64,000 bases of DNA from a virus (lineage: Duplodnaviria > Heunggongvirae > Uroviricota > Caudoviricetes). The translations under genes were made by a program, and so were the position numbers. Numbering within the stretch: the first letter of the stretch is position 1; each line of letters opens with the position of its first letter. The notes beneath the pieces were generated by a model, which was given only the letters and a program-made list of their open reading frames with translations, was not told the origin of the DNA and made no database searches. This document shows, piece by piece, positions 1 through 64,000 of this stretch. The DNA is taken from IMG/VR virus record IMGVR_UViG_3300046820_001896. One strand, written 5' to 3'.

Positions 1-52
1 GCGAAAAGCAAGTGTGCCAGCACCAGCGAATGTATCGAGTATGATTCTAAAT

Positions 53-127
53 GGTAACGTAGCAAAGAGGCCTTGCACTTTCTTCATACGGAAGCTAACA
101 TTGGTTCGAATCCAATCGTTACCACCA
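53..127 (+). tRNA. tRNA-Met (or Ile2), anticodon CAU
   Basis: Cloverleaf: acceptor GGTAACG/CGTTACC, D-stem GCAA/TTGC, anticodon loop TTCATAC, T-arm ATTGG-TTCGAAT-CCAAT, encoded CCA. Confidence 0.75.
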
Positions 128-149
128 GTTGTTGATATATAATTAGTAC

Positions 150-224
150 GCCGGTTTAGCTCAGTGGTAGAGCAACCGCCTTGTAAGCGGTAGGTCGTCA
201 GTTCAATCCCGACAACCGGCACCA
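150..224 (+). tRNA. tRNA-Thr (UGU)
   Basis: Acceptor GCCGGTT/AACCGGC, D-arm GCTCAGTGGTAGAGC, anticodon loop CTTGTAA, T-loop TTCAATC, encoded CCA. Confidence 0.8.
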
Positions 225-232
225 AAGTTTTT

Positions 233-306
233 GCTCTATTCGTATATTGGTATTATATCGGTTTTGTAGTCCGACGAAGGTGGTTCGATTCCATCATGGA
301 GCACCA
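233..306 (+). tRNA. tRNA, anticodon probably UGU (Thr-like); weak D-arm
   Basis: Acceptor GCTCTAT/ATGGAGC, T-arm GGTGG-TTCGATT-CCATC, encoded CCA. Anticodon stem has one mismatch, loop TTTGTAG, D-stem only 3 bp. Confidence 0.45.
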
Positions 307-316
307 ATAAATTTAT

Positions 317-393
317 CGGAGTGTAGCGCAGTCTGGTAGCGCACCTGGTTTGGGACCAGGGGGTCCAAGGTTCGAATCCTTGTACTCCGACCA
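317..393 (+). tRNA. tRNA-Pro (UGG)
   Basis: Acceptor CGGAGTG/TACTCCG, anticodon stem CCTGG/CCAGG, loop TTTGGGA, T-loop TTCGAAT, encoded CCA. Confidence 0.8.
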
Positions 394-406
394 TTTAGGA
401 GTTAGT

Positions 407-598
407 ATGAGTGATGGTGGAAAAGGATGTAAACCAAGACCGTTTAGTGTATCACAAGATGAATATGATAAACGATGGGATACAATTTTTCAACGTGATC
501 TTCCAAAAGAAGAAAACGTTGAAGAAGTAAAAGATGAAAAAGAAGTAAAAATTAAAGCAACTATCCCAGATTTAAAAATCAAAGGTAGTGTAGATTAA
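407..598 (+). CDS. small hypothetical protein (63 aa), start revised to MSDGGKG
   Basis: ORF between tRNAs. AGGAG RBS at 396-400. The upstream part of track ORF 350-598 overlaps tRNA-Pro. Confidence 0.3.
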   Translation: MSDGGKGCKPRPFSVSQDEYDKRWDTIFQRDLPKEENVEEVKDEKEVKIKATIPDLKIKGSVD

Positions 599-603
599 TA
601 TAT

Positions 604-679
604 GCGGGATTAGCTCAGTTGGTAGAGCGATACCTTGCCAAGGTATAGGTCGAGAGTTCGAGCCTCTTATCCCGCTCCA
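604..679 (+). tRNA. tRNA-Gly (GCC)
   Basis: Acceptor GCGGGAT/ATCCCGC, D-arm GCTCAGTTGGTAGAGC, anticodon loop TTGCCAA, T-loop TTCGAGC, encoded CCA. Confidence 0.85.
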
Positions 680-685
680 AATAAT

Positions 686-768
686 GCCCCGATGGTGGAA
701 TGGTAGACACGCTGGTCTTAGAAGCCAGTGCCTAGTGCGTGAGAGTTCGAGTCTCTCTTGGGGCACCA
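686..768 (+). tRNA. tRNA-Leu (UAG), type II with long variable arm
   Basis: Acceptor GCCCCGA/TTGGGGC, anticodon stem CTGGT/GCCAG, loop CTTAGAA, variable arm GCCTAGTGCGT, T-loop TTCGAGT, encoded CCA. Confidence 0.8.
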
Positions 769-784
769 CATAATATAGGATGAT

Positions 785-1042
785 ATGATAAAGCCATTAC
801 GTAAGAACGTTATAATCGAAGAGATCGCTACTGAAAATGTATCGAGTTCAGGAATTATTCTACAAGGTAAACGCACTGATGTTAAACATTCAAAAGTGTT
901 AGCTATTGGAGATAACGTTACAGAAGTAAAAGTTGATGATGTAGTAGTAGTTGATTGGCAGTATGCATCAAAATCATCATATAAAGATAAAACGTTTTTT
1001 GTAATCGCAGAGGAAAATGTGATTGCAGTTGTAGAAGAATAA
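785..1042 (+). CDS. GroES/Cpn10-like co-chaperonin (functional analogue of T4 gp31)
   Basis: 85 aa. IKPL..VIIEE..E..SSGIILQG...VLAIGD..DVVVV...IAVVE aligns along the whole GroES sequence, including the mobile loop. Confidence 0.7.
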   Translation: MIKPLRKNVIIEEIATENVSSSGIILQGKRTDVKHSKVLAIGDNVTEVKVDDVVVVDWQYASKSSYKDKTFFVIAEENVIAVVEE

Positions 1043-1043
1043 T

Positions 1044-1119
1044 CCCAATTAAGCTAATCTAGTGAAAGCGCTGGTCTGAAAAGCCAGATAGTCTGGAGCG
1101 TAACCAGAAGTTGGGACCA
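1044..1119 (+). tRNA. atypical tRNA-like element; best fold gives anticodon GAA (Phe) with non-canonical T-loop AGCGTAA
   Basis: Acceptor CCCAATT/AGTTGGG plus A and CCA, anticodon stem CTGGT/GCCAG with loop CTGAAAA, T-arm TCTGG-AGCGTAA-CCAGA, 3-bp D-stem. Confidence 0.3.
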
Positions 1120-1123
1120 ATGC

Positions 1124-1198
1124 GCGCGATTAGTATAATGGACAATATTCGAGGCTACGAACTTCGAGATGGTGGTTCGATTCCATCATTGCGCACCA
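1124..1198 (+). tRNA. tRNA-Arg (ACG)
   Basis: Acceptor GCGCGAT/ATTGCGC, anticodon stem CGAGG/CTTCG, loop CTACGAA, T-arm GGTGG-TTCGATT-CCATC, encoded CCA. Confidence 0.8.
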
Positions 1199-1206
1199 GA
1201 GACAGT

Positions 1207-1301
1207 GCTCCTGTAGTTTAACGGTAAAACTCCAAGCTTATACCTTGGCGATGTCTCTAGATGAGGGAATGATATCGGTTCGAATCCGGTCGGGAGTACC
1301 A
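1207..1301 (+). tRNA. tRNA-Ile-like (UAU) with an unusually long (~25 nt) variable/inserted region
   Basis: Acceptor GCTCCTG/CGGGAGT (two G-U pairs), D-arm GTTT-AACGGTA-AAAC, perfect anticodon stem CCAAG/CTTGG with loop CTTATAC, T-arm ATCGG-TTCGAAT-CCGGT, encoded CCA. 25 nt lie between the anticodon and T arms. Confidence 0.45.
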
Positions 1302-1310
1302 AAGTACTAC

Positions 1311-1340
1311 ATGTACAAATTGTGTTGAATGTGATATAAT
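1311..1340 (+). promoter_or_regulatory. middle-type promoter: ATGTACAA box, 16-nt spacer, TG-extended -10 (TGATATAAT)
   Basis: Matches the window-wide motif ATGTACAA-N16-TATAAT, 25 nt upstream of ATG 1366. Confidence 0.55.
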
Positions 1341-1365
1341 AGATTATACATTGTAAAGGAATAAT

Positions 1366-1941
1366 ATGCAAATCAATCTTCGTAAAGCAAACGCTATTCA
1401 GTCTGAAATCCGCAAGGCAATCAGCAGCGTAAAGGTAGAAAATAACATCACAGTAAGTGAATTCACTAGTGATGTAGATGCAGCTTTGAGTAAAGGTGCA
1501 TTAGAGTTCAACCAAGCGGTTGAACGTAAAGAAGCGCTTAACGATGCGCTATTCCAAATTCGTGCTGCAGTTGGTCGTGCAAACGCATCTGCAGGTATTA
1601 GCGATCTTTTGGCTGAAGTTGAAAACTTCGATGCGAAGATCAACCTAAAAACAGTTGTTGCAACAAGCACACCACGTAAAGAGATCACAGAGATCAATGC
1701 ACGTATCGTGAAAGCTAAGTCTGCTACTGGCGATAGAATGTCACTGTATGGTGATCGTCTAAGCAACGTAGAAACTGGTGTTGCAACAGAAGAAGCTATT
1801 CGCGTAGCTAAAGAGGAAGTAAAACGCCTTAAGCGCGAAAAGCAAGCATTAAGCGATAAGCTTTTGCAGTTGAATGTCAATACTCTAATTGAGTTGACAG
1901 ATAAAACAAAGGTAACTTTGACTGCAGAAGGCATTATCTAA
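1366..1941 (+). CDS. hypothetical coiled-coil protein (191 aa)
   Basis: Long ORF with promoter upstream. Antisense ORF 1398-1934 judged spurious. Confidence 0.5.
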   Translation: MQINLRKANAIQSEIRKAISSVKVENNITVSEFTSDVDAALSKGALEFNQAVERKEALNDALFQIRAAVGRANASAGISDLLAEVENFDAKINLKTVVATSTPRKEITEINARIVKAKSATGDRMSLYGDRLSNVETGVATEEAIRVAKEEVKRLKREKQALSDKLLQLNVNTLIELTDKTKVTLTAEGII

Positions 1942-2210
1942 AGTTTTGAAGATAGTGATGATAGGAGAGCCTTGCATTTTGACAAGCGCACAAAACTATC
2001 CATTACTGGATAGGTTTAAGCCCTGAAAGCTTAATCCGAACAATCGACCAACTTATACATAATTGCTCTCGAATAACATGACTCGAAAAGTCGCTGCTTA
2101 TTGCTCTCGAGAACCAATTGTTTGTGGTCTGCTTATTGCAAATTGCTTAATGCAGATTGCTGAGCGACTTGTCGCAGGTTTGAATTGATTCATTATCTTC
2201 ATCTTAATAT

Positions 2211-2284
2211 GTCTCGGTGGTGTAATGGCAGCACTGCGGTCTCCAAAACCGTTAGTGGGGGTTCGAGTCCCTCCCGGGATGCCA
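2211..2284 (+). tRNA. tRNA-Trp (CCA)
   Basis: Acceptor GTCTCGG/CCGGGAT (two G-U pairs), D-arm GTGT-AATGGCA-GCAC, anticodon stem GCGGT/ACCGT with loop CTCCAAA, T-arm GGGGG-TTCGAGT-CCCTC, encoded CCA. Confidence 0.7.
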
Positions 2285-2341
2285 AACAATGGCGTGGGTA
2301 GCAAGGAAAGATAGATTAGATTCTACACCTGCGTCGCCAAT

Positions 2342-2415
2342 GCGGGATTAGTTTAGTGGTAAAACGACATCCTTCCAAGTTGTAGTTGCGAGTTCGATTC
2401 TCGCATCCCGCTCCA
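2342..2415 (+). tRNA. tRNA-Gly (UCC)
   Basis: Acceptor GCGGGAT/ATCCCGC (same acceptor as Gly-GCC), anticodon loop CTTCCAA, T-arm GCGAG-TTCGATT-CTCGC, encoded CCA. One U-U mismatch in the anticodon stem. Confidence 0.7.
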
Positions 2416-2443
2416 ATAAAGAATTGCTGCTAATTTTTAAAGA

Positions 2444-2677
2444 ATGTTTTATATAATAACTAAAGATGGTTTCACATTGAATGCTAGTCCAACGTTGGAT
2501 GATGCAATGATTTTTGCTAAACATTATGGACGGTTTGTAACCATCAAAGGGAAAGATTTTGAAGCATGTGGTGTATTTGGCGTAGATTCTATTAAAGACG
2601 GAATATGTCCAGATGGCATTGCATATGATTGGAATAAAAAATCACGCATTGGTCGTGTAAAGAAAGAACGTAAATGA
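2444..2677 (+). CDS. hypothetical protein (77 aa)
   Basis: ORF between tRNAs. Confidence 0.4.
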   Translation: MFYIITKDGFTLNASPTLDDAMIFAKHYGRFVTIKGKDFEACGVFGVDSIKDGICPDGIAYDWNKKSRIGRVKKERK

Positions 2678-2705
2678 AACGAAAACATAAACCTCGAAAA
2701 CCTAT

Positions 2706-2780
2706 GGGGGTATAACTTAACGGCTAAAGTACCTGGCTTTTAACCAGATAATCAGAGTTCGATTCTCTGTGCCCCTACCA
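2706..2780 (+). tRNA. tRNA-Lys (UUU)
   Basis: Acceptor GGGGGTA/TGCCCCT, D-arm ACTT-AACGGCTA-AAGT, anticodon loop CTTTTAA, T-arm CAGAG-TTCGATT-CTCTG, encoded CCA. Confidence 0.75.
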
Positions 2781-2818
2781 TAAATCAAAGTATATTCACT
2801 GAGTGTATTTCGATCTAT

Positions 2819-2892
2819 GGTGTTAGTAGTGTAGTGGCTGCACGATTGTCTGTGAAACAATAAGAGAGGGTTCGATTCCCCCTTTCACCCCA
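2819..2892 (+). tRNA. tRNA-His (GUG) with encoded G-1 opposite discriminator C
   Basis: G-1 at 2819. Acceptor GTGTTAG/CTTTCAC (two central U-U), D-arm GTGT-AGTGGCT-GCAC, anticodon stem ATTGT/ACAAT with loop CTGTGAA, T-loop TTCGATT, CCA at 2890-2892. Confidence 0.6.
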
Positions 2893-3010
2893 AAATTTAT
2901 GCCTCGGTAGTTTAAAAGTAGAACACCCTCCTTACAAGTGGAAGACGGCGGAGCGTTACCGCAACGAGGTACCAAGATAAATAGTTAGAAGAGAAACAAA
3001 TGAGGTAGTT

Positions 3011-3568
3011 ATGAATGTGCTGGCATTAGACGTAGGTGGAATTCCACGTCAATGGTTAAACTTAGAACAAGCTATATTGTATCAAGCTAAAGGCCAAGTT
3101 GCTTGGTCTCTTGGTGATACAATCGCGAAGTTTCGTGGAGGTGTACAGAATGATGGAACAGAATCAATTCTTGAAACACCTTCTATCATCGCCATTAAAG
3201 GTGGTGAAGGTTTTAATCCAGCGAAGTTTGGTACAGTGGTTCTTAGCAATAAGACATTATTTGGTAGAGATCGTCATGTCTGCGCCTACTGCGGTAATCA
3301 TTTTACTTCTAATCATCTTTCCCGTGATCATATCGTTCCTATGTCACGTGGTGGTGAGAATAAGTGGATGAACGTAGTAACATCTTGCAAGAAATGTAAC
3401 TCACAAAAGAGTGACAAATCTTTGAAAGAAGCAGGTTTAGAGTTACTGTACATGCCTTACGAACCAAATCACTACGAACATATTATCCTTCAGAACCGCA
3501 ATATTCTTGCAGATCAAATGGATTATCTTCGGACAGGTGTACCAAAACATTCACGTGTTTTGTCTTAA
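3011..3568 (+). CDS. HNH endonuclease (free-standing, homing-endonuclease-like)
   Basis: HNH motif HVCAYCGNHF...RDHIVPMSRGG...NVVTSCKKCNSQK. Sits immediately after the tRNA island. Confidence 0.7.
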   Translation: MNVLALDVGGIPRQWLNLEQAILYQAKGQVAWSLGDTIAKFRGGVQNDGTESILETPSIIAIKGGEGFNPAKFGTVVLSNKTLFGRDRHVCAYCGNHFTSNHLSRDHIVPMSRGGENKWMNVVTSCKKCNSQKSDKSLKEAGLELLYMPYEPNHYEHIILQNRNILADQMDYLRTGVPKHSRVLS

Positions 3569-3578
3569 ATCAACGAAT

Positions 3579-3602
3579 GGAGGCTTATGCCTCCATTTTT
3601 TT
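3579..3602 (+). terminator. rho-independent terminator
   Basis: GGAGGC-TTAT-GCCTCC followed by ATTTTTTT. Confidence 0.6.
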
Positions 3603-3616
3603 GGATATATAATATT

Positions 3617-4162
3617 ATGAAAAGCTATATTTCTGTATTTGATAATGTTCTTGAAGAAGACTTTTGTAAAAATCTTCGAGAGAAATTTGAACGAAGTAAA
3701 GATGTTTGGGTTAGACGTGACGATAAGTTTAAAACATTTAATGAGATCAACTTCGGTCAATATCCAATTTTTGCTGAAGAGCAAAATACTATTCTTTCTA
3801 AAGTTCAGCCATACGTACAAAAGTACTGTGAGCAATGGGATATTAAATTTTTCCCAGAACAAATTGGCTTCGAACAAGTGCGTATGAAAAAATACGAAGT
3901 CGGTGGAAAAGAAGAGTTTCGCCATCACGTTGACGTAGGCGATTATGCATCTGCTCGACGTTTTCTTGTCATGTTTTTTTATCTCAATAATGTTGCTGAA
4001 GGCGGTGAAACTGCTTTCATTGGTATTAATGACGATCAACGGGTTTCACCCAAAACAGGTCGCTTGCTAATGTTTCCACCAATGTGGACACATCCTCATG
4101 CAGGTTTGCCACCTATCACCAATCCAAAATATATCGTAGGTACATACCTGCATTATACCTAA
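3617..4162 (+). CDS. 2OG-Fe(II) oxygenase superfamily protein (prolyl-hydroxylase-like); start revised to MKSY
   Basis: HxD (RHHVDVGD) and a distal His (THPHAG) with GGETAF and RLLMFP motifs. The first 10 codons of the track ORF lie inside the upstream terminator. Confidence 0.6.
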   Translation: MKSYISVFDNVLEEDFCKNLREKFERSKDVWVRRDDKFKTFNEINFGQYPIFAEEQNTILSKVQPYVQKYCEQWDIKFFPEQIGFEQVRMKKYEVGGKEEFRHHVDVGDYASARRFLVMFFYLNNVAEGGETAFIGINDDQRVSPKTGRLLMFPPMWTHPHAGLPPITNPKYIVGTYLHYT

Positions 4163-4170
4163 AGTACTAC

Positions 4171-4200
4171 ATGTACAGCAGGATATTTTTGTGGTATAAT
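4171..4200 (+). promoter_or_regulatory. middle-type promoter ATGTACAG-N16-TATAAT (TGTGG extended -10)
   Basis: Shares the 17-mer AAAGTACTACATGTACA with the promoter at 1301. Confidence 0.55.
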
Positions 4201-4224
4201 ATAACCTATACTTAAGGAATAATA

Positions 4225-5157
4225 ATGCGTATTGCAGTAGCCAGTGATGTGCACCTAGAATTTGGTCCACTACTATTAAAAAATGAACAGAATGCAGATG
4301 TGCTTATCTTGAGTGGTGACATCTGCACAGCTAAAGGTCTTGACTATGCTGCAGGAAGCGGCATGTATGGTGATACGTATTCTACTTCTAAAAATCAACG
4401 ATTCATCGACTTCTTCAAAGCAATAACATTTCAATTTCCTCATGTGATCTATGTGTTAGGAAATCACGAGAGCTACAACTTTGATATCAAGTACACAGCT
4501 AAACACATCAAAGAACAGTTGCAACAATTCACAAACTTGTATGTTCTTGATGATGAATGTAAAAAAATTGATGATGTAACTTTCATCGGTGGTACCATGT
4601 GGACTGATATGAATAAAGAAGATCCACTAACATTATTTCATATCAAGAGCAGAATGAATGACTTCCGCGTTATCAAAAATGGTAATCGTGAAGTATTTCG
4701 CACTGTACCAATCTATGAATACAATGAAGATGGTAGCTTAAAGAAAGATGAGAATGGCTACAATATCCCAATTGGTCATAAGAAAAAGGCTGAAGTAGCA
4801 TCATTTAGCCCAGAAGATTCTGTTGAAATGCATAAAAGATTTAAACAGTATGTCGAAGTAGTTACAGATTTTTTAGGTGAGAATCCTAACAAATATGTTG
4901 TATGTACACATCATAGTCCTAGTTTTCAAAGTATGGCTCCATGGTATGCGAACGATCAACTAATGAATGGTGCATATCATAGTAATTTAGAAGAATTGAT
5001 GGAACGTCGTCCATGTATCAAATTGTGGACACATGGACATACACATGAACCATTCGACTATATGGTACACAACACAAGAGTTGTTTGTAATCCACGTGGT
5101 TATATTGGTCATGAACAACGCGCAAGAGATTTTGAATTAAAATACGTGGACGTTTAA
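4225..5157 (+). CDS. calcineurin-like metallophosphoesterase
   Basis: DVHLE, GDICTAKG, GNHE, THHSP and GHTH motifs. Confidence 0.7.
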   Translation: MRIAVASDVHLEFGPLLLKNEQNADVLILSGDICTAKGLDYAAGSGMYGDTYSTSKNQRFIDFFKAITFQFPHVIYVLGNHESYNFDIKYTAKHIKEQLQQFTNLYVLDDECKKIDDVTFIGGTMWTDMNKEDPLTLFHIKSRMNDFRVIKNGNREVFRTVPIYEYNEDGSLKKDENGYNIPIGHKKKAEVASFSPEDSVEMHKRFKQYVEVVTDFLGENPNKYVVCTHHSPSFQSMAPWYANDQLMNGAYHSNLEELMERRPCIKLWTHGHTHEPFDYMVHNTRVVCNPRGYIGHEQRARDFELKYVDV

Positions 5158-5604
5158 ATGGTAAACAAATCTTGGGTATTAGATGTGCATGAAGGTGAAG
5201 ACGGTGATAAATACATAGTCTTCACCGAAGAAATGCTTGAGGCCTCTGGATTTAAATTAGGTGATGAACTTGATTGGATTAATAATCATGATGGGAGTTG
5301 GACTTTGACTAAGAAACAAGATAAAGTATGGGTAATGGTTGAGTGTGTATCTACATTTCGTATGCGATACATGGTTGAAGCACCAGCAGATCATCCAGAA
5401 TATGCGCTAGATGATGTAACTATGGAAACTGCAAAAGAGTTTTCACAAGAGTTTATCGGTGAACAAATTATGTCTCATCGAGTAGTTACCGAAAAGCAAG
5501 CTTTAGAAATCTGCGATATAGATAACAACTATTGTCAAGATTGGACTAAAGCTCAAAAAATCAAAGCATTCTTTACTAAAGAAGGCGAAAAGAAGGATTA
5601 TTAA
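5158..5604 (+). CDS. hypothetical protein (148 aa)
   Basis: ORF; ATG overlaps the upstream stop (TAAATG). Confidence 0.5.
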   Translation: MVNKSWVLDVHEGEDGDKYIVFTEEMLEASGFKLGDELDWINNHDGSWTLTKKQDKVWVMVECVSTFRMRYMVEAPADHPEYALDDVTMETAKEFSQEFIGEQIMSHRVVTEKQALEICDIDNNYCQDWTKAQKIKAFFTKEGEKKDY

Positions 5605-5825
5605 TGGGTGATATTCTACACGGTGCAATGGGTAACGAAAATGAACGTCGTTATAAACAAGCAGTCGAAAGATTGAGCACAAAAGGATATGAAGAAATTT
5701 ATTTGTTATTAAAAGATATTCAAATGGATGTACAAACTTTGTATTATGATGAACGCCTTTCACTCACAAGAAATCAATGGGCTGCAATTTCTCGAATTCA
5801 TAATATAATGAAAGATTTGACATGA
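5604..5825 (+). CDS. hypothetical protein (73 aa)
   Basis: ORF in an overlapping operon. Confidence 0.4.
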   Translation: MGDILHGAMGNENERRYKQAVERLSTKGYEEIYLLLKDIQMDVQTLYYDERLSLTRNQWAAISRIHNIMKDLT

Positions 5826-6520
5826 AAGTAAATATTGGTCCATATGTAAATTGGGTTGGACCGTATCAAATCGCTGATAAAATTTTTTTCTGGGTTGAAA
5901 AATATCCAGAGGAAGAACTTGAAAATCGTTGGGATTATAAACTTCATGATAAGTTTGGCACATGGTTAGCTTCTACTTGGGTTGCAGATTTTTGCCAGTG
6001 GGTTCATAATTTCCAAAAACGAAAAGTAAAAGTAAAGATTGATTATTACGATCATTGGTCGTGTGATGCAACACTAGCACCAATCGTTTTACCATTACTT
6101 AAAAGCCTTAAAGAACACAAACATGGATCAGGTTATATTGAATTAGAAGATGTACCTGAAGCTATGCGTTTAACTAGCACAGAAGATTATGATGCTCAAT
6201 CAACATTTGAGTTTTATAATGATCCTGATTTAACGCGTCAAAATATTCAGTGTGATATTCATACTCGTTATGAATGGGTATTAGATGAAATGATTTGGGC
6301 ATTTGAACAGCTCAATGATGATAATTGGGAAGAACAATATTGGATCACACATCCAGAGATTGACTTTACTGAGTATCCAGAAGACGAAGGTAAAACTTCA
6401 AAACCGCTTCGTTGGAAAGTTAAAGGTGAATGTGATTGGGTAGGACGTCAGAAACATCAAGATCGTATCAATAATGGACTGCGTTTATTTGGTAAGTATT
6501 TTCAAACTTTATGGGATTAA
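5822..6520 (+). CDS. hypothetical protein (232 aa), Trp-rich
   Basis: ORF. Confidence 0.5.
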   Translation: MKVNIGPYVNWVGPYQIADKIFFWVEKYPEEELENRWDYKLHDKFGTWLASTWVADFCQWVHNFQKRKVKVKIDYYDHWSCDATLAPIVLPLLKSLKEHKHGSGYIELEDVPEAMRLTSTEDYDAQSTFEFYNDPDLTRQNIQCDIHTRYEWVLDEMIWAFEQLNDDNWEEQYWITHPEIDFTEYPEDEGKTSKPLRWKVKGECDWVGRQKHQDRINNGLRLFGKYFQTLWD

Positions 6521-6708
6521 TTATGTTAAAACTTTTATTCGTTGTTGCAATTGTTGTTATCATTATTGCATGTGGTCCAATCGCAACTATTCTATCGCTA
6601 AACACACTGTTTAATCTTGCAATTCCTATTACATTTGATACATGGATCTCTGCATTTTGGTTAGCAGCAGTGGTTGGTGGAACAATCAGTTATTCAAAGA
6701 GCAAATAA
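6511..6708 (+). CDS. small hydrophobic membrane protein (65 aa)
   Basis: Two predicted TM segments. Confidence 0.35.
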   Translation: MGLIMLKLLFVVAIVVIIIACGPIATILSLNTLFNLAIPITFDTWISAFWLAAVVGGTISYSKSK

Positions 6709-7043
6709 TGGATCTACTAATTGGTATAGTAACAGGAGTTATATTAACTCTTATTGTGTTAAATATTCTTGCTAAAGCTGTTGATGAAATTAGAAATAAA
6801 CAACTCGACAAGAAACTAGAAGAAGGGTTACAAAAGCTTAGAGAAGTTGTAATTCCTAGTCGCATCGAAGTAGTCAATGGCATGTTGTTTTTGTACAACA
6901 AAGAAAATGGCGAATTCATAGCACAAGGTAAAAACTTCATTGAGTTAAACGATAATGCAAAAGCTCGTTATCCTGAGAAACTATTTAATGTACCTCAAAA
7001 CGAGATTGATGCAGTAACTAAAGGAATATCAATAAAGGTATGA
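6708..7043 (+). CDS. membrane-anchored protein (111 aa), start revised to MDLLIGIV
   Basis: TAATG overlap with the upstream gene; N-terminal TM helix. Confidence 0.4.
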   Translation: MDLLIGIVTGVILTLIVLNILAKAVDEIRNKQLDKKLEEGLQKLREVVIPSRIEVVNGMLFLYNKENGEFIAQGKNFIELNDNAKARYPEKLFNVPQNEIDAVTKGISIKV

Positions 7044-7315
7044 TTAACGATAATAAATTTTATACGATAGTTGTAGCTATTACTATTTTACTTGGTGGAT
7101 GCATTGCATGGGGAATTATTTCAAGTAATAATCGTGCAGAAGCTGTTAAGTTGGCTTTAGAAAAAGGTCAAAATCCATTATATGTTAAGTGTTCAATGAA
7201 TACTACAACAACAGAAGAGTGCCAATCTATGATTATGGCTATGTCACTCTCAGGTCAATTTAAGGACGCCTCAGCTCCTATTTCAGTCTCACCAGCAAGT
7301 TACCCTAAAAAGTAA
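7040..7315 (+). CDS. small membrane/secreted protein (91 aa)
   Basis: N-terminal hydrophobic segment. Confidence 0.4.
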   Translation: MINDNKFYTIVVAITILLGGCIAWGIISSNNRAEAVKLALEKGQNPLYVKCSMNTTTTEECQSMIMAMSLSGQFKDASAPISVSPASYPKK

Positions 7316-7323
7316 TATAAATA
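7316..7323 (+). promoter_or_regulatory. T4-type late promoter TATAAATA
   Basis: Exact TATAAATA 24 nt upstream of the PAAR gene ATG. Confidence 0.55.
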
Positions 7324-7346
7324 CAGATATCTAAAAGGATATCTGT

Positions 7347-7673
7347 ATGCCAGGAATTGCTAGAGTTGGTGTTGACAAAGCCGGTGGAGTAGTCACCGGT
7401 AATTTAGCTCCCACAGTTTTCGTAAATGGTTCACCTATCGTAGTGATAGGTGCAACTATTGCAGGTCACGGACTTGCTCCTCACGCTTCTCCAACTATGG
7501 TTGAAGGAGCTGTTGACGTGTTTGCGAATGGTATAGGTATATGTAGAACTGGCGATTTGGCATCGTGCGGTCATGCTATTTCAGGTTCAGATAATGTATT
7601 AACAGGATTTTACCCAAATCCGGGACCTACACGATTTGGTATTTCGAAATTTGGTGTGGAGAAACAAGGATAA
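7347..7673 (+). CDS. PAAR-repeat protein (gp5.4-like spike tip)
   Basis: 108 aa. Three PAAR-like repeats (VGD.AGG...T.N.SP.V...GA..AGHG.APH.S). Confidence 0.6.
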   Translation: MPGIARVGVDKAGGVVTGNLAPTVFVNGSPIVVIGATIAGHGLAPHASPTMVEGAVDVFANGIGICRTGDLASCGHAISGSDNVLTGFYPNPGPTRFGISKFGVEKQG

Positions 7674-7674
7674 T

Positions 7675-8094
7675 ATGGCATTAAAATATGCAGATAACGT
7701 TGGATCACAATTATTTGATCCTATTGGAGAAACAGATACTTTTGTAGTAGTAGAATCTGTTACATCATTTCCAGCAAATATATCACCAACTGATTTTGCT
7801 GTAGCAACTATTGCTAACGATGATAATAGTTTAACAGAATCGATTAAAATTACTTTTATTGATCGTCCTACTAGAACATTGACAATAGAACGAGGATACG
7901 ATGATTCGACACCGCGCAATTGGCCAAAAGGATCTAAATTAGAAATTCGTATTTCATCTGGTTTTTTCAGAGCATTTGAAGAACAGGTAAATACATATAC
8001 CGACGATGCAATTTCTGCATTAGAAACTTCATCGAATACAACAACAGAAGCTAAATCTAAAGCAGCATTTGCAGTTGCTTTTGTATTAAGCTAA
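7675..8094 (+). CDS. hypothetical protein (139 aa), start revised to MALKYADN
   Basis: ORF; the upstream extension overlaps the PAAR gene. Confidence 0.45.
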   Translation: MALKYADNVGSQLFDPIGETDTFVVVESVTSFPANISPTDFAVATIANDDNSLTESIKITFIDRPTRTLTIERGYDDSTPRNWPKGSKLEIRISSGFFRAFEEQVNTYTDDAISALETSSNTTTEAKSKAAFAVAFVLS

Positions 8095-8103
8095 GGAGAT
8101 TAA

Positions 8104-8733
8104 ATGTCTTTTGATTTTGAATTTACGCAAGAAAAACTTGCACACGTTATTCCTAACGCAAAGTATGGAGTAGAAACATGGCACAAAGAATTGGTAGAAC
8201 TTTTACCAGTTTTTGAAATTACTACAGTTGGTCGTGTTGCTGCATTTGTTGCGCAAACTGCTCATGAATCTGGTGGTTATACAGCACTAAAAGAAAACTT
8301 AAACTATAGTGCTGAAGGTTTGCATAAACTATGGCCAAATCGTTTCCCAACGGTTGAGTCAGCTATGCCTTATAATCGTAATCCGCAAGCTATCGCTAAT
8401 AAAGTTTACTCATCACGTATGGGTAACGGAGATGAACATAGCGGTGAAGGTTGGTTGTATTGCGGTCGTGGTCTACTACAATTGACTGGTAAAGCAAACT
8501 ATTCTGCATTCGCACAATACGCAGGTATGTCAGTAGAAGATGCACCTGAATATATCGAATCTCCACGCGGTGCTGTACACTCAGCATGTTGGTTCTGGTA
8601 TTCAAATGACTTGAATACATACGCAGATGCTGGTGATTTCACTGGTATGACTAAGCGTATCAATGGTGGTACAATCGGTTTAGACGATCGTATCAAACAT
8701 TATAATCACGCTGTAGAGATTTTCTCAGCGTAA
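8104..8733 (+). CDS. endolysin, glycoside hydrolase family 19 (chitinase-like lysozyme)
   Basis: AAFVAQTAHESGGY...GEGWLYCGRGLLQLTGKANY match GH19 catalytic motifs. No signal peptide. Confidence 0.8.
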   Translation: MSFDFEFTQEKLAHVIPNAKYGVETWHKELVELLPVFEITTVGRVAAFVAQTAHESGGYTALKENLNYSAEGLHKLWPNRFPTVESAMPYNRNPQAIANKVYSSRMGNGDEHSGEGWLYCGRGLLQLTGKANYSAFAQYAGMSVEDAPEYIESPRGAVHSACWFWYSNDLNTYADAGDFTGMTKRINGGTIGLDDRIKHYNHAVEIFSA

Positions 8734-8768
8734 CATAATATACACACTTTAACATAAGGAATGTTACA

Positions 8769-9002
8769 ATGAAAAAATTAATGTTAGCATTAGCGATTAC
8801 GTTTGGTATGACTAGTGTTTATGCTGCTGATCCAAAACCAGCACCGAAATTAGATTGCACAAAACCAGCAAATAAGAGTAAAGGTCCATGTCTTAAAGCA
8901 CCTGAGTCAAAAACAAAGGTAGAGATTAAGAAACCTGAGAAAAAGAAAGCTGCACCTGCTGCAACACAAAAGAAAGCTGCAGAAAATAACGCTAAACAAT
9001 AA
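8769..9002 (+). CDS. small secreted Lys-rich protein (77 aa)
   Basis: Signal peptide MKKLMLALAITFGMTSVYA. Confidence 0.45.
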   Translation: MKKLMLALAITFGMTSVYAADPKPAPKLDCTKPANKSKGPCLKAPESKTKVEIKKPEKKKAAPAATQKKAAENNAKQ

Positions 9003-9061
9003 GCGTTGCAGAGAACAAGCTTTTTATAGATATCTCTATAAGGGCCGGGGGAAATAATAAA

Positions 9062-9086
9062 GGGGACGAAAGTCCCCTTTTTTTAT
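9062..9086. terminator. bidirectional rho-independent terminator
   Basis: GGGGAC-GAAA-GTCCCC flanked by an A-run and a T-run, between convergent genes. Confidence 0.65.
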
Positions 9087-9098
9087 GCTTACTACTAT

Positions 9099-9653
9099 TT
9101 AAATAGTAATCGGTACAACTAACCATATACCTTGTGTTAGTAATAGAAGACCTATTACACCAACACCGAGGCTTGCATAATACATTCGCATATTGACAGC
9201 GATGATAGATGCGGATAATAAAACAATGGCGAGTTGGAATAACATTCCAGAGAATGTCAACCATGGACCATGTTTACGTGCTTCTTCACGTTCAGCTTCG
9301 TATGCTCTTGCTTTAGCTAAAAGTTCTTTCTTACCTTCACCAGATACTGGATCAGATTCGTATCTTTCGATCTTTGCTTTTAGTTTATCGGCTCTCGCAT
9401 GATCGCCTCTGTCTTTAGCTGTTTCGTATTCTGCTTCAGCTAATGATTGTTTCAATGATTTAGCTTGAAAGAATCCATACGTATTAGACGCTTTTAACAA
9501 ATTAGTCATCGCTGATCCGCTAAAGCTATTAGCAAAATATGTGTTTAATGCTAAGAACAATGCCATAATGACAATCACTAAACCAGCTTTGTCTTTAATT
9601 TGTGCTTCACGTTCGCTACGTGTCAATGGTTTCTTTTCTACAACTTCAGTCAT
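9099..9653 (-). CDS. membrane protein (184 aa, DUF4337-like topology)
   Basis: One TM segment near the N-terminus, a charged coiled-coil middle, and two C-terminal TM segments. Confidence 0.5.
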   Translation of the reverse strand: MTEVVEKKPLTRSEREAQIKDKAGLVIVIMALFLALNTYFANSFSGSAMTNLLKASNTYGFFQAKSLKQSLAEAEYETAKDRGDHARADKLKAKIERYESDPVSGEGKKELLAKARAYEAEREEARKHGPWLTFSGMLFQLAIVLLSASIIAVNMRMYYASLGVGVIGLLLLTQGIWLVVPITI

Positions 9654-9663
9654 ATAATTTCCT

Positions 9664-10158
9664 TTATTTTCCTGCTAATGGGTTATCCAAAGCTTTCTGA
9701 ATCTTATTATCTATCTCTTTACGTACGTTACGGATTTCACGATCTACTTCTTTTTGAGCTTCTGTTGCTTCACGTGCAGATTGTTTAGCTGAACGTTCTA
9801 CTTGTTCAACAACTCCTTCTAAACGACGGATATCATTCTTAAGATCATTCTTGATATCACGTGTGTAGTCATTTGTCTTTGAGCTGTTTTCTTCGATGAC
9901 AGCTAACTTTTTATGCACTTCAGTCAAATCTGGTGTAACATACTCAGCAATCTTTTTCTTCATGCTTTGATAGTCTTTATATACTTCGAATACGCCGTAT
10001 AAACCACCAAGTGTTGATGATACGATTGTTGCTGCAATCATCAATTTAGCTGGAGTAAATTCATAACCACCAATACTAATTACAGTATTAGCACTCATGT
10101 ATTTTTCTTTAGCATCTGCTAAATCGTCTATCTTTTTGTTTAAGTTTTTATCTGACAT
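9664..10158 (-). CDS. coiled-coil membrane protein (164 aa)
   Basis: TM segment IAATIVSSTLGGLYGVF plus a long charged helix. Confidence 0.5.
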   Translation of the reverse strand: MSDKNLNKKIDDLADAKEKYMSANTVISIGGYEFTPAKLMIAATIVSSTLGGLYGVFEVYKDYQSMKKKIAEYVTPDLTEVHKKLAVIEENSSKTNDYTRDIKNDLKNDIRRLEGVVEQVERSAKQSAREATEAQKEVDREIRNVRKEIDNKIQKALDNPLAGK

Positions 10159-10348
10159 TTTCTTCCCTTATTTCCACACTATATGTGTGCTTTTCTTTGT
10201 TGAACTAGATTTAGCAACTGGTTTTACAGGTGCTTTTCGTTTTTGTGGTGATTGAGCCTTAGTACAATTCAATTCGTAAAGCGTATAAAGGGATAGTGCT
10301 AAGGATATCACTGAAATTACATAAGCTACAAATGGCATATAATCCATG

Positions 10349-12292
10349 TCAATCCTTTCTGTTATATTGTGAATCAACCATATCATAGTGCACTTTATCT
10401 GAAGGACCAAATAGTCCCATACTTGCACGACGATTATCAATAGTCTTTTGATTGTTGTATACTGTAAATGGTTTGTAACCTGCCACATCTGGCATTTTTA
10501 CTTGATAAGCATCAAATCCTGGAGTAAAACCCATTGCTTGGATAACTACGTTTTGAATTTGCTTTTGCTGTTCCATATCAGCAGCTTTACCCATGTTTCC
10601 AGCTAAATTTTTACCATCCTCAACTGCTTTAGCTTTTGCTGCTGCTTCACGTCTTGCTTGAAGTTCTTGGCGTGCAGTTGGTTTTGGACTATCTGAAGTT
10701 TTACTATTATTTGTTGATGCAGTTGTTGTAGATCCACCAGAAGATGCTTGTGTATTTGATGGAGCATTTTCTTTAGGTTCTTCTTTTTTGGCTGGTGCAG
10801 GTGCTGTAGCGACTGACGTAACAGAAGTTGGTGAAGATGTGCTCGTAGAACTAACTGAAGGTGTTAAACTAACAGCAGTAGTCGCTGCTGCCGCAGGAGA
10901 CGCAGATGTAGATGTTGATGTAACAACGTTATTAACAACTGGATCTGATATCACCGCTACAGGAGTTGATGATGTATTTGTATTAGATGCTACAACTACA
11001 GTTTCGGCAACAGTAGTTGTTGTCGTAGTAGTAGGTGTGTTTTGTCTTTGTAATGCTTGTTGAGTAGCATACGCTTCACCATAATTTGGGCAACGAGTAG
11101 AATACAAACCGCTTATTGTACATTGTTGACTAAAATATGCTTCTTGATATCCTGGACAATCTGTAGCATATAACGCATTGATAGAACATTGCTGTGCTTT
11201 GTAAGCTTGTTGATAACCACTACACGTTGTAGAATATAATGGATTTAATGAACATTGTAATTCTAAATAAGCTGTCGCATAACCTGGACAGTTCACAGAA
11301 TATAGTGTATTCAATGAACATTGTTGCTCGAAGTATGCTTGTTGATAACCACTACATGTTGTAGAATATAATGGATTAATAGAGCATTGTTGTTGTAAAT
11401 AAGCAGCTTGATAACCTGGACATTGTTGACTATACAATGGATTTGTAGAGCATTGTTGTGTTAAGTGTGCAGCTGCATATCCTGGACAAGATGGATCAAA
11501 TAATGCACTTATTGTACATTGTTGAGCAGTGTAAGCAACTTGATATCCTGGACATGTTGGTGATGATAATGGATTGATGATACACATGTCAACTGGACCT
11601 GTACCATTAGGTGCTTGCCAACTAAAAATACTTGCACTTCCAGGCGTAATGTTTAAACCTCGGCCGTGATAGTATTGATAATACTCACCATTTGCCAAGT
11701 TACCAGACATACCTGAAGTAACTGCATTCCATTGTACCATGGCACCAGCAATTCGTGTATCAACTAAACCAGCAGAGTTGATTTTAATCTCAAAACTATT
11801 ACCGCCTTGTGATGAACAACATTGACTTAAATTATACCAACCATATGTCATACTATTACCTTCACGCAGGTAATATTGGTTTTGGCCATTCCAAGAATAT
11901 AAATCTGTGTGTATACCAAAAATAGAGTAATTGTAACGAGGATCTGTTGTTGTTCTTAAATCAACACCTGTACAACATAATCCATAAGCACCGCTTTGCA
12001 TTGGATCTTGGAACGTTACAACGCCATTAGTCATTGCCCATGAATTATTGAACACTCTACCAAAAAATGGAAAATCAAAACCTAATGGAACATTGCGCCA
12101 ATCGTCATCAGCTGCAGTAATATTAACTGCATTTGGATTTGTGCGAATATTTTGTAAAGGTAAAGCATTAGCGCCTGTTCCAACTGTTATCGACAATCCA
12201 GGAGGAGCACCAGGAATTTGGATCGTAACAAGTTCAGCACGTGCAACAACCGTGCTTACTAATAATAGTAAGGACACAAGTAAGCGCTTCAT
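10349..12292 (-). CDS. secreted repeat protein: N-terminal globular domain, then eight ~20-aa Cys repeats (CPGYQxAYxxQQCSxNPLYS), a Thr/Ser linker, and a C-terminal domain
   Basis: 647 aa. Signal peptide MKRLLVSLLLLVSTVVARA. Eight tandem repeats with two Cys each. Roughly 120 aa of low-complexity T/S/A/P sequence. Confidence 0.6.
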   Translation of the reverse strand: MKRLLVSLLLLVSTVVARAELVTIQIPGAPPGLSITVGTGANALPLQNIRTNPNAVNITAADDDWRNVPLGFDFPFFGRVFNNSWAMTNGVVTFQDPMQSGAYGLCCTGVDLRTTTDPRYNYSIFGIHTDLYSWNGQNQYYLREGNSMTYGWYNLSQCCSSQGGNSFEIKINSAGLVDTRIAGAMVQWNAVTSGMSGNLANGEYYQYYHGRGLNITPGSASIFSWQAPNGTGPVDMCIINPLSSPTCPGYQVAYTAQQCTISALFDPSCPGYAAAHLTQQCSTNPLYSQQCPGYQAAYLQQQCSINPLYSTTCSGYQQAYFEQQCSLNTLYSVNCPGYATAYLELQCSLNPLYSTTCSGYQQAYKAQQCSINALYATDCPGYQEAYFSQQCTISGLYSTRCPNYGEAYATQQALQRQNTPTTTTTTTVAETVVVASNTNTSSTPVAVISDPVVNNVVTSTSTSASPAAAATTAVSLTPSVSSTSTSSPTSVTSVATAPAPAKKEEPKENAPSNTQASSGGSTTTASTNNSKTSDSPKPTARQELQARREAAAKAKAVEDGKNLAGNMGKAADMEQQKQIQNVVIQAMGFTPGFDAYQVKMPDVAGYKPFTVYNNQKTIDNRRASMGLFGPSDKVHYDMVDSQYNRKD

Positions 12293-12294
12293 GC

Positions 12295-12768
12295 TTACTC
12301 TTTACTTTTTACTTTTTGTGGCTTGCGATCTGGATCTGCTTCCCAGATTTGTTTAGCCTGTTCACCGATTTTGCCATCTGCTGGACATGGTGTACCAGCA
12401 TTCATCATAGCTGTGAATACACGTTCATCTTGGCATAAAGTTGATACAGCTGCAACTTTCATACCCATATCGTATAATGAACGAGCTAATTTTAAGCGTT
12501 CGCAGTTCTTATCGGTAACACTACCGCCAAAAGAAATGCCCAACACTTGAGTTTGAGCAGCGCCTGAATATCCTACTGCACAGACGTCACTATTGATAAC
12601 TGTAATTGCTGGTGCAACTGCAGTTGGAGGAGGAGATTTTACTGTTGTTGTGCTATTTGAAGTAGAATCTGTTGTGGATCTACTTGTCGAGTCGGTAACA
12701 ATTGGTTGAGCAATTGTTAATGATGTAGTCATAACAAAAAGCACCGTTGCGGCGATCTTTTTGTACAT
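12295..12768 (-). CDS. secreted Ser/Thr-rich protein (158 aa), start revised to MYKKIAAT
   Basis: Signal peptide, S/T-rich stretch, Cys-containing C-terminal domain. Confidence 0.5.
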   Translation of the reverse strand: MYKKIAATVLFVMTTSLTIAQPIVTDSTSRSTTDSTSNSTTTVKSPPPTAVAPAITVINSDVCAVGYSGAAQTQVLGISFGGSVTDKNCERLKLARSLYDMGMKVAAVSTLCQDERVFTAMMNAGTPCPADGKIGEQAKQIWEADPDRKPQKVKSKE

Positions 12769-12834
12769 GGTTTTTCCTGTTTTAGTTATTATAATGAAAC
12801 CAGTGGCATTTTTTGCCACCATGACACTTATTGT

Positions 12835-12846
12835 TATTTATAAATA
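12835..12846. promoter_or_regulatory. back-to-back late promoters (TATTTATAAATA): TATAAATA on both strands
   Basis: Plus-strand TATAAATA at 12839-12846 is upstream of 12854. Its reverse complement at 12835-12842 is upstream of the minus-strand operon starting at 12768. Confidence 0.5.
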
Positions 12847-12853
12847 AAAGCAT

Positions 12854-13363
12854 ATGAAAACGCACATTTTAGGCAATGGTCCTTCCAATATATTATATGA
12901 ACCAAGCGATGGATACGTAATCGGTTGTAATGTACAAACCCATCCAGTTGATATATCAATTGCTGTTGATATAAAACCATTCCATTTGTACATGGCAAAT
13001 AGGATGATTTTTCAAGGTAAACCTATCATCACTTCTCAATATGCTATGGATGGAATTAAACATAAAGACATTGAGAAAGAACTAGACATCATTTATAAGT
13101 TACCTTTTTTAGAAAAATATATGAGTGCAGGTCATATCGCTGCAAAATGGGCAATTGATAATGGATACACAGAAATTCATCTATGGGGATTTGACTCAAT
13201 TTGGTCAGATAGCCAAGAAACAAAAACTGACATACTAATTCCTAGAGATAGACGGCAACACGACTTACCTATCCATTGGAGAGAAAAATGGCAACAATTT
13301 AAAACATACAACATAATCGTGCATAACACAATAGAAGGCACACAACTGAAAGACTTAATATGA
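12854..13363 (+). CDS. hypothetical protein (169 aa), possibly Rossmann-like
   Basis: ORF after a late promoter; GNGPS..GCN..HLWGFD pattern. Confidence 0.5.
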   Translation: MKTHILGNGPSNILYEPSDGYVIGCNVQTHPVDISIAVDIKPFHLYMANRMIFQGKPIITSQYAMDGIKHKDIEKELDIIYKLPFLEKYMSAGHIAAKWAIDNGYTEIHLWGFDSIWSDSQETKTDILIPRDRRQHDLPIHWREKWQQFKTYNIIVHNTIEGTQLKDLI

Positions 13364-13638
13364 ACAAGAACCAAATACAAGAGATTGATTTCGATTTCGG
13401 GTTTACTGCTGTCGATGAGGAAGAACTTGAAGCGGTACAAACAGTCACTGCACAAGTAGAAGCAACAAGCGGGGAAGTAGAGACACTTAAAGAAAAGTTG
13501 AAGACGCTACGTGCATGTATCGAACCACTACTAAAGAATCTGGAAGCAAATCCTGAGAAAGCATACATCCACTGGCCAGATCGTACAAGCAAGGTTAAGG
13601 CATTTAGGAGTAAATTAGACTCGATACAAAAGTTCTAA
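13360..13638 (+). CDS. hypothetical acidic protein (92 aa)
   Basis: ORF; ATGA overlap. Confidence 0.45.
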   Translation: MNKNQIQEIDFDFGFTAVDEEELEAVQTVTAQVEATSGEVETLKEKLKTLRACIEPLLKNLEANPEKAYIHWPDRTSKVKAFRSKLDSIQKF

Positions 13639-13679
13639 TTTCACCTGGTGAAATGCACCACATCCAAGTCCCTCCGTGC

Positions 13680-13707
13680 AAGCCAATGATTTCATTGGCT
13701 TTTTCTT
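13680..13707 (+). terminator. rho-independent terminator
   Basis: AAGCCAATGA-TT-TCATTGGCTT followed by TTTTC. Confidence 0.6.
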
Positions 13708-13741
13708 GCTGAAAAAAAAGTGAAAATATTTCGCCCAGGCT

Positions 13742-13771
13742 ATGTACAAACTGCAGGAAACGCTGTATAAT
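13742..13771 (+). promoter_or_regulatory. middle-type promoter ATGTACAA-N16-TATAAT
   Basis: Motif match, 32 nt upstream of 13803. Confidence 0.5.
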
Positions 13772-13802
13772 GGTTACATAAATTGAAAAAGCGAGGTAAA
13801 TT

Positions 13803-14150
13803 ATGAAATACACATTAGACGAAGGCATCTCAAAAGCTGTACAACTTATGCAAGATAGTTACATTAATTTGTACAAAGCTCGCGCTGATGACAATGCTGC
13901 ACGCAAAGTTTTTGCTGCAGAACAAGTAGAAAAGTTTATCAAAACTACACGTATTGAAAAAGGTCGTAACTATGTAAAAATTGCCGCTGATGGTAGCGTT
14001 AAATTTTTTGTCGTAGCAAAAGCAACAAAAGGTTTTAATGTCGGTGATATTTTGAAAGCTGCATCGTGGCGTGCACCAGCAACAAACTTTGCACGCGGTA
14101 ACGTTATCGATGGAGATTTTAGTCAAATTACATGGACAGGAGCATACTAA
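13803..14150 (+). CDS. hypothetical protein (115 aa)
   Basis: ORF. Confidence 0.5.
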   Translation: MKYTLDEGISKAVQLMQDSYINLYKARADDNAARKVFAAEQVEKFIKTTRIEKGRNYVKIAADGSVKFFVVAKATKGFNVGDILKAASWRAPATNFARGNVIDGDFSQITWTGAY

Positions 14151-14302
14151 TGATTCGAGTAGTAATTGGTTTTCTGATAGTTTTTGGTGCAGTTGGTGGC
14201 ATGGACAGTGGTACTGATGCGCAATTACCTGCACAGATCGCTCTGGCGGTTACAGGATTGGCATTGATGTACTTTGGTACTAAAAAAATAAATGCGAATT
14301 AA
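14150..14302 (+). CDS. small two-TM membrane protein (50 aa)
   Basis: TAATG overlap. MIRVVIGFLIVFGAV...LAVTGLALMYFG. The stop lies inside the palindrome GCGAATTAATTCGC. Confidence 0.3.
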   Translation: MIRVVIGFLIVFGAVGGMDSGTDAQLPAQIALAVTGLALMYFGTKKINAN

Positions 14303-14314
14303 TTCGCAAAAAGC

Positions 14315-14344
14315 ATGTACAAACAAGAAAAAGTGTGGTATAAT
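14315..14344 (+). promoter_or_regulatory. middle-type promoter ATGTACAA-N16-TATAAT (TGTGG extended -10); near-leaderless
   Basis: The -10 ends 5 nt before ATG 14350. Confidence 0.5.
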
Positions 14345-14349
14345 TAATC

Positions 14350-14508
14350 ATGACAAAACGAAAGGTAACTCGCAAAGCAAATCCGATAGCGAAAGATTTG
14401 CGTACACCGAAGTACCGCATGCGTGTTGTCAAAAGCAAGAAAGCTTACACACGTAAGCAACGTAGTGAAATCATTAACATTGAAATGGAGTTAAATCATG
14501 GGTCGTAA
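14350..14508 (+). CDS. small basic protein (52 aa) resembling ArfA (alternative ribosome-rescue factor)
   Basis: MTKRKVTRKANPIAKDLRTPKYRMRVVKSKKAYTRKQR. The pattern N.I....P..R.RV.K.KK..Y.RK resembles the ArfA core (from memory; no search possible). Confidence 0.35.
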   Translation: MTKRKVTRKANPIAKDLRTPKYRMRVVKSKKAYTRKQRSEIINIEMELNHGS

Positions 14509-14983
14509 AGCACGTGTTTATCAAGCAGAATTTGTTCAAAAGTTCGAAGACAAGTTCTATTCAGAATTCCCTCAAGTAAAGAGTGGTGGTACATTCCTTT
14601 GGAAAGATGCAGTTAAAGTCATGCGTCAACTTGGTTTGAATCCACGTAACGGTAACGAATATCCGTTTTACTTCTTTACTAACAAAGTTTCGAAAGGCGT
14701 TTACAAAATGCCAACGAAACCAGCATTGATCGCTGGTACACCTGCAGCAACTGCAGCAAGCATCGTTAAATCGAAGCAACCAAAGGTAGCGAAGACGCCT
14801 AAAGCGACAGTAGCTCGCGTGTCCGCACCGAAAGTCACCACAGCTGTGACACGTATTAAGAAGTCAGATAAGTCCGATTCAGATATCGGCACTGGTGGAT
14901 TCGACAACGATGTATCATTCGATGACGTAGCATCTCTGCGCGGCGAATTTGGTCTCGGCGAATTCCGTAACACACTAGACTAA
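14498..14983 (+). CDS. hypothetical protein (161 aa) with basic A/K/T-rich middle
   Basis: ORF. Confidence 0.5.
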   Translation: MGRKARVYQAEFVQKFEDKFYSEFPQVKSGGTFLWKDAVKVMRQLGLNPRNGNEYPFYFFTNKVSKGVYKMPTKPALIAGTPAATAASIVKSKQPKVAKTPKATVARVSAPKVTTAVTRIKKSDKSDSDIGTGGFDNDVSFDDVASLRGEFGLGEFRNTLD

Positions 14984-15070
14984 GCTCCTTTCCTTTCGCT
15001 TAGACTGACCACCACATTCGGGAGAATCTGGCTATATAGGTCGCCGCATTAGAGTAAGCGGCTCCATTTA

Positions 15071-15259
15071 TTGAAAGGCTATATGATTAGACTTTGGTTG
15101 GCATTTTTCGTAATATTTTTTCTGTTTTATGTTGGTATTCCTACATTCCATAAACTCACTGGTCGTGAGAAGTGGGCTGTAACGAAGATCGCATTGTACA
15201 GTTTTGTGTGCTCTTTGCTTGCAATCGGCGCAATGATTTTGATCGTGATTTTATTTTAA
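15071..15259 (+). CDS. small membrane protein (62 aa), possible SPFH partner
   Basis: Two TM helices; immediately upstream of the SPFH gene. Confidence 0.35.
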   Translation: MKGYMIRLWLAFFVIFFLFYVGIPTFHKLTGREKWAVTKIALYSFVCSLLAIGAMILIVILF

Positions 15260-15267
15260 GGATTTAT

Positions 15268-16065
15268 ATGAAGACATCTATGAAACTCTTGGCTATCGCA
15301 ATGGCCGTCGCTGCACTCCCAGCATGTACACGTATTGAGACTGGCGAAGTCGGTGTACGAGTTGGTTTCGATAAACAAGTTCAACAAGGCGAACTCTTGC
15401 CTGGTTCGTTCAATCAAGTGTTGATTGGTGATGTGCTTACATTCCCAATCAAAGATGTGAACGTTAAGCTCGAAGATATGACACCTGTTGCAAAAGACAA
15501 TAGCACAATGAAAGACTTCGATGCTGTTGTAATCTATAACATCAATCAAGCACAAGTCGCTGAGCTCTATAGCCAAAAGAGTCAAGCATTCCACGCTCGT
15601 CATAACGGCGACATCTATCTGATGTACAACTATATCGTTCAAACTACTCGTAATGCTATTTACAAAGAAGCACGTAAATACGAAGCATTAGACATGGCTG
15701 ACAATCGTCAAGCAATGGAACAAGCAATCAAAGAACAGATCCAGAAATCACTCGCTGAAGAAAAGCTTGATGGTAGTTTGATGATCGGTCAAGTGTTGAT
15801 TCGTAACATCGTTCCTGCTGATTCAGTCGTTGAGAGTGCAAACGCATTGGTTCGTGCAAAGAACGAACTAAAGCAAAAAGAAGTTGAAGTGCGTACAGCT
15901 AAAATGGAAGCTGAACGTATGCAAGCATTGTCCAATCAAGGTGCAAGTTCTATCGCATACATGAATGCTCAAGCTGCATTGAACATCTCTGAAGGTATTA
16001 AGAACGGTAAAGTGCAAACCATCGTTGTACCTAGCAACATGACTGGCTTGATGATTGGAAAATGA
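15268..16065 (+). CDS. SPFH/band-7 (prohibitin/HflC-like) lipoprotein, start revised to MKTSMKLL
   Basis: Lipobox LPAC after the signal peptide. SPFH core ETGEVGVRVGF...; C-terminal coiled coil. Confidence 0.6.
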   Translation: MKTSMKLLAIAMAVAALPACTRIETGEVGVRVGFDKQVQQGELLPGSFNQVLIGDVLTFPIKDVNVKLEDMTPVAKDNSTMKDFDAVVIYNINQAQVAELYSQKSQAFHARHNGDIYLMYNYIVQTTRNAIYKEARKYEALDMADNRQAMEQAIKEQIQKSLAEEKLDGSLMIGQVLIRNIVPADSVVESANALVRAKNELKQKEVEVRTAKMEAERMQALSNQGASSIAYMNAQAALNISEGIKNGKVQTIVVPSNMTGLMIGK

Positions 16066-16310
16066 TGATTATTAATAAAGATACACTCCGCAAAGAACTT
16101 AAAGAAGGTGTGAAAACGATCACCTTCACTAAGACTGATGGCACTCAACGTGTATTGAAGTGCACTCTACAAGAATTTGTGTTGCCACAAGTAGATGCTA
16201 CTAAATTAGTAACTGCCAAAAAGCAGAACGATGAAGCACTTGCAGTGTGGGACATTGAGAACGCAGGGTGGAGATCATTTAGGTATGATTCAATCATCAG
16301 CGTCGTATAA
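16062..16310 (+). CDS. hypothetical protein (82 aa)
   Basis: ORF; ATGA overlap. Confidence 0.35.
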   Translation: MMIINKDTLRKELKEGVKTITFTKTDGTQRVLKCTLQEFVLPQVDATKLVTAKKQNDEALAVWDIENAGWRSFRYDSIISVV

Positions 16311-17046
16311 AGCTTTTGTCATTCATAAAGAAGATCAAGAGATAAGCAGTAAACTTGCTCAGGCTTGTGTAAACACGGGTAAAAAATTTGGTATACATGT
16401 TGAGAAGGTCAATGGACTATATCAACAAACTGCACAAGAATTTTTAGCTCATCACAACCTAAGACCTTATTTAGAGAATGGCAAAGAGACTCTACTAACA
16501 AAACAATTCCCACGAAAGGGTGTTTTGGCGAGTCATTATATGATGTGGTTGAAGTGTGCAGAGTTGGACGAACCAATCATCATCTTAGAACATGATGCTT
16601 TCTTTGTTCGACCTCTGCCAGAGGTTCATGGAAAGTTTACAGACTTTCTATCGCTTGATCCTCACACGAATGATCCTACTCAAGACACAGCTGAGTCACG
16701 TGCCACTTTCATAATGAATCCTAAATTATATGGAGAAAAAGTTATGAAAGATGGACCACAGACGATCGAACGTTTCTATGGTTATGGTAATTATACAGAT
16801 GAAATTAACTTCGAGCAGTTGAGGAATAGGTTCATTCGTGGTTCTCATGGATATATCATTACACCTGATGCATGTAAAAAACTTTTTAAAGTGATTGAAG
16901 AAATTGGTTATGTTACTAGTGATGTACAACTCAATTCATTATTCATAGAGATGTACATACTACAACCAAACGTAGTGCGAGTTAATGATTTTTTCTGCAA
17001 TACTTTTAATCATCAACGATATTCACATTGTAGTACCACAGTATAA
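16285..17046 (+). CDS. glycosyltransferase family 25-like (LPS/oligosaccharide glycosyltransferase), start revised to MIQSS
   Basis: GVLASHYMMWLKCAELDEPIIILEHDAFF resembles the GT25 GC.LSH...W...ILEDD motif. Confidence 0.5.
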   Translation: MIQSSASYKAFVIHKEDQEISSKLAQACVNTGKKFGIHVEKVNGLYQQTAQEFLAHHNLRPYLENGKETLLTKQFPRKGVLASHYMMWLKCAELDEPIIILEHDAFFVRPLPEVHGKFTDFLSLDPHTNDPTQDTAESRATFIMNPKLYGEKVMKDGPQTIERFYGYGNYTDEINFEQLRNRFIRGSHGYIITPDACKKLFKVIEEIGYVTSDVQLNSLFIEMYILQPNVVRVNDFFCNTFNHQRYSHCSTTV

Positions 17047-17048
17047 GC

Positions 17049-17078
17049 ATGTACTGCAGGAAATTAATGTGGTATAAT
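17049..17078 (+). promoter_or_regulatory. middle-type promoter ATGTACTG-N16-TATAAT
   Basis: Motif match with TGTGG extended -10. Confidence 0.5.
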
Positions 17079-17097
17079 AATACAATGAGGAGAAAAT

Positions 17098-18294
17098 ATG
17101 GCAACAGTAAAGATTAATGGTAAGGCTTTCAAGCCACCAAAAAAGCGTATCACAAACCCATTGATGGTTGATGAGAAGTACACTGGAGAGGAACCGATCT
17201 TTGCTGGTGTCGAATTCAAAGACGAGACTCATCGCAAAGTCTCGTTAATGAGAGCTTTTAATTATTACAACTACTTCAATAGCGGTAAACACTTTAAGAA
17301 AGACTTGATTAAATATGCTAAAGACGAACTTAAATTCAGTAAAGACAAGCTTGAATTGTTGGATAGCTCGCCTGATTGGACTGCTGAACTACAATCTGGA
17401 GCTCTTTTGCGTATGCGTAGTCGCGGTCTTGTTCTTCGCGATGCAGAGTTTAAATACATAAACAACGTTCTCGAAAAAATGATGCTTGCGACTACACGCA
17501 AGATCAAAGAAGATGCTGTTGAAGATGCAAAAGATGCAGCAAACGGTCATGTTAAACGTGAAGTCATATCAGTACAAGAACGTCTTCGAATGAAAGTGGA
17601 TGCAACTGTATTAGGCGATCTCGAAGACATGCTCGATCAATGGATTATGGGAGAATCACCATTCATTGATGTATACGAAGCAATGAAAGCAGCCATTTTA
17701 CCTGCAATGGCATCTAAACATATCATTGATTGGTCTCAAAGGCATCTTGTGGAGATTCAAGGTGCTATAAATAAGACAGATCCTCAGTTAGTTGAGGGTT
17801 ATTCTCATCTTACATTAAAACGTAAGAAAGAATTTGCATCATGGTTCGAGGGTATTATTGCAGATGCTCAGCGTTTTGGTACTAACACTAAGACTGTCCG
17901 CAAAGCCCGTACGAAAAAACCTGTATCTCTCGAGAAACAAGTCTCGAAGCTCAAATACTTGAAGGAGTCGCCCGAGCATAAATTAGTTTCGATCAATCCG
18001 TCTCTGATAATCGGTGCCACAGAGTTGTGGACTTACAATGTTAAGTACAAATCTCTAACGCGCTATATCGCTGAGTCAGGTCTTGGGTTTGAAATCAAGG
18101 GCACTTCCCTTATCAAGTTTAATACTTCCGAATCCCAAACACGTACACTACGTAAGCCTGAAGAAACGTTATCAGAGGTGCTGTCGTCTTCAAAAACGAA
18201 AGCAGCCAAACTTTTTGCTTCACTTACTACGAAGCCTAAAGAACCAAATGGACGGATCAACGAAGATACGATCATTTTAAAGGTAACTAAATGA
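17098..18294 (+). CDS. hypothetical protein (398 aa)
   Basis: Long ORF. Confidence 0.55.
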   Translation: MATVKINGKAFKPPKKRITNPLMVDEKYTGEEPIFAGVEFKDETHRKVSLMRAFNYYNYFNSGKHFKKDLIKYAKDELKFSKDKLELLDSSPDWTAELQSGALLRMRSRGLVLRDAEFKYINNVLEKMMLATTRKIKEDAVEDAKDAANGHVKREVISVQERLRMKVDATVLGDLEDMLDQWIMGESPFIDVYEAMKAAILPAMASKHIIDWSQRHLVEIQGAINKTDPQLVEGYSHLTLKRKKEFASWFEGIIADAQRFGTNTKTVRKARTKKPVSLEKQVSKLKYLKESPEHKLVSINPSLIIGATELWTYNVKYKSLTRYIAESGLGFEIKGTSLIKFNTSESQTRTLRKPEETLSEVLSSSKTKAAKLFASLTTKPKEPNGRINEDTIILKVTK

Positions 18295-18821
18295 CAGAAA
18301 TATTAATCGCGATCACTACATGGATATCGGCGTTGGTAAACCCGATTCCATTAAATGAGCAAGATGTATATTGTCTAACACGTAACGCATACTACGAAGC
18401 GAAAGGGGATTCGCAGATGTCACAGATCGCTGTGACACACGTAGTTTTAAATCGCATGAAAGATCCAGGTTTTCCTAAGAGTGCCTGCGATGTAGTCTAT
18501 CAAAAGACTAAACACGAAGCAAAGACTACATGTCAGTTTTCGTGGACATGCGATCGCCGATTAATGGGTCAACTTGCACCGCAAGAATCCGATATTTGGC
18601 AAGATTCTTTAGAATCAGTTCGTCAAGCACTAAAGATGTATTATCATCGCAATGTTGACGTAACACAAGGATCTACATTTTATCATGCGCACTATGTCAA
18701 TCCACAATGGAGAGGCGTAGAACGAGTAACAACAATTGGTAGCCACATATATTATAAGGTAAATGAAAAATGTCAGAACAACCAGAAGGCATGTTCACAA
18801 AAAAGTCGTTCAGCGATTTAG
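18291..18821 (+). CDS. SleB-like cell-wall hydrolase (Hydrolase_2 family)
   Basis: CLTRNAYYEAKGDS...IAVTHVVLNRMKD...CDVVYQ...CQFSW resembles the SleB/CwlJ hydrolase core. Confidence 0.6.
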   Translation: MTEILIAITTWISALVNPIPLNEQDVYCLTRNAYYEAKGDSQMSQIAVTHVVLNRMKDPGFPKSACDVVYQKTKHEAKTTCQFSWTCDRRLMGQLAPQESDIWQDSLESVRQALKMYYHRNVDVTQGSTFYHAHYVNPQWRGVERVTTIGSHIYYKVNEKCQNNQKACSQKSRSAI

Positions 18822-19006
18822 TTCAAGAACGAGTTAAGAAGGATCGATCAACATACCTCGATGCAATCATGGATATTTGCAAAGAGCGTATGTTAGATCC
18901 AGAAGACGTGGCAAAAATGTTGAGTAATCCTATTAAAGCCAAACTCGAGGCTGAAGGGATGAATCTTGGTTATTTAAAGAAAAAGAATGAGTTACAGTTC
19001 GATTGA
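18770..19006 (+). CDS. small protein (78 aa) in the position of T4 gp33/dsbA
   Basis: Located immediately upstream of gp59-gp32, as in T4. Confidence 0.35.
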   Translation: MSEQPEGMFTKKSFSDLVQERVKKDRSTYLDAIMDICKERMLDPEDVAKMLSNPIKAKLEAEGMNLGYLKKKNELQFD

Positions 19007-19607
19007 TGGCTTCACAGCATACCAAAAGTATATTGCAATTAAGTTGCACTTTGAATCAAAGACGTATGACTATTTCAAATACAATGGTAAATCGAGCGTA
19101 ACTCCTAAATCATTCTTTGCTCGTAGAGATAAGTACTTCTTTGCGAAACTAGTGAGGACGTATGGCATCGACGAGTTACCATACTTTTTTGCTTGTAACT
19201 TTGCACATCATGGTACGAAGTGGGTTGGTGGATTAACTGACGATCAAGCTGATGAGACGTATAAGTCTTATAAAAGTTTGTTAGAAAGTTTCACATATCG
19301 CTTCAAAAATGATATAGATAAAATTATATCGGTGAACGACTTCAAAAGTTTGTTTGTGGTAGAGGATGGACAACATCCTAAACTCGTTAAGATGTTAATT
19401 CAAAACGAGATACCACTCGAGACCTTTGTTGTCCTTAATCGATACATAGACTTCATGCCGAAGTTCGACAAAGAGATAACAGATCCCATCATGTGGCCTG
19501 ATATCTCGCTGAAGATCAGAAAGTATGATAAGTTTATTTCGGTGAATAACAAAAAAGTCGCAGAGGCGTTAAAAGATTGTTTACAATCGAATGCCGTTGT
19601 GGTATAA
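18987..19607 (+). CDS. 59: gp59 helicase-loading protein
   Basis: RRDKYFFAKLVRTYGIDELPYFFACNF matches T4 gp59 RRDKYFFQKLSEKY...; 206 aa; adjacent to gene 32. Confidence 0.75.
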   Translation: MSYSSIDGFTAYQKYIAIKLHFESKTYDYFKYNGKSSVTPKSFFARRDKYFFAKLVRTYGIDELPYFFACNFAHHGTKWVGGLTDDQADETYKSYKSLLESFTYRFKNDIDKIISVNDFKSLFVVEDGQHPKLVKMLIQNEIPLETFVVLNRYIDFMPKFDKEITDPIMWPDISLKIRKYDKFISVNNKKVAEALKDCLQSNAVVV

Positions 19608-19608
19608 T
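19579..19608 (+). promoter_or_regulatory. middle-type promoter variant GTTTACAA-N16-TATAAT (TGTGG extended -10)
   Basis: Inside the gp59 3' end, upstream of gene 32. Confidence 0.45.
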
Positions 19609-19653
19609 AGTTATTCCATACAATGTTAAACACTGCTATATAAGGAACATAAT

Positions 19654-20550
19654 ATGTCATTAGCAAATCTCAAAGCAAATCGCGTTTCAGCGATCAACAA
19701 ACTAGTTGCAGCAGCCGAAAAAGTCGGCGGTGGTCAGCAACAATCTTTCGAAGACAATCGCATGTGGAAACCTGAGGTCGACAAAGCTGGTAACGGTTTT
19801 GCGGTCATTCGTTTCTTGCCAGCACCCGAAGGTGATGATTATCCATGGACTCGTTATTGGGACCACGGTTTTCAAGGTCCTGGTGGTTGGTACATCGAAA
19901 AGTCTTTGACTTCCATCGGTGGTCAAGATCCAGTTTCTGAAATCAACTCTAAACTATGGAATAGTGGTTTAGAATCTGATAAGGATATCGCACGTAAACA
20001 GAAGCGTCGTCTTCACTACGTATCGAACATCCTCGTTGTTTCAGATCCAGCTCATCCCGAAAATGAAGGTAAAGTATTCCTCTTCCAATATGGTAAGAAG
20101 ATCTATGACAAGATGATGGATGTTATGCAACCACAATTCCAAGACGAAACACCGGTTAATCCTTTCGATCTATGGGAAGGTGCAAACTTTAAGTTGAAGA
20201 TTCGCAACGTTGAAGGTTATCGTAACTATGACAAATCAGAGTTCGATAAGCAAAGCGCTGTTGCAAATGGCGATGAAGAAGAACTTGAAGCAATCTATTC
20301 TAAGTGCTACTCACTCAAAGAGTTCACTGATCCTAAGACTTACAAAACTTATGATGAATTGAAAGCAAAGCTCGAGCGTGTATTGGGTGGTTCCGCACCA
20401 CGTACTACTGCTGAGTCCATCACTCTTGATGAATCAGCTACTGCACCATCAGTTGGTAAGACTAAGTTCGCACCAGTTGAAGCATCAGATGACGAAGCAG
20501 GTGACGACGAAACTTTGTCATACTTCTCACGTCTAGCTAAAGAAGCTTAA
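19654..20550 (+). CDS. 32: gp32 single-stranded DNA-binding protein
   Basis: Collinear with T4 gp32: NGFAVIRFLP, WYIEKS, VSNILVVSDPAHPENEGKVF, GKKIYDKM, and an acidic C-terminus. 298 aa. Confidence 0.9.
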   Translation: MSLANLKANRVSAINKLVAAAEKVGGGQQQSFEDNRMWKPEVDKAGNGFAVIRFLPAPEGDDYPWTRYWDHGFQGPGGWYIEKSLTSIGGQDPVSEINSKLWNSGLESDKDIARKQKRRLHYVSNILVVSDPAHPENEGKVFLFQYGKKIYDKMMDVMQPQFQDETPVNPFDLWEGANFKLKIRNVEGYRNYDKSEFDKQSAVANGDEEELEAIYSKCYSLKEFTDPKTYKTYDELKAKLERVLGGSAPRTTAESITLDESATAPSVGKTKFAPVEASDDEAGDDETLSYFSRLAKEA

Positions 20551-20559
20551 TTGAGTTAT

Positions 20560-20585
20560 GGGTGGGGGAAACTCCACCCATTTTA
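20560..20585 (+). terminator. rho-independent terminator after gene 32
   Basis: GGGTGG-GGGAAACT-CCACCC followed by ATTTTAT. Confidence 0.55.
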
Positions 20586-20589
20586 TACT

Positions 20590-21003
20590 ATGAATGAACA
20601 CGACGAATTTTTCCCCTTCGAAATCAACCACGATATGATTATGCGCGCCGATATGATGACGTGCACACATGACTGTGTCCGTATGATTCAGAAGAACGAA
20701 TACCTAACTGTAGGTGAATACTTACAGAGCATTACAACAAGTCAACTCGACGAGATGCTAGATGTTGCAGAGAATGAAGACAATCCAAAGATGGAGGAAT
20801 TCCTTCTTATTGCAGAGATGCTAGCACGAGCAGAAGGTTTAGAAGGATCAGAGGATTTTGATGTACTTCATAAACGACTAAATATTTTCCTTGCATTGAT
20901 TGCAATTGAGAGTCTCTATCGTAGAGGTATGATTAGAATCTATCGCGAGAATATGTCATTCGGCGATGATATGAATACGAAGAAAATAGCAGAGAAGTTG
21001 TAA
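20590..21003 (+). CDS. hypothetical protein (137 aa), start revised to MNEHDEFF
   Basis: The track ORF start lies inside the terminator hairpin. Confidence 0.5.
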   Translation: MNEHDEFFPFEINHDMIMRADMMTCTHDCVRMIQKNEYLTVGEYLQSITTSQLDEMLDVAENEDNPKMEEFLLIAEMLARAEGLEGSEDFDVLHKRLNIFLALIAIESLYRRGMIRIYRENMSFGDDMNTKKIAEKL

Positions 21004-21318
21004 ATGGCTGGTGTTTACAAGCAAAAAGAATGTAAGCAGTGCGGAGAGGTTCACAGAAAACGTGGACCTTTTTGCTCTCAAGCTTGTTCTAATTCTTTTC
21101 GTGAAGTAGGCATAAAGACAAAGCTATTGCATTCTCATAATGCTAAAGAATGGAAGAAAACACCCGAAGGTGTAGCGAGTACAAAGAAGTTTGCGCGTGA
21201 TATTGAGACTCATAAGAAGAATGAGGAACGTAGAGCAAACGGTGAATATGTATTACAAGAAGATGATTGGTATGTGCTACCACCATCTGATTATGATGAC
21301 GATGGTATTGAACTATGA
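21004..21318 (+). CDS. hypothetical protein with N-terminal Cys4 zinc-ribbon (104 aa)
   Basis: CKQCGEV...CSQACS. Confidence 0.45.
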   Translation: MAGVYKQKECKQCGEVHRKRGPFCSQACSNSFREVGIKTKLLHSHNAKEWKKTPEGVASTKKFARDIETHKKNEERRANGEYVLQEDDWYVLPPSDYDDDGIEL

Positions 21319-21509
21319 CAAACAGAGATAAACAAAAAGCAAGATGTGAGTTGATGGTTGAAGCATTAGTTGGTAAAGAAATGGCACCAAAATGGTGGGC
21401 ATCTCCAAATAAAGCATTTAAAGATCAAACACCATTCGTTGCTTTTGAATTAAATTCAGATGAAGTGCATGATTATTTGGCATGGCATTGTTACGGAGGA
21501 TTCGCATAA
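21315..21509 (+). CDS. hypothetical protein (64 aa)
   Basis: ORF; ATGA overlap. Confidence 0.35.
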   Translation: MTNRDKQKARCELMVEALVGKEMAPKWWASPNKAFKDQTPFVAFELNSDEVHDYLAWHCYGGFA

Positions 21510-21669
21510 TGGTACCATGGATTGATGTGATTAATTTTTTAGGATTTAACATCTCATACGTAAAAAGTGATCGTATGTGGAATTGGGGTTTCCACATAGG
21601 ATGGGCATATAAACGATTTAATATTTCGTTAAATATAAATCCCACAATTAAAGATGATTATGGGTTGTC

Positions 21670-21921
21670 ATGATGTATGTAATAGCAGGAACTTATGAAG
21701 AATATAATAATTTCATAAAAGGTAGAAATTACAACACTAGTGAATATAAGTATGTTACCAACGCAAATAGTTTGCGAGGTGTGACAGATCCCCATGGTTT
21801 TTTTGTGGGAACTTGGGAGAAAAGACTCGATCGTGATGATATTCTCTCTCAATTGTGGATGTGTACACGTACACGAAATCCTTTACTCGACGATATCATC
21901 GAAGAAGTCGATAAAGGTTAA
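21670..21921 (+). CDS. hypothetical protein (83 aa)
   Basis: ORF. Confidence 0.35.
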   Translation: MMYVIAGTYEEYNNFIKGRNYNTSEYKYVTNANSLRGVTDPHGFFVGTWEKRLDRDDILSQLWMCTRTRNPLLDDIIEEVDKG

Positions 21922-21936
21922 TTAAAGGAAATAAAA

Positions 21937-22518
21937 ATGAATGTATATATTTTGTTAGATCGTAGTGGCTCAATGCAAACCATGTGGGGAGAAGCATTAG
22001 GTTCAATCAATGGTTATGTTAAGAAGTTAAACAAAAAAGATAAAGTGCACTTAGCCGTATTTGATAGCGTATCGCATGATGTAGTACGTGATTGCACAGT
22101 TGAGAAGTGGAAAGATATCAACACTGAAGAAGTATCTCCAAGAGGTGGTACACCATTATATGACTCATGCGGCAAAGTCATGTCATTGGCTGAAGAAGCA
22201 GACGCACGTAAAACATTAATGGTTGTAATGACTGATGGATTTGAGAACGCATCACATGAGTATACACAAGCAGCGATCAAAGCTAAAGTAGAATCATGGA
22301 CTGATAAGAAATGGGAAGTAGTATTCCTTGGTGCAAACTTTGATGCAGTTGAATCCGTATCGAACTCTATCGGTGTAGTTGGTTCTAAGACATTGAACTA
22401 TGGTGTCGGTAATTTTGCTCGCGGTATGGATACATTGATGGCATCTACTATGGCATACGCTAGTGGTGCATCAATCAACTTTAGCGACGCAGATAAGCAA
22501 GCAGCAGCAGGAAAATAA
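21937..22518 (+). CDS. von Willebrand factor type A (vWA) domain protein
   Basis: MIDAS motif DRSGSM with downstream T and D residues; Rossmann-like alternation. Confidence 0.6.
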   Translation: MNVYILLDRSGSMQTMWGEALGSINGYVKKLNKKDKVHLAVFDSVSHDVVRDCTVEKWKDINTEEVSPRGGTPLYDSCGKVMSLAEEADARKTLMVVMTDGFENASHEYTQAAIKAKVESWTDKKWEVVFLGANFDAVESVSNSIGVVGSKTLNYGVGNFARGMDTLMASTMAYASGASINFSDADKQAAAGK

Positions 22519-22539
22519 CTCGCAACGCAATTACATGCA

Positions 22540-22562
22540 GCCACCTTCGGGTGGCTTTTTTA
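22540..22562 (+). terminator. rho-independent terminator
   Basis: GCCACC-TTCG-GGTGGC followed by TTTTTT. Confidence 0.65.
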
Positions 22563-22565
22563 TTG

Positions 22566-22595
22566 GTGTACAGCAGAGAATAAATGTGGTATAAT
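22566..22595 (+). promoter_or_regulatory. middle-type promoter GTGTACAG-N16-TATAAT
   Basis: Motif match. Confidence 0.45.
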
Positions 22596-22626
22596 ATACC
22601 CATAACTGCAATTTTTAAGGATTACA

Positions 22627-22938
22627 ATGAGTGAATATACACCCGATCGATGGGTTTTGGTTGAATTGACTGTCACAGAGACAGGTGAGACACACACGAA
22701 AGTGTTTGCTGGTTGGTACGGCGGATACGGTGGTGCAGACTCATGGAAATTATCTTCGGGTGTTGTGAACACTGAAGATCGTGATGACTATTATGAATTC
22801 ACCAATCATAGTGGATCTGTCTATCGATGCTATAAGAATGCACAAGGAATGGGTGCATATATGAGTAGCGTTTACAGCGGTTTCCAACGTGATGCTGAGA
22901 AGACCGGTAAGTTTACCATGAATGTATTGAACATGTAA
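22627..22938 (+). CDS. hypothetical protein (103 aa)
   Basis: ORF. Confidence 0.45.
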   Translation: MSEYTPDRWVLVELTVTETGETHTKVFAGWYGGYGGADSWKLSSGVVNTEDRDDYYEFTNHSGSVYRCYKNAQGMGAYMSSVYSGFQRDAEKTGKFTMNVLNM

Positions 22939-22939
22939 T

Positions 22940-23221
22940 ATGTTGACACTATTTAAAACTGTTACAGAAGATGAAGCACGACCAGTGCCTCAAGAATCTC
23001 TTGATGAGATACTCATAGAACTATTAAATTATGGACAACCACGAATTGGTGTCTATGGTAGTGATATGAAATGGCATTGTAACGTTGAAATGAATACTAA
23101 CACAATCGGATCAGATTTTAAAGTACGTTCAGAATGGAATCATGCAACTCCGATTGAAGCAGCAAAAATATGCAGAGATCGTGTAGTGAAAGCAGTAGCA
23201 ATCTATAAGGAAATCAAATGA
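22940..23221 (+). CDS. hypothetical protein (93 aa)
   Basis: ORF. Confidence 0.4.
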   Translation: MLTLFKTVTEDEARPVPQESLDEILIELLNYGQPRIGVYGSDMKWHCNVEMNTNTIGSDFKVRSEWNHATPIEAAKICRDRVVKAVAIYKEIK

Positions 23222-23469
23222 TTTTAGATTATGAGAATCGTATCTATCTGAGCAAGCGCAACTTGCTGACCCTTCTATCCAAACTCGAGCGATTCGAGAA
23301 AGGTGAGGAGACTAAGTGTACGATCATTAAGAATGCCAATCCATTAGATCCATATTGTCAAACCATTGACGAGATCGCAGTCATTGCCATTCCCGATGAA
23401 CACTACTATACAAAGAGAAGTGCTGGACCTATGCACCCATCAGATGAAGCAAACATTAAAGGTAAGTGA
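23218..23469 (+). CDS. hypothetical protein (83 aa)
   Basis: ORF; ATGA overlap. Confidence 0.4.
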   Translation: MILDYENRIYLSKRNLLTLLSKLERFEKGEETKCTIIKNANPLDPYCQTIDEIAVIAIPDEHYYTKRSAGPMHPSDEANIKGK

Positions 23470-23813
23470 TGTTACAATACTCTGAAGAATACGATGCGTA
23501 TTATGACGACCAAACCAATGAATGGGTTGATAGTCGGTGTTGTGATCCCGCATGTGAATATTGTAGCAATAGACCAAAGAAACCTATGCATGAGACAAAC
23601 ACTGACAATCCTATTGATTTCCCACCTGTAAAGAATGATCTCGTATATCGGCTAAACAAACGAGCTGAGATTCGCCGTCAAATCACCACACGAAAATCAG
23701 TACAGGAAGGTGCACCTGATAGGATTGCAGACCTATTAGAGGAAGCAGCACAGAGGATCGCCATCCTCGAGAAGAACATTGCTATGATGAAGGAAGAAAA
23801 CAATGGAAAATGA
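23466..23813 (+). CDS. hypothetical protein (115 aa)
   Basis: ORF; ATGA overlap. Confidence 0.4.
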   Translation: MMLQYSEEYDAYYDDQTNEWVDSRCCDPACEYCSNRPKKPMHETNTDNPIDFPPVKNDLVYRLNKRAEIRRQITTRKSVQEGAPDRIADLLEEAAQRIAILEKNIAMMKEENNGK

Positions 23814-24138
23814 ATGTAAGCGCGAATTGAATTGGTGGGAACACTACCCACTACATCAACTATGGTGCAATGATCTGTGCCCACTAGTCCCACGATTCTC
23901 ATATCGACCTAAGGATGAATGGAATGCCGCAGATGTGAGTGTGCATTGGCTTATTTTCCACGTATGGACACTCAGTCATGTAAGCATTCAATTTGACCTT
24001 GAAATCTCCCCATCCTGTATCGGGTTCGGTGCCATCCTTCCGTATCTTCGTGTGTTTGTTGGTCCTCGTCATATGCATGGACCAATCGGCCAGTTTTTCT
24101 ATAAGTACCTCACACGTAAAGGAACCTCAAGATGGTAA
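23803..24138 (+). CDS. hypothetical Trp/His-rich protein (111 aa)
   Basis: ORF. Confidence 0.35.
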   Translation: MENECKRELNWWEHYPLHQLWCNDLCPLVPRFSYRPKDEWNAADVSVHWLIFHVWTLSHVSIQFDLEISPSCIGFGAILPYLRVFVGPRHMHGPIGQFFYKYLTRKGTSRW

Positions 24139-24332
24139 AATCATTCCTTCATACAGAAGACATAGATCGCATCAAGGCACTGATGGAAGCCATTGATTAT
24201 GATGGTAACTTTGAGATCGAGATCGATGAATCCTCAGGCATAGGAAGGACAGTCATTGTACATGTACCATATTCAGTCAATTCATTGCGTGGTACATTTT
24301 CTTATATTATTTCAAATGTGGAGAACTGGTAA
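24132..24332 (+). CDS. hypothetical protein (66 aa)
   Basis: ORF. Confidence 0.35.
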   Translation: MVKSFLHTEDIDRIKALMEAIDYDGNFEIEIDESSGIGRTVIVHVPYSVNSLRGTFSYIISNVENW

Positions 24333-24841
24333 TGAGTAACTATGAAAAACATGCATTGATGGAATTCCGTGCTGCAGGATGGATAGATGAGAATGGTAAT
24401 TATATCGATGAGATGCAAGAGATGATTTGTCGTCATGTACTTGCATTACTTGATGTATTCGATGGTGAGGGACATAGTGGATCCTCTGCACCGTATGCTA
24501 TCAATTTATTCTCCAAACTTGCTAAGTTTGATCCTGTTGTGCCATTGACTGGTGAAGATTGGGAATGGACTGAGGTAAGCGAACGAATGGGTAGCAAGTG
24601 TTGGCAAAACAAACGATGCGGTAAGGTGTTCAAGGATGAGGATGGACGAGCATACGATATCGATGGGAAAGTTTTTTGGGAATGGAGTGGTACGAAGGAA
24701 GATCCATATAAGTCGCACTACACATGCCGAGAATCTCGTGTGTATGTCACCTTCCCATATACTCCATCGACTGAGTATGTGTATCGATACTCTGATGCCA
24801 CTCCACCTGCCCCACCACAAACAGAGCAAGGGTTACTATGA
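24332..24841 (+). CDS. hypothetical protein (169 aa)
   Basis: ORF. Confidence 0.45.
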   Translation: MSNYEKHALMEFRAAGWIDENGNYIDEMQEMICRHVLALLDVFDGEGHSGSSAPYAINLFSKLAKFDPVVPLTGEDWEWTEVSERMGSKCWQNKRCGKVFKDEDGRAYDIDGKVFWEWSGTKEDPYKSHYTCRESRVYVTFPYTPSTEYVYRYSDATPPAPPQTEQGLL

Positions 24842-25017
24842 GCATAAGTTATGTAACCATTATGGTTGTAATATGGATGAACTCCGCGGGCCCTCAGATC
24901 ACAGTCACAGAGGTCAGTTCAGCATCTAATTGTTATGAGGCAAAAATGCAGATCGAGGCCTATGGCAAAAAGTTTAGGAAAGACTGGGATGTCAACGTAT
25001 TATGCATCAAGAAGTAA
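24838..25017 (+). CDS. small membrane protein (59 aa)
   Basis: ATGA overlap; hydrophobic N-terminus. Below the track's length threshold. Confidence 0.25.
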   Translation: MSISYVTIMVVIWMNSAGPQITVTEVSSASNCYEAKMQIEAYGKKFRKDWDVNVLCIKK

Positions 25018-25293
25018 AGAAGTGGTGTAATCGGTGTCAGAGGTACCACGATGCCAAACCGGTCGATCCACAAAAAATCATAGAACAACATGCCATGGAT
25101 CTTGCCAAACACATAGATCGTATGGTCATAGAGGAACTAAAGAATGAAAAATGACGCAATATTCTATGGATCAATTGTAGCTATGTTTGCATTCATGACA
25201 GGTAGTCCATTCATTGCACTAACGATCTTCCTCCTCTCCCTCTTGGCATCATAATAATAGTCTATCGTTTTGCATGTAATACTATCTTCCTAC

Positions 25294-25322
25294 ATGTACA
25301 AACTCACCCATTGTGATAGAAT
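25294..25322 (+). promoter_or_regulatory. middle-type promoter ATGTACAA-N15-TAGAAT
   Basis: Motif match with slightly shifted spacing. Confidence 0.4.
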
Positions 25323-25355
25323 AGGTTCTAACAGATTAAGAAAAGGACTAAGAAA

Positions 25356-25541
25356 ATGTACGGATACCTGCAAAGCTCATATGAACAAGACTTGGAAGTA
25401 GTCAAAGCCAAACTCGCCGAGGAAGGCATTCTCCACTACACAACATATAAGGCTAATCACTGTGTTGGTGTAAATTATGGTCGAGTCAGTGCATATTATA
25501 TTGTTCGTAATGGTAAGGTTGTAGATGTCCAAATCGATTGA
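25356..25541 (+). CDS. hypothetical protein (61 aa)
   Basis: ORF after a promoter. Confidence 0.35.
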   Translation: MYGYLQSSYEQDLEVVKAKLAEEGILHYTTYKANHCVGVNYGRVSAYYIVRNGKVVDVQID

Positions 25542-25607
25542 AAATTTCCTCGCTAAACTCGCCTCTGATAAAGAGATCATGAACGTATTGAAAAGAATGG
25601 CTAATAA

Positions 25608-25850
25608 ATGAATACTAAGACTCGCACCCTCTACTCCCTCGAACTCGACATTTGCTCAGAATACCCAACCTCTGAACTCGATCAGGACATGTCAAACTAT
25701 GGATTAGTAGCTGAACTCATCGATCCAAATGGACCAGGAGGAGGCAATCCAGTCTACAAATTCTCATCATATAATAAGGACGACCTTCTCGCCTTCGCCG
25801 AGGTATGTGGATATGATGATGCAGAGGAATACCTCGAGGAAACAGTATGA
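25608..25850 (+). CDS. hypothetical acidic protein (80 aa)
   Basis: ORF. Confidence 0.35.
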   Translation: MNTKTRTLYSLELDICSEYPTSELDQDMSNYGLVAELIDPNGPGGGNPVYKFSSYNKDDLLAFAEVCGYDDAEEYLEETV

Positions 25851-26010
25851 ACAAAATAGAATACGATAACACCACCTCTCTTACCCATTTCATGGACCTA
25901 TTCACTATCAATAGATTAGAGAGAACGATCTACTTTGAGGAGAACTGCACTCCCCAAAACACCGAACTCATTAATTCATGTAAAGTAGTAGTAGAACATC
26001 TAAAAGCTGT

Positions 26011-26238
26011 ATGGGGGATCAAGTAATGGATGCAGCACTAAAAGTAGTCTTCGCAGCATTGATCATCACGTTCATTGGCTTCTTCGTGTATGTCATCCCA
26101 TTAGACATGGATAGGACAAAAAGAGCAGAACAATTAGCCACAGAGATGGGATGTACGTATATCGGTAATGCAAGGGATTTAAACTCGGTCAAGTTCTTCC
26201 AGTGCGGTGAGAATATAGTACTAAGGAGAGTGAAATGA
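26011..26238 (+). CDS. small membrane protein (75 aa)
   Basis: TM helix AALIITFIGFFVYVI. Confidence 0.35.
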   Translation: MGDQVMDAALKVVFAALIITFIGFFVYVIPLDMDRTKRAEQLATEMGCTYIGNARDLNSVKFFQCGENIVLRRVK

Positions 26239-26396
26239 CAGACTTCGAACAAGATTGCCTCCATCATTATGGGAAGATCCTCATAGGCAAGTACAAACAT
26301 TATTGCTGTGAATGGGATTTCTTACCCATAGACGAAACATGTCAAGAATTCTTTGCATGCACATGCTTTGATGATAAGGAATCTAATGTCAGATAG
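26235..26396 (+). CDS. small Cys-rich protein (53 aa)
   Basis: AAGGAGAG RBS; ATGA overlap. Below the track's length threshold. Confidence 0.3.
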   Translation: MTDFEQDCLHHYGKILIGKYKHYCCEWDFLPIDETCQEFFACTCFDDKESNVR

Positions 26397-26527
26397 AAAG
26401 AACAGAGACATAGGCAACAAAAGAGAACATCAAAAGAATAAGCCACAATGTGATTGTTGGTTATGTCGAGAAGGTAAGACAAAAAAGCGTGTCATAAGGG
26501 ATAAGGACATAAGAAAGGAACTCGGTT

Positions 26528-26719
26528 ATGCAAGAATCGGACTCAATAACATATAAGTGTATAGAATGTGGTAATGATGCCACATGGATTAGATCAACAC
26601 AATTTGCAGGGGATCATCCATTTTGTGAGGAACATGCAAAGCAAGAGGAAGGATTTGGTATAAACGACTCATATGAGTATTGGTACCAGATAGAAACAAA
26701 GGTTCTAGGTAGCAACTGA
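26528..26719 (+). CDS. small zinc-ribbon protein (63 aa)
   Basis: CIECG...CEEH. Confidence 0.35.
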   Translation: MQESDSITYKCIECGNDATWIRSTQFAGDHPFCEEHAKQEEGFGINDSYEYWYQIETKVLGSN

Positions 26720-26852
26720 AGCTCGCTCCCATGCCATCCTGTGAAATAAAGGGATTAAATGAGTAGTCCCCAGAGCCAAGAAGACCCGTGTAAGCCAATG
26801 ATCTGTATAGACAAATAATACTGTACTGAAACGGTAGACTACTCAAATAAAC

Positions 26853-26882
26853 ATGTACAAGGGGCTGTGGGTGTGGTATTAT
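26853..26882 (+). promoter_or_regulatory. middle-type promoter ATGTACAA-N16-TATTAT
   Basis: Motif match. Confidence 0.45.
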
Positions 26883-26915
26883 CTATCCATAGATTGAATA
26901 ACATAAGGATAGTAA

Positions 26916-27839
26916 ATGACTCAAGTTTCTGTAATGATCGCCTTTGACAAGGCTGCTGGCAAGTTCAAGTGTTCTATTAATGGTCAGAAGTTTACCACGA
27001 CCAAACAGTCTTACATCGAATACATGTTCAAGCAAATCACTGGTCAAAAGCGTACATTCAAAGACATCGAGGCAATGCAAAAAGCCACTGTTGAGAAGTT
27101 TGGCATCAACGAACGATTTGGTTTCGTGGAGAAGATCGTAGGCATGGTCGCCACTGGCATCCAGCCATCTACAGTGATCACCGGTCAAGGTGGTTTGGGC
27201 AAGACATACACTGTCATGAAGACTCTCAAGGCTTCTGGTCTCCAAGACTACAATGAATTAATCCAACGTTTGCCTTCTGGCTCTACGATCCAAATGTCTA
27301 AGGTGTATGTCACTGTCAAAGGTTACTCTACTCCTAAGGGTTTGTACCGTACTCTGTTCGAGAATCAGAATGCAACCATTGTGTTCGATGACTGTGATTC
27401 TATCCTCAAAGACCCTGTTGCCCTTAACTTGCTCAAAGGTGCTTTGGACTCCTATGGCAAGCGCATCATCTCTTGGAATGCAGAGTCCTTTGGCAAGGAC
27501 GACGAGTTGCCACGTAGCTTCGAGTTCAAAGGTCGTGTAGTGTTCATCTCTAACATGGACCAAGACAAGATTGACCAGGCAATCCGTAGTCGTTCTATGA
27601 TGATTGACTTGTCCATGACAGACGATCAGAAAATCGACCGTATGGCTCACATTGCAGACAGCGAAGAATTCATGCCAGAATACGACGCTAAAGTCAAGTC
27701 CGATTCACTTGCTCTGATCCGCGAAGTTAAAGACGATGCTAAAGAAATCAGTCTCCGTACTTTGATCAGTGTTTGTAAGATCCGCGCAGCTAACCCTGTG
27801 GACTACAAAGACCTCGCAACTTACATCTTGACTAACTAA
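26916..27839 (+). CDS. P-loop NTPase / AAA-family ATPase
   Basis: Walker A GQGGLGKTY, Walker B IVFDDCD, sensor-like SN. Confidence 0.6.
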   Translation: MTQVSVMIAFDKAAGKFKCSINGQKFTTTKQSYIEYMFKQITGQKRTFKDIEAMQKATVEKFGINERFGFVEKIVGMVATGIQPSTVITGQGGLGKTYTVMKTLKASGLQDYNELIQRLPSGSTIQMSKVYVTVKGYSTPKGLYRTLFENQNATIVFDDCDSILKDPVALNLLKGALDSYGKRIISWNAESFGKDDELPRSFEFKGRVVFISNMDQDKIDQAIRSRSMMIDLSMTDDQKIDRMAHIADSEEFMPEYDAKVKSDSLALIREVKDDAKEISLRTLISVCKIRAANPVDYKDLATYILTN

Positions 27840-28000
27840 TTGGGAGTTTTTATGTTGACAGACAAAGAGATATGCGACCTCAGGGATGAGATCCAGATCA
27901 TGATTATTCAGAAGGTCCAGGAGAGACTCGATCCGAACTTGTCTATTGATGAATGTGTCGAGCAGACAGACGAGATCATGGACTTTATTAAGGAGATGAT

Positions 28001-28195
28001 GTGAAGCTGTTCAGGGAGACGACTAAGGATTGGCAGCAGCCTACCCCCAATCATGCCTATGTACTGTCAGATGACAAACAGTGGATGTATGGGTATGTCA
28101 AGGCTGGTACACGGGACCTGATCACCCTCTCCAAGAGGATTAGGTTTGATGCCAGGTACAGGACATTTGTAGCATTAAAGAAAGGACAAATATGA
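28001..28195 (+). CDS. hypothetical protein (64 aa), GTG start
   Basis: AGGAG RBS 5 nt upstream of the GTG. Confidence 0.35.
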   Translation: MKLFRETTKDWQQPTPNHAYVLSDDKQWMYGYVKAGTRDLITLSKRIRFDARYRTFVALKKGQI

Positions 28196-28325
28196 AACTA
28201 TTCAATGCAGTGACAGACATGATCCAGGCACGGATGTACATGTGTCTATTAGGAGTAATCATTGTTGTGGTAGGGATGCTCTCCCCACAATTAGCGCTTA
28301 AGTGTGTACAGACAGGAGTCAACAG

Positions 28326-28520
28326 ATGAAGAAATACACAGCATCCACCAGATGGACACAACCGTATCATTACATCACCGGATGGAGAAAACGTCAGACC
28401 ATCAATAGAGTATTAGATGATCTACATACACAGCAACTAGACTTCATTGATGCAGCAGTAGATCAGTCAGATTTGTCAGATGCAAAGACAATCATTGCTC
28501 ATATCATGCAGAAACAATAG
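28326..28520 (+). CDS. hypothetical protein (64 aa), start revised to MKKYTAST
   Basis: ATGA overlap with the small membrane ORF at 28192-28329. Confidence 0.35.
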   Translation: MKKYTASTRWTQPYHYITGWRKRQTINRVLDDLHTQQLDFIDAAVDQSDLSDAKTIIAHIMQKQ

Positions 28521-28531
28521 TATACAGGCAG

Positions 28532-28565
28532 GGGTACCTATAGGAAACTAAGGTACCCTTTTATT
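28532..28565 (+). terminator. rho-independent terminator
   Basis: GGGTACCT-loop-AGGTACCC followed by TTTTATT. Confidence 0.6.
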
Positions 28566-28981
28566 AAGGTTCCATATTAATAGGAGACCATCTATAAGTT
28601 ACATACTCGGTTAAACCGTTGTCGTCCGTCACAAAGACAAAAAATAAAAAATTCCCCCCATGGGCAGAATATCCCCAGGATGTCAGTCCCTTCCAAGGAT
28701 GAACAGTAACCAATTATCTTTTTCCAGATAATTACAGATAATTCGCCATAGAAAAATTCCCCCCAGGGTTTATCCCTTCTCCTGGGGGTAATACTGTATC
28801 CAAGAGATTAATACTATACAACCTTCACATTGTTCCCCCCTTAGGTTGTTTGTTTCTCATGATACAGAATGTATCCCATTGTATACAGAATACTGCAGTT
28901 TGTATACTATAAGAAACAATATTGTATCATTAATGAGTCCCTAAGCTACTTAATGACTACTATATGATCCATTACAATACC

Positions 28982-29011
28982 ATGTACAACAATATATTTC
29001 TATGGTATAAT
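28982..29011 (+). promoter_or_regulatory. middle-type promoter ATGTACAA-N16-TATAAT
   Basis: Motif match. Confidence 0.5.
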
Positions 29012-29112
29012 ATAACCATCAGTAAAAAACCGGCGGGAACCCCTTAGCAGGATATATGTCTGATTTATTAGAGCGTCGTGGGGGTCCTCTGCCTAATTAT
29101 TAAGGAGTGCGC

Positions 29113-29343
29113 GTGGGATATATTACAGTAAACGTAGATGTGGATGTAGATCTATATGACATCGATACAGAAGACTTAAGGGAAGAGTTAGAGCGTCGTG
29201 GGGGCTCTCTGTCTGATAATGATTGGGAGGACGGCGATAATAAGAACTTGCTCAATATCATCTATGAATCTCGAAGATTAGGGAAAGACTATCAAAAAGA
29301 ACTAGATACCTTAATCTTTAGGGTATTAGGGAGAATCATATAA
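29113..29343 (+). CDS. hypothetical acidic protein (~76 aa), GTG start
   Basis: AAGGAG RBS. An upstream partial duplicate of its LERRGG-coding segment is present. Confidence 0.4.
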   Translation: MGYITVNVDVDVDLYDIDTEDLREELERRGGSLSDNDWEDGDNKNLLNIIYESRRLGKDYQKELDTLIFRVLGRII

Positions 29344-29344
29344 T

Positions 29345-29372
29345 AAAAAAGGGACCTTTCGGTCCCTTTCTA
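29345..29372. terminator. bidirectional terminator between convergent operons
   Basis: AAAAAA-GGGACC-TTTC-GGTCCC-TTTCT. Confidence 0.65.
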
Positions 29373-29433
29373 ATATCCAGGAATATTTTTCCCGTCTGTC
29401 TTTGGTAAGTTATCTAAAAACTTCCTAATCTTC

Positions 29434-31176
29434 TTAACGTGCGCCACGAGCCATTGCATCTTCTGGATCCCATTTAGTTGTACGTGCTGTGAGTGGAACA
29501 ATCTGAGGTTGGCTATACTTACCTCCCTCTGGACGTGCTCTATCAAAGCTTGGGCGGCGACCTTCTGCCATGGCTTGAACGTTTGCCTCAGCTCTTGATA
29601 CCTCAGCAACAGTAGTACCTTGAACGTTCTTACTTTGAACATTACTTAGTTCGGCGGCCGCAGGTGGTTGAGGAGCAGCTATCGGTGCTTTACCTACTGT
29701 AGCACCATTCACCGTCATTTGTCCACCCGCTTGTGCAAAGGCAGTCATTCTAACCCATGGGAATTCATTGATTGCCTTCATACTATCAGGACTAATCGCA
29801 GCAAACTTAGCCATCGCATCAGCAATTCTACTTAGACCTTCAGCAGTTTTTAATAAACCATCACCAGCTCTTGATAACTTTAAAATCTGATCAACAGGAG
29901 AATCTTGACCAATAGTTAATAGGTTAGAGATTAATGTGCCTAAACCTGCTGCTGCTTGACCTACGGCGAATGCAGCCATAGCAGCACCTAATGCACCAAG
30001 TGCACCAGCTGTAGTTAATAATCCTGTTCCATCTACCTTAGCAAGTCTTTCTAGACCAGCTGTAAATGTGTCCATTGTTCCTGCGACTACTTCAAATGCC
30101 TTCGCAGCAATATACAATGCACCAGCAACAGCGATCATGGCCGCAGCACCAAGTAATGCAACAGGTGCAGTTGCGCCTAATAATAACACTGCTGCTACTA
30201 ATCCGCCTAATACTACAACACCTTTAGCTATACCTTCCCAATCAAGAGCAGCAAACTTACCCATTGATTCGCTTAAGATAAACATCGCACCTGCAACAGC
30301 TAAGATTGTTAATGCGCCTGTGGCTCCGTTCATTAGTTTAGTAGCGATAGCCAATGCACCTAATACTACAATACCTTTAGCTACTTCTGACCAATCTAAT
30401 TTACTAAACTGTCTAAATGATTCTGCTAAGATAAGCATAGCACCACCGATTGCTAAGAGTGGTTTCCAACTATCTTTACCGTTTCCTTTACCAATTACAG
30501 CACCAGCAACAGTTAATGCACCAAGGGTTAATAATCCCTTAGACATATCTGACCATGAAAGTTTACTAAAATCACCAAATGCTTTTGCTAAGACCCAAAT
30601 TGCAGCAGCCATAGCAAGTAAACCTTTACCTGCATTGAACATGCCTTCGCCAAGATCTTTCATCATGGAGCCGAAGTTACCCTTCTTAGCATCCTTCTCT
30701 TTATCACCCTTCATAGCTTTTGCTTGAGGAGATTCTTTAGGATTTTGAAGCGCAGCAAGGATAGCTTCGTTATGCTTTGTCTGTTCAGCAGTTAATTCTT
30801 TTTGTTTTAGTCTATCTGCTTCAGCCGCTTCATGCATGGCTTTCATACTTTCTGCAGAGTCAACCATTTCATTGTTGATTTTCTGCAAAGCATAGTTAGA
30901 ACTAGTCGCTAAGTCTAATATTGCGTCTTGATGTTCGCGAATAAATCCAGCTAAAACAACAAGATTATCGTTAAAAGCTTTAGTATTATAAGCAGTAGCC
31001 CAAGTTTCAGATGCTATGGAAGCTATATTTGTTTTTATATCTTCAGCAATACTTTTTAAAGAAGCATTACGCTCATCATCTTTTGGCTGTGCCTCGATCA
31101 TGAGCGCATTGGTTTTTTGCACCTCTTGAATAAGAGCTGCAATATTTTCTTTAGACGTTACGTACTTGGTTGCCAT
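29434..31176 (-). CDS. tail tube tape-measure / baseplate hub protein (gp29-like)
   Basis: 580 aa (T4 gp29 is 590 aa). About five tandem ~45-aa hydrophobic repeats (F.KL.W...AKG...LGAL). Coiled-coil N-terminus. Position next to hub genes. Confidence 0.6.
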   Translation of the reverse strand: MATKYVTSKENIAALIQEVQKTNALMIEAQPKDDERNASLKSIAEDIKTNIASIASETWATAYNTKAFNDNLVVLAGFIREHQDAILDLATSSNYALQKINNEMVDSAESMKAMHEAAEADRLKQKELTAEQTKHNEAILAALQNPKESPQAKAMKGDKEKDAKKGNFGSMMKDLGEGMFNAGKGLLAMAAAIWVLAKAFGDFSKLSWSDMSKGLLTLGALTVAGAVIGKGNGKDSWKPLLAIGGAMLILAESFRQFSKLDWSEVAKGIVVLGALAIATKLMNGATGALTILAVAGAMFILSESMGKFAALDWEGIAKGVVVLGGLVAAVLLLGATAPVALLGAAAMIAVAGALYIAAKAFEVVAGTMDTFTAGLERLAKVDGTGLLTTAGALGALGAAMAAFAVGQAAAGLGTLISNLLTIGQDSPVDQILKLSRAGDGLLKTAEGLSRIADAMAKFAAISPDSMKAINEFPWVRMTAFAQAGGQMTVNGATVGKAPIAAPQPPAAAELSNVQSKNVQGTTVAEVSRAEANVQAMAEGRRPSFDRARPEGGKYSQPQIVPLTARTTKWDPEDAMARGAR

Positions 31177-31177
31177 A

Positions 31178-31627
31178 TTAACTTACCTTTGGTGGTACTG
31201 CAATAACTGGTGGTGGTTTTGCCACCGCTGGTGCAGCCACTGATGGTACAGCTACAGATGGTACAGACACTGATGGTGCTGGAACTGCAGGTGTTACTGA
31301 TGGAGTTACTGGAGTTGGAACTGCTGCACCACCATTATTAGCACCACCTAATTTTTCTTGTGTACGACCATAAGCTGCGATACCAAGGATTGCACCCATA
31401 GCCATATGGAAAAGTCCTGCGCCTTGTAAAGTAATAGGCGACCATTGTGTTTCAACTTTTCCACCACCAATAACTTGAACTAAAGACCAAAGAATAGGGA
31501 ATAAAACAAAGTCGGCTGTACAAACAACCATGTACATCCATCCCATCATTGGACGCCATTTGCTGTTCATCCAATCTTCTTTTTTCTTTTCGCTTTCGCT
31601 CATTTGTGGTTTGACTTCTTCTGTCAT
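31178..31627 (-). CDS. 3-TM membrane protein, DUF3154/GTA-holin-3TM-like, adjacent to tape measure
   Basis: KWRP..GW motif followed by TM helices; Pro/Val/Ala-rich C-terminus. Confidence 0.4.
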   Translation of the reverse strand: MTEEVKPQMSESEKKKEDWMNSKWRPMMGWMYMVVCTADFVLFPILWSLVQVIGGGKVETQWSPITLQGAGLFHMAMGAILGIAAYGRTQEKLGGANNGGAAVPTPVTPSVTPAVPAPSVSVPSVAVPSVAAPAVAKPPPVIAVPPKVS

Positions 31628-31830
31628 ATTAGTTTCCTACATCTTTCCGTATTTGGAATTTACTTGTTTTATTCTATCATTTTCTTCTTTAACATATTCA
31701 ACTAACATAGCAACGTAAACTTCTCTCTCCCATGGCAACATCTCGTTCAATTCAGTCAAACTATACTTGTGATGTTGCATCATAATGAAATTACCTCGAT
31801 AATGGTTAGCGAGGTCGTCATGTGAGAGAG

Positions 31831-32553
31831 CTATGCGAAAAAATGCTGCAAACCTTCGACAGTGATGTCGTTGTCTGAGCCACATTTCTCACATTTAAAA
31901 CTAACCTGATGGGATAGTTTTGGAATCGATACGAAGAATTCTTGGATCTTAGCAAACTGCTGAGAGTTTAATGAATCAATAAATTCTTCAATATCTTTTT
32001 TCTGCATATCTTTTGCTTGATAAACGTTCTCTGTATCAAAGATTGATTCTACACAAGCAGTAATAATATTAAATGTTGTCTTAATATCACTTGAATCAGA
32101 GGACATAGTCTTAGACACATCTTCTGAGTTTGGATATTTAAGTGTAATACCAACTGTATCTGTCAACATAATCTTTGGATCAACTTTCTCACCAAATTTA
32201 ATCTCAACATCATTCAAGTTGATAGTAACATTATTAGTAGTTTTACATTCTCCGCACTCATAACCAACCGTAGATGTTTCACCTACAGATTTAGCACGAA
32301 GCTTTAAGAATAATAATTCTAATTCAGATGTTGGTAATGCTTTGATGTTTAGTTCACCAAATGTACATGTACCAATAACTTCTTGAATTGTCTTAAGGAT
32401 ATGTTTTTGATCCTTAGACTCTAACGCCATCATTAATAGTTTTTCTTCCTTAACTAAGTAAGGACGATATGAAACCGTTTTCTTTGAAATCGGCAATTCA
32501 ACTTCATATTTCGGTGTGTTTAAAATAATAGGTAAAGACATAATATACTCCAA
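31831..32553 (-). CDS. baseplate hub-region protein with two CxxC zinc-ribbon motifs (gp51/gp26 position)
   Basis: CGECK...CEKCG; 240 aa; synteny with the T4 26-51-27-28-29 block. Confidence 0.35.
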   Translation of the reverse strand: MEYIMSLPIILNTPKYEVELPISKKTVSYRPYLVKEEKLLMMALESKDQKHILKTIQEVIGTCTFGELNIKALPTSELELLFLKLRAKSVGETSTVGYECGECKTTNNVTINLNDVEIKFGEKVDPKIMLTDTVGITLKYPNSEDVSKTMSSDSSDIKTTFNIITACVESIFDTENVYQAKDMQKKDIEEFIDSLNSQQFAKIQEFFVSIPKLSHQVSFKCEKCGSDNDITVEGLQHFFA

Positions 32554-32559
32554 TAAAAA

Positions 32560-33210
32560 TTAAAAACCAAATGTTTTTCCAACTGATCCAAGAAGCACTT
32601 TGCCTTTGGATAGAATAGATTCTACAAAACCCTCTTCATACCAATCATCGTACGCTAGGGTAATTTGCATACGTTGTGTTTGATTCTCACCGCTATTAGT
32701 TACTTCATAACCTGCAATAGTAGTAGGAAATGCATTGCGTAATGTACATGTGTAAACAGGAACATCGCGTTGATCCAATTGCTGGATAATAACATCCGTA
32801 GCATATTGAGACTTATATTTAATTGTCATCGAACGACGGTCAACGATCTGATTAAACCACTTTTCGAAATACTTTTTCATAAAGTGGTCATTTGTAATAT
32901 GGAATGAGAATGTAACATCATCATTCATATATGTGTATGGCATCTTTACAGCCAATAAGTTATTCTGTAAATCATTAGTTGCAATTTGGCGACCTGGCAT
33001 TGTCACTGAATCACACAAAATTGATACATCTCGTGGATCATTGATACCCAATAAACCACCACCAGTGTTTGCGCCTTGGTCAAATACTTTTGCAATTAGA
33101 TCTTGTGGATCAAAACTAATTAATGGCAATGCCATGTAGACTGCAAAACGGTTTTGCGGAGCTAGTCCACCGCGTTTGCTAATTACTGATTTAAACTTGT
33201 CGATTTGCAT
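32560..33210 (-). CDS. virion/baseplate protein (216 aa)
   Basis: Contiguous with hub genes; C-terminal beta-rich segment. Confidence 0.4.
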   Translation of the reverse strand: MQIDKFKSVISKRGGLAPQNRFAVYMALPLISFDPQDLIAKVFDQGANTGGGLLGINDPRDVSILCDSVTMPGRQIATNDLQNNLLAVKMPYTYMNDDVTFSFHITNDHFMKKYFEKWFNQIVDRRSMTIKYKSQYATDVIIQQLDQRDVPVYTCTLRNAFPTTIAGYEVTNSGENQTQRMQITLAYDDWYEEGFVESILSKGKVLLGSVGKTFGF

Positions 33211-33812
33211 TATGCTCTGTATCCTGTAACCATTTGTTTAGATTCTCTCCAAACTTTGGTCTTATTTGCACCAACGAACTTTTCAGTTGGTAAAAAGATG
33301 GCAATTTCCCATTCAGATGAAGGAATTAACATAATCCTAGAATCGACTTGGGAGAACAAGTATTTTTTAAAGCACGGTCTAAACCATCTAAACTTTGCTG
33401 CAGAATTTAAGATATTATAATTAATTTTAAACTTTGTAGTCTCGTCATAATTGTCATTATTATTGGTTAACATTAAATTATCCAATAAACGAGCTCGTGG
33501 TGCTGGAGCAATATAATGTAAATTCATGCCATAGAATCCGCCTTCTGCAGGCGCTACGGCAACGATCAAAGGAAAACGGTCAAAATATGGTAATGTATCT
33601 TTATTCAATGCATCATAAATGAAATGATACATGAAACCTGGTCTGAATTTTGTTTTTCTGATGAAGTGTGGATCTTTTAGGAATTGCAACGAATTGATGT
33701 TGCCCTTAAGACTTTTTACCTTCTCGCCAAACCATTTTTTAGATGCATTAGAACGTTCAGGCACTGTCATGCCTTTGCGCATCTTGTCGAATAAACTTGT
33801 TGTTGTAGCCAT
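33210..33812 (-). CDS. virion structural protein (200 aa)
   Basis: Contiguous; start overlaps the upstream stop. Confidence 0.4.
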   Translation of the reverse strand: MATTTSLFDKMRKGMTVPERSNASKKWFGEKVKSLKGNINSLQFLKDPHFIRKTKFRPGFMYHFIYDALNKDTLPYFDRFPLIVAVAPAEGGFYGMNLHYIAPAPRARLLDNLMLTNNNDNYDETTKFKINYNILNSAAKFRWFRPCFKKYLFSQVDSRIMLIPSSEWEIAIFLPTEKFVGANKTKVWRESKQMVTGYRA

Positions 33813-33820
33813 ACTTCTAT

Positions 33821-34264
33821 TTATGTAAGTAATCTGATGCCCATGGATTTAATTGTGTCTTCAGTCCAAATAACAAATTGCCAATTACGGTCATTTGCGT
33901 AGTCTGTAGCAGCTTTCCATTTGCATTGATTTTTAACGAATGTTCTAGCTTCCTCTAAATACTTTTTGGTTTGTCTAGAAGGTTTCTTTGGAGGTAGTGT
34001 TTGAGACTTTGGTTTAATCTCTACTAGGAATGTGCCTTGGGCAGTAGTGTACTTGACATCAACAAAGTATCGATGCCATTTTTTATCTAGTGGGAGATAA
34101 TAAGGCACAACTATCTCCTCAGAACTCCATTTAAGGACCTGATCATTTGAGTCGCACCATCGAAATACTTGCATCTCCCAATGGGATCTGTAGACGACAT
34201 TCTTAAAATCGCCATCATATTTCGCAGGGTTCTTCACCCTATAAAAACCTTTGTAAGTTGCCAT
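33821..34264 (-). CDS. PD-(D/E)xK-like small protein (147 aa), possibly head-completion gp4-like
   Basis: D...EIKP motif (FVDVKY...FLVEIKP). The size equals T4 gp4 and the position is next to the baseplate genes. Confidence 0.35.
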   Translation of the reverse strand: MATYKGFYRVKNPAKYDGDFKNVVYRSHWEMQVFRWCDSNDQVLKWSSEEIVVPYYLPLDKKWHRYFVDVKYTTAQGTFLVEIKPKSQTLPPKKPSRQTKKYLEEARTFVKNQCKWKAATDYANDRNWQFVIWTEDTIKSMGIRLLT

Positions 34265-34271
34265 ATAAATA
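34264..34271 (+). promoter_or_regulatory. late promoter TATAAATA
   Basis: Exact match 34 nt upstream of 34305. Confidence 0.5.
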
Positions 34272-34304
34272 CTAGAAAGAGAAATTTCACCTTATAGGGT
34301 ATCT

Positions 34305-35204
34305 ATGGCAATTCTTACAGATCTAGTTGGCAGTGTAAAGTCAACAATTACTAAAATTTTAGGTGTCGACCTATTCACAAATCCATTTGGAGCTCAGGTA
34401 AGTTACCGATATCCTCTTGGAGACGTGGCAAAATATGAGAACGTTATTAAGTTTTCAGCTTTAGCTCGTGTGAAGAAAAGCAGTGTAGTAGATGTGCGAG
34501 TTCCTAAGCTAGCTGAAAAGCCATTAGGAAGTGTTACACTATACATGCCAGCTGGTGTTTCAGTTAATGATAACTTATCATACGATAATGCTGATACAGG
34601 TCTTGGCGGTATGGCACTTAATGCAGCAGGTTCATCAGCAAACCCTGGTGAATTTATTGATAAAGTAAAAGAAAACGCTAAACCACTTGCTCAAACAGCA
34701 GTTATTGCTGGTCTAAGCAGATTATCCCAAGAAAAAGGTTTAGGCGGTGCAGCTCAACAAGCACAAATTAATGCTGGTGTTGTTGCTAACCCTCACACTC
34801 AAATGTTGTTTAAGACTCCTGCGCTTAGACAGTTTACATATAGTTTTAAGATGATCCCTCGTTCACAAGCAGAAGCTCGTGAAATTATTAAGATTGTACA
34901 ATTTTTCCGTATTGCTGCATATCCAGAACTTGGTGGCGGTGGTGGTGATACTAGTGGAGAAGGTACTCTTGAAATGGCAACGTTCAAGTTCCCAGATATT
35001 TTCGAAATCACTTATTTAAATAGAGGTGTTGAAAACGAAAATATGATTGCTGTTATGAATTCATATCTTACTTCTGTTACTGTAACATATAACACAAATA
35101 GTCCAACATTCCATAAAGATGGTATGCCAGCTGAAGTTGATTTACAGCTTACATTCCAAGAATCTAAAGCACTCAACAGAGCGCTTATCAAAAAAGGTTA
35201 CTAA
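34305..35204 (+). CDS. baseplate tail-tube junction protein, gp48/gp54 (gp19-fold) family-like
   Basis: 299 aa. C-terminal ...PAEVDLQLTFQE is typical of the gp19/48/54 family. Located upstream of gp27/gp5. Confidence 0.5.
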   Translation: MAILTDLVGSVKSTITKILGVDLFTNPFGAQVSYRYPLGDVAKYENVIKFSALARVKKSSVVDVRVPKLAEKPLGSVTLYMPAGVSVNDNLSYDNADTGLGGMALNAAGSSANPGEFIDKVKENAKPLAQTAVIAGLSRLSQEKGLGGAAQQAQINAGVVANPHTQMLFKTPALRQFTYSFKMIPRSQAEAREIIKIVQFFRIAAYPELGGGGGDTSGEGTLEMATFKFPDIFEITYLNRGVENENMIAVMNSYLTSVTVTYNTNSPTFHKDGMPAEVDLQLTFQESKALNRALIKKGY

Positions 35205-35205
35205 A

Positions 35206-35922
35206 ATGTCAGTGTATTTCCAAGGTTTTCCTACAATTCAATATGACGTCGATGATGATAGACACTTCATCGAAGTCACTGATATTTTTAGAACTGTTAG
35301 ACCAAAGCAATCATTAAAAGATGATCTGTTATTGTATAGCAAATATACAATTAAAGACGGAGAACGTCCAGATCATGTTTCGCAAAAGCTTTATGGTTCT
35401 ATTGATTATTATTGGACATTCTTTATGGTTAACGAGAAGTTAGTTAACTACCACACAGATTGGCCATTATCACGTCAAGAATTAGAAGATCATATTGCAT
35501 TGAAATATGATGGATATGCACTAACAGTTGATAGCGACATATCTACTTTATTCACTAAAAATGAAACAATCCAAGGTTTAGTATCTGGTGCAACTGCAAC
35601 AATAACTCAAAAAGATTGCAATACAGATACTATTCGAATACTTAATGTAGTTGGTCAATTTAGAGCTAATGAATTAATTAGAGGATTGACAAGCAACGAT
35701 ACAGTTCAAATTACGGGTCAAATTCCATTCTATGATGCAACTCATCATTATGAAGGACCGAATTCTACAATTACAGATAAAGCTCATGGAATTCCAATAA
35801 CAAATTCAGAATACGAATTCAACTTGAATGAAGAAAAAACTGAAATTAAAGTTATTCGACCACAATACATAATGCGTGTATCTGAGCAATTCTTCCAACA
35901 AATTAATCCGACAGCAGAATAA
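35206..35922 (+). CDS. baseplate protein with LysM-like motif (gp53/gp26-like), start revised to MSVYFQG
   Basis: TIKDGERPDHVSQKLYGSIDYYW resembles a LysM/gpX-like motif; the track start overlaps the upstream gene. Confidence 0.4.
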   Translation: MSVYFQGFPTIQYDVDDDRHFIEVTDIFRTVRPKQSLKDDLLLYSKYTIKDGERPDHVSQKLYGSIDYYWTFFMVNEKLVNYHTDWPLSRQELEDHIALKYDGYALTVDSDISTLFTKNETIQGLVSGATATITQKDCNTDTIRILNVVGQFRANELIRGLTSNDTVQITGQIPFYDATHHYEGPNSTITDKAHGIPITNSEYEFNLNEEKTEIKVIRPQYIMRVSEQFFQQINPTAE

Positions 35923-37181
35923 TGGCAGCATTAGGTAAATTAGACTATTCGATAGATGAAGCAACACTGACTTCGTCTACTGGTGAAGTATTCAAATTTA
36001 AAGATTTGATTAGTGGTATAGACATATATGAATCATTATTATCTCCATATATTAAAGTGGATTTAACAATTGGTGATGCCGCAAACTTATTTGAAACTGC
36101 TCCAATTATTGGACAAGAAAAAGTTGAATTGACTATCACTGAAGGTCCACATAAAATTACTAGAACATTTTATGTTGCTGGTATGTCAAACTTTATCAAA
36201 GGCAATAATCAAGCCACAATGTATGTGTTGAAATTGATTACGCCTGAACAAATGATGAATAGTTTGTTATTGGTTTCGCAATCATTTAGCGGTACTATCG
36301 ATCAATCTATCGAACAAATTGTAAAAGATTATTTAAAAAGTAAAATTGCCAATAAAGAACAATCTGCTGGTAATTACAGCGTTGTCATTCCAAATTGGAA
36401 TCCATTTCAAGCTATCGATTGGTTAGCTCGTAGAGCAATGACTGCAAAGAAAATGCCATTTGCTTTTTATGAAACATGGAAAGATGGTTTTCAGTTTGAA
36501 TCATATGAATCTATGTTCAAAAAGAAAGTGTACAATAAATTTGTTCATAAAGGTGGTACAACTGCAGAGAGTGATGCTGAAAACCAAGCTGCATCATATA
36601 ACGTTGCATTTGAATATGATTTAGCAGACTATGCTAATACGCATAAAAATACATTACGTGGAACGTTTGGTTCTGGTATGTGGGTAATTGATATTGCAAC
36701 TAAGACATATAAGTTTGTTCAATATAATTATGAAAAAGATTTTGATAAAAAAGATCATTTAGATAAAAAAGCTTTCGTTAACCCAGATTTTAAAGTAAAT
36801 GGTAAAAAAATATCTGAATACGATTCTATTCATCATGTAGTTAATAAAAATACAAAAGCATTTGGTGAAAAAGCTACTAATAATTATAACAATGAAGCAG
36901 AATACACAAAACTTGAAGGCGATCCATTCATTTATCAACTAACATTAAACAAAATGAACTTAGCTGTTCGTGGAAGATGTGATTTAAGCCCAGGTAAGAT
37001 TATTGATTTTGCTGTAGATAGAGCTAAACCTTCTGTATATGGTAATACTAAAGATGAGAACGAATATATTTCTGGCAAGTATCTTGTATTAAATACTCAC
37101 CACAAATTAGCATCTGGTAAATTTGTAACTATTTTTGATGCTGTTCGTGATTCTCTTGGTAAGAAAGTGAAAAAAGCATAA
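35922..37181 (+). CDS. 27: baseplate hub subunit gp27-like
   Basis: 419 aa, immediately upstream of and overlapping gp5 (ATGA); typical gp27-gp5 pairing. Confidence 0.5.
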   Translation: MAALGKLDYSIDEATLTSSTGEVFKFKDLISGIDIYESLLSPYIKVDLTIGDAANLFETAPIIGQEKVELTITEGPHKITRTFYVAGMSNFIKGNNQATMYVLKLITPEQMMNSLLLVSQSFSGTIDQSIEQIVKDYLKSKIANKEQSAGNYSVVIPNWNPFQAIDWLARRAMTAKKMPFAFYETWKDGFQFESYESMFKKKVYNKFVHKGGTTAESDAENQAASYNVAFEYDLADYANTHKNTLRGTFGSGMWVIDIATKTYKFVQYNYEKDFDKKDHLDKKAFVNPDFKVNGKKISEYDSIHHVVNKNTKAFGEKATNNYNNEAEYTKLEGDPFIYQLTLNKMNLAVRGRCDLSPGKIIDFAVDRAKPSVYGNTKDENEYISGKYLVLNTHHKLASGKFVTIFDAVRDSLGKKVKKA

Positions 37182-38422
37182 TGAAAAACTATATGAATTG
37201 GTGGACTGGTGTTGTAGAAGATCGCGCAGATCCACAAGAATTGGGTCGTGTGCGTGTTCGTATTTTTGGACATCATACCGATGATATTGATAAAATTAAA
37301 TTAGGTGATTTGCCATGGGCTCATGTGATGATGCCTACTACATCTGCATCTATTTCAGGTTTAGGTTGGTCACCGACAGGTTTAGTTGAAGGTTCATGGG
37401 TTGTTGGTTTCTTCGCTGACGGAGAAAATTGCCAAGATCCTATTGTGTTAGGTTCTATTCATGGATATCCAACTCAACCAGGTGAAGAGAAAAAAGCTTT
37501 TAAGGATTACACAGGTGCATATCCTCGTTGGTTAAATGACACCGATGTATCATATACTGCGCGTGGAAAATGGAAAGAACACCAATCGTATTTTGCAAGA
37601 TATGGTGAAATGGTTAAAGGCATTGAGCAATCAACAAAGCCCACATTAAAAACTGTTGATGCTGATGCAACTGATGAAGCACGTCAAACTTGGGATGAAC
37701 CAGAACCAAGACGTGGAGTTCCAGGAGCATATCCGTTTATTCATACTTACGAATCTGAATCTGGAATTGTCAGAGAAATAGATGATACTAATGCTGCTTC
37801 GCGTATTACTGAATATCATCCAGCTGGCACATTTTATGAAATTTTACCAGATGGCGATAAAGTAACTAAAGTTTCAGGTGATAATTATGAAATTATTATT
37901 GCATCTGATAATATTTTAGTTCGTGGCACTAGAACAACTACTATTGAAGGTGATTGTCGTCATCTTGTAAAAGGTGATTACATCGTCGAAGTAATGGGCG
38001 ATTATAATTTAAAAGTGCATGGTAATAGAAATACTAAAGTTACTTTAAATGATAATATGGAAGTAGTAGGTAATTATAACTTAAACGTTGCTGAAGATTT
38101 TTTAACACGTGTTGGTAAAAACCAAACATTATTAATTGACGTTGATAAAACTGAAAGTATTGGTGGAAAATCTACATTAACTGTAACTGGTACAGTTGAT
38201 TTGGTGCTTTTAGATACGTATAGTATGTTCTCTAATGGAGCACAACAAATATCAACAAATTCTACACAACAATTTTTATCAAAAGATGGATTAAATATTG
38301 GATCTGAAGCTGCAACAGTTGTTAAGTGTAATTCAAATATGACTTATGAAGTTTCTGGAACATTCAATATTAATGCTGGTCCAACATTCCAAGTTTTAGC
38401 AGATAAGATAGAGTTGAACTAA
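37181..38422 (+). CDS. 5: gp5 baseplate hub/cell-puncturing spike (OB-fold plus beta-helix), lacking a lysozyme domain
   Basis: N-terminus NYMNWWTGVVEDRADPQELGRVRVRIFGHH matches T4 gp5 NNLNWFVGVVEDVMDP..GRVRVRVHGLH. C-terminal V.G.....V beta-helix repeats. Confidence 0.75.
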   Translation: MKNYMNWWTGVVEDRADPQELGRVRVRIFGHHTDDIDKIKLGDLPWAHVMMPTTSASISGLGWSPTGLVEGSWVVGFFADGENCQDPIVLGSIHGYPTQPGEEKKAFKDYTGAYPRWLNDTDVSYTARGKWKEHQSYFARYGEMVKGIEQSTKPTLKTVDADATDEARQTWDEPEPRRGVPGAYPFIHTYESESGIVREIDDTNAASRITEYHPAGTFYEILPDGDKVTKVSGDNYEIIIASDNILVRGTRTTTIEGDCRHLVKGDYIVEVMGDYNLKVHGNRNTKVTLNDNMEVVGNYNLNVAEDFLTRVGKNQTLLIDVDKTESIGGKSTLTVTGTVDLVLLDTYSMFSNGAQQISTNSTQQFLSKDGLNIGSEAATVVKCNSNMTYEVSGTFNINAGPTFQVLADKIELN

Positions 38423-38423
38423 T

Positions 38424-39713
38424 ATGACAAATAAAGTTTGTGGTGTAAATGCCGCTTTAGATGAAGCAAAAGCAGGAATTAATTCTTTAAAAGATAAAAT
38501 TTCTGGTGGATTAGACTCGATTGGAGATTTAGGTGGTTTAGCAACTACTATTAAAAATAAACTTGCTGAGGTAAATGTACCTCAACTTCCAACAATAAAT
38601 CTTCAAGCAGAATTAGCTAATTTACCTAAATTAACTCCTGAAGAATATGCAGCCAAAGTAGCTGAATTAAAAAAAGCTTTTGGAGATGCAGTTCCAAATT
38701 TAGATAATATTATTTCTAAAATTCCTAAACCAGCAGGCGTGGATGGAGTTGGCCAAAAAGATATTTTTGCAGATTTAAAAGCTTTAGCTGGTGATGTTGG
38801 TGCTGCTGTTAGAAAGGCACAAGAAGAACTCGCAAACTTAAGCATTGATTCTGTTGTTGCTGATGTATGTAAAGAAGTACCAAACGTAGAAGTAGTTACT
38901 ACTACTGAAACTGTTAAAATTGCTGATCCAAAAACTGGTAAAGAAACTAAAGTTGAAGTTCCTGTAACATCTCCACCAGTTGAAAAAGCAAAACCACCTA
39001 CAACACCAAAAGAAAATCCTAAAAAAGAAATACCACCTTCAGAACCTCCTGCAAAAGGTTTTACTTTTAATTTTACAAGAGAAAAATTAATTGCTGCAGG
39101 TGGAAAAGAAGCAGGACCATGGTATGATGCTATGGTAGAAATGTTGCCAAAATATAACATCACAACTCCTGAAAGAGTTGCCGCATTTATTGGTAACGTA
39201 AGAGCTGAATCTACATGGACTAAGTTGTCTGAAAATTTAAATTATGGAGCTAAGTACTTATTTGAAAGATTAAATCCTGGACGTATTCGTTTTCCAACTT
39301 ATGAGGATGCTGTTAAAGTAGAAAGAAAACCAGAACCTATTGCTAACATAATTTATATGGTTGGTCGTAAATTGCTAGATCCACAACCAGGTGATGGTTG
39401 GAAATTTAGAGGGCGTGGATTGATTGGTTTAACCTTTAAAGATGAATATTTAAGAGCTTCTAAAGCAATCTATAATGATGATAGATTGGTACAAAATCCA
39501 GATTTAGTTGCAACTGATAGAACTACAGCAATCTTAACTGCATGTTATTTCTTTAAACGCAATAATATGAATCCATGGGCAGATAAACAAGATTGGGGAA
39601 ATTGTAGAAGTATCGTTAATGCTGGTTCTCCTGGTAAAGATCCTAAAATTATTCACGGATATGAGTCTGGAGTAAAATTTCAACAAGATGCATATAACGT
39701 TCTGAAAGGTTAA
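38424..39713 (+). CDS. tail-associated lysin: coiled-coil, Pro/Lys linker, C-terminal GH19 domain
   Basis: VAAFIGNVRAESTW...GWKFRGRGLIGLTFKDEY resembles GH19. Sits between gp5 and gp25. Confidence 0.65.
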   Translation: MTNKVCGVNAALDEAKAGINSLKDKISGGLDSIGDLGGLATTIKNKLAEVNVPQLPTINLQAELANLPKLTPEEYAAKVAELKKAFGDAVPNLDNIISKIPKPAGVDGVGQKDIFADLKALAGDVGAAVRKAQEELANLSIDSVVADVCKEVPNVEVVTTTETVKIADPKTGKETKVEVPVTSPPVEKAKPPTTPKENPKKEIPPSEPPAKGFTFNFTREKLIAAGGKEAGPWYDAMVEMLPKYNITTPERVAAFIGNVRAESTWTKLSENLNYGAKYLFERLNPGRIRFPTYEDAVKVERKPEPIANIIYMVGRKLLDPQPGDGWKFRGRGLIGLTFKDEYLRASKAIYNDDRLVQNPDLVATDRTTAILTACYFFKRNNMNPWADKQDWGNCRSIVNAGSPGKDPKIIHGYESGVKFQQDAYNVLKG

Positions 39714-39724
39714 TAAATAGGATC

Positions 39725-40162
39725 ATGCGTACACAACATCCATCAGATTTATTAACACCAAAAGCTTCTATCGTAGCAAAAAGTTATGTTCACACTGATT
39801 TAGATTTGACTTTTACACCAAATCCAGTCACTGGCGATATTAATGCTATTAAAGATATTGAAGCTATTAAGCGTTCTGTTAAAAACTTAATCTTAACTAA
39901 CTTCCAAGAGCGTCCATTTCAACCTGAAATAGGTTCTGGAGTGCGTGGATTGCTATTTGAATTAGCAGATCCAATTACGATGCATGATATTAAGCAAGCA
40001 ATTGCTCGTACTATTAAAAACTTTGAACCAAGAGTTAACTTGATTGATGTATCGGTAAACGATGATTTTGATAATAATTCATATAATGTCGACATAACAT
40101 TTCAAATTATTGCTAATGAATTAATTGGCAATGCAACAATCATACTAGAGAGATTACGATAA
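39725..40162 (+). CDS. 25: gp25 baseplate wedge protein (GPW/gp25 family)
   Basis: 145 aa. The motif F.PE.GSG.R.LLFE resembles T4 gp25 F.PEFGC.L...LFE. Adjacent to gp6. Confidence 0.7.
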   Translation: MRTQHPSDLLTPKASIVAKSYVHTDLDLTFTPNPVTGDINAIKDIEAIKRSVKNLILTNFQERPFQPEIGSGVRGLLFELADPITMHDIKQAIARTIKNFEPRVNLIDVSVNDDFDNNSYNVDITFQIIANELIGNATIILERLR

Positions 40163-42090
40163 TGGCATCTAACCTAAGAGTTACTGAGTTAGATTTTTTC
40201 CAAATTAGAGAAAACTTCAAAACTTATCTAAAAGCTCAACAAGATAAAGGTAAATTCACCGACTATGACTTCGACGGGTCAGGTATGTCTGTGCTTTTAG
40301 ATATTTTAGCATATAATACTCACTACAATGCGGTGAATGCTAATATGGCACTTAATGAAGTGTTCTTAGATACTGCAGAACGTCGCAATAACGTTGTTTC
40401 TCTAGCTAAAATGATTAGTTATGTACCTCGTTCTGTTACAGCACCATTTTCATCAGTTGATATTGTAGTAAATTCTCCAACTGGTGCACCGGTATCATTA
40501 ACGTTAGATCGTGGTACAGTTTTTAATACTACTATTGATGATCAACAATATACGTTTGTTAATTTAGAAGGCATCACAATTACACCACAAGACGAAGTTA
40601 TTACCACAATTAGTGGTCAACAAACTTTGACTACTACGAACTATAACGTTTATCGTTTCCCAGAAGTAAAATTATACGAAGGCACTTTAACTAATATTGA
40701 ATATACTGTTGATTCATTTGATGAAGGATTCTATTTCCAAATTCCAGATGAAAAAGCTGATATCACAACTTTAGTAGTTAAAGTAAAAGCAAATTCTGCT
40801 TCAACAAGACAAGAAGTGTTTACACTGGCAACAGATTTTACTACTATTCGTGAAGACACAGCAGCATATTTCTTACAAGAAGGTCTTGATGGAAAATTTG
40901 AAGTATATTTTGGCGATGGTGTTACTGGTAAAGCATTAGAAGGCGGTAACGTAGTAACTTTAGAATGGTTAAGCACTAATGGTATTGCTGCAAATGGTGC
41001 TTCGGTATTCGTTTTAGCTGATACGATTTCAGGCAATTCAGATGTTGATGTTGCAACAATTAATAAAGCAACTGGCGGTGCTGAAAGAGAAGATCTAGCA
41101 TCTATCAAATTTAATGCTCCTTTATCATATTTGGCACAAAATAGAGTTGTTACAGCTGAAGACTATAAGTCAATGGTTGCTAATAACTATGGTGATGTTG
41201 AAACAGTAACTGTTTGGGGTGGTGAAGAGAATGATCCACCACAATATGGTAAAGCATATATCTGTATCAAACCTAAAACAGCGGCTGCGTTAAATGATGT
41301 TGAGAAAAAATTCATTATTGATAATATTTTAAGAACAAAAAATGTGGTTTCTATCACTCCAGTATTAGTAGATCCGCAATATACGTATTTGTTTTTCAAT
41401 GTTAATTTTAAATATAATCCAAACTTAACAGATTCGACTTCTGGACAATTAAAAACGATCGTAAATGACGTAATTGTCAATTATAATAACACAGATTTGA
41501 AAAAATTCGATGGAGTTTTCCGTCATTCTAAGATGACTCGTTTAATTGACTCGTCCGACGCTGGTATTTTAAGTTCTTCTGTGCGAGTATTCATGCAAAA
41601 GCGCTTACAACCTACTTTGGACGTGAAAAAACGCTATGAAATGCAATTTTCAGCTCCAATTGTGGGCGCAAGAAGCAATCCAAATGAACCTATCTTAAAA
41701 TCTAGCGGTTTTACACACAATGGAGTAACACAATACATCGAAGATCGTGTTTTATTAGCGGGAGAAGTAAATTCTCATGCTGATGAGAATGCAACGCATG
41801 TTTTACAAATGTATCGTATAGTAAACAACCAAAAAGTCATTTCAAACTCAGATGTTGGTTATATTAACGCTGATACAGGTTTAGTTGTATTAACTGGATT
41901 ACAGATTTCAGCTGTGCCAAACACATTTGTTAATTTTACAGCTATCCCAGCTTCTGATGATATTGCTCCTAAGCGTGAACAATTATTAGAAATTGATATT
42001 GCTCTTTGTACTGTAACTCCTACAATTGATACTATCGCAGTTGGTAGTTCAAATGCTGGTATCGGTTATACAACTACTAAGCGTAACTAA
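40162..42090 (+). CDS. 6: gp6 baseplate wedge protein
   Basis: 642 aa. DYDFDGSGMSVLLDILAYNTHY matches T4 gp6 DYDFEGSRLNVLCDLLAYNT. Confidence 0.8.
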   Translation: MASNLRVTELDFFQIRENFKTYLKAQQDKGKFTDYDFDGSGMSVLLDILAYNTHYNAVNANMALNEVFLDTAERRNNVVSLAKMISYVPRSVTAPFSSVDIVVNSPTGAPVSLTLDRGTVFNTTIDDQQYTFVNLEGITITPQDEVITTISGQQTLTTTNYNVYRFPEVKLYEGTLTNIEYTVDSFDEGFYFQIPDEKADITTLVVKVKANSASTRQEVFTLATDFTTIREDTAAYFLQEGLDGKFEVYFGDGVTGKALEGGNVVTLEWLSTNGIAANGASVFVLADTISGNSDVDVATINKATGGAEREDLASIKFNAPLSYLAQNRVVTAEDYKSMVANNYGDVETVTVWGGEENDPPQYGKAYICIKPKTAAALNDVEKKFIIDNILRTKNVVSITPVLVDPQYTYLFFNVNFKYNPNLTDSTSGQLKTIVNDVIVNYNNTDLKKFDGVFRHSKMTRLIDSSDAGILSSSVRVFMQKRLQPTLDVKKRYEMQFSAPIVGARSNPNEPILKSSGFTHNGVTQYIEDRVLLAGEVNSHADENATHVLQMYRIVNNQKVISNSDVGYINADTGLVVLTGLQISAVPNTFVNFTAIPASDDIAPKREQLLEIDIALCTVTPTIDTIAVGSSNAGIGYTTTKRN

Positions 42091-42104
42091 TAAAGGTAAG
42101 AAGT

Positions 42105-43028
42105 ATGGCTGACGTCACTAAAAGAATAAGTCCATCGAATCCAAAGTTTTATTCTTTGGATTCAATTTTACCTGAGCACTTAAAAGAAAATACAAAATTT
42201 ACACAATTTTTACAAGAGTATTTTAATTGGATGCAACTTGATGAGACTTCACCGGTCTCAGTCATCAATACACTTGATAAATTTCGTGATGCAGATTTAA
42301 TTAATGAAAATTTTCTAAAGTATTTAGAGCGTGAACTTGCAATTTCTATTCCTGGTAATTTACCAAATACTGACAAGCGAAAACTTTATAAACAAGTAAA
42401 CGACATCTATCGAGCTAAAGGTTCAATTCCTTCGTTCGAAGCATTGTTCAATTTGTTATACGGCGATGATATTGAACTATATTATCCTCGTATTGACCTG
42501 ATGAAGTTATCTGATGGTAATTGGAGCGAAGATGAAAATCGTTATTTGAATAAAGGTAGCTTTTTATCTGATTATAACTACATTCAAGACAGTTATTACT
42601 ATCAAGATTATTCATATGTTATTAAAACAAGAAAACCATATGAACAATGGCAAGCTGCAGTTAGAAAAATGCTACATCCTTCTGGATTTGCATTATTTGG
42701 TAGAGTAACTATTGTAAGTCAAGCCACTGTTAAAAGATTGAAGTCACCAAAACTTCAACCTGGAAGTAGATTTACAAGTTATGACAGAGTAATTCCAATC
42801 AGATTAGCTGTTGTAAAAGCAACTACTACTGTTGTTGAGATAGATTCATTCTTAGAAACGACATACTTTTCAGTTGGTGCAAAATTTGGGCCATCTTTCA
42901 GTTTATTAGACAAAATTAAGTTTATCATCGATCAACCAATCAATGCTTATATGCAATTTACATTGAAGGATGCTAGAGATGGTAATGGATTCAACGTATT
43001 ACCAGGTTCTGTAATAACGGTATCCTGA
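42105..43028 (+). CDS. baseplate wedge-region protein (307 aa; gp7/gp8/gp53 position)
   Basis: Synteny only. Confidence 0.4.
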   Translation: MADVTKRISPSNPKFYSLDSILPEHLKENTKFTQFLQEYFNWMQLDETSPVSVINTLDKFRDADLINENFLKYLERELAISIPGNLPNTDKRKLYKQVNDIYRAKGSIPSFEALFNLLYGDDIELYYPRIDLMKLSDGNWSEDENRYLNKGSFLSDYNYIQDSYYYQDYSYVIKTRKPYEQWQAAVRKMLHPSGFALFGRVTIVSQATVKRLKSPKLQPGSRFTSYDRVIPIRLAVVKATTTVVEIDSFLETTYFSVGAKFGPSFSLLDKIKFIIDQPINAYMQFTLKDARDGNGFNVLPGSVITVS

Positions 43029-43031
43029 GCA

Positions 43032-43039
43032 TATAAATA
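43032..43039 (+). promoter_or_regulatory. late promoter TATAAATA
   Basis: Exact match upstream of 43066. Confidence 0.5.
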
Positions 43040-43065
43040 GTTAAAGTACATAATAAGGACATAAA

Positions 43066-44394
43066 ATGTCAGCAATCATCACTACAAAATTTCGTTATCA
43101 AACTGCCGTAAATCTCATCAACGCGATGGGTGGCAATGGTTCTCAAGCCGACGACAAATATTACTTATTCATTGGTCGCACAGAAGAATGGCAAGATGAC
43201 GATAATCCTCCATTACCTGAAGACAGCGTAAGTCAAGAAAATGACGCACGCTTTAATATGCTTTCGCTAAAGCTTATTACTGCACCTAAGATTAGTCACG
43301 TTATTCCACGTTACAACTGGACTTCTGGTCAAACATACACAGAATTTGATGATCAAGATGAAGCTTTAACTACTAAACGTTTCTATGTTTACACTGAAGA
43401 TGATTTAAGCGTTTATAAGTGTATTAAAGCTGGTGCTGGTGCATCAGTTGTCAAACCTAGTGGAACAGATTTAACTATTGGTAATGTATTGTCTGATGGA
43501 TATCAATGGAAATATATGTTCACGTTGACTGGTTCAGCGATTGGAACATTTACTACTTCTCAGTTTATCCCTGTTAAAACTCTTGCTACAGACGATCTAA
43601 CTTATCAATGGGATGTACAACAAGCAGCTATTCCTGGTGCTATTTGGAGAATCAAAGTTACTAATGGCGGTACAGGTTATCAATCAAAGCCAACTGTAAC
43701 AATTGAAGGTAACGGTACAGGTTGTGTTGTACAAGCTGATGACATCACGCTAACTGGTGGTGTTATTACACAAATTTTAGTAAAAGCTGCGAATGTTGGT
43801 CAAGATTATTCACAAGCAAAAGTTGTATTCACAGGCGGTGGTCCAACTTCAACAGCTTCAGCACGTGCAATCATTACACCTAATGGTGGTCATGGTTCAG
43901 ATCCTATCCAAGAACTTGGCGGATATTATGCTATGATTACATCTACTTTAGCTGGTGATGAAGGTACAGGAGACTTTATTATTGATAATGGTTTCCGTCA
44001 AATTGGCATCTTGCGCAATCCTATAGATACTGCTACAGATGAAATTGGCGAAGCTACTACTTACTTAGCATGTACAAAGTTAGAATACTCTAATTTAGTT
44101 GGTGGTACATTTGCAGTAGGTGATACTGTGATTGGTGCAACATCTGGAGCAGAAGCAATTATTGATTCAGTTGGTACTGGATTTATTTTAGTACACCAGA
44201 ATATTGGTACAGGATTTACTGCATTTACTGCAACAGAATCTATTGAAGTTGGTTCAGTAAGCGCAACGTTAGACACAATTACAGAACCAGAAATCGATTT
44301 AAATAGCGGTGAAGTATTGTATATTGAAAACATTTCTCCTGTTACTCGTAACGAAAACCAAACAGAAGATATTAAATTAGTTTTAGAGCTATAA
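43066..44394 (+). CDS. virion structural protein (442 aa) with GGTGY/GGxG beta-rich repeats
   Basis: In the late operon; Gly/Thr-rich. Confidence 0.45.
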   Translation: MSAIITTKFRYQTAVNLINAMGGNGSQADDKYYLFIGRTEEWQDDDNPPLPEDSVSQENDARFNMLSLKLITAPKISHVIPRYNWTSGQTYTEFDDQDEALTTKRFYVYTEDDLSVYKCIKAGAGASVVKPSGTDLTIGNVLSDGYQWKYMFTLTGSAIGTFTTSQFIPVKTLATDDLTYQWDVQQAAIPGAIWRIKVTNGGTGYQSKPTVTIEGNGTGCVVQADDITLTGGVITQILVKAANVGQDYSQAKVVFTGGGPTSTASARAIITPNGGHGSDPIQELGGYYAMITSTLAGDEGTGDFIIDNGFRQIGILRNPIDTATDEIGEATTYLACTKLEYSNLVGGTFAVGDTVIGATSGAEAIIDSVGTGFILVHQNIGTGFTAFTATESIEVGSVSATLDTITEPEIDLNSGEVLYIENISPVTRNENQTEDIKLVLEL

Positions 44395-44409
44395 CACAAA
44401 GGCAAAAAC

Positions 44410-47400
44410 ATGTCACTGAAGATTTTTTCACAAGCTCCTTACAACGATGACTACGATGAAACGAAGAAATATCTTCGTATGTTGTTTCGTCCAGGAGTTT
44501 CATTACAGGTACGAGAGTTAAATCAGCTACAAACTTATCTGCAAACTCAAATTCAGCGTTTAGGTTTACATTTATTTAAAGAAGGCTCAATGGTCATTCC
44601 AGGTCAAACTGCGATTGACACAAAAATTGTATATTTAAAAATTCAACCTGAAACAAACGGCGTTGAAATTAGTACTATTCTTGCAGATTTGGTTGGTAAG
44701 ACTATTACCGGTGCTAGCGGTGTACAAGCTCAGGTTCTTACATACGCTGCAGAAGAAGATACAGATCCTATTACATTATTCGTGCGTTATGTTGCATCTT
44801 CTGATGATGAAGAAACAAAAACATTTTCTGCCGAAGAATTATTAACTACTACTATCGATAGTGAAGAATACACATTACAAATTCTTCCATCGACTGATAC
44901 TCCAGTTGGTTTTGGTTCTATTGCATCTATCGAAGCTGGTGTTTATTTTATTAAGAGTCAATTTGTACAAGTTGATTCTGCTACAATCATTCTTTCTAAA
45001 TATAGCAATACACCGACATATCGAGTTGGTTTATTGGCAACAGAAAACATTGTAACATCTAATTCTGATGCTTCACTAAATGACAACGCCAATGGTTCTC
45101 CAAATGAGAATGCTCCTGGTGCTCATCGTTACCAATTATTATTAACATTTGCAAAATTAGCAGTTGATTCAGAATTAGACGAAAACTTTATTGAATTACT
45201 TCGTATTGAAAATGGTGAACTAAAGAGTAAAGTAGAAACATCTACATATTCTGAACTTGCTAAAACATTAGCACGTCGTACATTTGACGAATCTGGTAAC
45301 TATACAGTTCGTCCATTCAAATTAGCAATTCGCGAACATCGTAATAACGATCGCGGGCAATGGCAAGCATTTACTGAATATCGTTTAGGTGACATTGTAA
45401 AGAGCGGTGATAATTATTTCACAGCTATGGAAACTGCTACGTCTGGTAGTATCGAACCAGCTACTACTTTCTCTGAAACAAATCCATATCAAATCTATTC
45501 AGATAATAACATGGATTGGAACTATACTCCACGACCATCGTTTAATCGTGGTTACAAAACACCAGAAAACGGTGGTTCAGAATCTTCATTTGCAGTTGCT
45601 ATTGAACCTGGTAAAGGTTATGTACAAGGTTATGAAATCGAGAAGATTGCTACTGAATTCTTAGAAGTTCCTAAGTCAAGAGAATTTGCACGCATTGATA
45701 GTGATTCAATCGATATCAAGTACGGAAACTATGTTTATGTTTCTAACGTACGTGGTGTACCTGATTGCACAACATATCCAACAATCACTTTATACGATCA
45801 ATTAACTCCATCAACAAATTCTCAAGCTTCTGGTGCAGGTAATGCGATTGGTACCGCTCGTCTTCGTGCATTCGAATATGATTCAGGTACTCCTGGTGCA
45901 TCTGCAGTTTATAAAGCATATTTGTTCGACCTTCAAATGGAAGCTGGTTATACATTTGAACGTGATGTTAAACAATTCTTTTATGATTCAGGAACAACAT
46001 TAAGCAACTTCGTTGCAGATGTTTCACAAATTTATACTACATTAAGCGGTACAGTTAGCGGATCATCTACAACTGTTACAGGCGTTGGTACAAAGTTTAC
46101 AACTGAATTAAAAGTTGGAGATTATATTCGTGTTGAAGATTCTGCTGGAGCATTAGAAGTTCGCAGAGTTACTTCAATCACAAATAACACAACACTTGCT
46201 ATTGCTTCTGCTTTTAGCGGTACAGTTACTGGTAAAACATTTCAACGTGTGATGACACAAGTGCAAGATCCAAGTTTCACTGGATTGATTTTCCCTCTTG
46301 CACAATCATTTATTCGCAAAGTTCGTGGTGGTGAAAATGATGCTACATTTGCAACATCATACACAACTACACAAAAATTCACAGGTTCTACTTCATCAGG
46401 TCAATCAACACTGACAATTTCAGTTGGTGCTGCATCTGGTGCAACAACTCTTGGTACAGAATTTAATCCTTCAGCAAATAAAAATGAATTCGTTGTAATT
46501 AATAGATCAACTGGACGTCCAGTTAATCCAACTGCAATTAATTTATTAAATAATGGCGCGGATGCACAAATTACTGGTTTAAGTCAATCTTCTTCATATA
46601 CTGTATTTGCTCCAGTTCGTAAAGCTGGCACAATTGCACAAGAAAAGAAGAAAACACTTGTAAGCAATGCAGTAAAAGACTTCACTTCTATTGGTGCAGT
46701 TCAACCATTAACATTGTCTCTTGGTAAAGCTGACGGCTATCGCATTGTTGCTATTCGCATGAAGAATAGCGGATTCACTGCATCATCTAATCCAACTGAA
46801 ACTACTGATATTACTGATTGGTACACATTTGATAATGGTCAACGTGAAACACACTATGATGTAGCTACAATCACACGTAAACCTGGATATCCAGTTCCAA
46901 AGGGTGCTGTTCGTGTAATTTTTGATTATTTCGATCACACAGCTGGTACTGCCGGTGACTACTTTACAGTAGACTCATATTCAGATATTCCATTTGAAAA
47001 TATTCCATACTTCACGCCTGCTGGTGGCATGATTGCTCTTGCTGATGTTATGGATTTCCGTCCACGTATTAATGATGTTGGTACAGGTTATAGTAGCACA
47101 GGTGCTTCTCCATCAGAGTTGCCAAAACTTGGATTTGAAACAATTGCAAGTTACTCACACTATCTTGCACGTCGCGATAAATTAGCATTAGATATCGAAG
47201 GCAGATTCTTTACAATTTCTGGTGTAGCAAGTACTGCTCCGCAAGAACCAAAAGATCCAGCTCTTGGAATGATGTTAGCTAAGTTAAATGTTTCTCCATA
47301 CACAGCTTTCCCAAGCGATGGTTCTGTTACAATTGAAACTATCGATACTAAACGTTACACAATGCGTGATATCGGTAAGTTAGATAAGCGTATCGAAAAC

Positions 47401-50400
47401 TTAGAATACTACACAGCGCTTTCATTGTTAGAAAACGAAACAAAATCTCTTGCAATTAAAGACGATGTTGGCTTAGAACGTTTCAAAAATGGTTTCATTG
47501 TCGATAATTTCAAAGGTCAAGACTTAGGTGACGTAGCTTCTATTGACTATCGTTGCTCTATCGATATGACTGCACAAGAATTACGTCCATTTTACACAAT
47601 GGATAACGTAAACCTTGTTGAAGAAAACCAGATTAATGCTGATAGAACTTCTGACGGTTACCAATTGACAGGCGATATCATCACATTGCCATATACACAC
47701 TTTAAGTTTATCACTCAACCATTTGCGTCACGCACTGAGAACGTTAACCCATTTGCGGTGTTTACATTCTTAGGTCAAATGTCATTGAATCCACCATCTG
47801 ATGATTGGTTTGAAACAGATCGTCGTCCAGATATTATTACAAACGTAGAAGGTAACTTCTCTGCTGTACAAACACAACTTGAAAAACAAGGTGTTCTTGG
47901 CACAGTGTGGAATGCATGGCAAACAACATGGACAGGTCAAACACGTAATATTGATCGCTTAGTTGTTTCACGTGGCTTCGATAGTACAAACTATGGTCTT
48001 GGCGCTGGTCGTTGGATGGATCGTCGTACATTTACTGCTGCTGAACTTCGTGCTATTGGTGGTGATGCTCCATCATTTGGTAATGGTGCTGCTGGTGCTC
48101 GTGTATTGACATTCCAAACACAAGCTACAACAATTGGACAATCACGTTCAGGTATCACAACATCTGTTGTTCCTAAGGTAGACTATGAAGTTGTTGGAGA
48201 TAAAGTTCTTCAAACTTCTGTTATTCCTTACATTCGTGCACGTGAATTATTATTTGTTTGCCGTGGTTTAAAACCTAACACTAAATTAAATCCATTCTTT
48301 GATGATGCATCTATTCAAGCATATGTAACTCCTGCTACTCGTCTTCCAATTACTCAAAATGGTTCATTAGAATTCGATACAGAAACTAATGCTGGTGCGG
48401 CAGCAAATGACATTGGTCGTCAAGTTGGTGGTAAACCAGAAGTATCATTCAACAAGGGTGATGTTGTGTATGTTAAAACGCGTGGTGGTACAACATACAA
48501 CTCACAAGTAACATCGCCAGCTCGTGGTGTTGCAGTGTTGAAAGAAAAAACTACTGACACTGGTGCAGAAGCTGTTTATGTTCTAAACGTAACTGGTACT
48601 TTCCAAGGTGGAGACGTTATCAAAGGTTCTCTATCAGGTGCTGAATATATTATTCAAGGATCTGGTTCAATTGCTACTGCAACTCAAGGTTCAAACTTAG
48701 TAACTAACTTTAACGGTAACTTAGCTGGTGTATTCTCAATTCCAAATACAGATAGCATGCGCTTCCGTACAGGTGTTCGTGAATTTAAGTTAAGCGATAG
48801 CGTAACTGGTGGTAACGATTTTACAACACAAGGTCGTGGCACATATCGTGCTCAAGGTACATTAGAAACTAAACAGCGTTCTGTTAATGCTGTGCGTAAC
48901 TCTGAAATTGTTACACGTCCTGCATCAGAAACACGTACACAAGAGATCTTCTCTCCTGAACGTATCGTACGTGATACTGGTTGGTATGACCCTCTTGCCC
49001 AAACTATTATGATTGGTTCTAAGGGCGGTGCATTCTTAACTAAAGTTGATATCTTCTTCTCTACTAAAGATGCAAACATTCCAGTTAACTTACAAATTCG
49101 TGAATCTGTAAACGGTTACCCAGGTCCAGGTATTCTACCTTTCTCTAAGGTTACATTAAACCCAGATCAAATCATAACATCTAATGATGCATCTTTAGCA
49201 ACTACATTTACATTTGAATCTCCAGTTTATGTTCAAGACGAGACTGAATACTGTATCGTTCTTCTATCTGATTCAAACAACTATCGTGTTTGGATTTCAC
49301 AACTTGGTGAAAAAAATATTGGTACAGATCGTTTCATCTCTGAACAACCATACGCAGGTGTATTGTTTAAATCACAAAACGCTTCTACATGGACTGCTAA
49401 CCAAGAACAAGATTTGAAGTTCACAGTATATCGTGCTGAGTTTAATACAAACACAGAAGGCGTGGCTACATTCACTAATGATATCCTTCCTCCTGCTGTA
49501 TTAGATGGAAATCCATTTAAGACAACACTAGATTCGTCTAAGGTTCGTGTATCACATCGTAATCACGGCATGCCAGCAGGTTCAACAGTAATCATTTCTA
49601 ACGTTGCAGATGGAGACTATAACGGTATCGTTACAACATCTACTTCTGGTCTAAACGGTGAATTCATTATTAGCAACCCAGAACCAGATTCATATGTTAT
49701 CGATACTGGTACTGATGCTGATGCAACTGGTTTTGTTGGTGGTACAGATGTGGTTGTTTCTGAGAACGTTCCAATGGATGCTGCTCAGTTAATTACTCAA
49801 TCACAAACATTCTCTGACACAACATTATCATATGAAATGTTGACAACAGATTTATCATATAATCTTGCGACTGAAGCAACTAGCGTAATTCCAAATGAAA
49901 CAGTATACTTTGGCACATCTCAACAAGTTGCTTCTGCTATTAACGAAGAAACTGCTACTCCATTAAATGGTTCAAAGTCATTGAAAGTTATTGCAAGATT
50001 GAATACAGATAATTCTGCATTATCTCCAATCATTGATACTTCACGCTTATCAGTTGCAACAATCAAAAACCGTGTTGATAATTTCACATACGCTACTAAG
50101 AACGTTGCAGGTTTAGATGATATCATCGTAGCAGATGCAATTTCTGGTTTCACTTTCGATTCTGGAAGCCCTGGTACAATCTTTGTTCCAAGTACAGCAA
50201 GATCTGCGGTGCGTTCTATCACAGTTGGAAAATATGTTTCTGTAAGTGGTACAACAAGCAATAACACAACAATTCCTGTGTTAGTCACAGCAGTTGCAGC
50301 AAATGGTTCATCAATCACGACTAATTATGCTGGATTTACAACAGAATCTCCAGCAAATACTACTATCACATTGAAAGATAATTTCATCGATGAAAGTGTA

Positions 50401-50766
50401 CCAATTGGTGGTTCTGCGACATCTAAGTACTTAACTCGTTTAATTAACTTAGAACAACCTTCAACGTTCTTGAAAGTTATGTTCGCAGCAAACATTCCTG
50501 CGGTCACTGATTCAGACATTGAAGTTTGGTACAAGTTAATCCCAACTGGTACAAACGGTGATATCTCTCAACATTCATTTGTGCGTGCTACAACTCCTCT
50601 TAAGAACGTTAAGAGAACATCTAACCCAGACGAGTTCGTAGATGTACAATACGATTTGACAGATCTTCCAGCATTTGATGGTGTTGTTGTTAAGTTAGTA
50701 TTTAAGTCTGGCAATAGTGCTCAACCTCCACGCGTTAAAGAGTTGAGAGTAATTGCTTGTGCATAA
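44410..50766 (+). CDS. giant virion structural protein (2118 aa), putative baseplate/fibre component
   Basis: Single uninterrupted ORF. Thr/Ser/Gly-rich beta composition. CBM5/12-like W..Y..GD.V.SG.NYF motif at ~aa 310. Confidence 0.6.
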   Translation: MSLKIFSQAPYNDDYDETKKYLRMLFRPGVSLQVRELNQLQTYLQTQIQRLGLHLFKEGSMVIPGQTAIDTKIVYLKIQPETNGVEISTILADLVGKTITGASGVQAQVLTYAAEEDTDPITLFVRYVASSDDEETKTFSAEELLTTTIDSEEYTLQILPSTDTPVGFGSIASIEAGVYFIKSQFVQVDSATIILSKYSNTPTYRVGLLATENIVTSNSDASLNDNANGSPNENAPGAHRYQLLLTFAKLAVDSELDENFIELLRIENGELKSKVETSTYSELAKTLARRTFDESGNYTVRPFKLAIREHRNNDRGQWQAFTEYRLGDIVKSGDNYFTAMETATSGSIEPATTFSETNPYQIYSDNNMDWNYTPRPSFNRGYKTPENGGSESSFAVAIEPGKGYVQGYEIEKIATEFLEVPKSREFARIDSDSIDIKYGNYVYVSNVRGVPDCTTYPTITLYDQLTPSTNSQASGAGNAIGTARLRAFEYDSGTPGASAVYKAYLFDLQMEAGYTFERDVKQFFYDSGTTLSNFVADVSQIYTTLSGTVSGSSTTVTGVGTKFTTELKVGDYIRVEDSAGALEVRRVTSITNNTTLAIASAFSGTVTGKTFQRVMTQVQDPSFTGLIFPLAQSFIRKVRGGENDATFATSYTTTQKFTGSTSSGQSTLTISVGAASGATTLGTEFNPSANKNEFVVINRSTGRPVNPTAINLLNNGADAQITGLSQSSSYTVFAPVRKAGTIAQEKKKTLVSNAVKDFTSIGAVQPLTLSLGKADGYRIVAIRMKNSGFTASSNPTETTDITDWYTFDNGQRETHYDVATITRKPGYPVPKGAVRVIFDYFDHTAGTAGDYFTVDSYSDIPFENIPYFTPAGGMIALADVMDFRPRINDVGTGYSSTGASPSELPKLGFETIASYSHYLARRDKLALDIEGRFFTISGVASTAPQEPKDPALGMMLAKLNVSPYTAFPSDGSVTIETIDTKRYTMRDIGKLDKRIENLEYYTALSLLENETKSLAIKDDVGLERFKNGFIVDNFKGQDLGDVASIDYRCSIDMTAQELRPFYTMDNVNLVEENQINADRTSDGYQLTGDIITLPYTHFKFITQPFASRTENVNPFAVFTFLGQMSLNPPSDDWFETDRRPDIITNVEGNFSAVQTQLEKQGVLGTVWNAWQTTWTGQTRNIDRLVVSRGFDSTNYGLGAGRWMDRRTFTAAELRAIGGDAPSFGNGAAGARVLTFQTQATTIGQSRSGITTSVVPKVDYEVVGDKVLQTSVIPYIRARELLFVCRGLKPNTKLNPFFDDASIQAYVTPATRLPITQNGSLEFDTETNAGAAANDIGRQVGGKPEVSFNKGDVVYVKTRGGTTYNSQVTSPARGVAVLKEKTTDTGAEAVYVLNVTGTFQGGDVIKGSLSGAEYIIQGSGSIATATQGSNLVTNFNGNLAGVFSIPNTDSMRFRTGVREFKLSDSVTGGNDFTTQGRGTYRAQGTLETKQRSVNAVRNSEIVTRPASETRTQEIFSPERIVRDTGWYDPLAQTIMIGSKGGAFLTKVDIFFSTKDANIPVNLQIRESVNGYPGPGILPFSKVTLNPDQIITSNDASLATTFTFESPVYVQDETEYCIVLLSDSNNYRVWISQLGEKNIGTDRFISEQPYAGVLFKSQNASTWTANQEQDLKFTVYRAEFNTNTEGVATFTNDILPPAVLDGNPFKTTLDSSKVRVSHRNHGMPAGSTVIISNVADGDYNGIVTTSTSGLNGEFIISNPEPDSYVIDTGTDADATGFVGGTDVVVSENVPMDAAQLITQSQTFSDTTLSYEMLTTDLSYNLATEATSVIPNETVYFGTSQQVASAINEETATPLNGSKSLKVIARLNTDNSALSPIIDTSRLSVATIKNRVDNFTYATKNVAGLDDIIVADAISGFTFDSGSPGTIFVPSTARSAVRSITVGKYVSVSGTTSNNTTIPVLVTAVAANGSSITTNYAGFTTESPANTTITLKDNFIDESVPIGGSATSKYLTRLINLEQPSTFLKVMFAANIPAVTDSDIEVWYKLIPTGTNGDISQHSFVRATTPLKNVKRTSNPDEFVDVQYDLTDLPAFDGVVVKLVFKSGNSAQPPRVKELRVIACA

Positions 50767-50992
50767 AGCTGTTAAAGTTGAAAATGAAGTAGGTCTCTAC
50801 CGAGACCTATCTTCTGGTGCTATTGTAAATACAGACGATAGCGGTAGAAATGCATATTTAAAACAGCGCAAAGCATTGCTTAAAGCTAGAGAAGAAACTG
50901 AACAAAACACTAGGGACATTCAAGAGCTTAAAGGGGAAGTTCAAGACATTAAGCAGATGCTAAGTCAGATTTTAGCACATGTCCAAAAATAA
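50753..50992 (+). CDS. small coiled-coil protein (79 aa)
   Basis: ORF overlapping the end of the giant gene. Confidence 0.35.
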   Translation: MLVHKAVKVENEVGLYRDLSSGAIVNTDDSGRNAYLKQRKALLKAREETEQNTRDIQELKGEVQDIKQMLSQILAHVQK

Positions 50993-51003
50993 GAGAGAAG
51001 TAA

Positions 51004-52095
51004 ATGTCTGTCATAAACGTAAGTTTAGAAGATACATTCGAACAATGGAGAATTAAGACTAATCAGCTTGGTTCTACCATTGGTGATGCAGCTTCTCTTC
51101 AAACAACTTCAACAAATTTAGTTGCAGCAATCAATGAAGTTCGCAGTAATGCGGTCGTTGATGGTATCGTCACGACTTATGGCAATATATTTCAAATTAA
51201 TATTGATGAAGGCGATTCAGCTGAATTAATATTAGATTTGGACGGTAACTTAACATTAGCTGGTGATTTAATTGCTGACGTTACAGGTAACCTAAATGGT
51301 AATGCTAATACAGCAACGAAACTTCGTAATGGTCGTATTATCTCTATTACTGGTGATGCGACATGGGATGTAGTATTTGATGGATCTGCTAATGCAACCG
51401 GTCAATTGCAAATCAATCCAACAGGTGTTGTACCAGGAACATTTACTAAAGTTACTGTTGATGGAGATGGTAGAATATATGAAGGTTTTGATTTAGAAGA
51501 TACTGATGTTATTGCTGCTCTTGGATATACACCAGTAAGTGAAGATGCAGGTTATGATAATCCAAGTTGGCTGACTTCTATTAATGGTAATAAAATTAAT
51601 AGTGCAAGCAATATTACAATTGCTAACTTAACTGTTGGAAGTAGAGTATATCTTGGAAACGGTTCTGCAACTGCTCCAAGTATCGGGTTTTCTTCTGATG
51701 CTGCTCAAGATACTGGAATTTATTGGGGTGGAGATGGTTACACTTTCTTCACCAACAATGGTGTAAAAAGCGGTGAGATTCAACCTGGCGGAAACTTAGT
51801 GATGGTTGGTAACGTTGGTGGTTATTCAGATATTCGTCTTAAAAGGGATATTGAAACTATCAAAGGCGCTCTTGATATTGTTAATCAGTTAAGAGGCATC
51901 TATTATACGTCTATAGATACTAATGAACGTAGCGTTGGTGTTGTAGCTCAAGAAGTACAAAACAAAATTCCAGAATTAATTAGAGTTGGTGAAAATGGAA
52001 TGCTTTCAGTTTCATATGGAAACATGGGAGGTCTTCTTTTACAAGCTATCAATGAATTGACAGAGAGAGTAAAAGCTATCGAAGCTAAATTATGA
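51004..52095 (+). CDS. tail fibre/spike protein with C-terminal S74-type intramolecular chaperone (autoproteolytic) domain
   Basis: SDIRLKRDIETIKGALDIVNQLRGIYYT...GVVAQEVQ..PELI...G.L.V.YG.....L..AINEL matches the endosialidase/L-shaped-fibre chaperone domain. Confidence 0.7.
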   Translation: MSVINVSLEDTFEQWRIKTNQLGSTIGDAASLQTTSTNLVAAINEVRSNAVVDGIVTTYGNIFQINIDEGDSAELILDLDGNLTLAGDLIADVTGNLNGNANTATKLRNGRIISITGDATWDVVFDGSANATGQLQINPTGVVPGTFTKVTVDGDGRIYEGFDLEDTDVIAALGYTPVSEDAGYDNPSWLTSINGNKINSASNITIANLTVGSRVYLGNGSATAPSIGFSSDAAQDTGIYWGGDGYTFFTNNGVKSGEIQPGGNLVMVGNVGGYSDIRLKRDIETIKGALDIVNQLRGIYYTSIDTNERSVGVVAQEVQNKIPELIRVGENGMLSVSYGNMGGLLLQAINELTERVKAIEAKL

Positions 52096-52502
52096 CTTTA
52101 CAAACAACAGGATTAATCACTCTTAGAGATATAGCAAATGAGGCTGGGCAACCAACCTCATTTTCGCCTTCCCTATCGTGGGTTAAATCAATCGTAAAAC
52201 CCGCAAATAGACTTCCAACTAATGAGATTGACGATGTCTATGGATTTGCATATTTCCAAAAAAATTCTGAAGGCAACTGTGCTAACGGAAATTGTACAGC
52301 AAATTGTAATTGTGGAAATATTCAATGTACTAACTGCGCTATTACTGGAACAGTAAATTGTACAAACTGCGATACACAAGCTTGGTTACAACCAAATTGT
52401 AATTGTGCTTGCACATATAATTGTAACCAAACACAAATTAGCTATAACTGTGCGTGTGCTTGTGCATGCGCTTGTGCTTGTGCTGATGGTGGCGGTGGAT
52501 AA
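52092..52502 (+). CDS. Cys/Asn-rich protein (136 aa): ~60-aa N-terminal region, then an 18-Cys core of NC/CxNC repeats ending in (CA)6-DGGGG
   Basis: Seen in translation. (TGYGCN)6 microsatellite at 52448-52485. ATGA-coupled to the fibre gene upstream and directly followed by a rSAM-SPASM enzyme. Confidence 0.55.
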   Translation: MTLQTTGLITLRDIANEAGQPTSFSPSLSWVKSIVKPANRLPTNEIDDVYGFAYFQKNSEGNCANGNCTANCNCGNIQCTNCAITGTVNCTNCDTQAWLQPNCNCACTYNCNQTQISYNCACACACACACADGGGG

Positions 52503-52523
52503 ATAGTTATTTGAGGCGATATT

Positions 52524-53957
52524 ATGATATTTGAAATTTTAGCAGAACGCAGTGAAAAAGATAGAAAAACATTTTTTTACGATAATATAAAAAATGTCTT
52601 ATCTTCAGAGGATGGTTTCATATTTAGTGTGGAAAATAAAAAAACACACAATCATATTGCTATACCATTTTCTAAAAAATCCCCATTGAAAAAATCAAAG
52701 AATATTACAAAACTAAAGATCCAAATGGGTCTTTCGTGTAACTATTCTTGCGACTATTGTTCTCAAAAGTTTGTTGGTCGTCCACCAGAAACCAATAAAA
52801 AAGACATTGATGACTTTATGAAAAAGTTAGAGGTGTTAGAATTCACAGAAGAACAAGGTTTATCAGTAGAATTTTGGGGAGGAGAGCCATTCGTTTATTG
52901 GAAAACTATGAAGCCTCTCGCAGAAGCTATTATGGAAAAGTTTTCTCATTGGAAAAATAGACCTAAGTTTTCAGTGATCACAAACGGTTCTATCTTAACA
53001 AGAGACATTTGTGCTTGGTTATATTACATGGGGTTTTATGTTTCAATTAGTCATGACGGTCCAGGGCAAAGTGTCAGAGGTCCTGATCCATTCGAAGACG
53101 AAGAAGCAAAAAAGATCGTATTAGAATTTTACAAAATAATGAAGCCACAAGGTAGAATTAGTTTTAATTCTATGCTTAATTCTAAAAATAAAAATCGGAA
53201 AGCAATTCACGAATGGTTTATCAATTTTACTGGAGATCCCGAAGTTCCTTTAGGAGAAGGTGCTTTAGTTGATGCATATGATTTAGATGGTATGAATAAT
53301 TCACTATCTACTAAAGAAGAACATTTTGAATTTAGAAGAAATTCTTTTAATGATATTAGATCGAATAATGGTTATATTGGATTTGGAACTATATTACAAA
53401 AAATAGATGGTTTTACTAATTCAGTGATGAATCAACTACCAGCTTCTGGATTAGGACAAAAGTGTGGAATGGATGATCAACATGTTTTAGCGATTGATAT
53501 GAAAGGCAATGTATTAACTTGTCAAAATGTATCTGCTGTTGAAACTGCAATGAATGGTGAATCTCATTTAGGCGGAAACTTAGATGACTACGATAATGTA
53601 GAGTTAAAATCTTCTACTCATTGGGCAAATAGAGAAGAGTGTTCAAAGTGCCCAGTTTTGCATCTATGCAAAGGTTCTTGTATGTTTTTAGATGGTCAGT
53701 TTTGGAAAACAACATGCGATAATGCTTATTCTGATAACATTTCACTTTTTGCTTTAGCATTCGAAAAGATGACATCAGGGTATATTCCATTGTACATAAA
53801 TAGTAATGAATTATCCCCAGAAAGAAAAGATATTTGGGGAACAATATTAAGCCATAAAGAAGAACCTACTAAAAAAATTATTCCTATTATTGCTGTAAGC
53901 GAAAAAACAGTATTAAATGATGTAGAAGTCTATACACAAGCAAAGGTAACACAATGA
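52524..53957 (+). CDS. radical SAM enzyme with C-terminal SPASM domain (peptide/protein-modifying maturase class)
   Basis: CNYSCDYC (Cx3Cx2C), GGEP-like FWGGEPF, auxiliary cluster CSKCPVLHLCKGSC (Cx2Cx5Cx3C) plus upstream Cys. Confidence 0.8.
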   Translation: MIFEILAERSEKDRKTFFYDNIKNVLSSEDGFIFSVENKKTHNHIAIPFSKKSPLKKSKNITKLKIQMGLSCNYSCDYCSQKFVGRPPETNKKDIDDFMKKLEVLEFTEEQGLSVEFWGGEPFVYWKTMKPLAEAIMEKFSHWKNRPKFSVITNGSILTRDICAWLYYMGFYVSISHDGPGQSVRGPDPFEDEEAKKIVLEFYKIMKPQGRISFNSMLNSKNKNRKAIHEWFINFTGDPEVPLGEGALVDAYDLDGMNNSLSTKEEHFEFRRNSFNDIRSNNGYIGFGTILQKIDGFTNSVMNQLPASGLGQKCGMDDQHVLAIDMKGNVLTCQNVSAVETAMNGESHLGGNLDDYDNVELKSSTHWANREECSKCPVLHLCKGSCMFLDGQFWKTTCDNAYSDNISLFALAFEKMTSGYIPLYINSNELSPERKDIWGTILSHKEEPTKKIIPIIAVSEKTVLNDVEVYTQAKVTQ

Positions 53958-54274
53958 TATTAATTGATGTAGAAAGTCAAAATTTGCCTGAATTAATTCG
54001 TTTATATAAGACTATTCCTTATGTTGTCCAAATAAGATGCAATAAAATATTAAGACAGCATTATAAAGATTTTGTAGGAGAAGATGGTTTGTATGTTGCA
54101 TGTTTAGTGCAGGTGAAGTCAGGCGAAGACAAATATTTAAAGTTTGAAGATATCTTATCTAAAGAGGTGTGGGATGATCCCATGCAATATCAATATTGTC
54201 TGCAGAATATGAAATTAAAAATAGATGATTACATAGAAAATGATGTTCTTCCAAAAACACCATATAGCGAGTAA
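53954..54274 (+). CDS. small protein (106 aa), paralogue A of a tandem pair
   Basis: Shares V.Q.R....L.Q.F.DLVG.DG....CL....E.F.K...IDDYI..D..P with 54277-54573. Confidence 0.45.
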   Translation: MILIDVESQNLPELIRLYKTIPYVVQIRCNKILRQHYKDFVGEDGLYVACLVQVKSGEDKYLKFEDILSKEVWDDPMQYQYCLQNMKLKIDDYIENDVLPKTPYSE

Positions 54275-54276
54275 TT

Positions 54277-54573
54277 ATGGAAACACCTAATTTATTAACT
54301 TTAGTAAATCGTCTTAGACAAACTGAACATGTTACGCAAGTTAGATATCACCAAGTTTTAAAACAACGTTTTAGAGATTTAGTTGGAGTAGATGGTATTT
54401 CAATTGTATGTTTACTTACTAATAAAGCTAATCCTGAAAATTTTGTGAAAATTGTAACTATTTTAGAAGCTTCAGTAATTGAGAATTTAGAACGACATGA
54501 TGCTATCATAGAAGATATTAAAACAAGAATCGATGATTATATCATCAGAGATATAAGGCCACCAAAATTCTAA
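54277..54573 (+). CDS. small protein (98 aa), paralogue B of a tandem pair
   Basis: Paralogous to 53954-54274. Confidence 0.45.
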   Translation: METPNLLTLVNRLRQTEHVTQVRYHQVLKQRFRDLVGVDGISIVCLLTNKANPENFVKIVTILEASVIENLERHDAIIEDIKTRIDDYIIRDIRPPKF

Positions 54574-55307
54574 TGTTAACAGATCAAGAAATTAATGACT
54601 ATTACGATAGTCTTGTGCCAGTTATGCCAAGACCAGAAGATCGTGTCGTAGATATGTCATTTAAAAATACTAATACCAACATTCTAATATCTGCCGGTAG
54701 ATTATTAGCTGTTGCCAATTATTCTGCAAGCGTAAAAGCATTAGCAGAATTTAATAAATCTAATATTTTTACATTTCAATTAGTAGGAATGGAAGAACGT
54801 CCAAATTTATATTTTCAAAAAAATAAATGTTGGAGAATTCGTGTTACTGAAGATGGTAAAGCTTGGCAAGATTCGCCTAATATTGAATCAATCGAACAAT
54901 TATATGATTTTATTTTAATCTCTCAAAAAGCTGCAGTCTTAGATGTTATTCATCGTCGTTTAGATATGAATAGACGTAGAGAAATTAAAGCTGCACAAGG
55001 TCAAAATCACATCTATTTTGCAAAATATTTAGAAGCAAAAGAAATCCTTGAAAAAGGAATTACTGAAGATCCTATTTGTAAATATCCATTTGTTACTGGA
55101 TATGCTGATTTAGTCGGAATGGATATTGTAGAAGCATCTAAGCGCATTAAATTTAAGTATGAAACTCGTGCATCATTTTTAGCAGAAAATGAAACGCTTA
55201 GATTAAAATATACTGCATTCGTTAAACAGCAAACTACTCTGGAAGATTTAGGTGCTGTGTTAGAACAATTTAAAGCTGAAAGCACAAAGTACGGCGATTC
55301 ACTATGA
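54573..55307 (+). CDS. hypothetical protein (244 aa)
   Basis: ORF; ATGA overlap. Confidence 0.5.
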   Translation: MLTDQEINDYYDSLVPVMPRPEDRVVDMSFKNTNTNILISAGRLLAVANYSASVKALAEFNKSNIFTFQLVGMEERPNLYFQKNKCWRIRVTEDGKAWQDSPNIESIEQLYDFILISQKAAVLDVIHRRLDMNRRREIKAAQGQNHIYFAKYLEAKEILEKGITEDPICKYPFVTGYADLVGMDIVEASKRIKFKYETRASFLAENETLRLKYTAFVKQQTTLEDLGAVLEQFKAESTKYGDSL

Positions 55308-56425
55308 GCACTATATTTTATAATAGTTATGATATCTTCGTAAATGAAGCATATCATGAAAAACGCAATCAAATTCCAGGTGGTCATGCATTTGGTGGTT
55401 ATTTTCAATTATTTTCTAGCAATATTACATCTATTGACAGAACGAATACATTTAGTATACCACTAAAGACTACTGTATTACCTCATCTTCAAATGCCAAA
55501 AATGAGAACATTCACTAAATCATTTAGTGATATTTGTGATGATAGAGCCATTGAATTGATGAATAAAGCTAAGACAGATAATCGTAAGATTGCGGTTATG
55601 TACAGCGGAGGAATTGATTCTACTGTTATTCTGTGTGCTTTATTAAAGAACTGCACAGAACAAGATTTAAAAAACCATGTAATTGTGCTTTTGACAGATC
55701 ATAGTATTTTAGAAAATCCTAATTTTTATAATGACTATATTATCAAAAAGTTTGAATGTGTTTCAAGTTATAGATTTCCATATTTCCTAGGGAATGATGA
55801 TTACATCGTAATTTCTGGTGAAAATGCAGATCAATTGTTTGGTTCACAAGTAGTTGCTAAATTTATTGCATATCGTTCGTTTGATTATTTGTTTACTCCA
55901 TTAGATCAAGCTGCTGGGGATATCATTGATTGGATGACTATGAAATTGCAAGATGAATATAAAAAATATGCGCCTTATTATTGGCAAATGTTTAGACATC
56001 TTTGCAATGCTGCTCCGATTCCTATTGATAACGTATATAAATTTTTCTGGTGGATTAACTTTACAAACAAATGGCAATCAGTATATGTTCGTATTTTACC
56101 ATACGCTAAAAATAGAAGTAATATTAAATTAGAAGATAATTACACTACGTTTTTCTGCCCGCAAGATTTCCAATTGTGGTCATTAAATAATCCAGATAAT
56201 CTAGTAAAAGAATCTTTAGATAATGTAAAATATATCGCAAAAGATTATATTTTAGATTTTAATGGAGATCAATCTTACTATAAAAAACCTAAGATTGGTA
56301 GCTTAACTAATATTGTGAAGCAAAAAGAAATTGTTATGTTATTAAATGATGATATGACATTTACAAATGACTACCCAGATAGTCAACACTGGAATGAAAC
56401 AAACACTTTTTCGGAGATGATGTAA
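55304..56425 (+). CDS. PP-loop ATP pyrophosphatase (adenine-nucleotide alpha-hydrolase; asparagine-synthetase-C-terminal-like)
   Basis: IAVMYSGGIDSTVILCAL matches the SGGxDS PP-loop. Confidence 0.55.
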   Translation: MSTIFYNSYDIFVNEAYHEKRNQIPGGHAFGGYFQLFSSNITSIDRTNTFSIPLKTTVLPHLQMPKMRTFTKSFSDICDDRAIELMNKAKTDNRKIAVMYSGGIDSTVILCALLKNCTEQDLKNHVIVLLTDHSILENPNFYNDYIIKKFECVSSYRFPYFLGNDDYIVISGENADQLFGSQVVAKFIAYRSFDYLFTPLDQAAGDIIDWMTMKLQDEYKKYAPYYWQMFRHLCNAAPIPIDNVYKFFWWINFTNKWQSVYVRILPYAKNRSNIKLEDNYTTFFCPQDFQLWSLNNPDNLVKESLDNVKYIAKDYILDFNGDQSYYKKPKIGSLTNIVKQKEIVMLLNDDMTFTNDYPDSQHWNETNTFSEMM

Positions 56426-57069
56426 TGATTATTGAAAACAAGATTGATGTGCTAGATACGATGTATCCTTGTTATGCTGAAAAAGTAGTAAATGCATTAT
56501 ATCACTCTAAAGCATATTGTACATTATATGGATATATTATGTCAGGAGAAGTTACATTTCCTAATGGAAGTGTAGCTGTAGAAGGGCAATATTTTTGTTA
56601 TTGGACTGGTGAAGGTGATTCTATTAGAACTACTGGTGAAGTTTACATATTCACACGCTTTGGATTCAAAGGACAAAACACCATTGGTGGTCCAATTGAA
56701 GAAAGCGGTCGTTTAGTTTATATAGATTCTTGTTCTGATAGTTTATTGGTGTATCCTCCTAGAATGGGAGATCCATCTTTAAACTTATTACAATTTCCTT
56801 CTGCTGTCAAACAATCGTATCATATCCATCCGAGCATTAGACTTGGAGTAGTTGTAAAAGGTAAAGGATATGCTTGTATCAAAAAAGCATATGAAGAAGA
56901 ACAAATTGAATTAAAGCCAGGTGTTATGTTCTGTATAGAAGAAAGAGAACAACATCGTTTTATGACAACATACGATGAAATGACAGTTATAGCATTCCAT
57001 CCAGACGGTGATTGGGGTCCAACTGATCATAATCACACAATGTTAAACAGAACATATATTACGAAATAA
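56425..57069 (+). CDS. cupin-fold protein (214 aa)
   Basis: YHIHPS...G..Y...E...H two-motif cupin pattern; HPDGDWGPTDHNH. Confidence 0.45.
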   Translation: MIIENKIDVLDTMYPCYAEKVVNALYHSKAYCTLYGYIMSGEVTFPNGSVAVEGQYFCYWTGEGDSIRTTGEVYIFTRFGFKGQNTIGGPIEESGRLVYIDSCSDSLLVYPPRMGDPSLNLLQFPSAVKQSYHIHPSIRLGVVVKGKGYACIKKAYEEEQIELKPGVMFCIEEREQHRFMTTYDEMTVIAFHPDGDWGPTDHNHTMLNRTYITK

Positions 57070-57081
57070 TCGGAGAAAAAT

Positions 57082-57441
57082 ATGGCAGCGCCAAATATCG
57101 TTAACGTTTCAAACATTACTGGAAAAACAGCTGTAATGTTTGTTACTACATCTGCGCAAGATCTTATCACAAATCCTGCATCTAGCAATAAAGTTTTAAA
57201 ACTAAATAGTTTGACTATTGCTAACGTTAACGGAACTGCAGCTGCATCTGTGACTGTTAGTATTTTTAGAAGTTCATCAGAGTATAAACTTGCACATACT
57301 GTTTTCGTTCCAGCAAATGCTACTTTAGTTGTAGTATCAAAGGATAGTGGAATTTATTTAGAAGAAGGCGATAGTTTACGCATTGTCGGATCAGCAAATA
57401 ATTATTTGCATGCAGTATGTGGATATGAGAGCATTAGTTAA
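57082..57441 (+). CDS. hypothetical virion-module protein (119 aa)
   Basis: ORF in the fibre module. Confidence 0.45.
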   Translation: MAAPNIVNVSNITGKTAVMFVTTSAQDLITNPASSNKVLKLNSLTIANVNGTAAASVTVSIFRSSSEYKLAHTVFVPANATLVVVSKDSGIYLEEGDSLRIVGSANNYLHAVCGYESIS

Positions 57442-58073
57442 TGTCTTTACGCAACAAAGGTAAAGCTGGTTATATTGGATACGACCGTGTTAGTAGTCCT
57501 GATGTTGGAAGCGGTATATGGAACTTAAACCAACATCACACAGCTGTATCTGATTATAGTTGGGCTGGTCAGTCTGTATACACAAACTATGATGGAAATT
57601 TAAATGGTTTTACTGTTAGCGGAGCTACTACTAGCAGTAATGCCATATATGTTCCAGGAAATAGTTATGCATATAGAGATATGATATCTCCGTTCACTAG
57701 TTTATTATTTAAAACAATGACTTTTGAAGTTTATATTAGCGGCGGAGTATGTGGTGTATTAATTGGAAGTTCTACTGCCGGTAGAGGACCTTTATTAAAA
57801 CTAGATGCACGTGGCGGCAGTAATTATAGCGGTATGATGTTCCAAACTTCTTGGACTGTTAGAGGTGATCCTCCAGTTACCGGTGTGCAATTACCAGCGA
57901 ATTCATGGGTACCTGTGCGACTAGAAGTTAATAATGCGATGCGTATTGACTGGTCTGCAAATAATAGGTATGATCGTCAACCTATTCTTTTATCTGGTCC
58001 ATTTATTACATTCCTTGGATTAGGCGGCGGCGGTTATTTTAGAAATATTAGAGTTTATAATGGTGTATCATAA
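57441..58073 (+). CDS. hypothetical beta-rich protein (210 aa); N-terminal GIWNLNQ motif shared with the next gene
   Basis: ATGA overlap. The shared motif is SGIWNLNQ here and NGIWHLKQ in the next gene. Confidence 0.45.
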   Translation: MSLRNKGKAGYIGYDRVSSPDVGSGIWNLNQHHTAVSDYSWAGQSVYTNYDGNLNGFTVSGATTSSNAIYVPGNSYAYRDMISPFTSLLFKTMTFEVYISGGVCGVLIGSSTAGRGPLLKLDARGGSNYSGMMFQTSWTVRGDPPVTGVQLPANSWVPVRLEVNNAMRIDWSANNRYDRQPILLSGPFITFLGLGGGGYFRNIRVYNGVS

Positions 58074-59266
58074 TGTATAACGGCGGAATATTTGGTAAAA
58101 AAAATTATCCAAACGTTTTTAATGCTAATGGTATATGGCATTTAAAACAAGTTGGGGATTTTATACATCGTGGTGAATGGTATTTTGCAAGAAGCGCAAC
58201 TGTTAATGCTACTTCATTTTTAGAAGGTGATACTATCACTGTTACAATTAATGCTCCAAGCTTACCAGACGGTACAAAACTATATTGGACTATTAATACT
58301 GTTTCAGGAACTATTCGTACAGATGATTTCGATAATCGTATTTTGAATGGTCCGCTTTCTATTATTAATGGAAAAGATACGACTAGTAGAAAATTAGAAA
58401 CAAGTAAACAAGGAGATGGTAATAGATCATTTACTATTGCTATTAGAACTGAATCTGTAGAAGGTCCAATTATTGCAACTACTCCTGTTTTAACACTAGA
58501 CGACGTAGCTCGTGGCGGTAATGCCATTTTTGATAGAGGTGGATATCGATATCATAAATTTACTTCTTCTGGTAATTTCCTTTGTAATCGTTCTCTCGGT
58601 TTAACTGTATTTGCAGTTGGCGGAGGCGGTGGCGGTGGCGGTAATGGTGGAGGTGGCGGCGGTGGCGGAGGTATCGTATATACAAATATCTCTGTTGGAG
58701 CTGGAACTTATTTTATTGGAATAGGTGGAGGAGGAAGCGCAGCTCCTAATGGTAGTGTACACGGAGGAAACGGTGGAGCTACCACATTTCAAGGATTTAT
58801 AACTGCTAATGGCGGTGGCGGTGGTGGCTCTCGAGACACAGATCGTAACGGTTATTATGGTGGTTCAGGTGGTGGTGGATCTAGTAATGGTGGAGGAGGT
58901 GGCGGTACTCCTGGCCAAGGTAATAATGGTGGTAATGGTATTATTGCTGGTTCTGGTGAAGTCCAATCTACTGGCGGTGGTGGCGGTGGATATGGCGGTG
59001 GTGGACAAAACGGTGCTGCTAAAGATGCTGGTAATGGTGGACCAGGAGGTGCATTTGATCCAACTGCCGACGGTACTGCAGAATATTATTCTGGCGGCGG
59101 AGGTGGAGGTAGAACTGTTTTCGGTACTACTGGTTCAAATGGTCAAGGGCAAGGTGTCAATAGAGGTGGAGGAGGTAAAGGCGGTTCTGGAGGATCGACT
59201 TCATTTGCTGCTCAAGCTGGAGACACAGGCTATTGTGTAATTCGTTATTTGATTCCGAGTAATTAA
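58073..59266 (+). CDS. glycine-rich protein (397 aa) with poly-Gly tracts; candidate receptor-binding adhesin
   Basis: GGGGGGGGNGGGGGGGGG and multiple GGxGG runs encoded by GGY repeats. Confidence 0.5.
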   Translation: MYNGGIFGKKNYPNVFNANGIWHLKQVGDFIHRGEWYFARSATVNATSFLEGDTITVTINAPSLPDGTKLYWTINTVSGTIRTDDFDNRILNGPLSIINGKDTTSRKLETSKQGDGNRSFTIAIRTESVEGPIIATTPVLTLDDVARGGNAIFDRGGYRYHKFTSSGNFLCNRSLGLTVFAVGGGGGGGGNGGGGGGGGGIVYTNISVGAGTYFIGIGGGGSAAPNGSVHGGNGGATTFQGFITANGGGGGGSRDTDRNGYYGGSGGGGSSNGGGGGGTPGQGNNGGNGIIAGSGEVQSTGGGGGGYGGGGQNGAAKDAGNGGPGGAFDPTADGTAEYYSGGGGGGRTVFGTTGSNGQGQGVNRGGGGKGGSGGSTSFAAQAGDTGYCVIRYLIPSN

Positions 59267-59267
59267 T

Positions 59268-59636
59268 ATGGCAACATACGCTCAAATAGATGAAAATGAT
59301 TTTGTAGTAAATGTTATAGTTGCTGAAGAAGAATTTATTGCTTCTTTACCTAATACTGCTGAATTTATACAAACATCCAGAAATACGTATGGAGGAGTAC
59401 ATGTATTAGGCAAAACTCCGCTTAGAAAAAATTATGCAGCTATTGGTTATTTTTACGATAGAAATAGAGATGCATTTATTCCGCCAAAGCTTTTTGATTC
59501 ATTCGTATTTAATGAAGATACATGTCAATGGGATCCTCCTATTCCATGTCCAAATAAAGATGGATACATGTATAAATGGAATGAAAATACAATCTCATGG
59601 ATAGAGCAATTAATTCCTCCAGATGATTCGGCGTAA
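59268..59636 (+). CDS. hypothetical protein (122 aa)
   Basis: ORF. Confidence 0.45.
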   Translation: MATYAQIDENDFVVNVIVAEEEFIASLPNTAEFIQTSRNTYGGVHVLGKTPLRKNYAAIGYFYDRNRDAFIPPKLFDSFVFNEDTCQWDPPIPCPNKDGYMYKWNENTISWIEQLIPPDDSA

Positions 59637-59647
59637 GCAGTAAATCA

Positions 59648-59655
59648 TATAAATA
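59648..59655 (+). promoter_or_regulatory. late promoter TATAAATA
   Basis: Exact match upstream of 59689. Confidence 0.5.
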
Positions 59656-59688
59656 AAGCCAGAATAACAATATTTTGGATTTGCATTA

Positions 59689-60027
59689 ATGTCTCAGTTA
59701 GTTAACCTAGTTATCGACCAAGGATCAGACTTCGTAGCCACGTTGGATATCGAAGATTCCATTGGTACTGCATTGGATTTAGCTCCATACACAGTGCGTG
59801 GTCAAATTAGAAAGACATACACTTCGCTTACAGCAACAGTAATTGGTTGCACAAAAACAGATAACAGAGGCGAAGTAAAATTAACGCTGACAAATGAACA
59901 AACGTCAGCTATGCGTGACGGTCGTTATGTGTATGATATTGAGATTGTCCATTCAATTTTAGGCACAGTAATTCGTGTTGTTGAAGGACAAGTAACAGTA
60001 ACTCCTAGAGCAACTCGACCAGCGTAA
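59689..60027 (+). CDS. hypothetical protein (112 aa)
   Basis: ORF after a late promoter. Confidence 0.4.
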   Translation: MSQLVNLVIDQGSDFVATLDIEDSIGTALDLAPYTVRGQIRKTYTSLTATVIGCTKTDNRGEVKLTLTNEQTSAMRDGRYVYDIEIVHSILGTVIRVVEGQVTVTPRATRPA

Positions 60028-60036
60028 GAGGCATAA

Positions 60037-60261
60037 ATGACAACATTAAGATCAAGAATTAAACTTGACACACCAGTCACAGTACGTACTTTTGCTCTTG
60101 GTATCACATCGTTAAATTTACTAGATTTAAATGACGTAGATTCCACTGAATTAGAAGATGGTGCGATGATGATATATGATGCTGATACTGCAAAATTCAA
60201 ACTAACAGCTACGATCGATCATCCTCGATCAAAAGTAAAAATCATCGGAGGAAAGTACTAA
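60037..60261 (+). CDS. hypothetical protein (74 aa)
   Basis: ORF. Confidence 0.35.
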   Translation: MTTLRSRIKLDTPVTVRTFALGITSLNLLDLNDVDSTELEDGAMMIYDADTAKFKLTATIDHPRSKVKIIGGKY

Positions 60262-60264
60262 ACC

Positions 60265-61656
60265 ATGGCAACGATTATTAAAATCAAAAACTCGGGCACA
60301 AGCGGCTCACCAAGTACGCTTGCAACAGGAGAGTTAGCCTATTCATATCTATCACAAGATTCTATTGAAGGTCTTGTTGTTGCCAATGGCGGTGATCGCT
60401 TATATATTGGTACTGGTGACGAAGTTGCTGGTGAAGCAACAAACATCGTACATATTGGCGGTAAGTATTATATGGATATGTTGGATCACCAAAACGGTGT
60501 TCTAACAGTTAATTCTGCAGTAATTACAGATTCTAACAATAAAGTAAATCAATTTAACGTTGATAACTTACGTTTAGATGCTAATACACTTTCTATCACA
60601 GAAACAAACGGTGATTTACGTTTAGCAGCTAATGGTACTGGTAAAATCCGTTTTGACTCTGACTTAGTATTAGACACATCTGCTGTTGATACTATCAGTT
60701 CTTCACGTGAAGATGGTAATATTTTTATTGCCCCAGGTTCTACTGGTTATGTTCAGTTCTCTTCACAAAACGCTATTCGTTTACCAGTAGGTAATACATC
60801 AACACGCGACTCATCACCTTTACAAGGTATGGTACGTTATAACACTACGGATGGTTGGTTTGAAGGTTATGACGGTACAGACTGGATTTCGTTAAATCGT
60901 TTAATTGATTCAGCATCTTCTGGTAATGATACAAAGATTACTGTTGAAAATGCAACAGGTGTAAACAATGATCAAATCCGTATGTGGACTGACGGTGTTG
61001 AACGTCAACGTGTTGAAGCAACTGGTGAAACAAAGTTCTCTGATGATTTAACAGCAGTATCTCCAGTTGGTACACAAATCAAGAACAATAGAATTTCTAC
61101 ATTCGGTTCTGACATTCTTTACCTTGATCCATCAACAGGTGTATCAAATACTGGTTCTGTTGTTATTGAAGGTAACTTAACTATCAAGGGTGTTACAACA
61201 ACAGTTTCAGCTGCATCAGCACAGTCAAATAATCCTACAATGATTTTAGGTTATCAATCTGATGCTGAAGGTGCAGAAACTGCAATGACTGCGCCTGATG
61301 GTCTTGATAAAGGTATTGAATTTAGATGGCACAATGGTACTGCAGCTAAATCAGGTTTCTTTGGTTATGATTCATCTGCAAAGCGCTTCACATTCATTGA
61401 AGATGCTACTAACTCAGACGATGCATTCTCTGGTACACCATCAGATGTACGTTTCGGTAATGCATTACTAACAGAACTATCATTCTCTGTATTCACAGCT
61501 AACTCAGTACCTTGGGTTGATGTGAACGGTGACACATCATTTATTACTGGCGATGATGCTAGCGTATATAATGGTGGTGACACAACTGGTCAAGTTTTAC
61601 AAATGAATTCATCTGGTCTTCCAGTATTCAGCCATATTGATTGTGGCACATATTAA
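60265..61656 (+). CDS. tail fibre-like protein (463 aa)
   Basis: N-terminal SGTSGSPSTLATGELAYSY anchor-type motif; Thr/Ser/Asn-rich beta repeats. Confidence 0.5.
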   Translation: MATIIKIKNSGTSGSPSTLATGELAYSYLSQDSIEGLVVANGGDRLYIGTGDEVAGEATNIVHIGGKYYMDMLDHQNGVLTVNSAVITDSNNKVNQFNVDNLRLDANTLSITETNGDLRLAANGTGKIRFDSDLVLDTSAVDTISSSREDGNIFIAPGSTGYVQFSSQNAIRLPVGNTSTRDSSPLQGMVRYNTTDGWFEGYDGTDWISLNRLIDSASSGNDTKITVENATGVNNDQIRMWTDGVERQRVEATGETKFSDDLTAVSPVGTQIKNNRISTFGSDILYLDPSTGVSNTGSVVIEGNLTIKGVTTTVSAASAQSNNPTMILGYQSDAEGAETAMTAPDGLDKGIEFRWHNGTAAKSGFFGYDSSAKRFTFIEDATNSDDAFSGTPSDVRFGNALLTELSFSVFTANSVPWVDVNGDTSFITGDDASVYNGGDTTGQVLQMNSSGLPVFSHIDCGTY

Positions 61657-61675
61657 TTAATTATAAGGATATATT

Positions 61676-61879
61676 ATGTCAGCTATTGAAGCGAGTCAAG
61701 ATTTTGTTAATAAGTTTGTAGAGAGACAACAACGAGCTATTGCGGATCTAATGAATAAAGTAATTTTATTAGAAACGCAATTAGCAGTTGCACAAGATAG
61801 AGTTAAAGCTTTAGAAGCTGTAGCTCAAAAAGAAGATAAAAAAGAAGACTTTAAGTCGTCAGAAATTAAAGAAGACTAA
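61676..61879 (+). CDS. small coiled-coil protein (67 aa)
   Basis: ORF. Confidence 0.35.
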   Translation: MSAIEASQDFVNKFVERQQRAIADLMNKVILLETQLAVAQDRVKALEAVAQKEDKKEDFKSSEIKED

Positions 61880-62349
61880 TGGCAACTAATGGTACAACAG
61901 TAACGCTAAAGAAGAATACTACACATGATGTAGAACCTACTTCTTTATATCAAGCTGAATTAGCAATTAATACAGCTGATGCAAAAATCTTCGCGCAACG
62001 TGATGATGGTGTTATTTTGTCCCAATCTATTGGTACAGTTCAAGCTAATTATTATGTAGCTAGTACTACTACATCAAATCAAGTTATTGATTCATTTGAT
62101 GCAACGATTTATCGTTCTGCAAAATATGTAGTACAGTGTACACATGCAACGCTAGGTTATCAAACAATTGAAATTTTAGTAATGCACGATGGTACAAATG
62201 TTTATATTACTCGTTATGGTTTAATGTTTACTGCTAATGAATTAGCAGAATTTAGTGTAGCTAAAGATGATGATCAAATACAACTCTTAGCAACACCAAC
62301 AAATACCAATACAACGTTTAAATTCACAAGAACCGTTGTTCAGGCATAA
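61879..62349 (+). CDS. virion structural protein (156 aa)
   Basis: N-terminal motif PTSLYQAELAINTAD is similar to the anchor motif of 60265. Confidence 0.45.
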   Translation: MATNGTTVTLKKNTTHDVEPTSLYQAELAINTADAKIFAQRDDGVILSQSIGTVQANYYVASTTTSNQVIDSFDATIYRSAKYVVQCTHATLGYQTIEILVMHDGTNVYITRYGLMFTANELAEFSVAKDDDQIQLLATPTNTNTTFKFTRTVVQA

Positions 62350-62350
62350 G

Positions 62351-62358
62351 TATAAATA
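62351..62358 (+). promoter_or_regulatory. late promoter TATAAATA
   Basis: Exact match upstream of 62365. Confidence 0.5.
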
Positions 62359-62364
62359 CAAGAT

Positions 62365-62646
62365 ATGGCAACAATTAATAAAGCATTCATCGTAAAAGAT
62401 AACTTAGTTATTGATCAAGCACCTGGTCGACAATTTGTCATTCCAGTTGGGCTTGACGCCGATAGACCAGGTGTTAATGGTTTACCTGAACCAATTCCTG
62501 GAACTATTCGTCTTAATGAAAATAGAGGCGTTGTAGAAATTTTTAATAGTTCTGAAGAATGGCAATCTGTTGCTTCTGCTGGTGATGCTGTCAACGCTCA
62601 AGGTGCTGAAGAAATTGCTTTAGTACAATCAATTATTTTTGGATAA
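62365..62646 (+). CDS. hypothetical protein (93 aa)
   Basis: ORF. Confidence 0.4.
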   Translation: MATINKAFIVKDNLVIDQAPGRQFVIPVGLDADRPGVNGLPEPIPGTIRLNENRGVVEIFNSSEEWQSVASAGDAVNAQGAEEIALVQSIIFG

Positions 62647-62649
62647 GAT

Positions 62650-62991
62650 ATGGCATCAGTAAGTAATATCACAAATAAAGTACTTAAGAATTTAGGTAAA
62701 GATGAACAAACATTGATTTCAACATCATCTGTTCAAAAAGGCGCATGCGTTGGTTTAAGTCTTGCTAATTTAACACAACAAGTTGTTAAAGCATCGGTAT
62801 TTGTTACCGATGCGACTGATGTTAAAGGTTACTATATTAAAGATTTAGAGATTGCTCCTAATAGTAGTGCACGAATTATTAACGGTGGTGAAAAGTTATT
62901 GCTAGCACCATCTAATTCTGTAAGCGTTGTATGTGATACGTGGGATGCATTAGATGTTGTATTCTCTCTTGTTGTTATTACATACTCATAA
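62650..62991 (+). CDS. hypothetical protein (113 aa)
   Basis: ORF. Confidence 0.4.
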   Translation: MASVSNITNKVLKNLGKDEQTLISTSSVQKGACVGLSLANLTQQVVKASVFVTDATDVKGYYIKDLEIAPNSSARIINGGEKLLLAPSNSVSVVCDTWDALDVVFSLVVITYS

Positions 62992-63000
62992 GGTTAATAT

Positions 63001-63798
63001 ATGACAACACCATACGTTTTAGGTCAATCAGTAGGAGATTTTGAAAATTCTCCTGGCGTATATCTTTTTGCTTTGCGCCGCACAGAAGAAGGTGATTTAT
63101 ATCTTCTTAAAGTAAATTTAAATGATCCAAATGATTCAGCACAATTATTTGGTGACGATATGCCTGCAGAATTTGCAGACTATACATTTCCTGGCGACGA
63201 CTATTTCGATGGTCGTGACGAAGCCAGATTATTAGAATATAGTACAGATGATGTAAAATATGAGCAATGGAAATGGGAAGATTCAATTAGATCTTACTAC
63301 ATTGACACGGAAGGTAATTTTGTATTAGTTACTGGTGAAAATATTGAATTGCCAGCAATCGAAGATATACAAATTCCAACTGGTCATGAACAAACGTTTG
63401 ATATTGTTGGAGAAAACTTCAATATTAATTTATACGATAAACTAATTTCAATGGGTTGGAATGGTTTATCTGAAGTAACTGTGAATATTACTGGTAATAT
63501 CGGTTCTACGAATCCAGTAAAACCTGCATTATTGATCACTAAACAATTTAAGAATGGTTTGACGATCATAAATACAGGTAATATCATAGGATGTAACGGC
63601 AATTTACAACACGATCCTGTAGATAATAGATATAATGGCGTTGCTATTGTAGTTGAAACTACAGTTGATTCATTTACAAACAGCGGACTTGTCAAGGCTG
63701 GCTCATTTAATAGAGCTTACGCTAATGTTTTCAGAGGATTTAATAATATTGATTCTTGGCAAAACAACGGTGGATCTTGGATAGGTTACGACGATTAA
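63001..63798 (+). CDS. hypothetical acidic structural-module protein (265 aa)
   Basis: ORF. Confidence 0.45.
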   Translation: MTTPYVLGQSVGDFENSPGVYLFALRRTEEGDLYLLKVNLNDPNDSAQLFGDDMPAEFADYTFPGDDYFDGRDEARLLEYSTDDVKYEQWKWEDSIRSYYIDTEGNFVLVTGENIELPAIEDIQIPTGHEQTFDIVGENFNINLYDKLISMGWNGLSEVTVNITGNIGSTNPVKPALLITKQFKNGLTIINTGNIIGCNGNLQHDPVDNRYNGVAIVVETTVDSFTNSGLVKAGSFNRAYANVFRGFNNIDSWQNNGGSWIGYDD

Positions 63799-63839
63799 TT
63801 TTAGAGCACTCAAACTGCAATATCAAAGGGAATAACAAA

Positions 63840-64000
63840 TGGCAGAGTTTAAACTAGGTAGACTTAAATTCGTATGGAAAGGTCAGTGGACTGCTTCTGC
63901 TACGTATGTAAAAGATGACATCGTTCGTCACGGTGGTAAATCTTATGTGTGCGTACAAGGACACGTTGCTGGTGGTACTCTATACTCAGATTCTGCCAAA
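63840..64000 (+). CDS. 5' end of a structural protein with CBM5/12-like motif (partial, runs off the window)
   Basis: WKGQWTASATYVKDDIVRHGGKSYVCVQGH fits W..W.....Y..GD.V...G..Y.C. Confidence 0.4.

Follow-up and report, generated by a model that had tools for sequence, protein, structure and literature searches.

Results and Discussion

The genes at 52092-54573 of the window (the whole 64,000-nucleotide stretch of DNA, from a T4-like phage, analysed here) lie within the tail-fibre gene block and are best explained as belonging to a phage module of wide distribution, the core of which, judging from sequence, is a 136-aa Asn-Cys protein together with a radical-SAM (rSAM)/SPASM enzyme. Enzymatic modification of a fibre-tip protein of the virion by this module is the best explanation of our data, with a probability of roughly 0.6. 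The recurrence of the pairing in hundreds of unrelated phages and prophages suggests chemical modification of phage fibre tips by a class of enzyme that had been known only from peptide natural products. The literature that we searched contained no description of an rSAM enzyme paired with an Asn-Cys fibre protein.

Genomic context and the S74 tail fibre

The cassette comes after the baseplate genes, a VrlC gene and an S74 fibre gene, and every gene given here with coordinates is on the plus strand. The VrlC-type giant baseplate protein (44410..50766, 2118 aa; PF16075 DUF4815, E 3e-60) opens the host-recognition (fibre) block and is context, outside the cassette; the genes upstream of it match T4 baseplate PHROGs for the tail-tube cap and for wedge and hub subunits, including the hub/tail lysozyme family. 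This layout agrees with that of pelagimyophages, where the 'host recognition cluster' comes after VrlC (PMC7029224). The open reading frames, motifs and gene overlaps listed for the cassette by a first-pass annotation, which used the sequence alone, were all borne out, and the genes form an operon with gaps of -14 to +21 nt. Three genes of 119, 210 and 397 codons follow in the same tight operon (57082..59266, gaps of -1 to +12 nt; context only) and probably encode further fibre or structural proteins; the 397-aa Gly-rich protein matches Gly_rich_2 (E 1e-13).

The tail fibre (51004..52095, 363 aa) carries the expected C-terminal S74 intramolecular chaperone (Pfam Peptidase_S74, 43.9 bits, cut-off 22) and matches tail-fibre PHROGs (best E 8e-31). 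The Ser-Lys dyad S275-DIRL-K280 (SDIRLK) is present, and self-cleavage before S275 is predicted. As had been proposed, the fibre gene is translationally coupled to the gene of the 136-aa protein, its stop and the following start overlapping as ATGA.

The Asn-Cys protein

The 136-aa protein (52092..52502) contains 18 Cys, every one within the last 75 residues, in agreement with the earlier count, and ends in CACACACACACADGGGG. It has 11 Asn-Cys dipeptides compared with 3.3 ± 1.5 in composition-preserving shuffles, 11 being reached in 0 of 5000 shuffles, and its CACACA stretch is not a perfect DNA microsatellite because the codons are mixed. With 165 homologues at E <= 1e-5 in a word-indexed database and matches to 122 clusters (50% identity) among 1.84 billion representatives, the Cys-rich ORF is, by homology, a real gene; a search against the curated NCBIfam models gave no match. 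Across the family, Asn precedes 67.5% of the Cys of the repeat, with Asp often taking its place; 2195 NC dipeptides are present where shuffles give 712 ± 21, and Asn is conserved as strongly as Cys.

AF2 modelling and conservation identify residues 1-60 as a conserved, confidently folded domain (pLDDT 77-90), and most of the Cys-rich part scores below 50. The earlier description of a leader plus a Cys-rich core is not the best one, since this N-terminal part is folded and conserved and since the prophage repeat is the end of fibre proteins of 180-616 aa; a structural fibre-tip component is the best explanation of the protein.

The radical-SAM/SPASM enzyme

The 477-aa enzyme (52524..53957) has both cluster motifs that had been read from it, CNYSCDYC (CX3CX2C) at residue 72 and CSKCPVLHLCKGSC (CX2CX5CX3C) at residue 373, and passes the corresponding profiles (PF04055, 36.6 bits, cut-off 29.5; TIGR04085 SPASM, 35.3 bits, cut-off 27). 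Seven C-terminal Cys are conserved (C314, C333, C373, C376, C382, C386 and C398), and the enzyme matches phrog_1802 (E 1e-63) and has 3018 homologues at E <= 1e-20. Its assignment to the peptide maturases was upheld, as the best NCBIfam matches are maturases of Cys-containing peptides, namely PapB (74 bits), geopeptide maturase (69), QhpD (68) and CcpM (63), every equivalog model scoring far below its cut-off. Among solved structures, CteB matches at E 1.5e-12. The enzyme does not belong to a housekeeping or nucleotide-modifying family. In Achromobacter phage JWF the rSAM homologue was originally annotated as an anaerobic sulfatase maturase (anSME).

Conservation of the pairing

Of 80 viral (IMG/VR) loci with an rSAM homologue, 74 also encode an NC-repeat homologue at most 2.4 kb away on the same strand; it immediately precedes the rSAM gene in 41 and immediately follows it in 22. 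Cut contigs account for five of the six viral loci lacking this partner; in L072, which has full flanks, the rSAM gene is present and the NC protein absent. Furthermore, more distant rSAM homologues of prophages (about 34-49% identity) are found just downstream of a protein ending in (Asn-Cys)n in 50 of 55 bacterial loci, scored as an ORF ending in (XC)n, n>=3, within 4.5 kb upstream of the rSAM gene, and the background rate of such tails is 2 in 2483 ORFs. The pairing spans T4-like phages, a siphovirus, an Ackermannviridae phage, and Burkholderiales and alphaproteobacterial prophages. The association noticed in the window holds over hundreds of loci. A Paraburkholderia contig with an S74 fibre, the ATGA overlap, a Cys-rich 134-aa protein and the rSAM gene, and with the accessory genes absent, looks like the minimal module. 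A Gly_rich_2 protein is also present 3' of the module in this contig, and one homologue of the Cys-rich protein (L012) has a Gly-rich insert.

The carriers of the repeat are fibre proteins in many of these loci. Among ten prophage carriers tested, seven match tail-fibre PHROGs (best E 5e-89). An S74 chaperone is fused directly after the repeat in 27 of 183 family members (...CDCFW followed by SDDxLK), and the predicted mature end of these forms agrees with the '...CACACW' ends of the short forms; a Hint domain takes this place in gp028 of Achromobacter phage JWF, in the carrier of a B. paludis MSh1 contig (L112) and in that of L098. The repeat is thus the literal C-terminus or precedes a self-cleaving S74 or Hint domain, and therefore would become the mature distal end of the fibre. 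Another 29 of the 183 members have an unexplained C-terminal 'SKIIC' domain of about 170 aa with hydrophobic helices; this domain, like the unpaired rSAM gene of L072, is a point against fibre-tip modification.

Partner proteins and accessory genes

The two small proteins encoded behind the enzyme (53954..54274, 106 aa; 54277..54573, 98 aa) are paralogous, as had been suspected, with 31% identity, and belong to a conserved family 3' of the rSAM gene that is the third partner of the module. Partner 1 aligns with the C-terminal half of proteins of about 220 aa directly 3' of rSAM genes elsewhere (hhalign probability 95-97%), as half of a split two-domain partner. The suggestion that they are of RRE/PqqD type did not hold: the fold (alpha/beta in partner 2) is not that of an RRE, and a search of the cassette for an RRE found none.

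The remaining three genes, which had been counted with the core, are lineage-specific accessories: the 244-aa protein (54573..55307), the putative PP-loop (adenine-nucleotide alpha-hydrolase) ATPase (55304..56425, 373 aa) and the cupin-like protein (56425..57069, 214 aa) occur in 10, 10 and 5 of 85 loci, the first two always together in the identical ten. The 244-aa protein has no match in Pfam, PHROG, NCBIfam or PDB. The PP-loop protein has SGGIDS at residue 101 and scores below the family cut-offs (PF01171, 18.7 against 27; Asn_synthase, 15 against 21), and its likeness to AsnB of lasso cyclases, proposed earlier, is a sub-threshold match confined to the P-loop region and shared with TilS, LarE and GMP synthase. 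The cupin is just under its own threshold (Cupin_2, 26.9 bits, cut-off 27.2). Most relatives have 2OG-Fe(II) oxygenases in place of these accessories, and halogenase-like enzymes, hydroxylases and B12-rSAM enzymes are also found beside the pair. The cupin possibly stands in for the 2OG oxygenases of the other variants; hhalign detected no homology between it and the PF13759 oxygenases (probability 4-9%).

Proposed mechanism and alternative explanations

We propose that the 136-aa protein would be made in the reducing cytoplasm, with its translation coupled to that of the S74-processed fibre, and that the rSAM enzyme would modify its C-terminal repeat while the two small partners may help to hold the unfolded tail. 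Action of the enzyme on the repeat is very probable and presence of the protein in the virion probable. The likeliest reaction would be hydrogen abstraction from C-alpha or C-beta of an acceptor Asn or Asp, followed by thioether formation with the Cys thiols; a thioether product is tentative, at slightly under even odds. QhpD, PapB and CteB work by hydrogen abstraction and thioether formation, NxxcB, PapB and QhpD use Asn and Asp as acceptors, and Cys-to-Asp and Cys-to-Asn beta-thioethers are known products of ranthipeptide and sactipeptide maturases. The product would be a covalently stapled distal tip, resistant to redox change and proteases, which in relatives would be decorated further by 2OG oxygenases, Asp/Asn beta-hydroxylases and halogenase-like enzymes, a role that the 244-aa protein, the PP-loop protein and the cupin would fill in the window. 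In the QhpD/QhpC system, where thioether acceptors are acidic (Asp, Glu), an rSAM/SPASM enzyme likewise acts on a small Cys-containing protein kept as a structural subunit (the gamma subunit of quinohemoprotein amine dehydrogenase), and TIGR03906 aligns to residues 61-387 of the window enzyme. However, the 68 bits of this match fall far short of the family cut-off (453), the phage substrate is a fibre-type protein whose Asn-Cys repeats hold 15-30 Cys and which is encoded within a virion gene block, and the partners QhpA, QhpB and QhpE are absent.

Known phage fibre tips rely on metal coordination or autocatalysis, and none is known to need a dedicated radical enzyme; in T4 gp37 and gp12, metal ions are established to lie on the three-fold axis of the tip. 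Self-stabilised tips (the HxH iron needle of gp37, S74 chaperones, gp38-type adhesins) resemble our system in having an element at the distal C-terminal tip of a trimeric fibre, with S74 domains flanking it and with the gene in the position of a tip adhesin or chaperone. The Asn-Cys tail could be a metal- or iron-sulfur-binding motif of a trimeric tip, a Cys analogue of the HxH sites, and the enzyme could have a role different from cross-linking, such as a different modification or assistance with cluster or metal loading. The CxC, CxxC and CC patterns of the repeat region (24.5% Cys) resemble metallothionein-type ligand sets, four near-invariant Cys (C79, C82, C90, C93) form a CxxC-x7-CxxC knuckle pattern, and AF2 gives no fold for the region when it is modelled as a monomer without metal. 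We consider this rather unlikely, as it leaves unexplained both the near-universal coupling to an rSAM/SPASM enzyme and the conservation of Asn equal to that of Cys; moreover, we know of no rSAM/SPASM enzyme that is a metallochaperone. It is unlikely, too, that the enzyme acts on the repeat by another chemistry, such as Cys-to-formylglycine conversion as in anSME, C-C cross-linking or cyclopropanation as in TvgB, epimerisation or another carbon-centred reaction. Its closest solved relative by sequence is indeed the cyclopropylglycine synthase TvgB (PDB 8vpo, E 1.9e-16), which forms C-C bonds rather than thioethers (PMC10878394) and so counts against a thioether product; the DynA, YhhB and HxsB models also match, and SPASM enzymes are chemically diverse (PMC10114670). 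TvgB, however, acts on Val-rich repeats. The phage repeat is rich in Cys and Asn, with hardly any Val and not rich in aromatics, and among the profiles the enzyme best matches those for enzymes of Cys-rich peptides. Similarly, anSME shares the fold class and the two auxiliary clusters, acts on a full-length protein and matches the window enzyme over its full length, but TIGR03942 gives 45 bits against a cut-off of 349, the window has no sulfatase gene, and the repeat sequence lacks C/S-x-P/A-x-R, the motif that anSME recognises.

A free RiPP toxin had been named as the alternative to fibre-tip modification. It is unlikely, and the gene pairing, the S74/Hint fusions and the tail-fibre PHROG matches favour the fibre-tip reading, the chemistry of which we infer. 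As a classical RiPP, residues 1-60 would be a leader and the Cys-rich core would be cleaved and released as a phage toxin or signal, which we regard as very unlikely. The architecture does resemble ranthipeptide clusters, since in PapB (the best NCBIfam match), CteB/SCIFF (a solved relative), CcpM and NxxcB systems the rSAM/SPASM gene also sits beside a repetitive Cys-rich substrate; the tailoring enzymes found beside the pair in relatives fit as well. At 27 of the 82 viral loci gp32, gp59-like and PhoH-type genes, and not recognisable fibre genes, adjoin the pair (34 more are undetermined), which also speaks against fibre-tip modification. On the other hand, scores fall below the equivalog cut-offs (340-720), no RRE was found, and Pfam, NCBIfam and PHROG profiles detected no protease (such as a leader protease), exporter or immunity gene in the cassette. 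Moreover, the supposed leader is conserved and confidently folded, and the phage substrate is translationally coupled to a fibre gene, fused to self-cleaving S74 or Hint domains directly behind the repeat, or the end of long prophage proteins, most of those tested matching tail fibres. Lastly, the adjacency could be incidental, both genes gathering in a hypervariable host-recognition island and the enzyme having an unrelated target; host-recognition clusters are hot spots for gene cassettes, rSAM genes included (PMC7029224). This is highly improbable given the low background of NC tails and a pairing that persists from T4-like phages to prophages at the low rSAM identities reported above.

Genomic setting and organization of the cassette

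The window belongs to a T4-like myovirus, with a 12-tRNA cluster, a gp32-type SSB and a baseplate block that matches the T4-type tail-tube cap, wedge and hub PHROGs. The baseplate genes are followed by the gene for a 2118-aa DUF4815/VrlC protein and then by the fibre genes, so that the radical SAM (rSAM) cassette is embedded in the fibre and host-recognition block, where the first-pass annotation had located it; all the ORFs named there were found. The pelagimyophage "host recognition cluster" has the same layout, and rSAM cassettes were noted in it and left unexplained (PMC7029224). From the VrlC-type gene to position 59636, neighbouring genes are spaced by -14 to +21 nt and three of the junctions are ATGA overlaps, which points to one tight operon. 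Scanning for promoters and terminators gave none above the shuffled expectation, the only intra-operon terminator call being a CACACA pseudo-hairpin; this hairpin (52450-52471) sits within the CACACA coding repeat and is most likely a by-product of it, not a signal. Across 52524-56425, which contains the genes for the rSAM enzyme, the small proteins, the 244-aa protein and the PP-loop protein, the G+C content falls to 28-32%, compared to 36-43% in the flanking fibre and structural genes; this would fit a cassette acquired from elsewhere.

The fibre encoded at 51004-52095 matches numerous tail-fibre PHROGs and carries the expected S74 chaperone domain (Peptidase_S74, 43.9 bits against a cut-off of 22) with its Ser-x4-Lys catalytic dyad (S275-DIRL-K280; SDIRLK at residue 275). 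As had been described, its stop overlaps the start of the 136-aa ORF (52092-52502) as ATGA, and all 18 Cys of the 136-aa protein lie within the final 75 residues, the C-terminus being CACACACACACADGGGG. Asn-Cys dipeptides number 11, compared to 3.3 ± 1.5 in shuffled sequences, and 11 or more were obtained in 0 of 5000 shuffles. A slippage-prone microsatellite was considered for the CACACA tail and rejected, given its mixed codon usage, and the tail therefore looks protein-selected.

A distinct radical SAM/SPASM subfamily

The 477-aa enzyme encoded at 52524-53957 is a member of the radical SAM superfamily, as claimed from its motif: PF04055 scored 36.6 bits against a gathering threshold of 29.5, and the CX3CX2C motif (CNYSCDYC, residue 72) is invariant in nine diverse homologues. 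SPASM membership was judged by the CX2CX5CX3C motif, by additional Cys that could ligate two auxiliary [4Fe-4S] clusters and by whether the profile cut-off was exceeded. TIGR04085 reached 35.3 bits against 27, CSKCPVLHLCKGSC (CX2CX5CX3C) lies at residue 373, and diverse homologues all retain seven C-terminal Cys (C314, C333, C373, C376, C382, C386 and C398). The best curated matches were rSAM/SPASM maturases of Cys-containing peptides or proteins, not the housekeeping or nucleotide-modifying families that had been raised as a possible objection. Taking a whole-protein score at or above the curated cut-off as equivalog membership, the enzyme stayed below it for PapB (NF047865, 74 bits against 340), QhpD (TIGR03906, 68 against 453), CcpM (TIGR04068, 63 against 500), anSME (TIGR03942, 45 against 349) and SCIFF (TIGR03974, 44 against 425), and the geopeptide maturase score (69 bits) was also far below its equivalog cut-off. 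With all named maturases so far under their cut-offs, the enzyme falls into a subfamily of its own, whose phage representative is phrog_1802 (E 1e-63). Its solved relatives are the cyclopropyl synthase TvgB (8vpo; PMC10878394), CteB and anSME, and homology to these and to the curated families leaves its chemistry unfixed.

The enzyme is paired with an Asn-Cys protein

The rSAM family comprises 3018 members at E ≤ 1e-20 and 527 confirmed IMG/VR loci, 80 of which were fetched for the viral pairing count. The proposed pairing of the enzyme with the Cys-rich protein was borne out, since a homologue of the 136-aa protein was found within 2.4 kb on the same strand in 74 of these 80 loci, directly upstream of the rSAM gene in 41, directly downstream in 22 and one to three genes apart in 11. 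Five of the six other loci are cut contigs. True absence was found only in L072 (L-numbers denote loci with an rSAM homologue; IMGVR_UViG_3300020158_000007), the only full-flank locus with an rSAM gene and no Asn-Cys protein, over ~6 kb upstream and ~9 kb downstream. Bacterial genomes contained 174 rSAM relatives, chiefly in freshwater Burkholderiales (such as Limnohabitans, Polynucleobacter and Burkholderia paludis MSh1), with others in Alphaproteobacteria. Among the 80 bacterial loci fetched, a few hold close relatives and most hold distant ones (~34-49% rSAM identity), which as a rule follow, at a distance of 1-3 kb, the genes of 180-616-aa proteins with NC endings (extreme C-termini such as ...RYNCNCDCNCC, ...NFNCNCNCACDCCC and ...NCNCGAFNCRTNCNCNCNCNCCGCC). 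An upstream NC-ending protein was present in 50 of the 55 bacterial loci with enough flank, against a background of 2 in 2483 ORFs, both of which run antisense to an NC-tail region. Furthermore, tail-fibre PHROGs matched seven of ten bacterial NC-tail carriers, with a best E of 5e-89.

A nucleotide search of 50000-58000 against isolated phages gave no match, and protein searches found relatives only in Ralstonia phage RSP15, Achromobacter phage JWF and Achromobacter phage 2-1 (42-46% identity for these three) and in RP12/RP31 (26%). In JWF, a siphovirus by gene content, the fibre gp028 lies two genes before the rSAM gene, and its NCNCDCNCNCSC ending runs straight into a Hint domain; in RSP15 (Ackermannviridae), a "side tail fiber" ending NTNCQCGN lies three genes before it. 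What looks like the minimal module occurs in a Paraburkholderia contig, where the S74 fibre and the Cys-rich protein are accompanied by the rSAM gene alone. The module extends over T4-like aquatic myophages, an Ackermannviridae phage, siphoviruses and many Burkholderiales prophages. These data show a genetic coupling between a dedicated rSAM/SPASM enzyme and the (Asn-Cys)n element that fibre-type proteins carry at their distal end, and the pairing itself is well supported. Up to four rSAM-fibre modules occur on separate contigs of single Burkholderiales metagenome-assembled genomes (JBAQTC01: L092, L098, L108, L153; CALBSC01: L094, L105, L111, L137), so that one genome may harbour several prophages or tailocin-like elements.

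The Asn-Cys repeat as C-terminal element

Members of the Cys-rich family share an N-terminal domain (MTLPxSGxI...) followed by the repeat motif GNCNNGNCTxNCNCGNIQCxNCxIxGxVNCxNCDxQxWLQxNCNCACTYNC...SYNCNCACNC. Cys and Asn make up 24.5% and 21.9% of the repeat, Asn precedes 67.5% of the Cys, NC dipeptides amount to 2195 compared to 712 ± 21 in shuffles, and Asn and Asp interchange at the residue before Cys. The family had no match in Pfam, NCBIfam or PHROG, its profile retrieved only a spurious cytochrome match from the PDB, and the AF2 monomer of the 136-aa protein, with a pLDDT below 50 in its Cys-rich part, was without a Foldseek match in the PDB.

In 124 of 183 family members the stop falls within six residues of the last Cys, and in 27 an S74 chaperone directly follows the repeat (...CDCFW/SDDxLK), as in the L004 homologue (S74 31.5 bits, SDDVLK immediately after the repeat). 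S74 domains cleave before Ser, so processed forms would end in ...CxCFW, like the numerous short forms ending in ...CACACW. A Hint fusion would leave the repeat at the exposed C-terminus in the same way: an intein-like Hint domain directly after the fibre repeat (...NCNCSC/FPAGT...) in L002:6799-8250 (JWF gp028), L112:4733-6262 (B. paludis MSh1) and L098:4208-5338 may be a self-cleaving C-terminal module analogous to S74. The repeat is thus the actual or predicted mature C-terminus in most variants, the exceptions being 29 of the 183 members with a "SKIIC" domain after it and three with Gly/Asp-rich tails. A repeat at the mature C-terminus, together with the established polarity of fibres, would be located at the distal tip, and the Cys-rich protein itself, given the S74 fusion, should adopt a trimeric fibre or spike fold. 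The 136-aa protein is a putative virion structural protein, judged by its gene neighbours and by the S74 and Hint fusions.

The SKIIC variants (L048:10482-11378 and 28 others, e.g. L077:7536-8411) have ~300 aa, with ...NCNCACNC followed by a conserved domain of ~170 aa (SKIICAKLYEFGxM...ADQxYGxWL...RGYIRWA) with hydrophobic helices at its end. This domain had no Pfam or PHROG match and may serve as a membrane anchor or as a further self-processing module; the Cys-rich gene of these loci is downstream of the rSAM gene. Another homologue (L012:311-1405) has a long poly-Gly insert between the N-terminal domain and the repeat, and a separate Gly_rich_2 protein is encoded a few genes downstream in the window (58073-59266) and in the Paraburkholderia contig.

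Accessory genes

The two small proteins (53954-54274 and 54277-54573) are 31% identical and match the C-terminal half of ~220-aa proteins encoded directly 3' of the rSAM gene in other T4-like loci (hhalign 95-97%), which are homologous among themselves (mostly 96-98.6%, lowest pair 85%). According to these profile matches, the small proteins represent a third conserved partner, which is encoded as two separate proteins in the window. The RRE (PqqD-like winged helix) that the first-pass annotation had suggested from their size was rejected, and no RRE, free-standing or fused to the enzyme, was found for the cassette. Of 85 loci, only 10 have the 244-aa (54573-55307) and PP-loop (55304-56425) proteins, always together, and five have the cupin (56425-57069), indicating lineage-specific genes. 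By hhalign the 244-aa protein showed no homology to its positional counterparts in other loci (JWF gp029, RSP15 ORF046/047 and the protein clusters c28/c33 and g1/g2). The SGGIDS motif reported for the PP-loop protein is present, but a specific AsnB or lasso-cyclase membership was unsupported: PF01171 scored 18.7 against 27 and Asn_synthase 15 against 21, the matches being restricted to the P-loop region (residues ~86-150), and the family profile gave only P-loop-region matches and one spurious PPR match in the PDB. The cupin scored 26.9 bits against 27.2 for Cupin_2 (PF07883), with ectoine synthase as best PDB match (E 0.047); homology to PF13759 oxygenases was considered and not detected (hhalign probability 4-9%).

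Instead of these accessories, most relatives carry PF13759 2OG-Fe(II) oxygenases, which were found in 55 viral loci, and the prophage proteins between fibre and rSAM are PF13759 oxygenases too (hhalign 98-99.5%). Additionally, Trp-halogenase-like flavoproteins were found in 29 loci, Asp/Asn beta-hydroxylases in 26, and desaturase-like proteins and B12-rSAM enzymes in 14 each. Examples around the pair (L051:3790-4980, L063:13508-14296, L008:6996-8522, L078:10942-11652) include a Trp-halogenase-like flavoprotein (E 2e-95), an Asp/Asn beta-hydroxylase, a B12-type second rSAM and a membrane desaturase-like protein. Such a set of tailoring enzymes is typical of natural-product clusters. Collagen-like and tail-collar proteins had been predicted earlier, in comparative work, to be modified by dioxygenases of phages and bacteria (PMC2938197). 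Distant from the cassette, a 271-aa ORF (16231-17046) had a weak 2OG-Fe(II) oxygenase PHROG match (E 6.5e-6), and the phage may encode an oxygenase there. A conserved ~270-320-aa protein, absent from the window, occurs as RSP15 ORF047 (L001:7314-8129), cluster c37 (e.g. L042:9462-10427) and cluster g1 (48 genome loci). In prophages it is encoded between the NC-tailed fibre and the oxygenase and rSAM genes, and in some T4-like loci its gene comes next after the rSAM gene (hhalign 100%); it may be a tip adhesin or assembly factor.

Proposed fibre-tip maturation and alternative explanations

We propose, with a probability of about one half, that fibre tips are matured by RiPP-type radical chemistry, in which the dedicated rSAM/SPASM enzyme would covalently cross-link the (Asn-Cys)n tail of a distal fibre protein, within or between chains. 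The (Asn-Cys)n element would be its putative substrate, 2OG oxygenases, Asn hydroxylases and halogenase-like enzymes often accompany the enzyme, and the result would be an enzyme-dependent, widespread virion maturation step that could diversify or harden the receptor-binding tip. The main thrust of the first-pass annotation is thereby largely retained, with its details corrected, and the role of the Asn-Cys protein at the virion fibre tip is a proposal that we draw from sequence. The putative products are most likely thioether links from the Cys sulfur to C-alpha or C-beta of Asn or Asp, by analogy with the precedent of QhpD, PapB, NxxcB and CteB, because Asn and Asp interchange before Cys and because a cytoplasmically assembled particle cannot rely on disulfides. 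Thioether (sactionine/ranthionine) products contain an S-C-alpha, S-C-beta or S-C-gamma bond, with 2 Da lost per link. Radical chemistry other than thioether formation has in its favour that TvgB, the closest solved relative, forms C-C bonds, and has the Cys-directed precedents against it.

A true RiPP system, which the first-pass annotation had entertained as a free toxin or signal, is unlikely. The adjacency of a maturase and a repetitive substrate is conserved, as in a RiPP-type cluster, but RRE, leader protease and exporter were not found, gene-level profile searches detecting no protease or transporter family in 51004-58073. An Asn-Cys tail that binds a metal or an iron-sulfur cluster would agree with the Cys density of the repeat and would have to be reconciled with the dedicated rSAM partner. 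A coincidental pairing would have to recur throughout the viral and bacterial loci. The fibre-tip proposal has its own weak points, since in 27 of 82 viral loci the pair lies beside replication-type genes, not fibres, and it leaves the SKIIC variant unaccounted for.

The closest functional counterparts are QhpD/QhpC and the ranthipeptide systems, although the enzyme falls below every equivalog threshold. In contrast to RiPP-type systems, the cassette is without RRE, leader protease and exporter, and its putative substrate is a fibre-type protein in virion gene blocks instead of a secreted peptide. Known cross-links of phage particles are autocatalytic (HK97) or metal-based (T4 gp37), and to our knowledge this would be the first virion structural protein matured by a radical SAM enzyme. 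The literature searched contained no description of a system that combines an rSAM enzyme, a tail fibre and a Cys repeat; the logic of enzyme plus Cys-rich substrate is known and its use on tail-fibre tips would be new. If true, rSAM/SPASM "RiPP" chemistry would reach from secreted peptides to the host-recognition machinery, with a C-terminal (Asn-Cys)n tail as a new and very simple recognition signature. This may explain the rSAM cassettes of pelagimyophage host-recognition clusters (PMC7029224), and part of the large dioxygenase/halogenase gene sets of aquatic phages may belong to the same module (PMC2938197). Phages JWF and RSP15 are cultivable carriers, and homologous modules are also present in assemblies of cultured B. 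paludis MSh1, Limnohabitans and Polynucleobacter strains. Among possible uses are receptor-binding proteins engineered for hyper-stability, and a new enzyme to staple Cys-rich tags.

Lastly, the tRNA cluster of the window (53-2891) includes two copies of tRNA-Thr(TGT) and a tRNA-Ile(TAT) call that, at 95 nt, is long and possibly holds an insertion.
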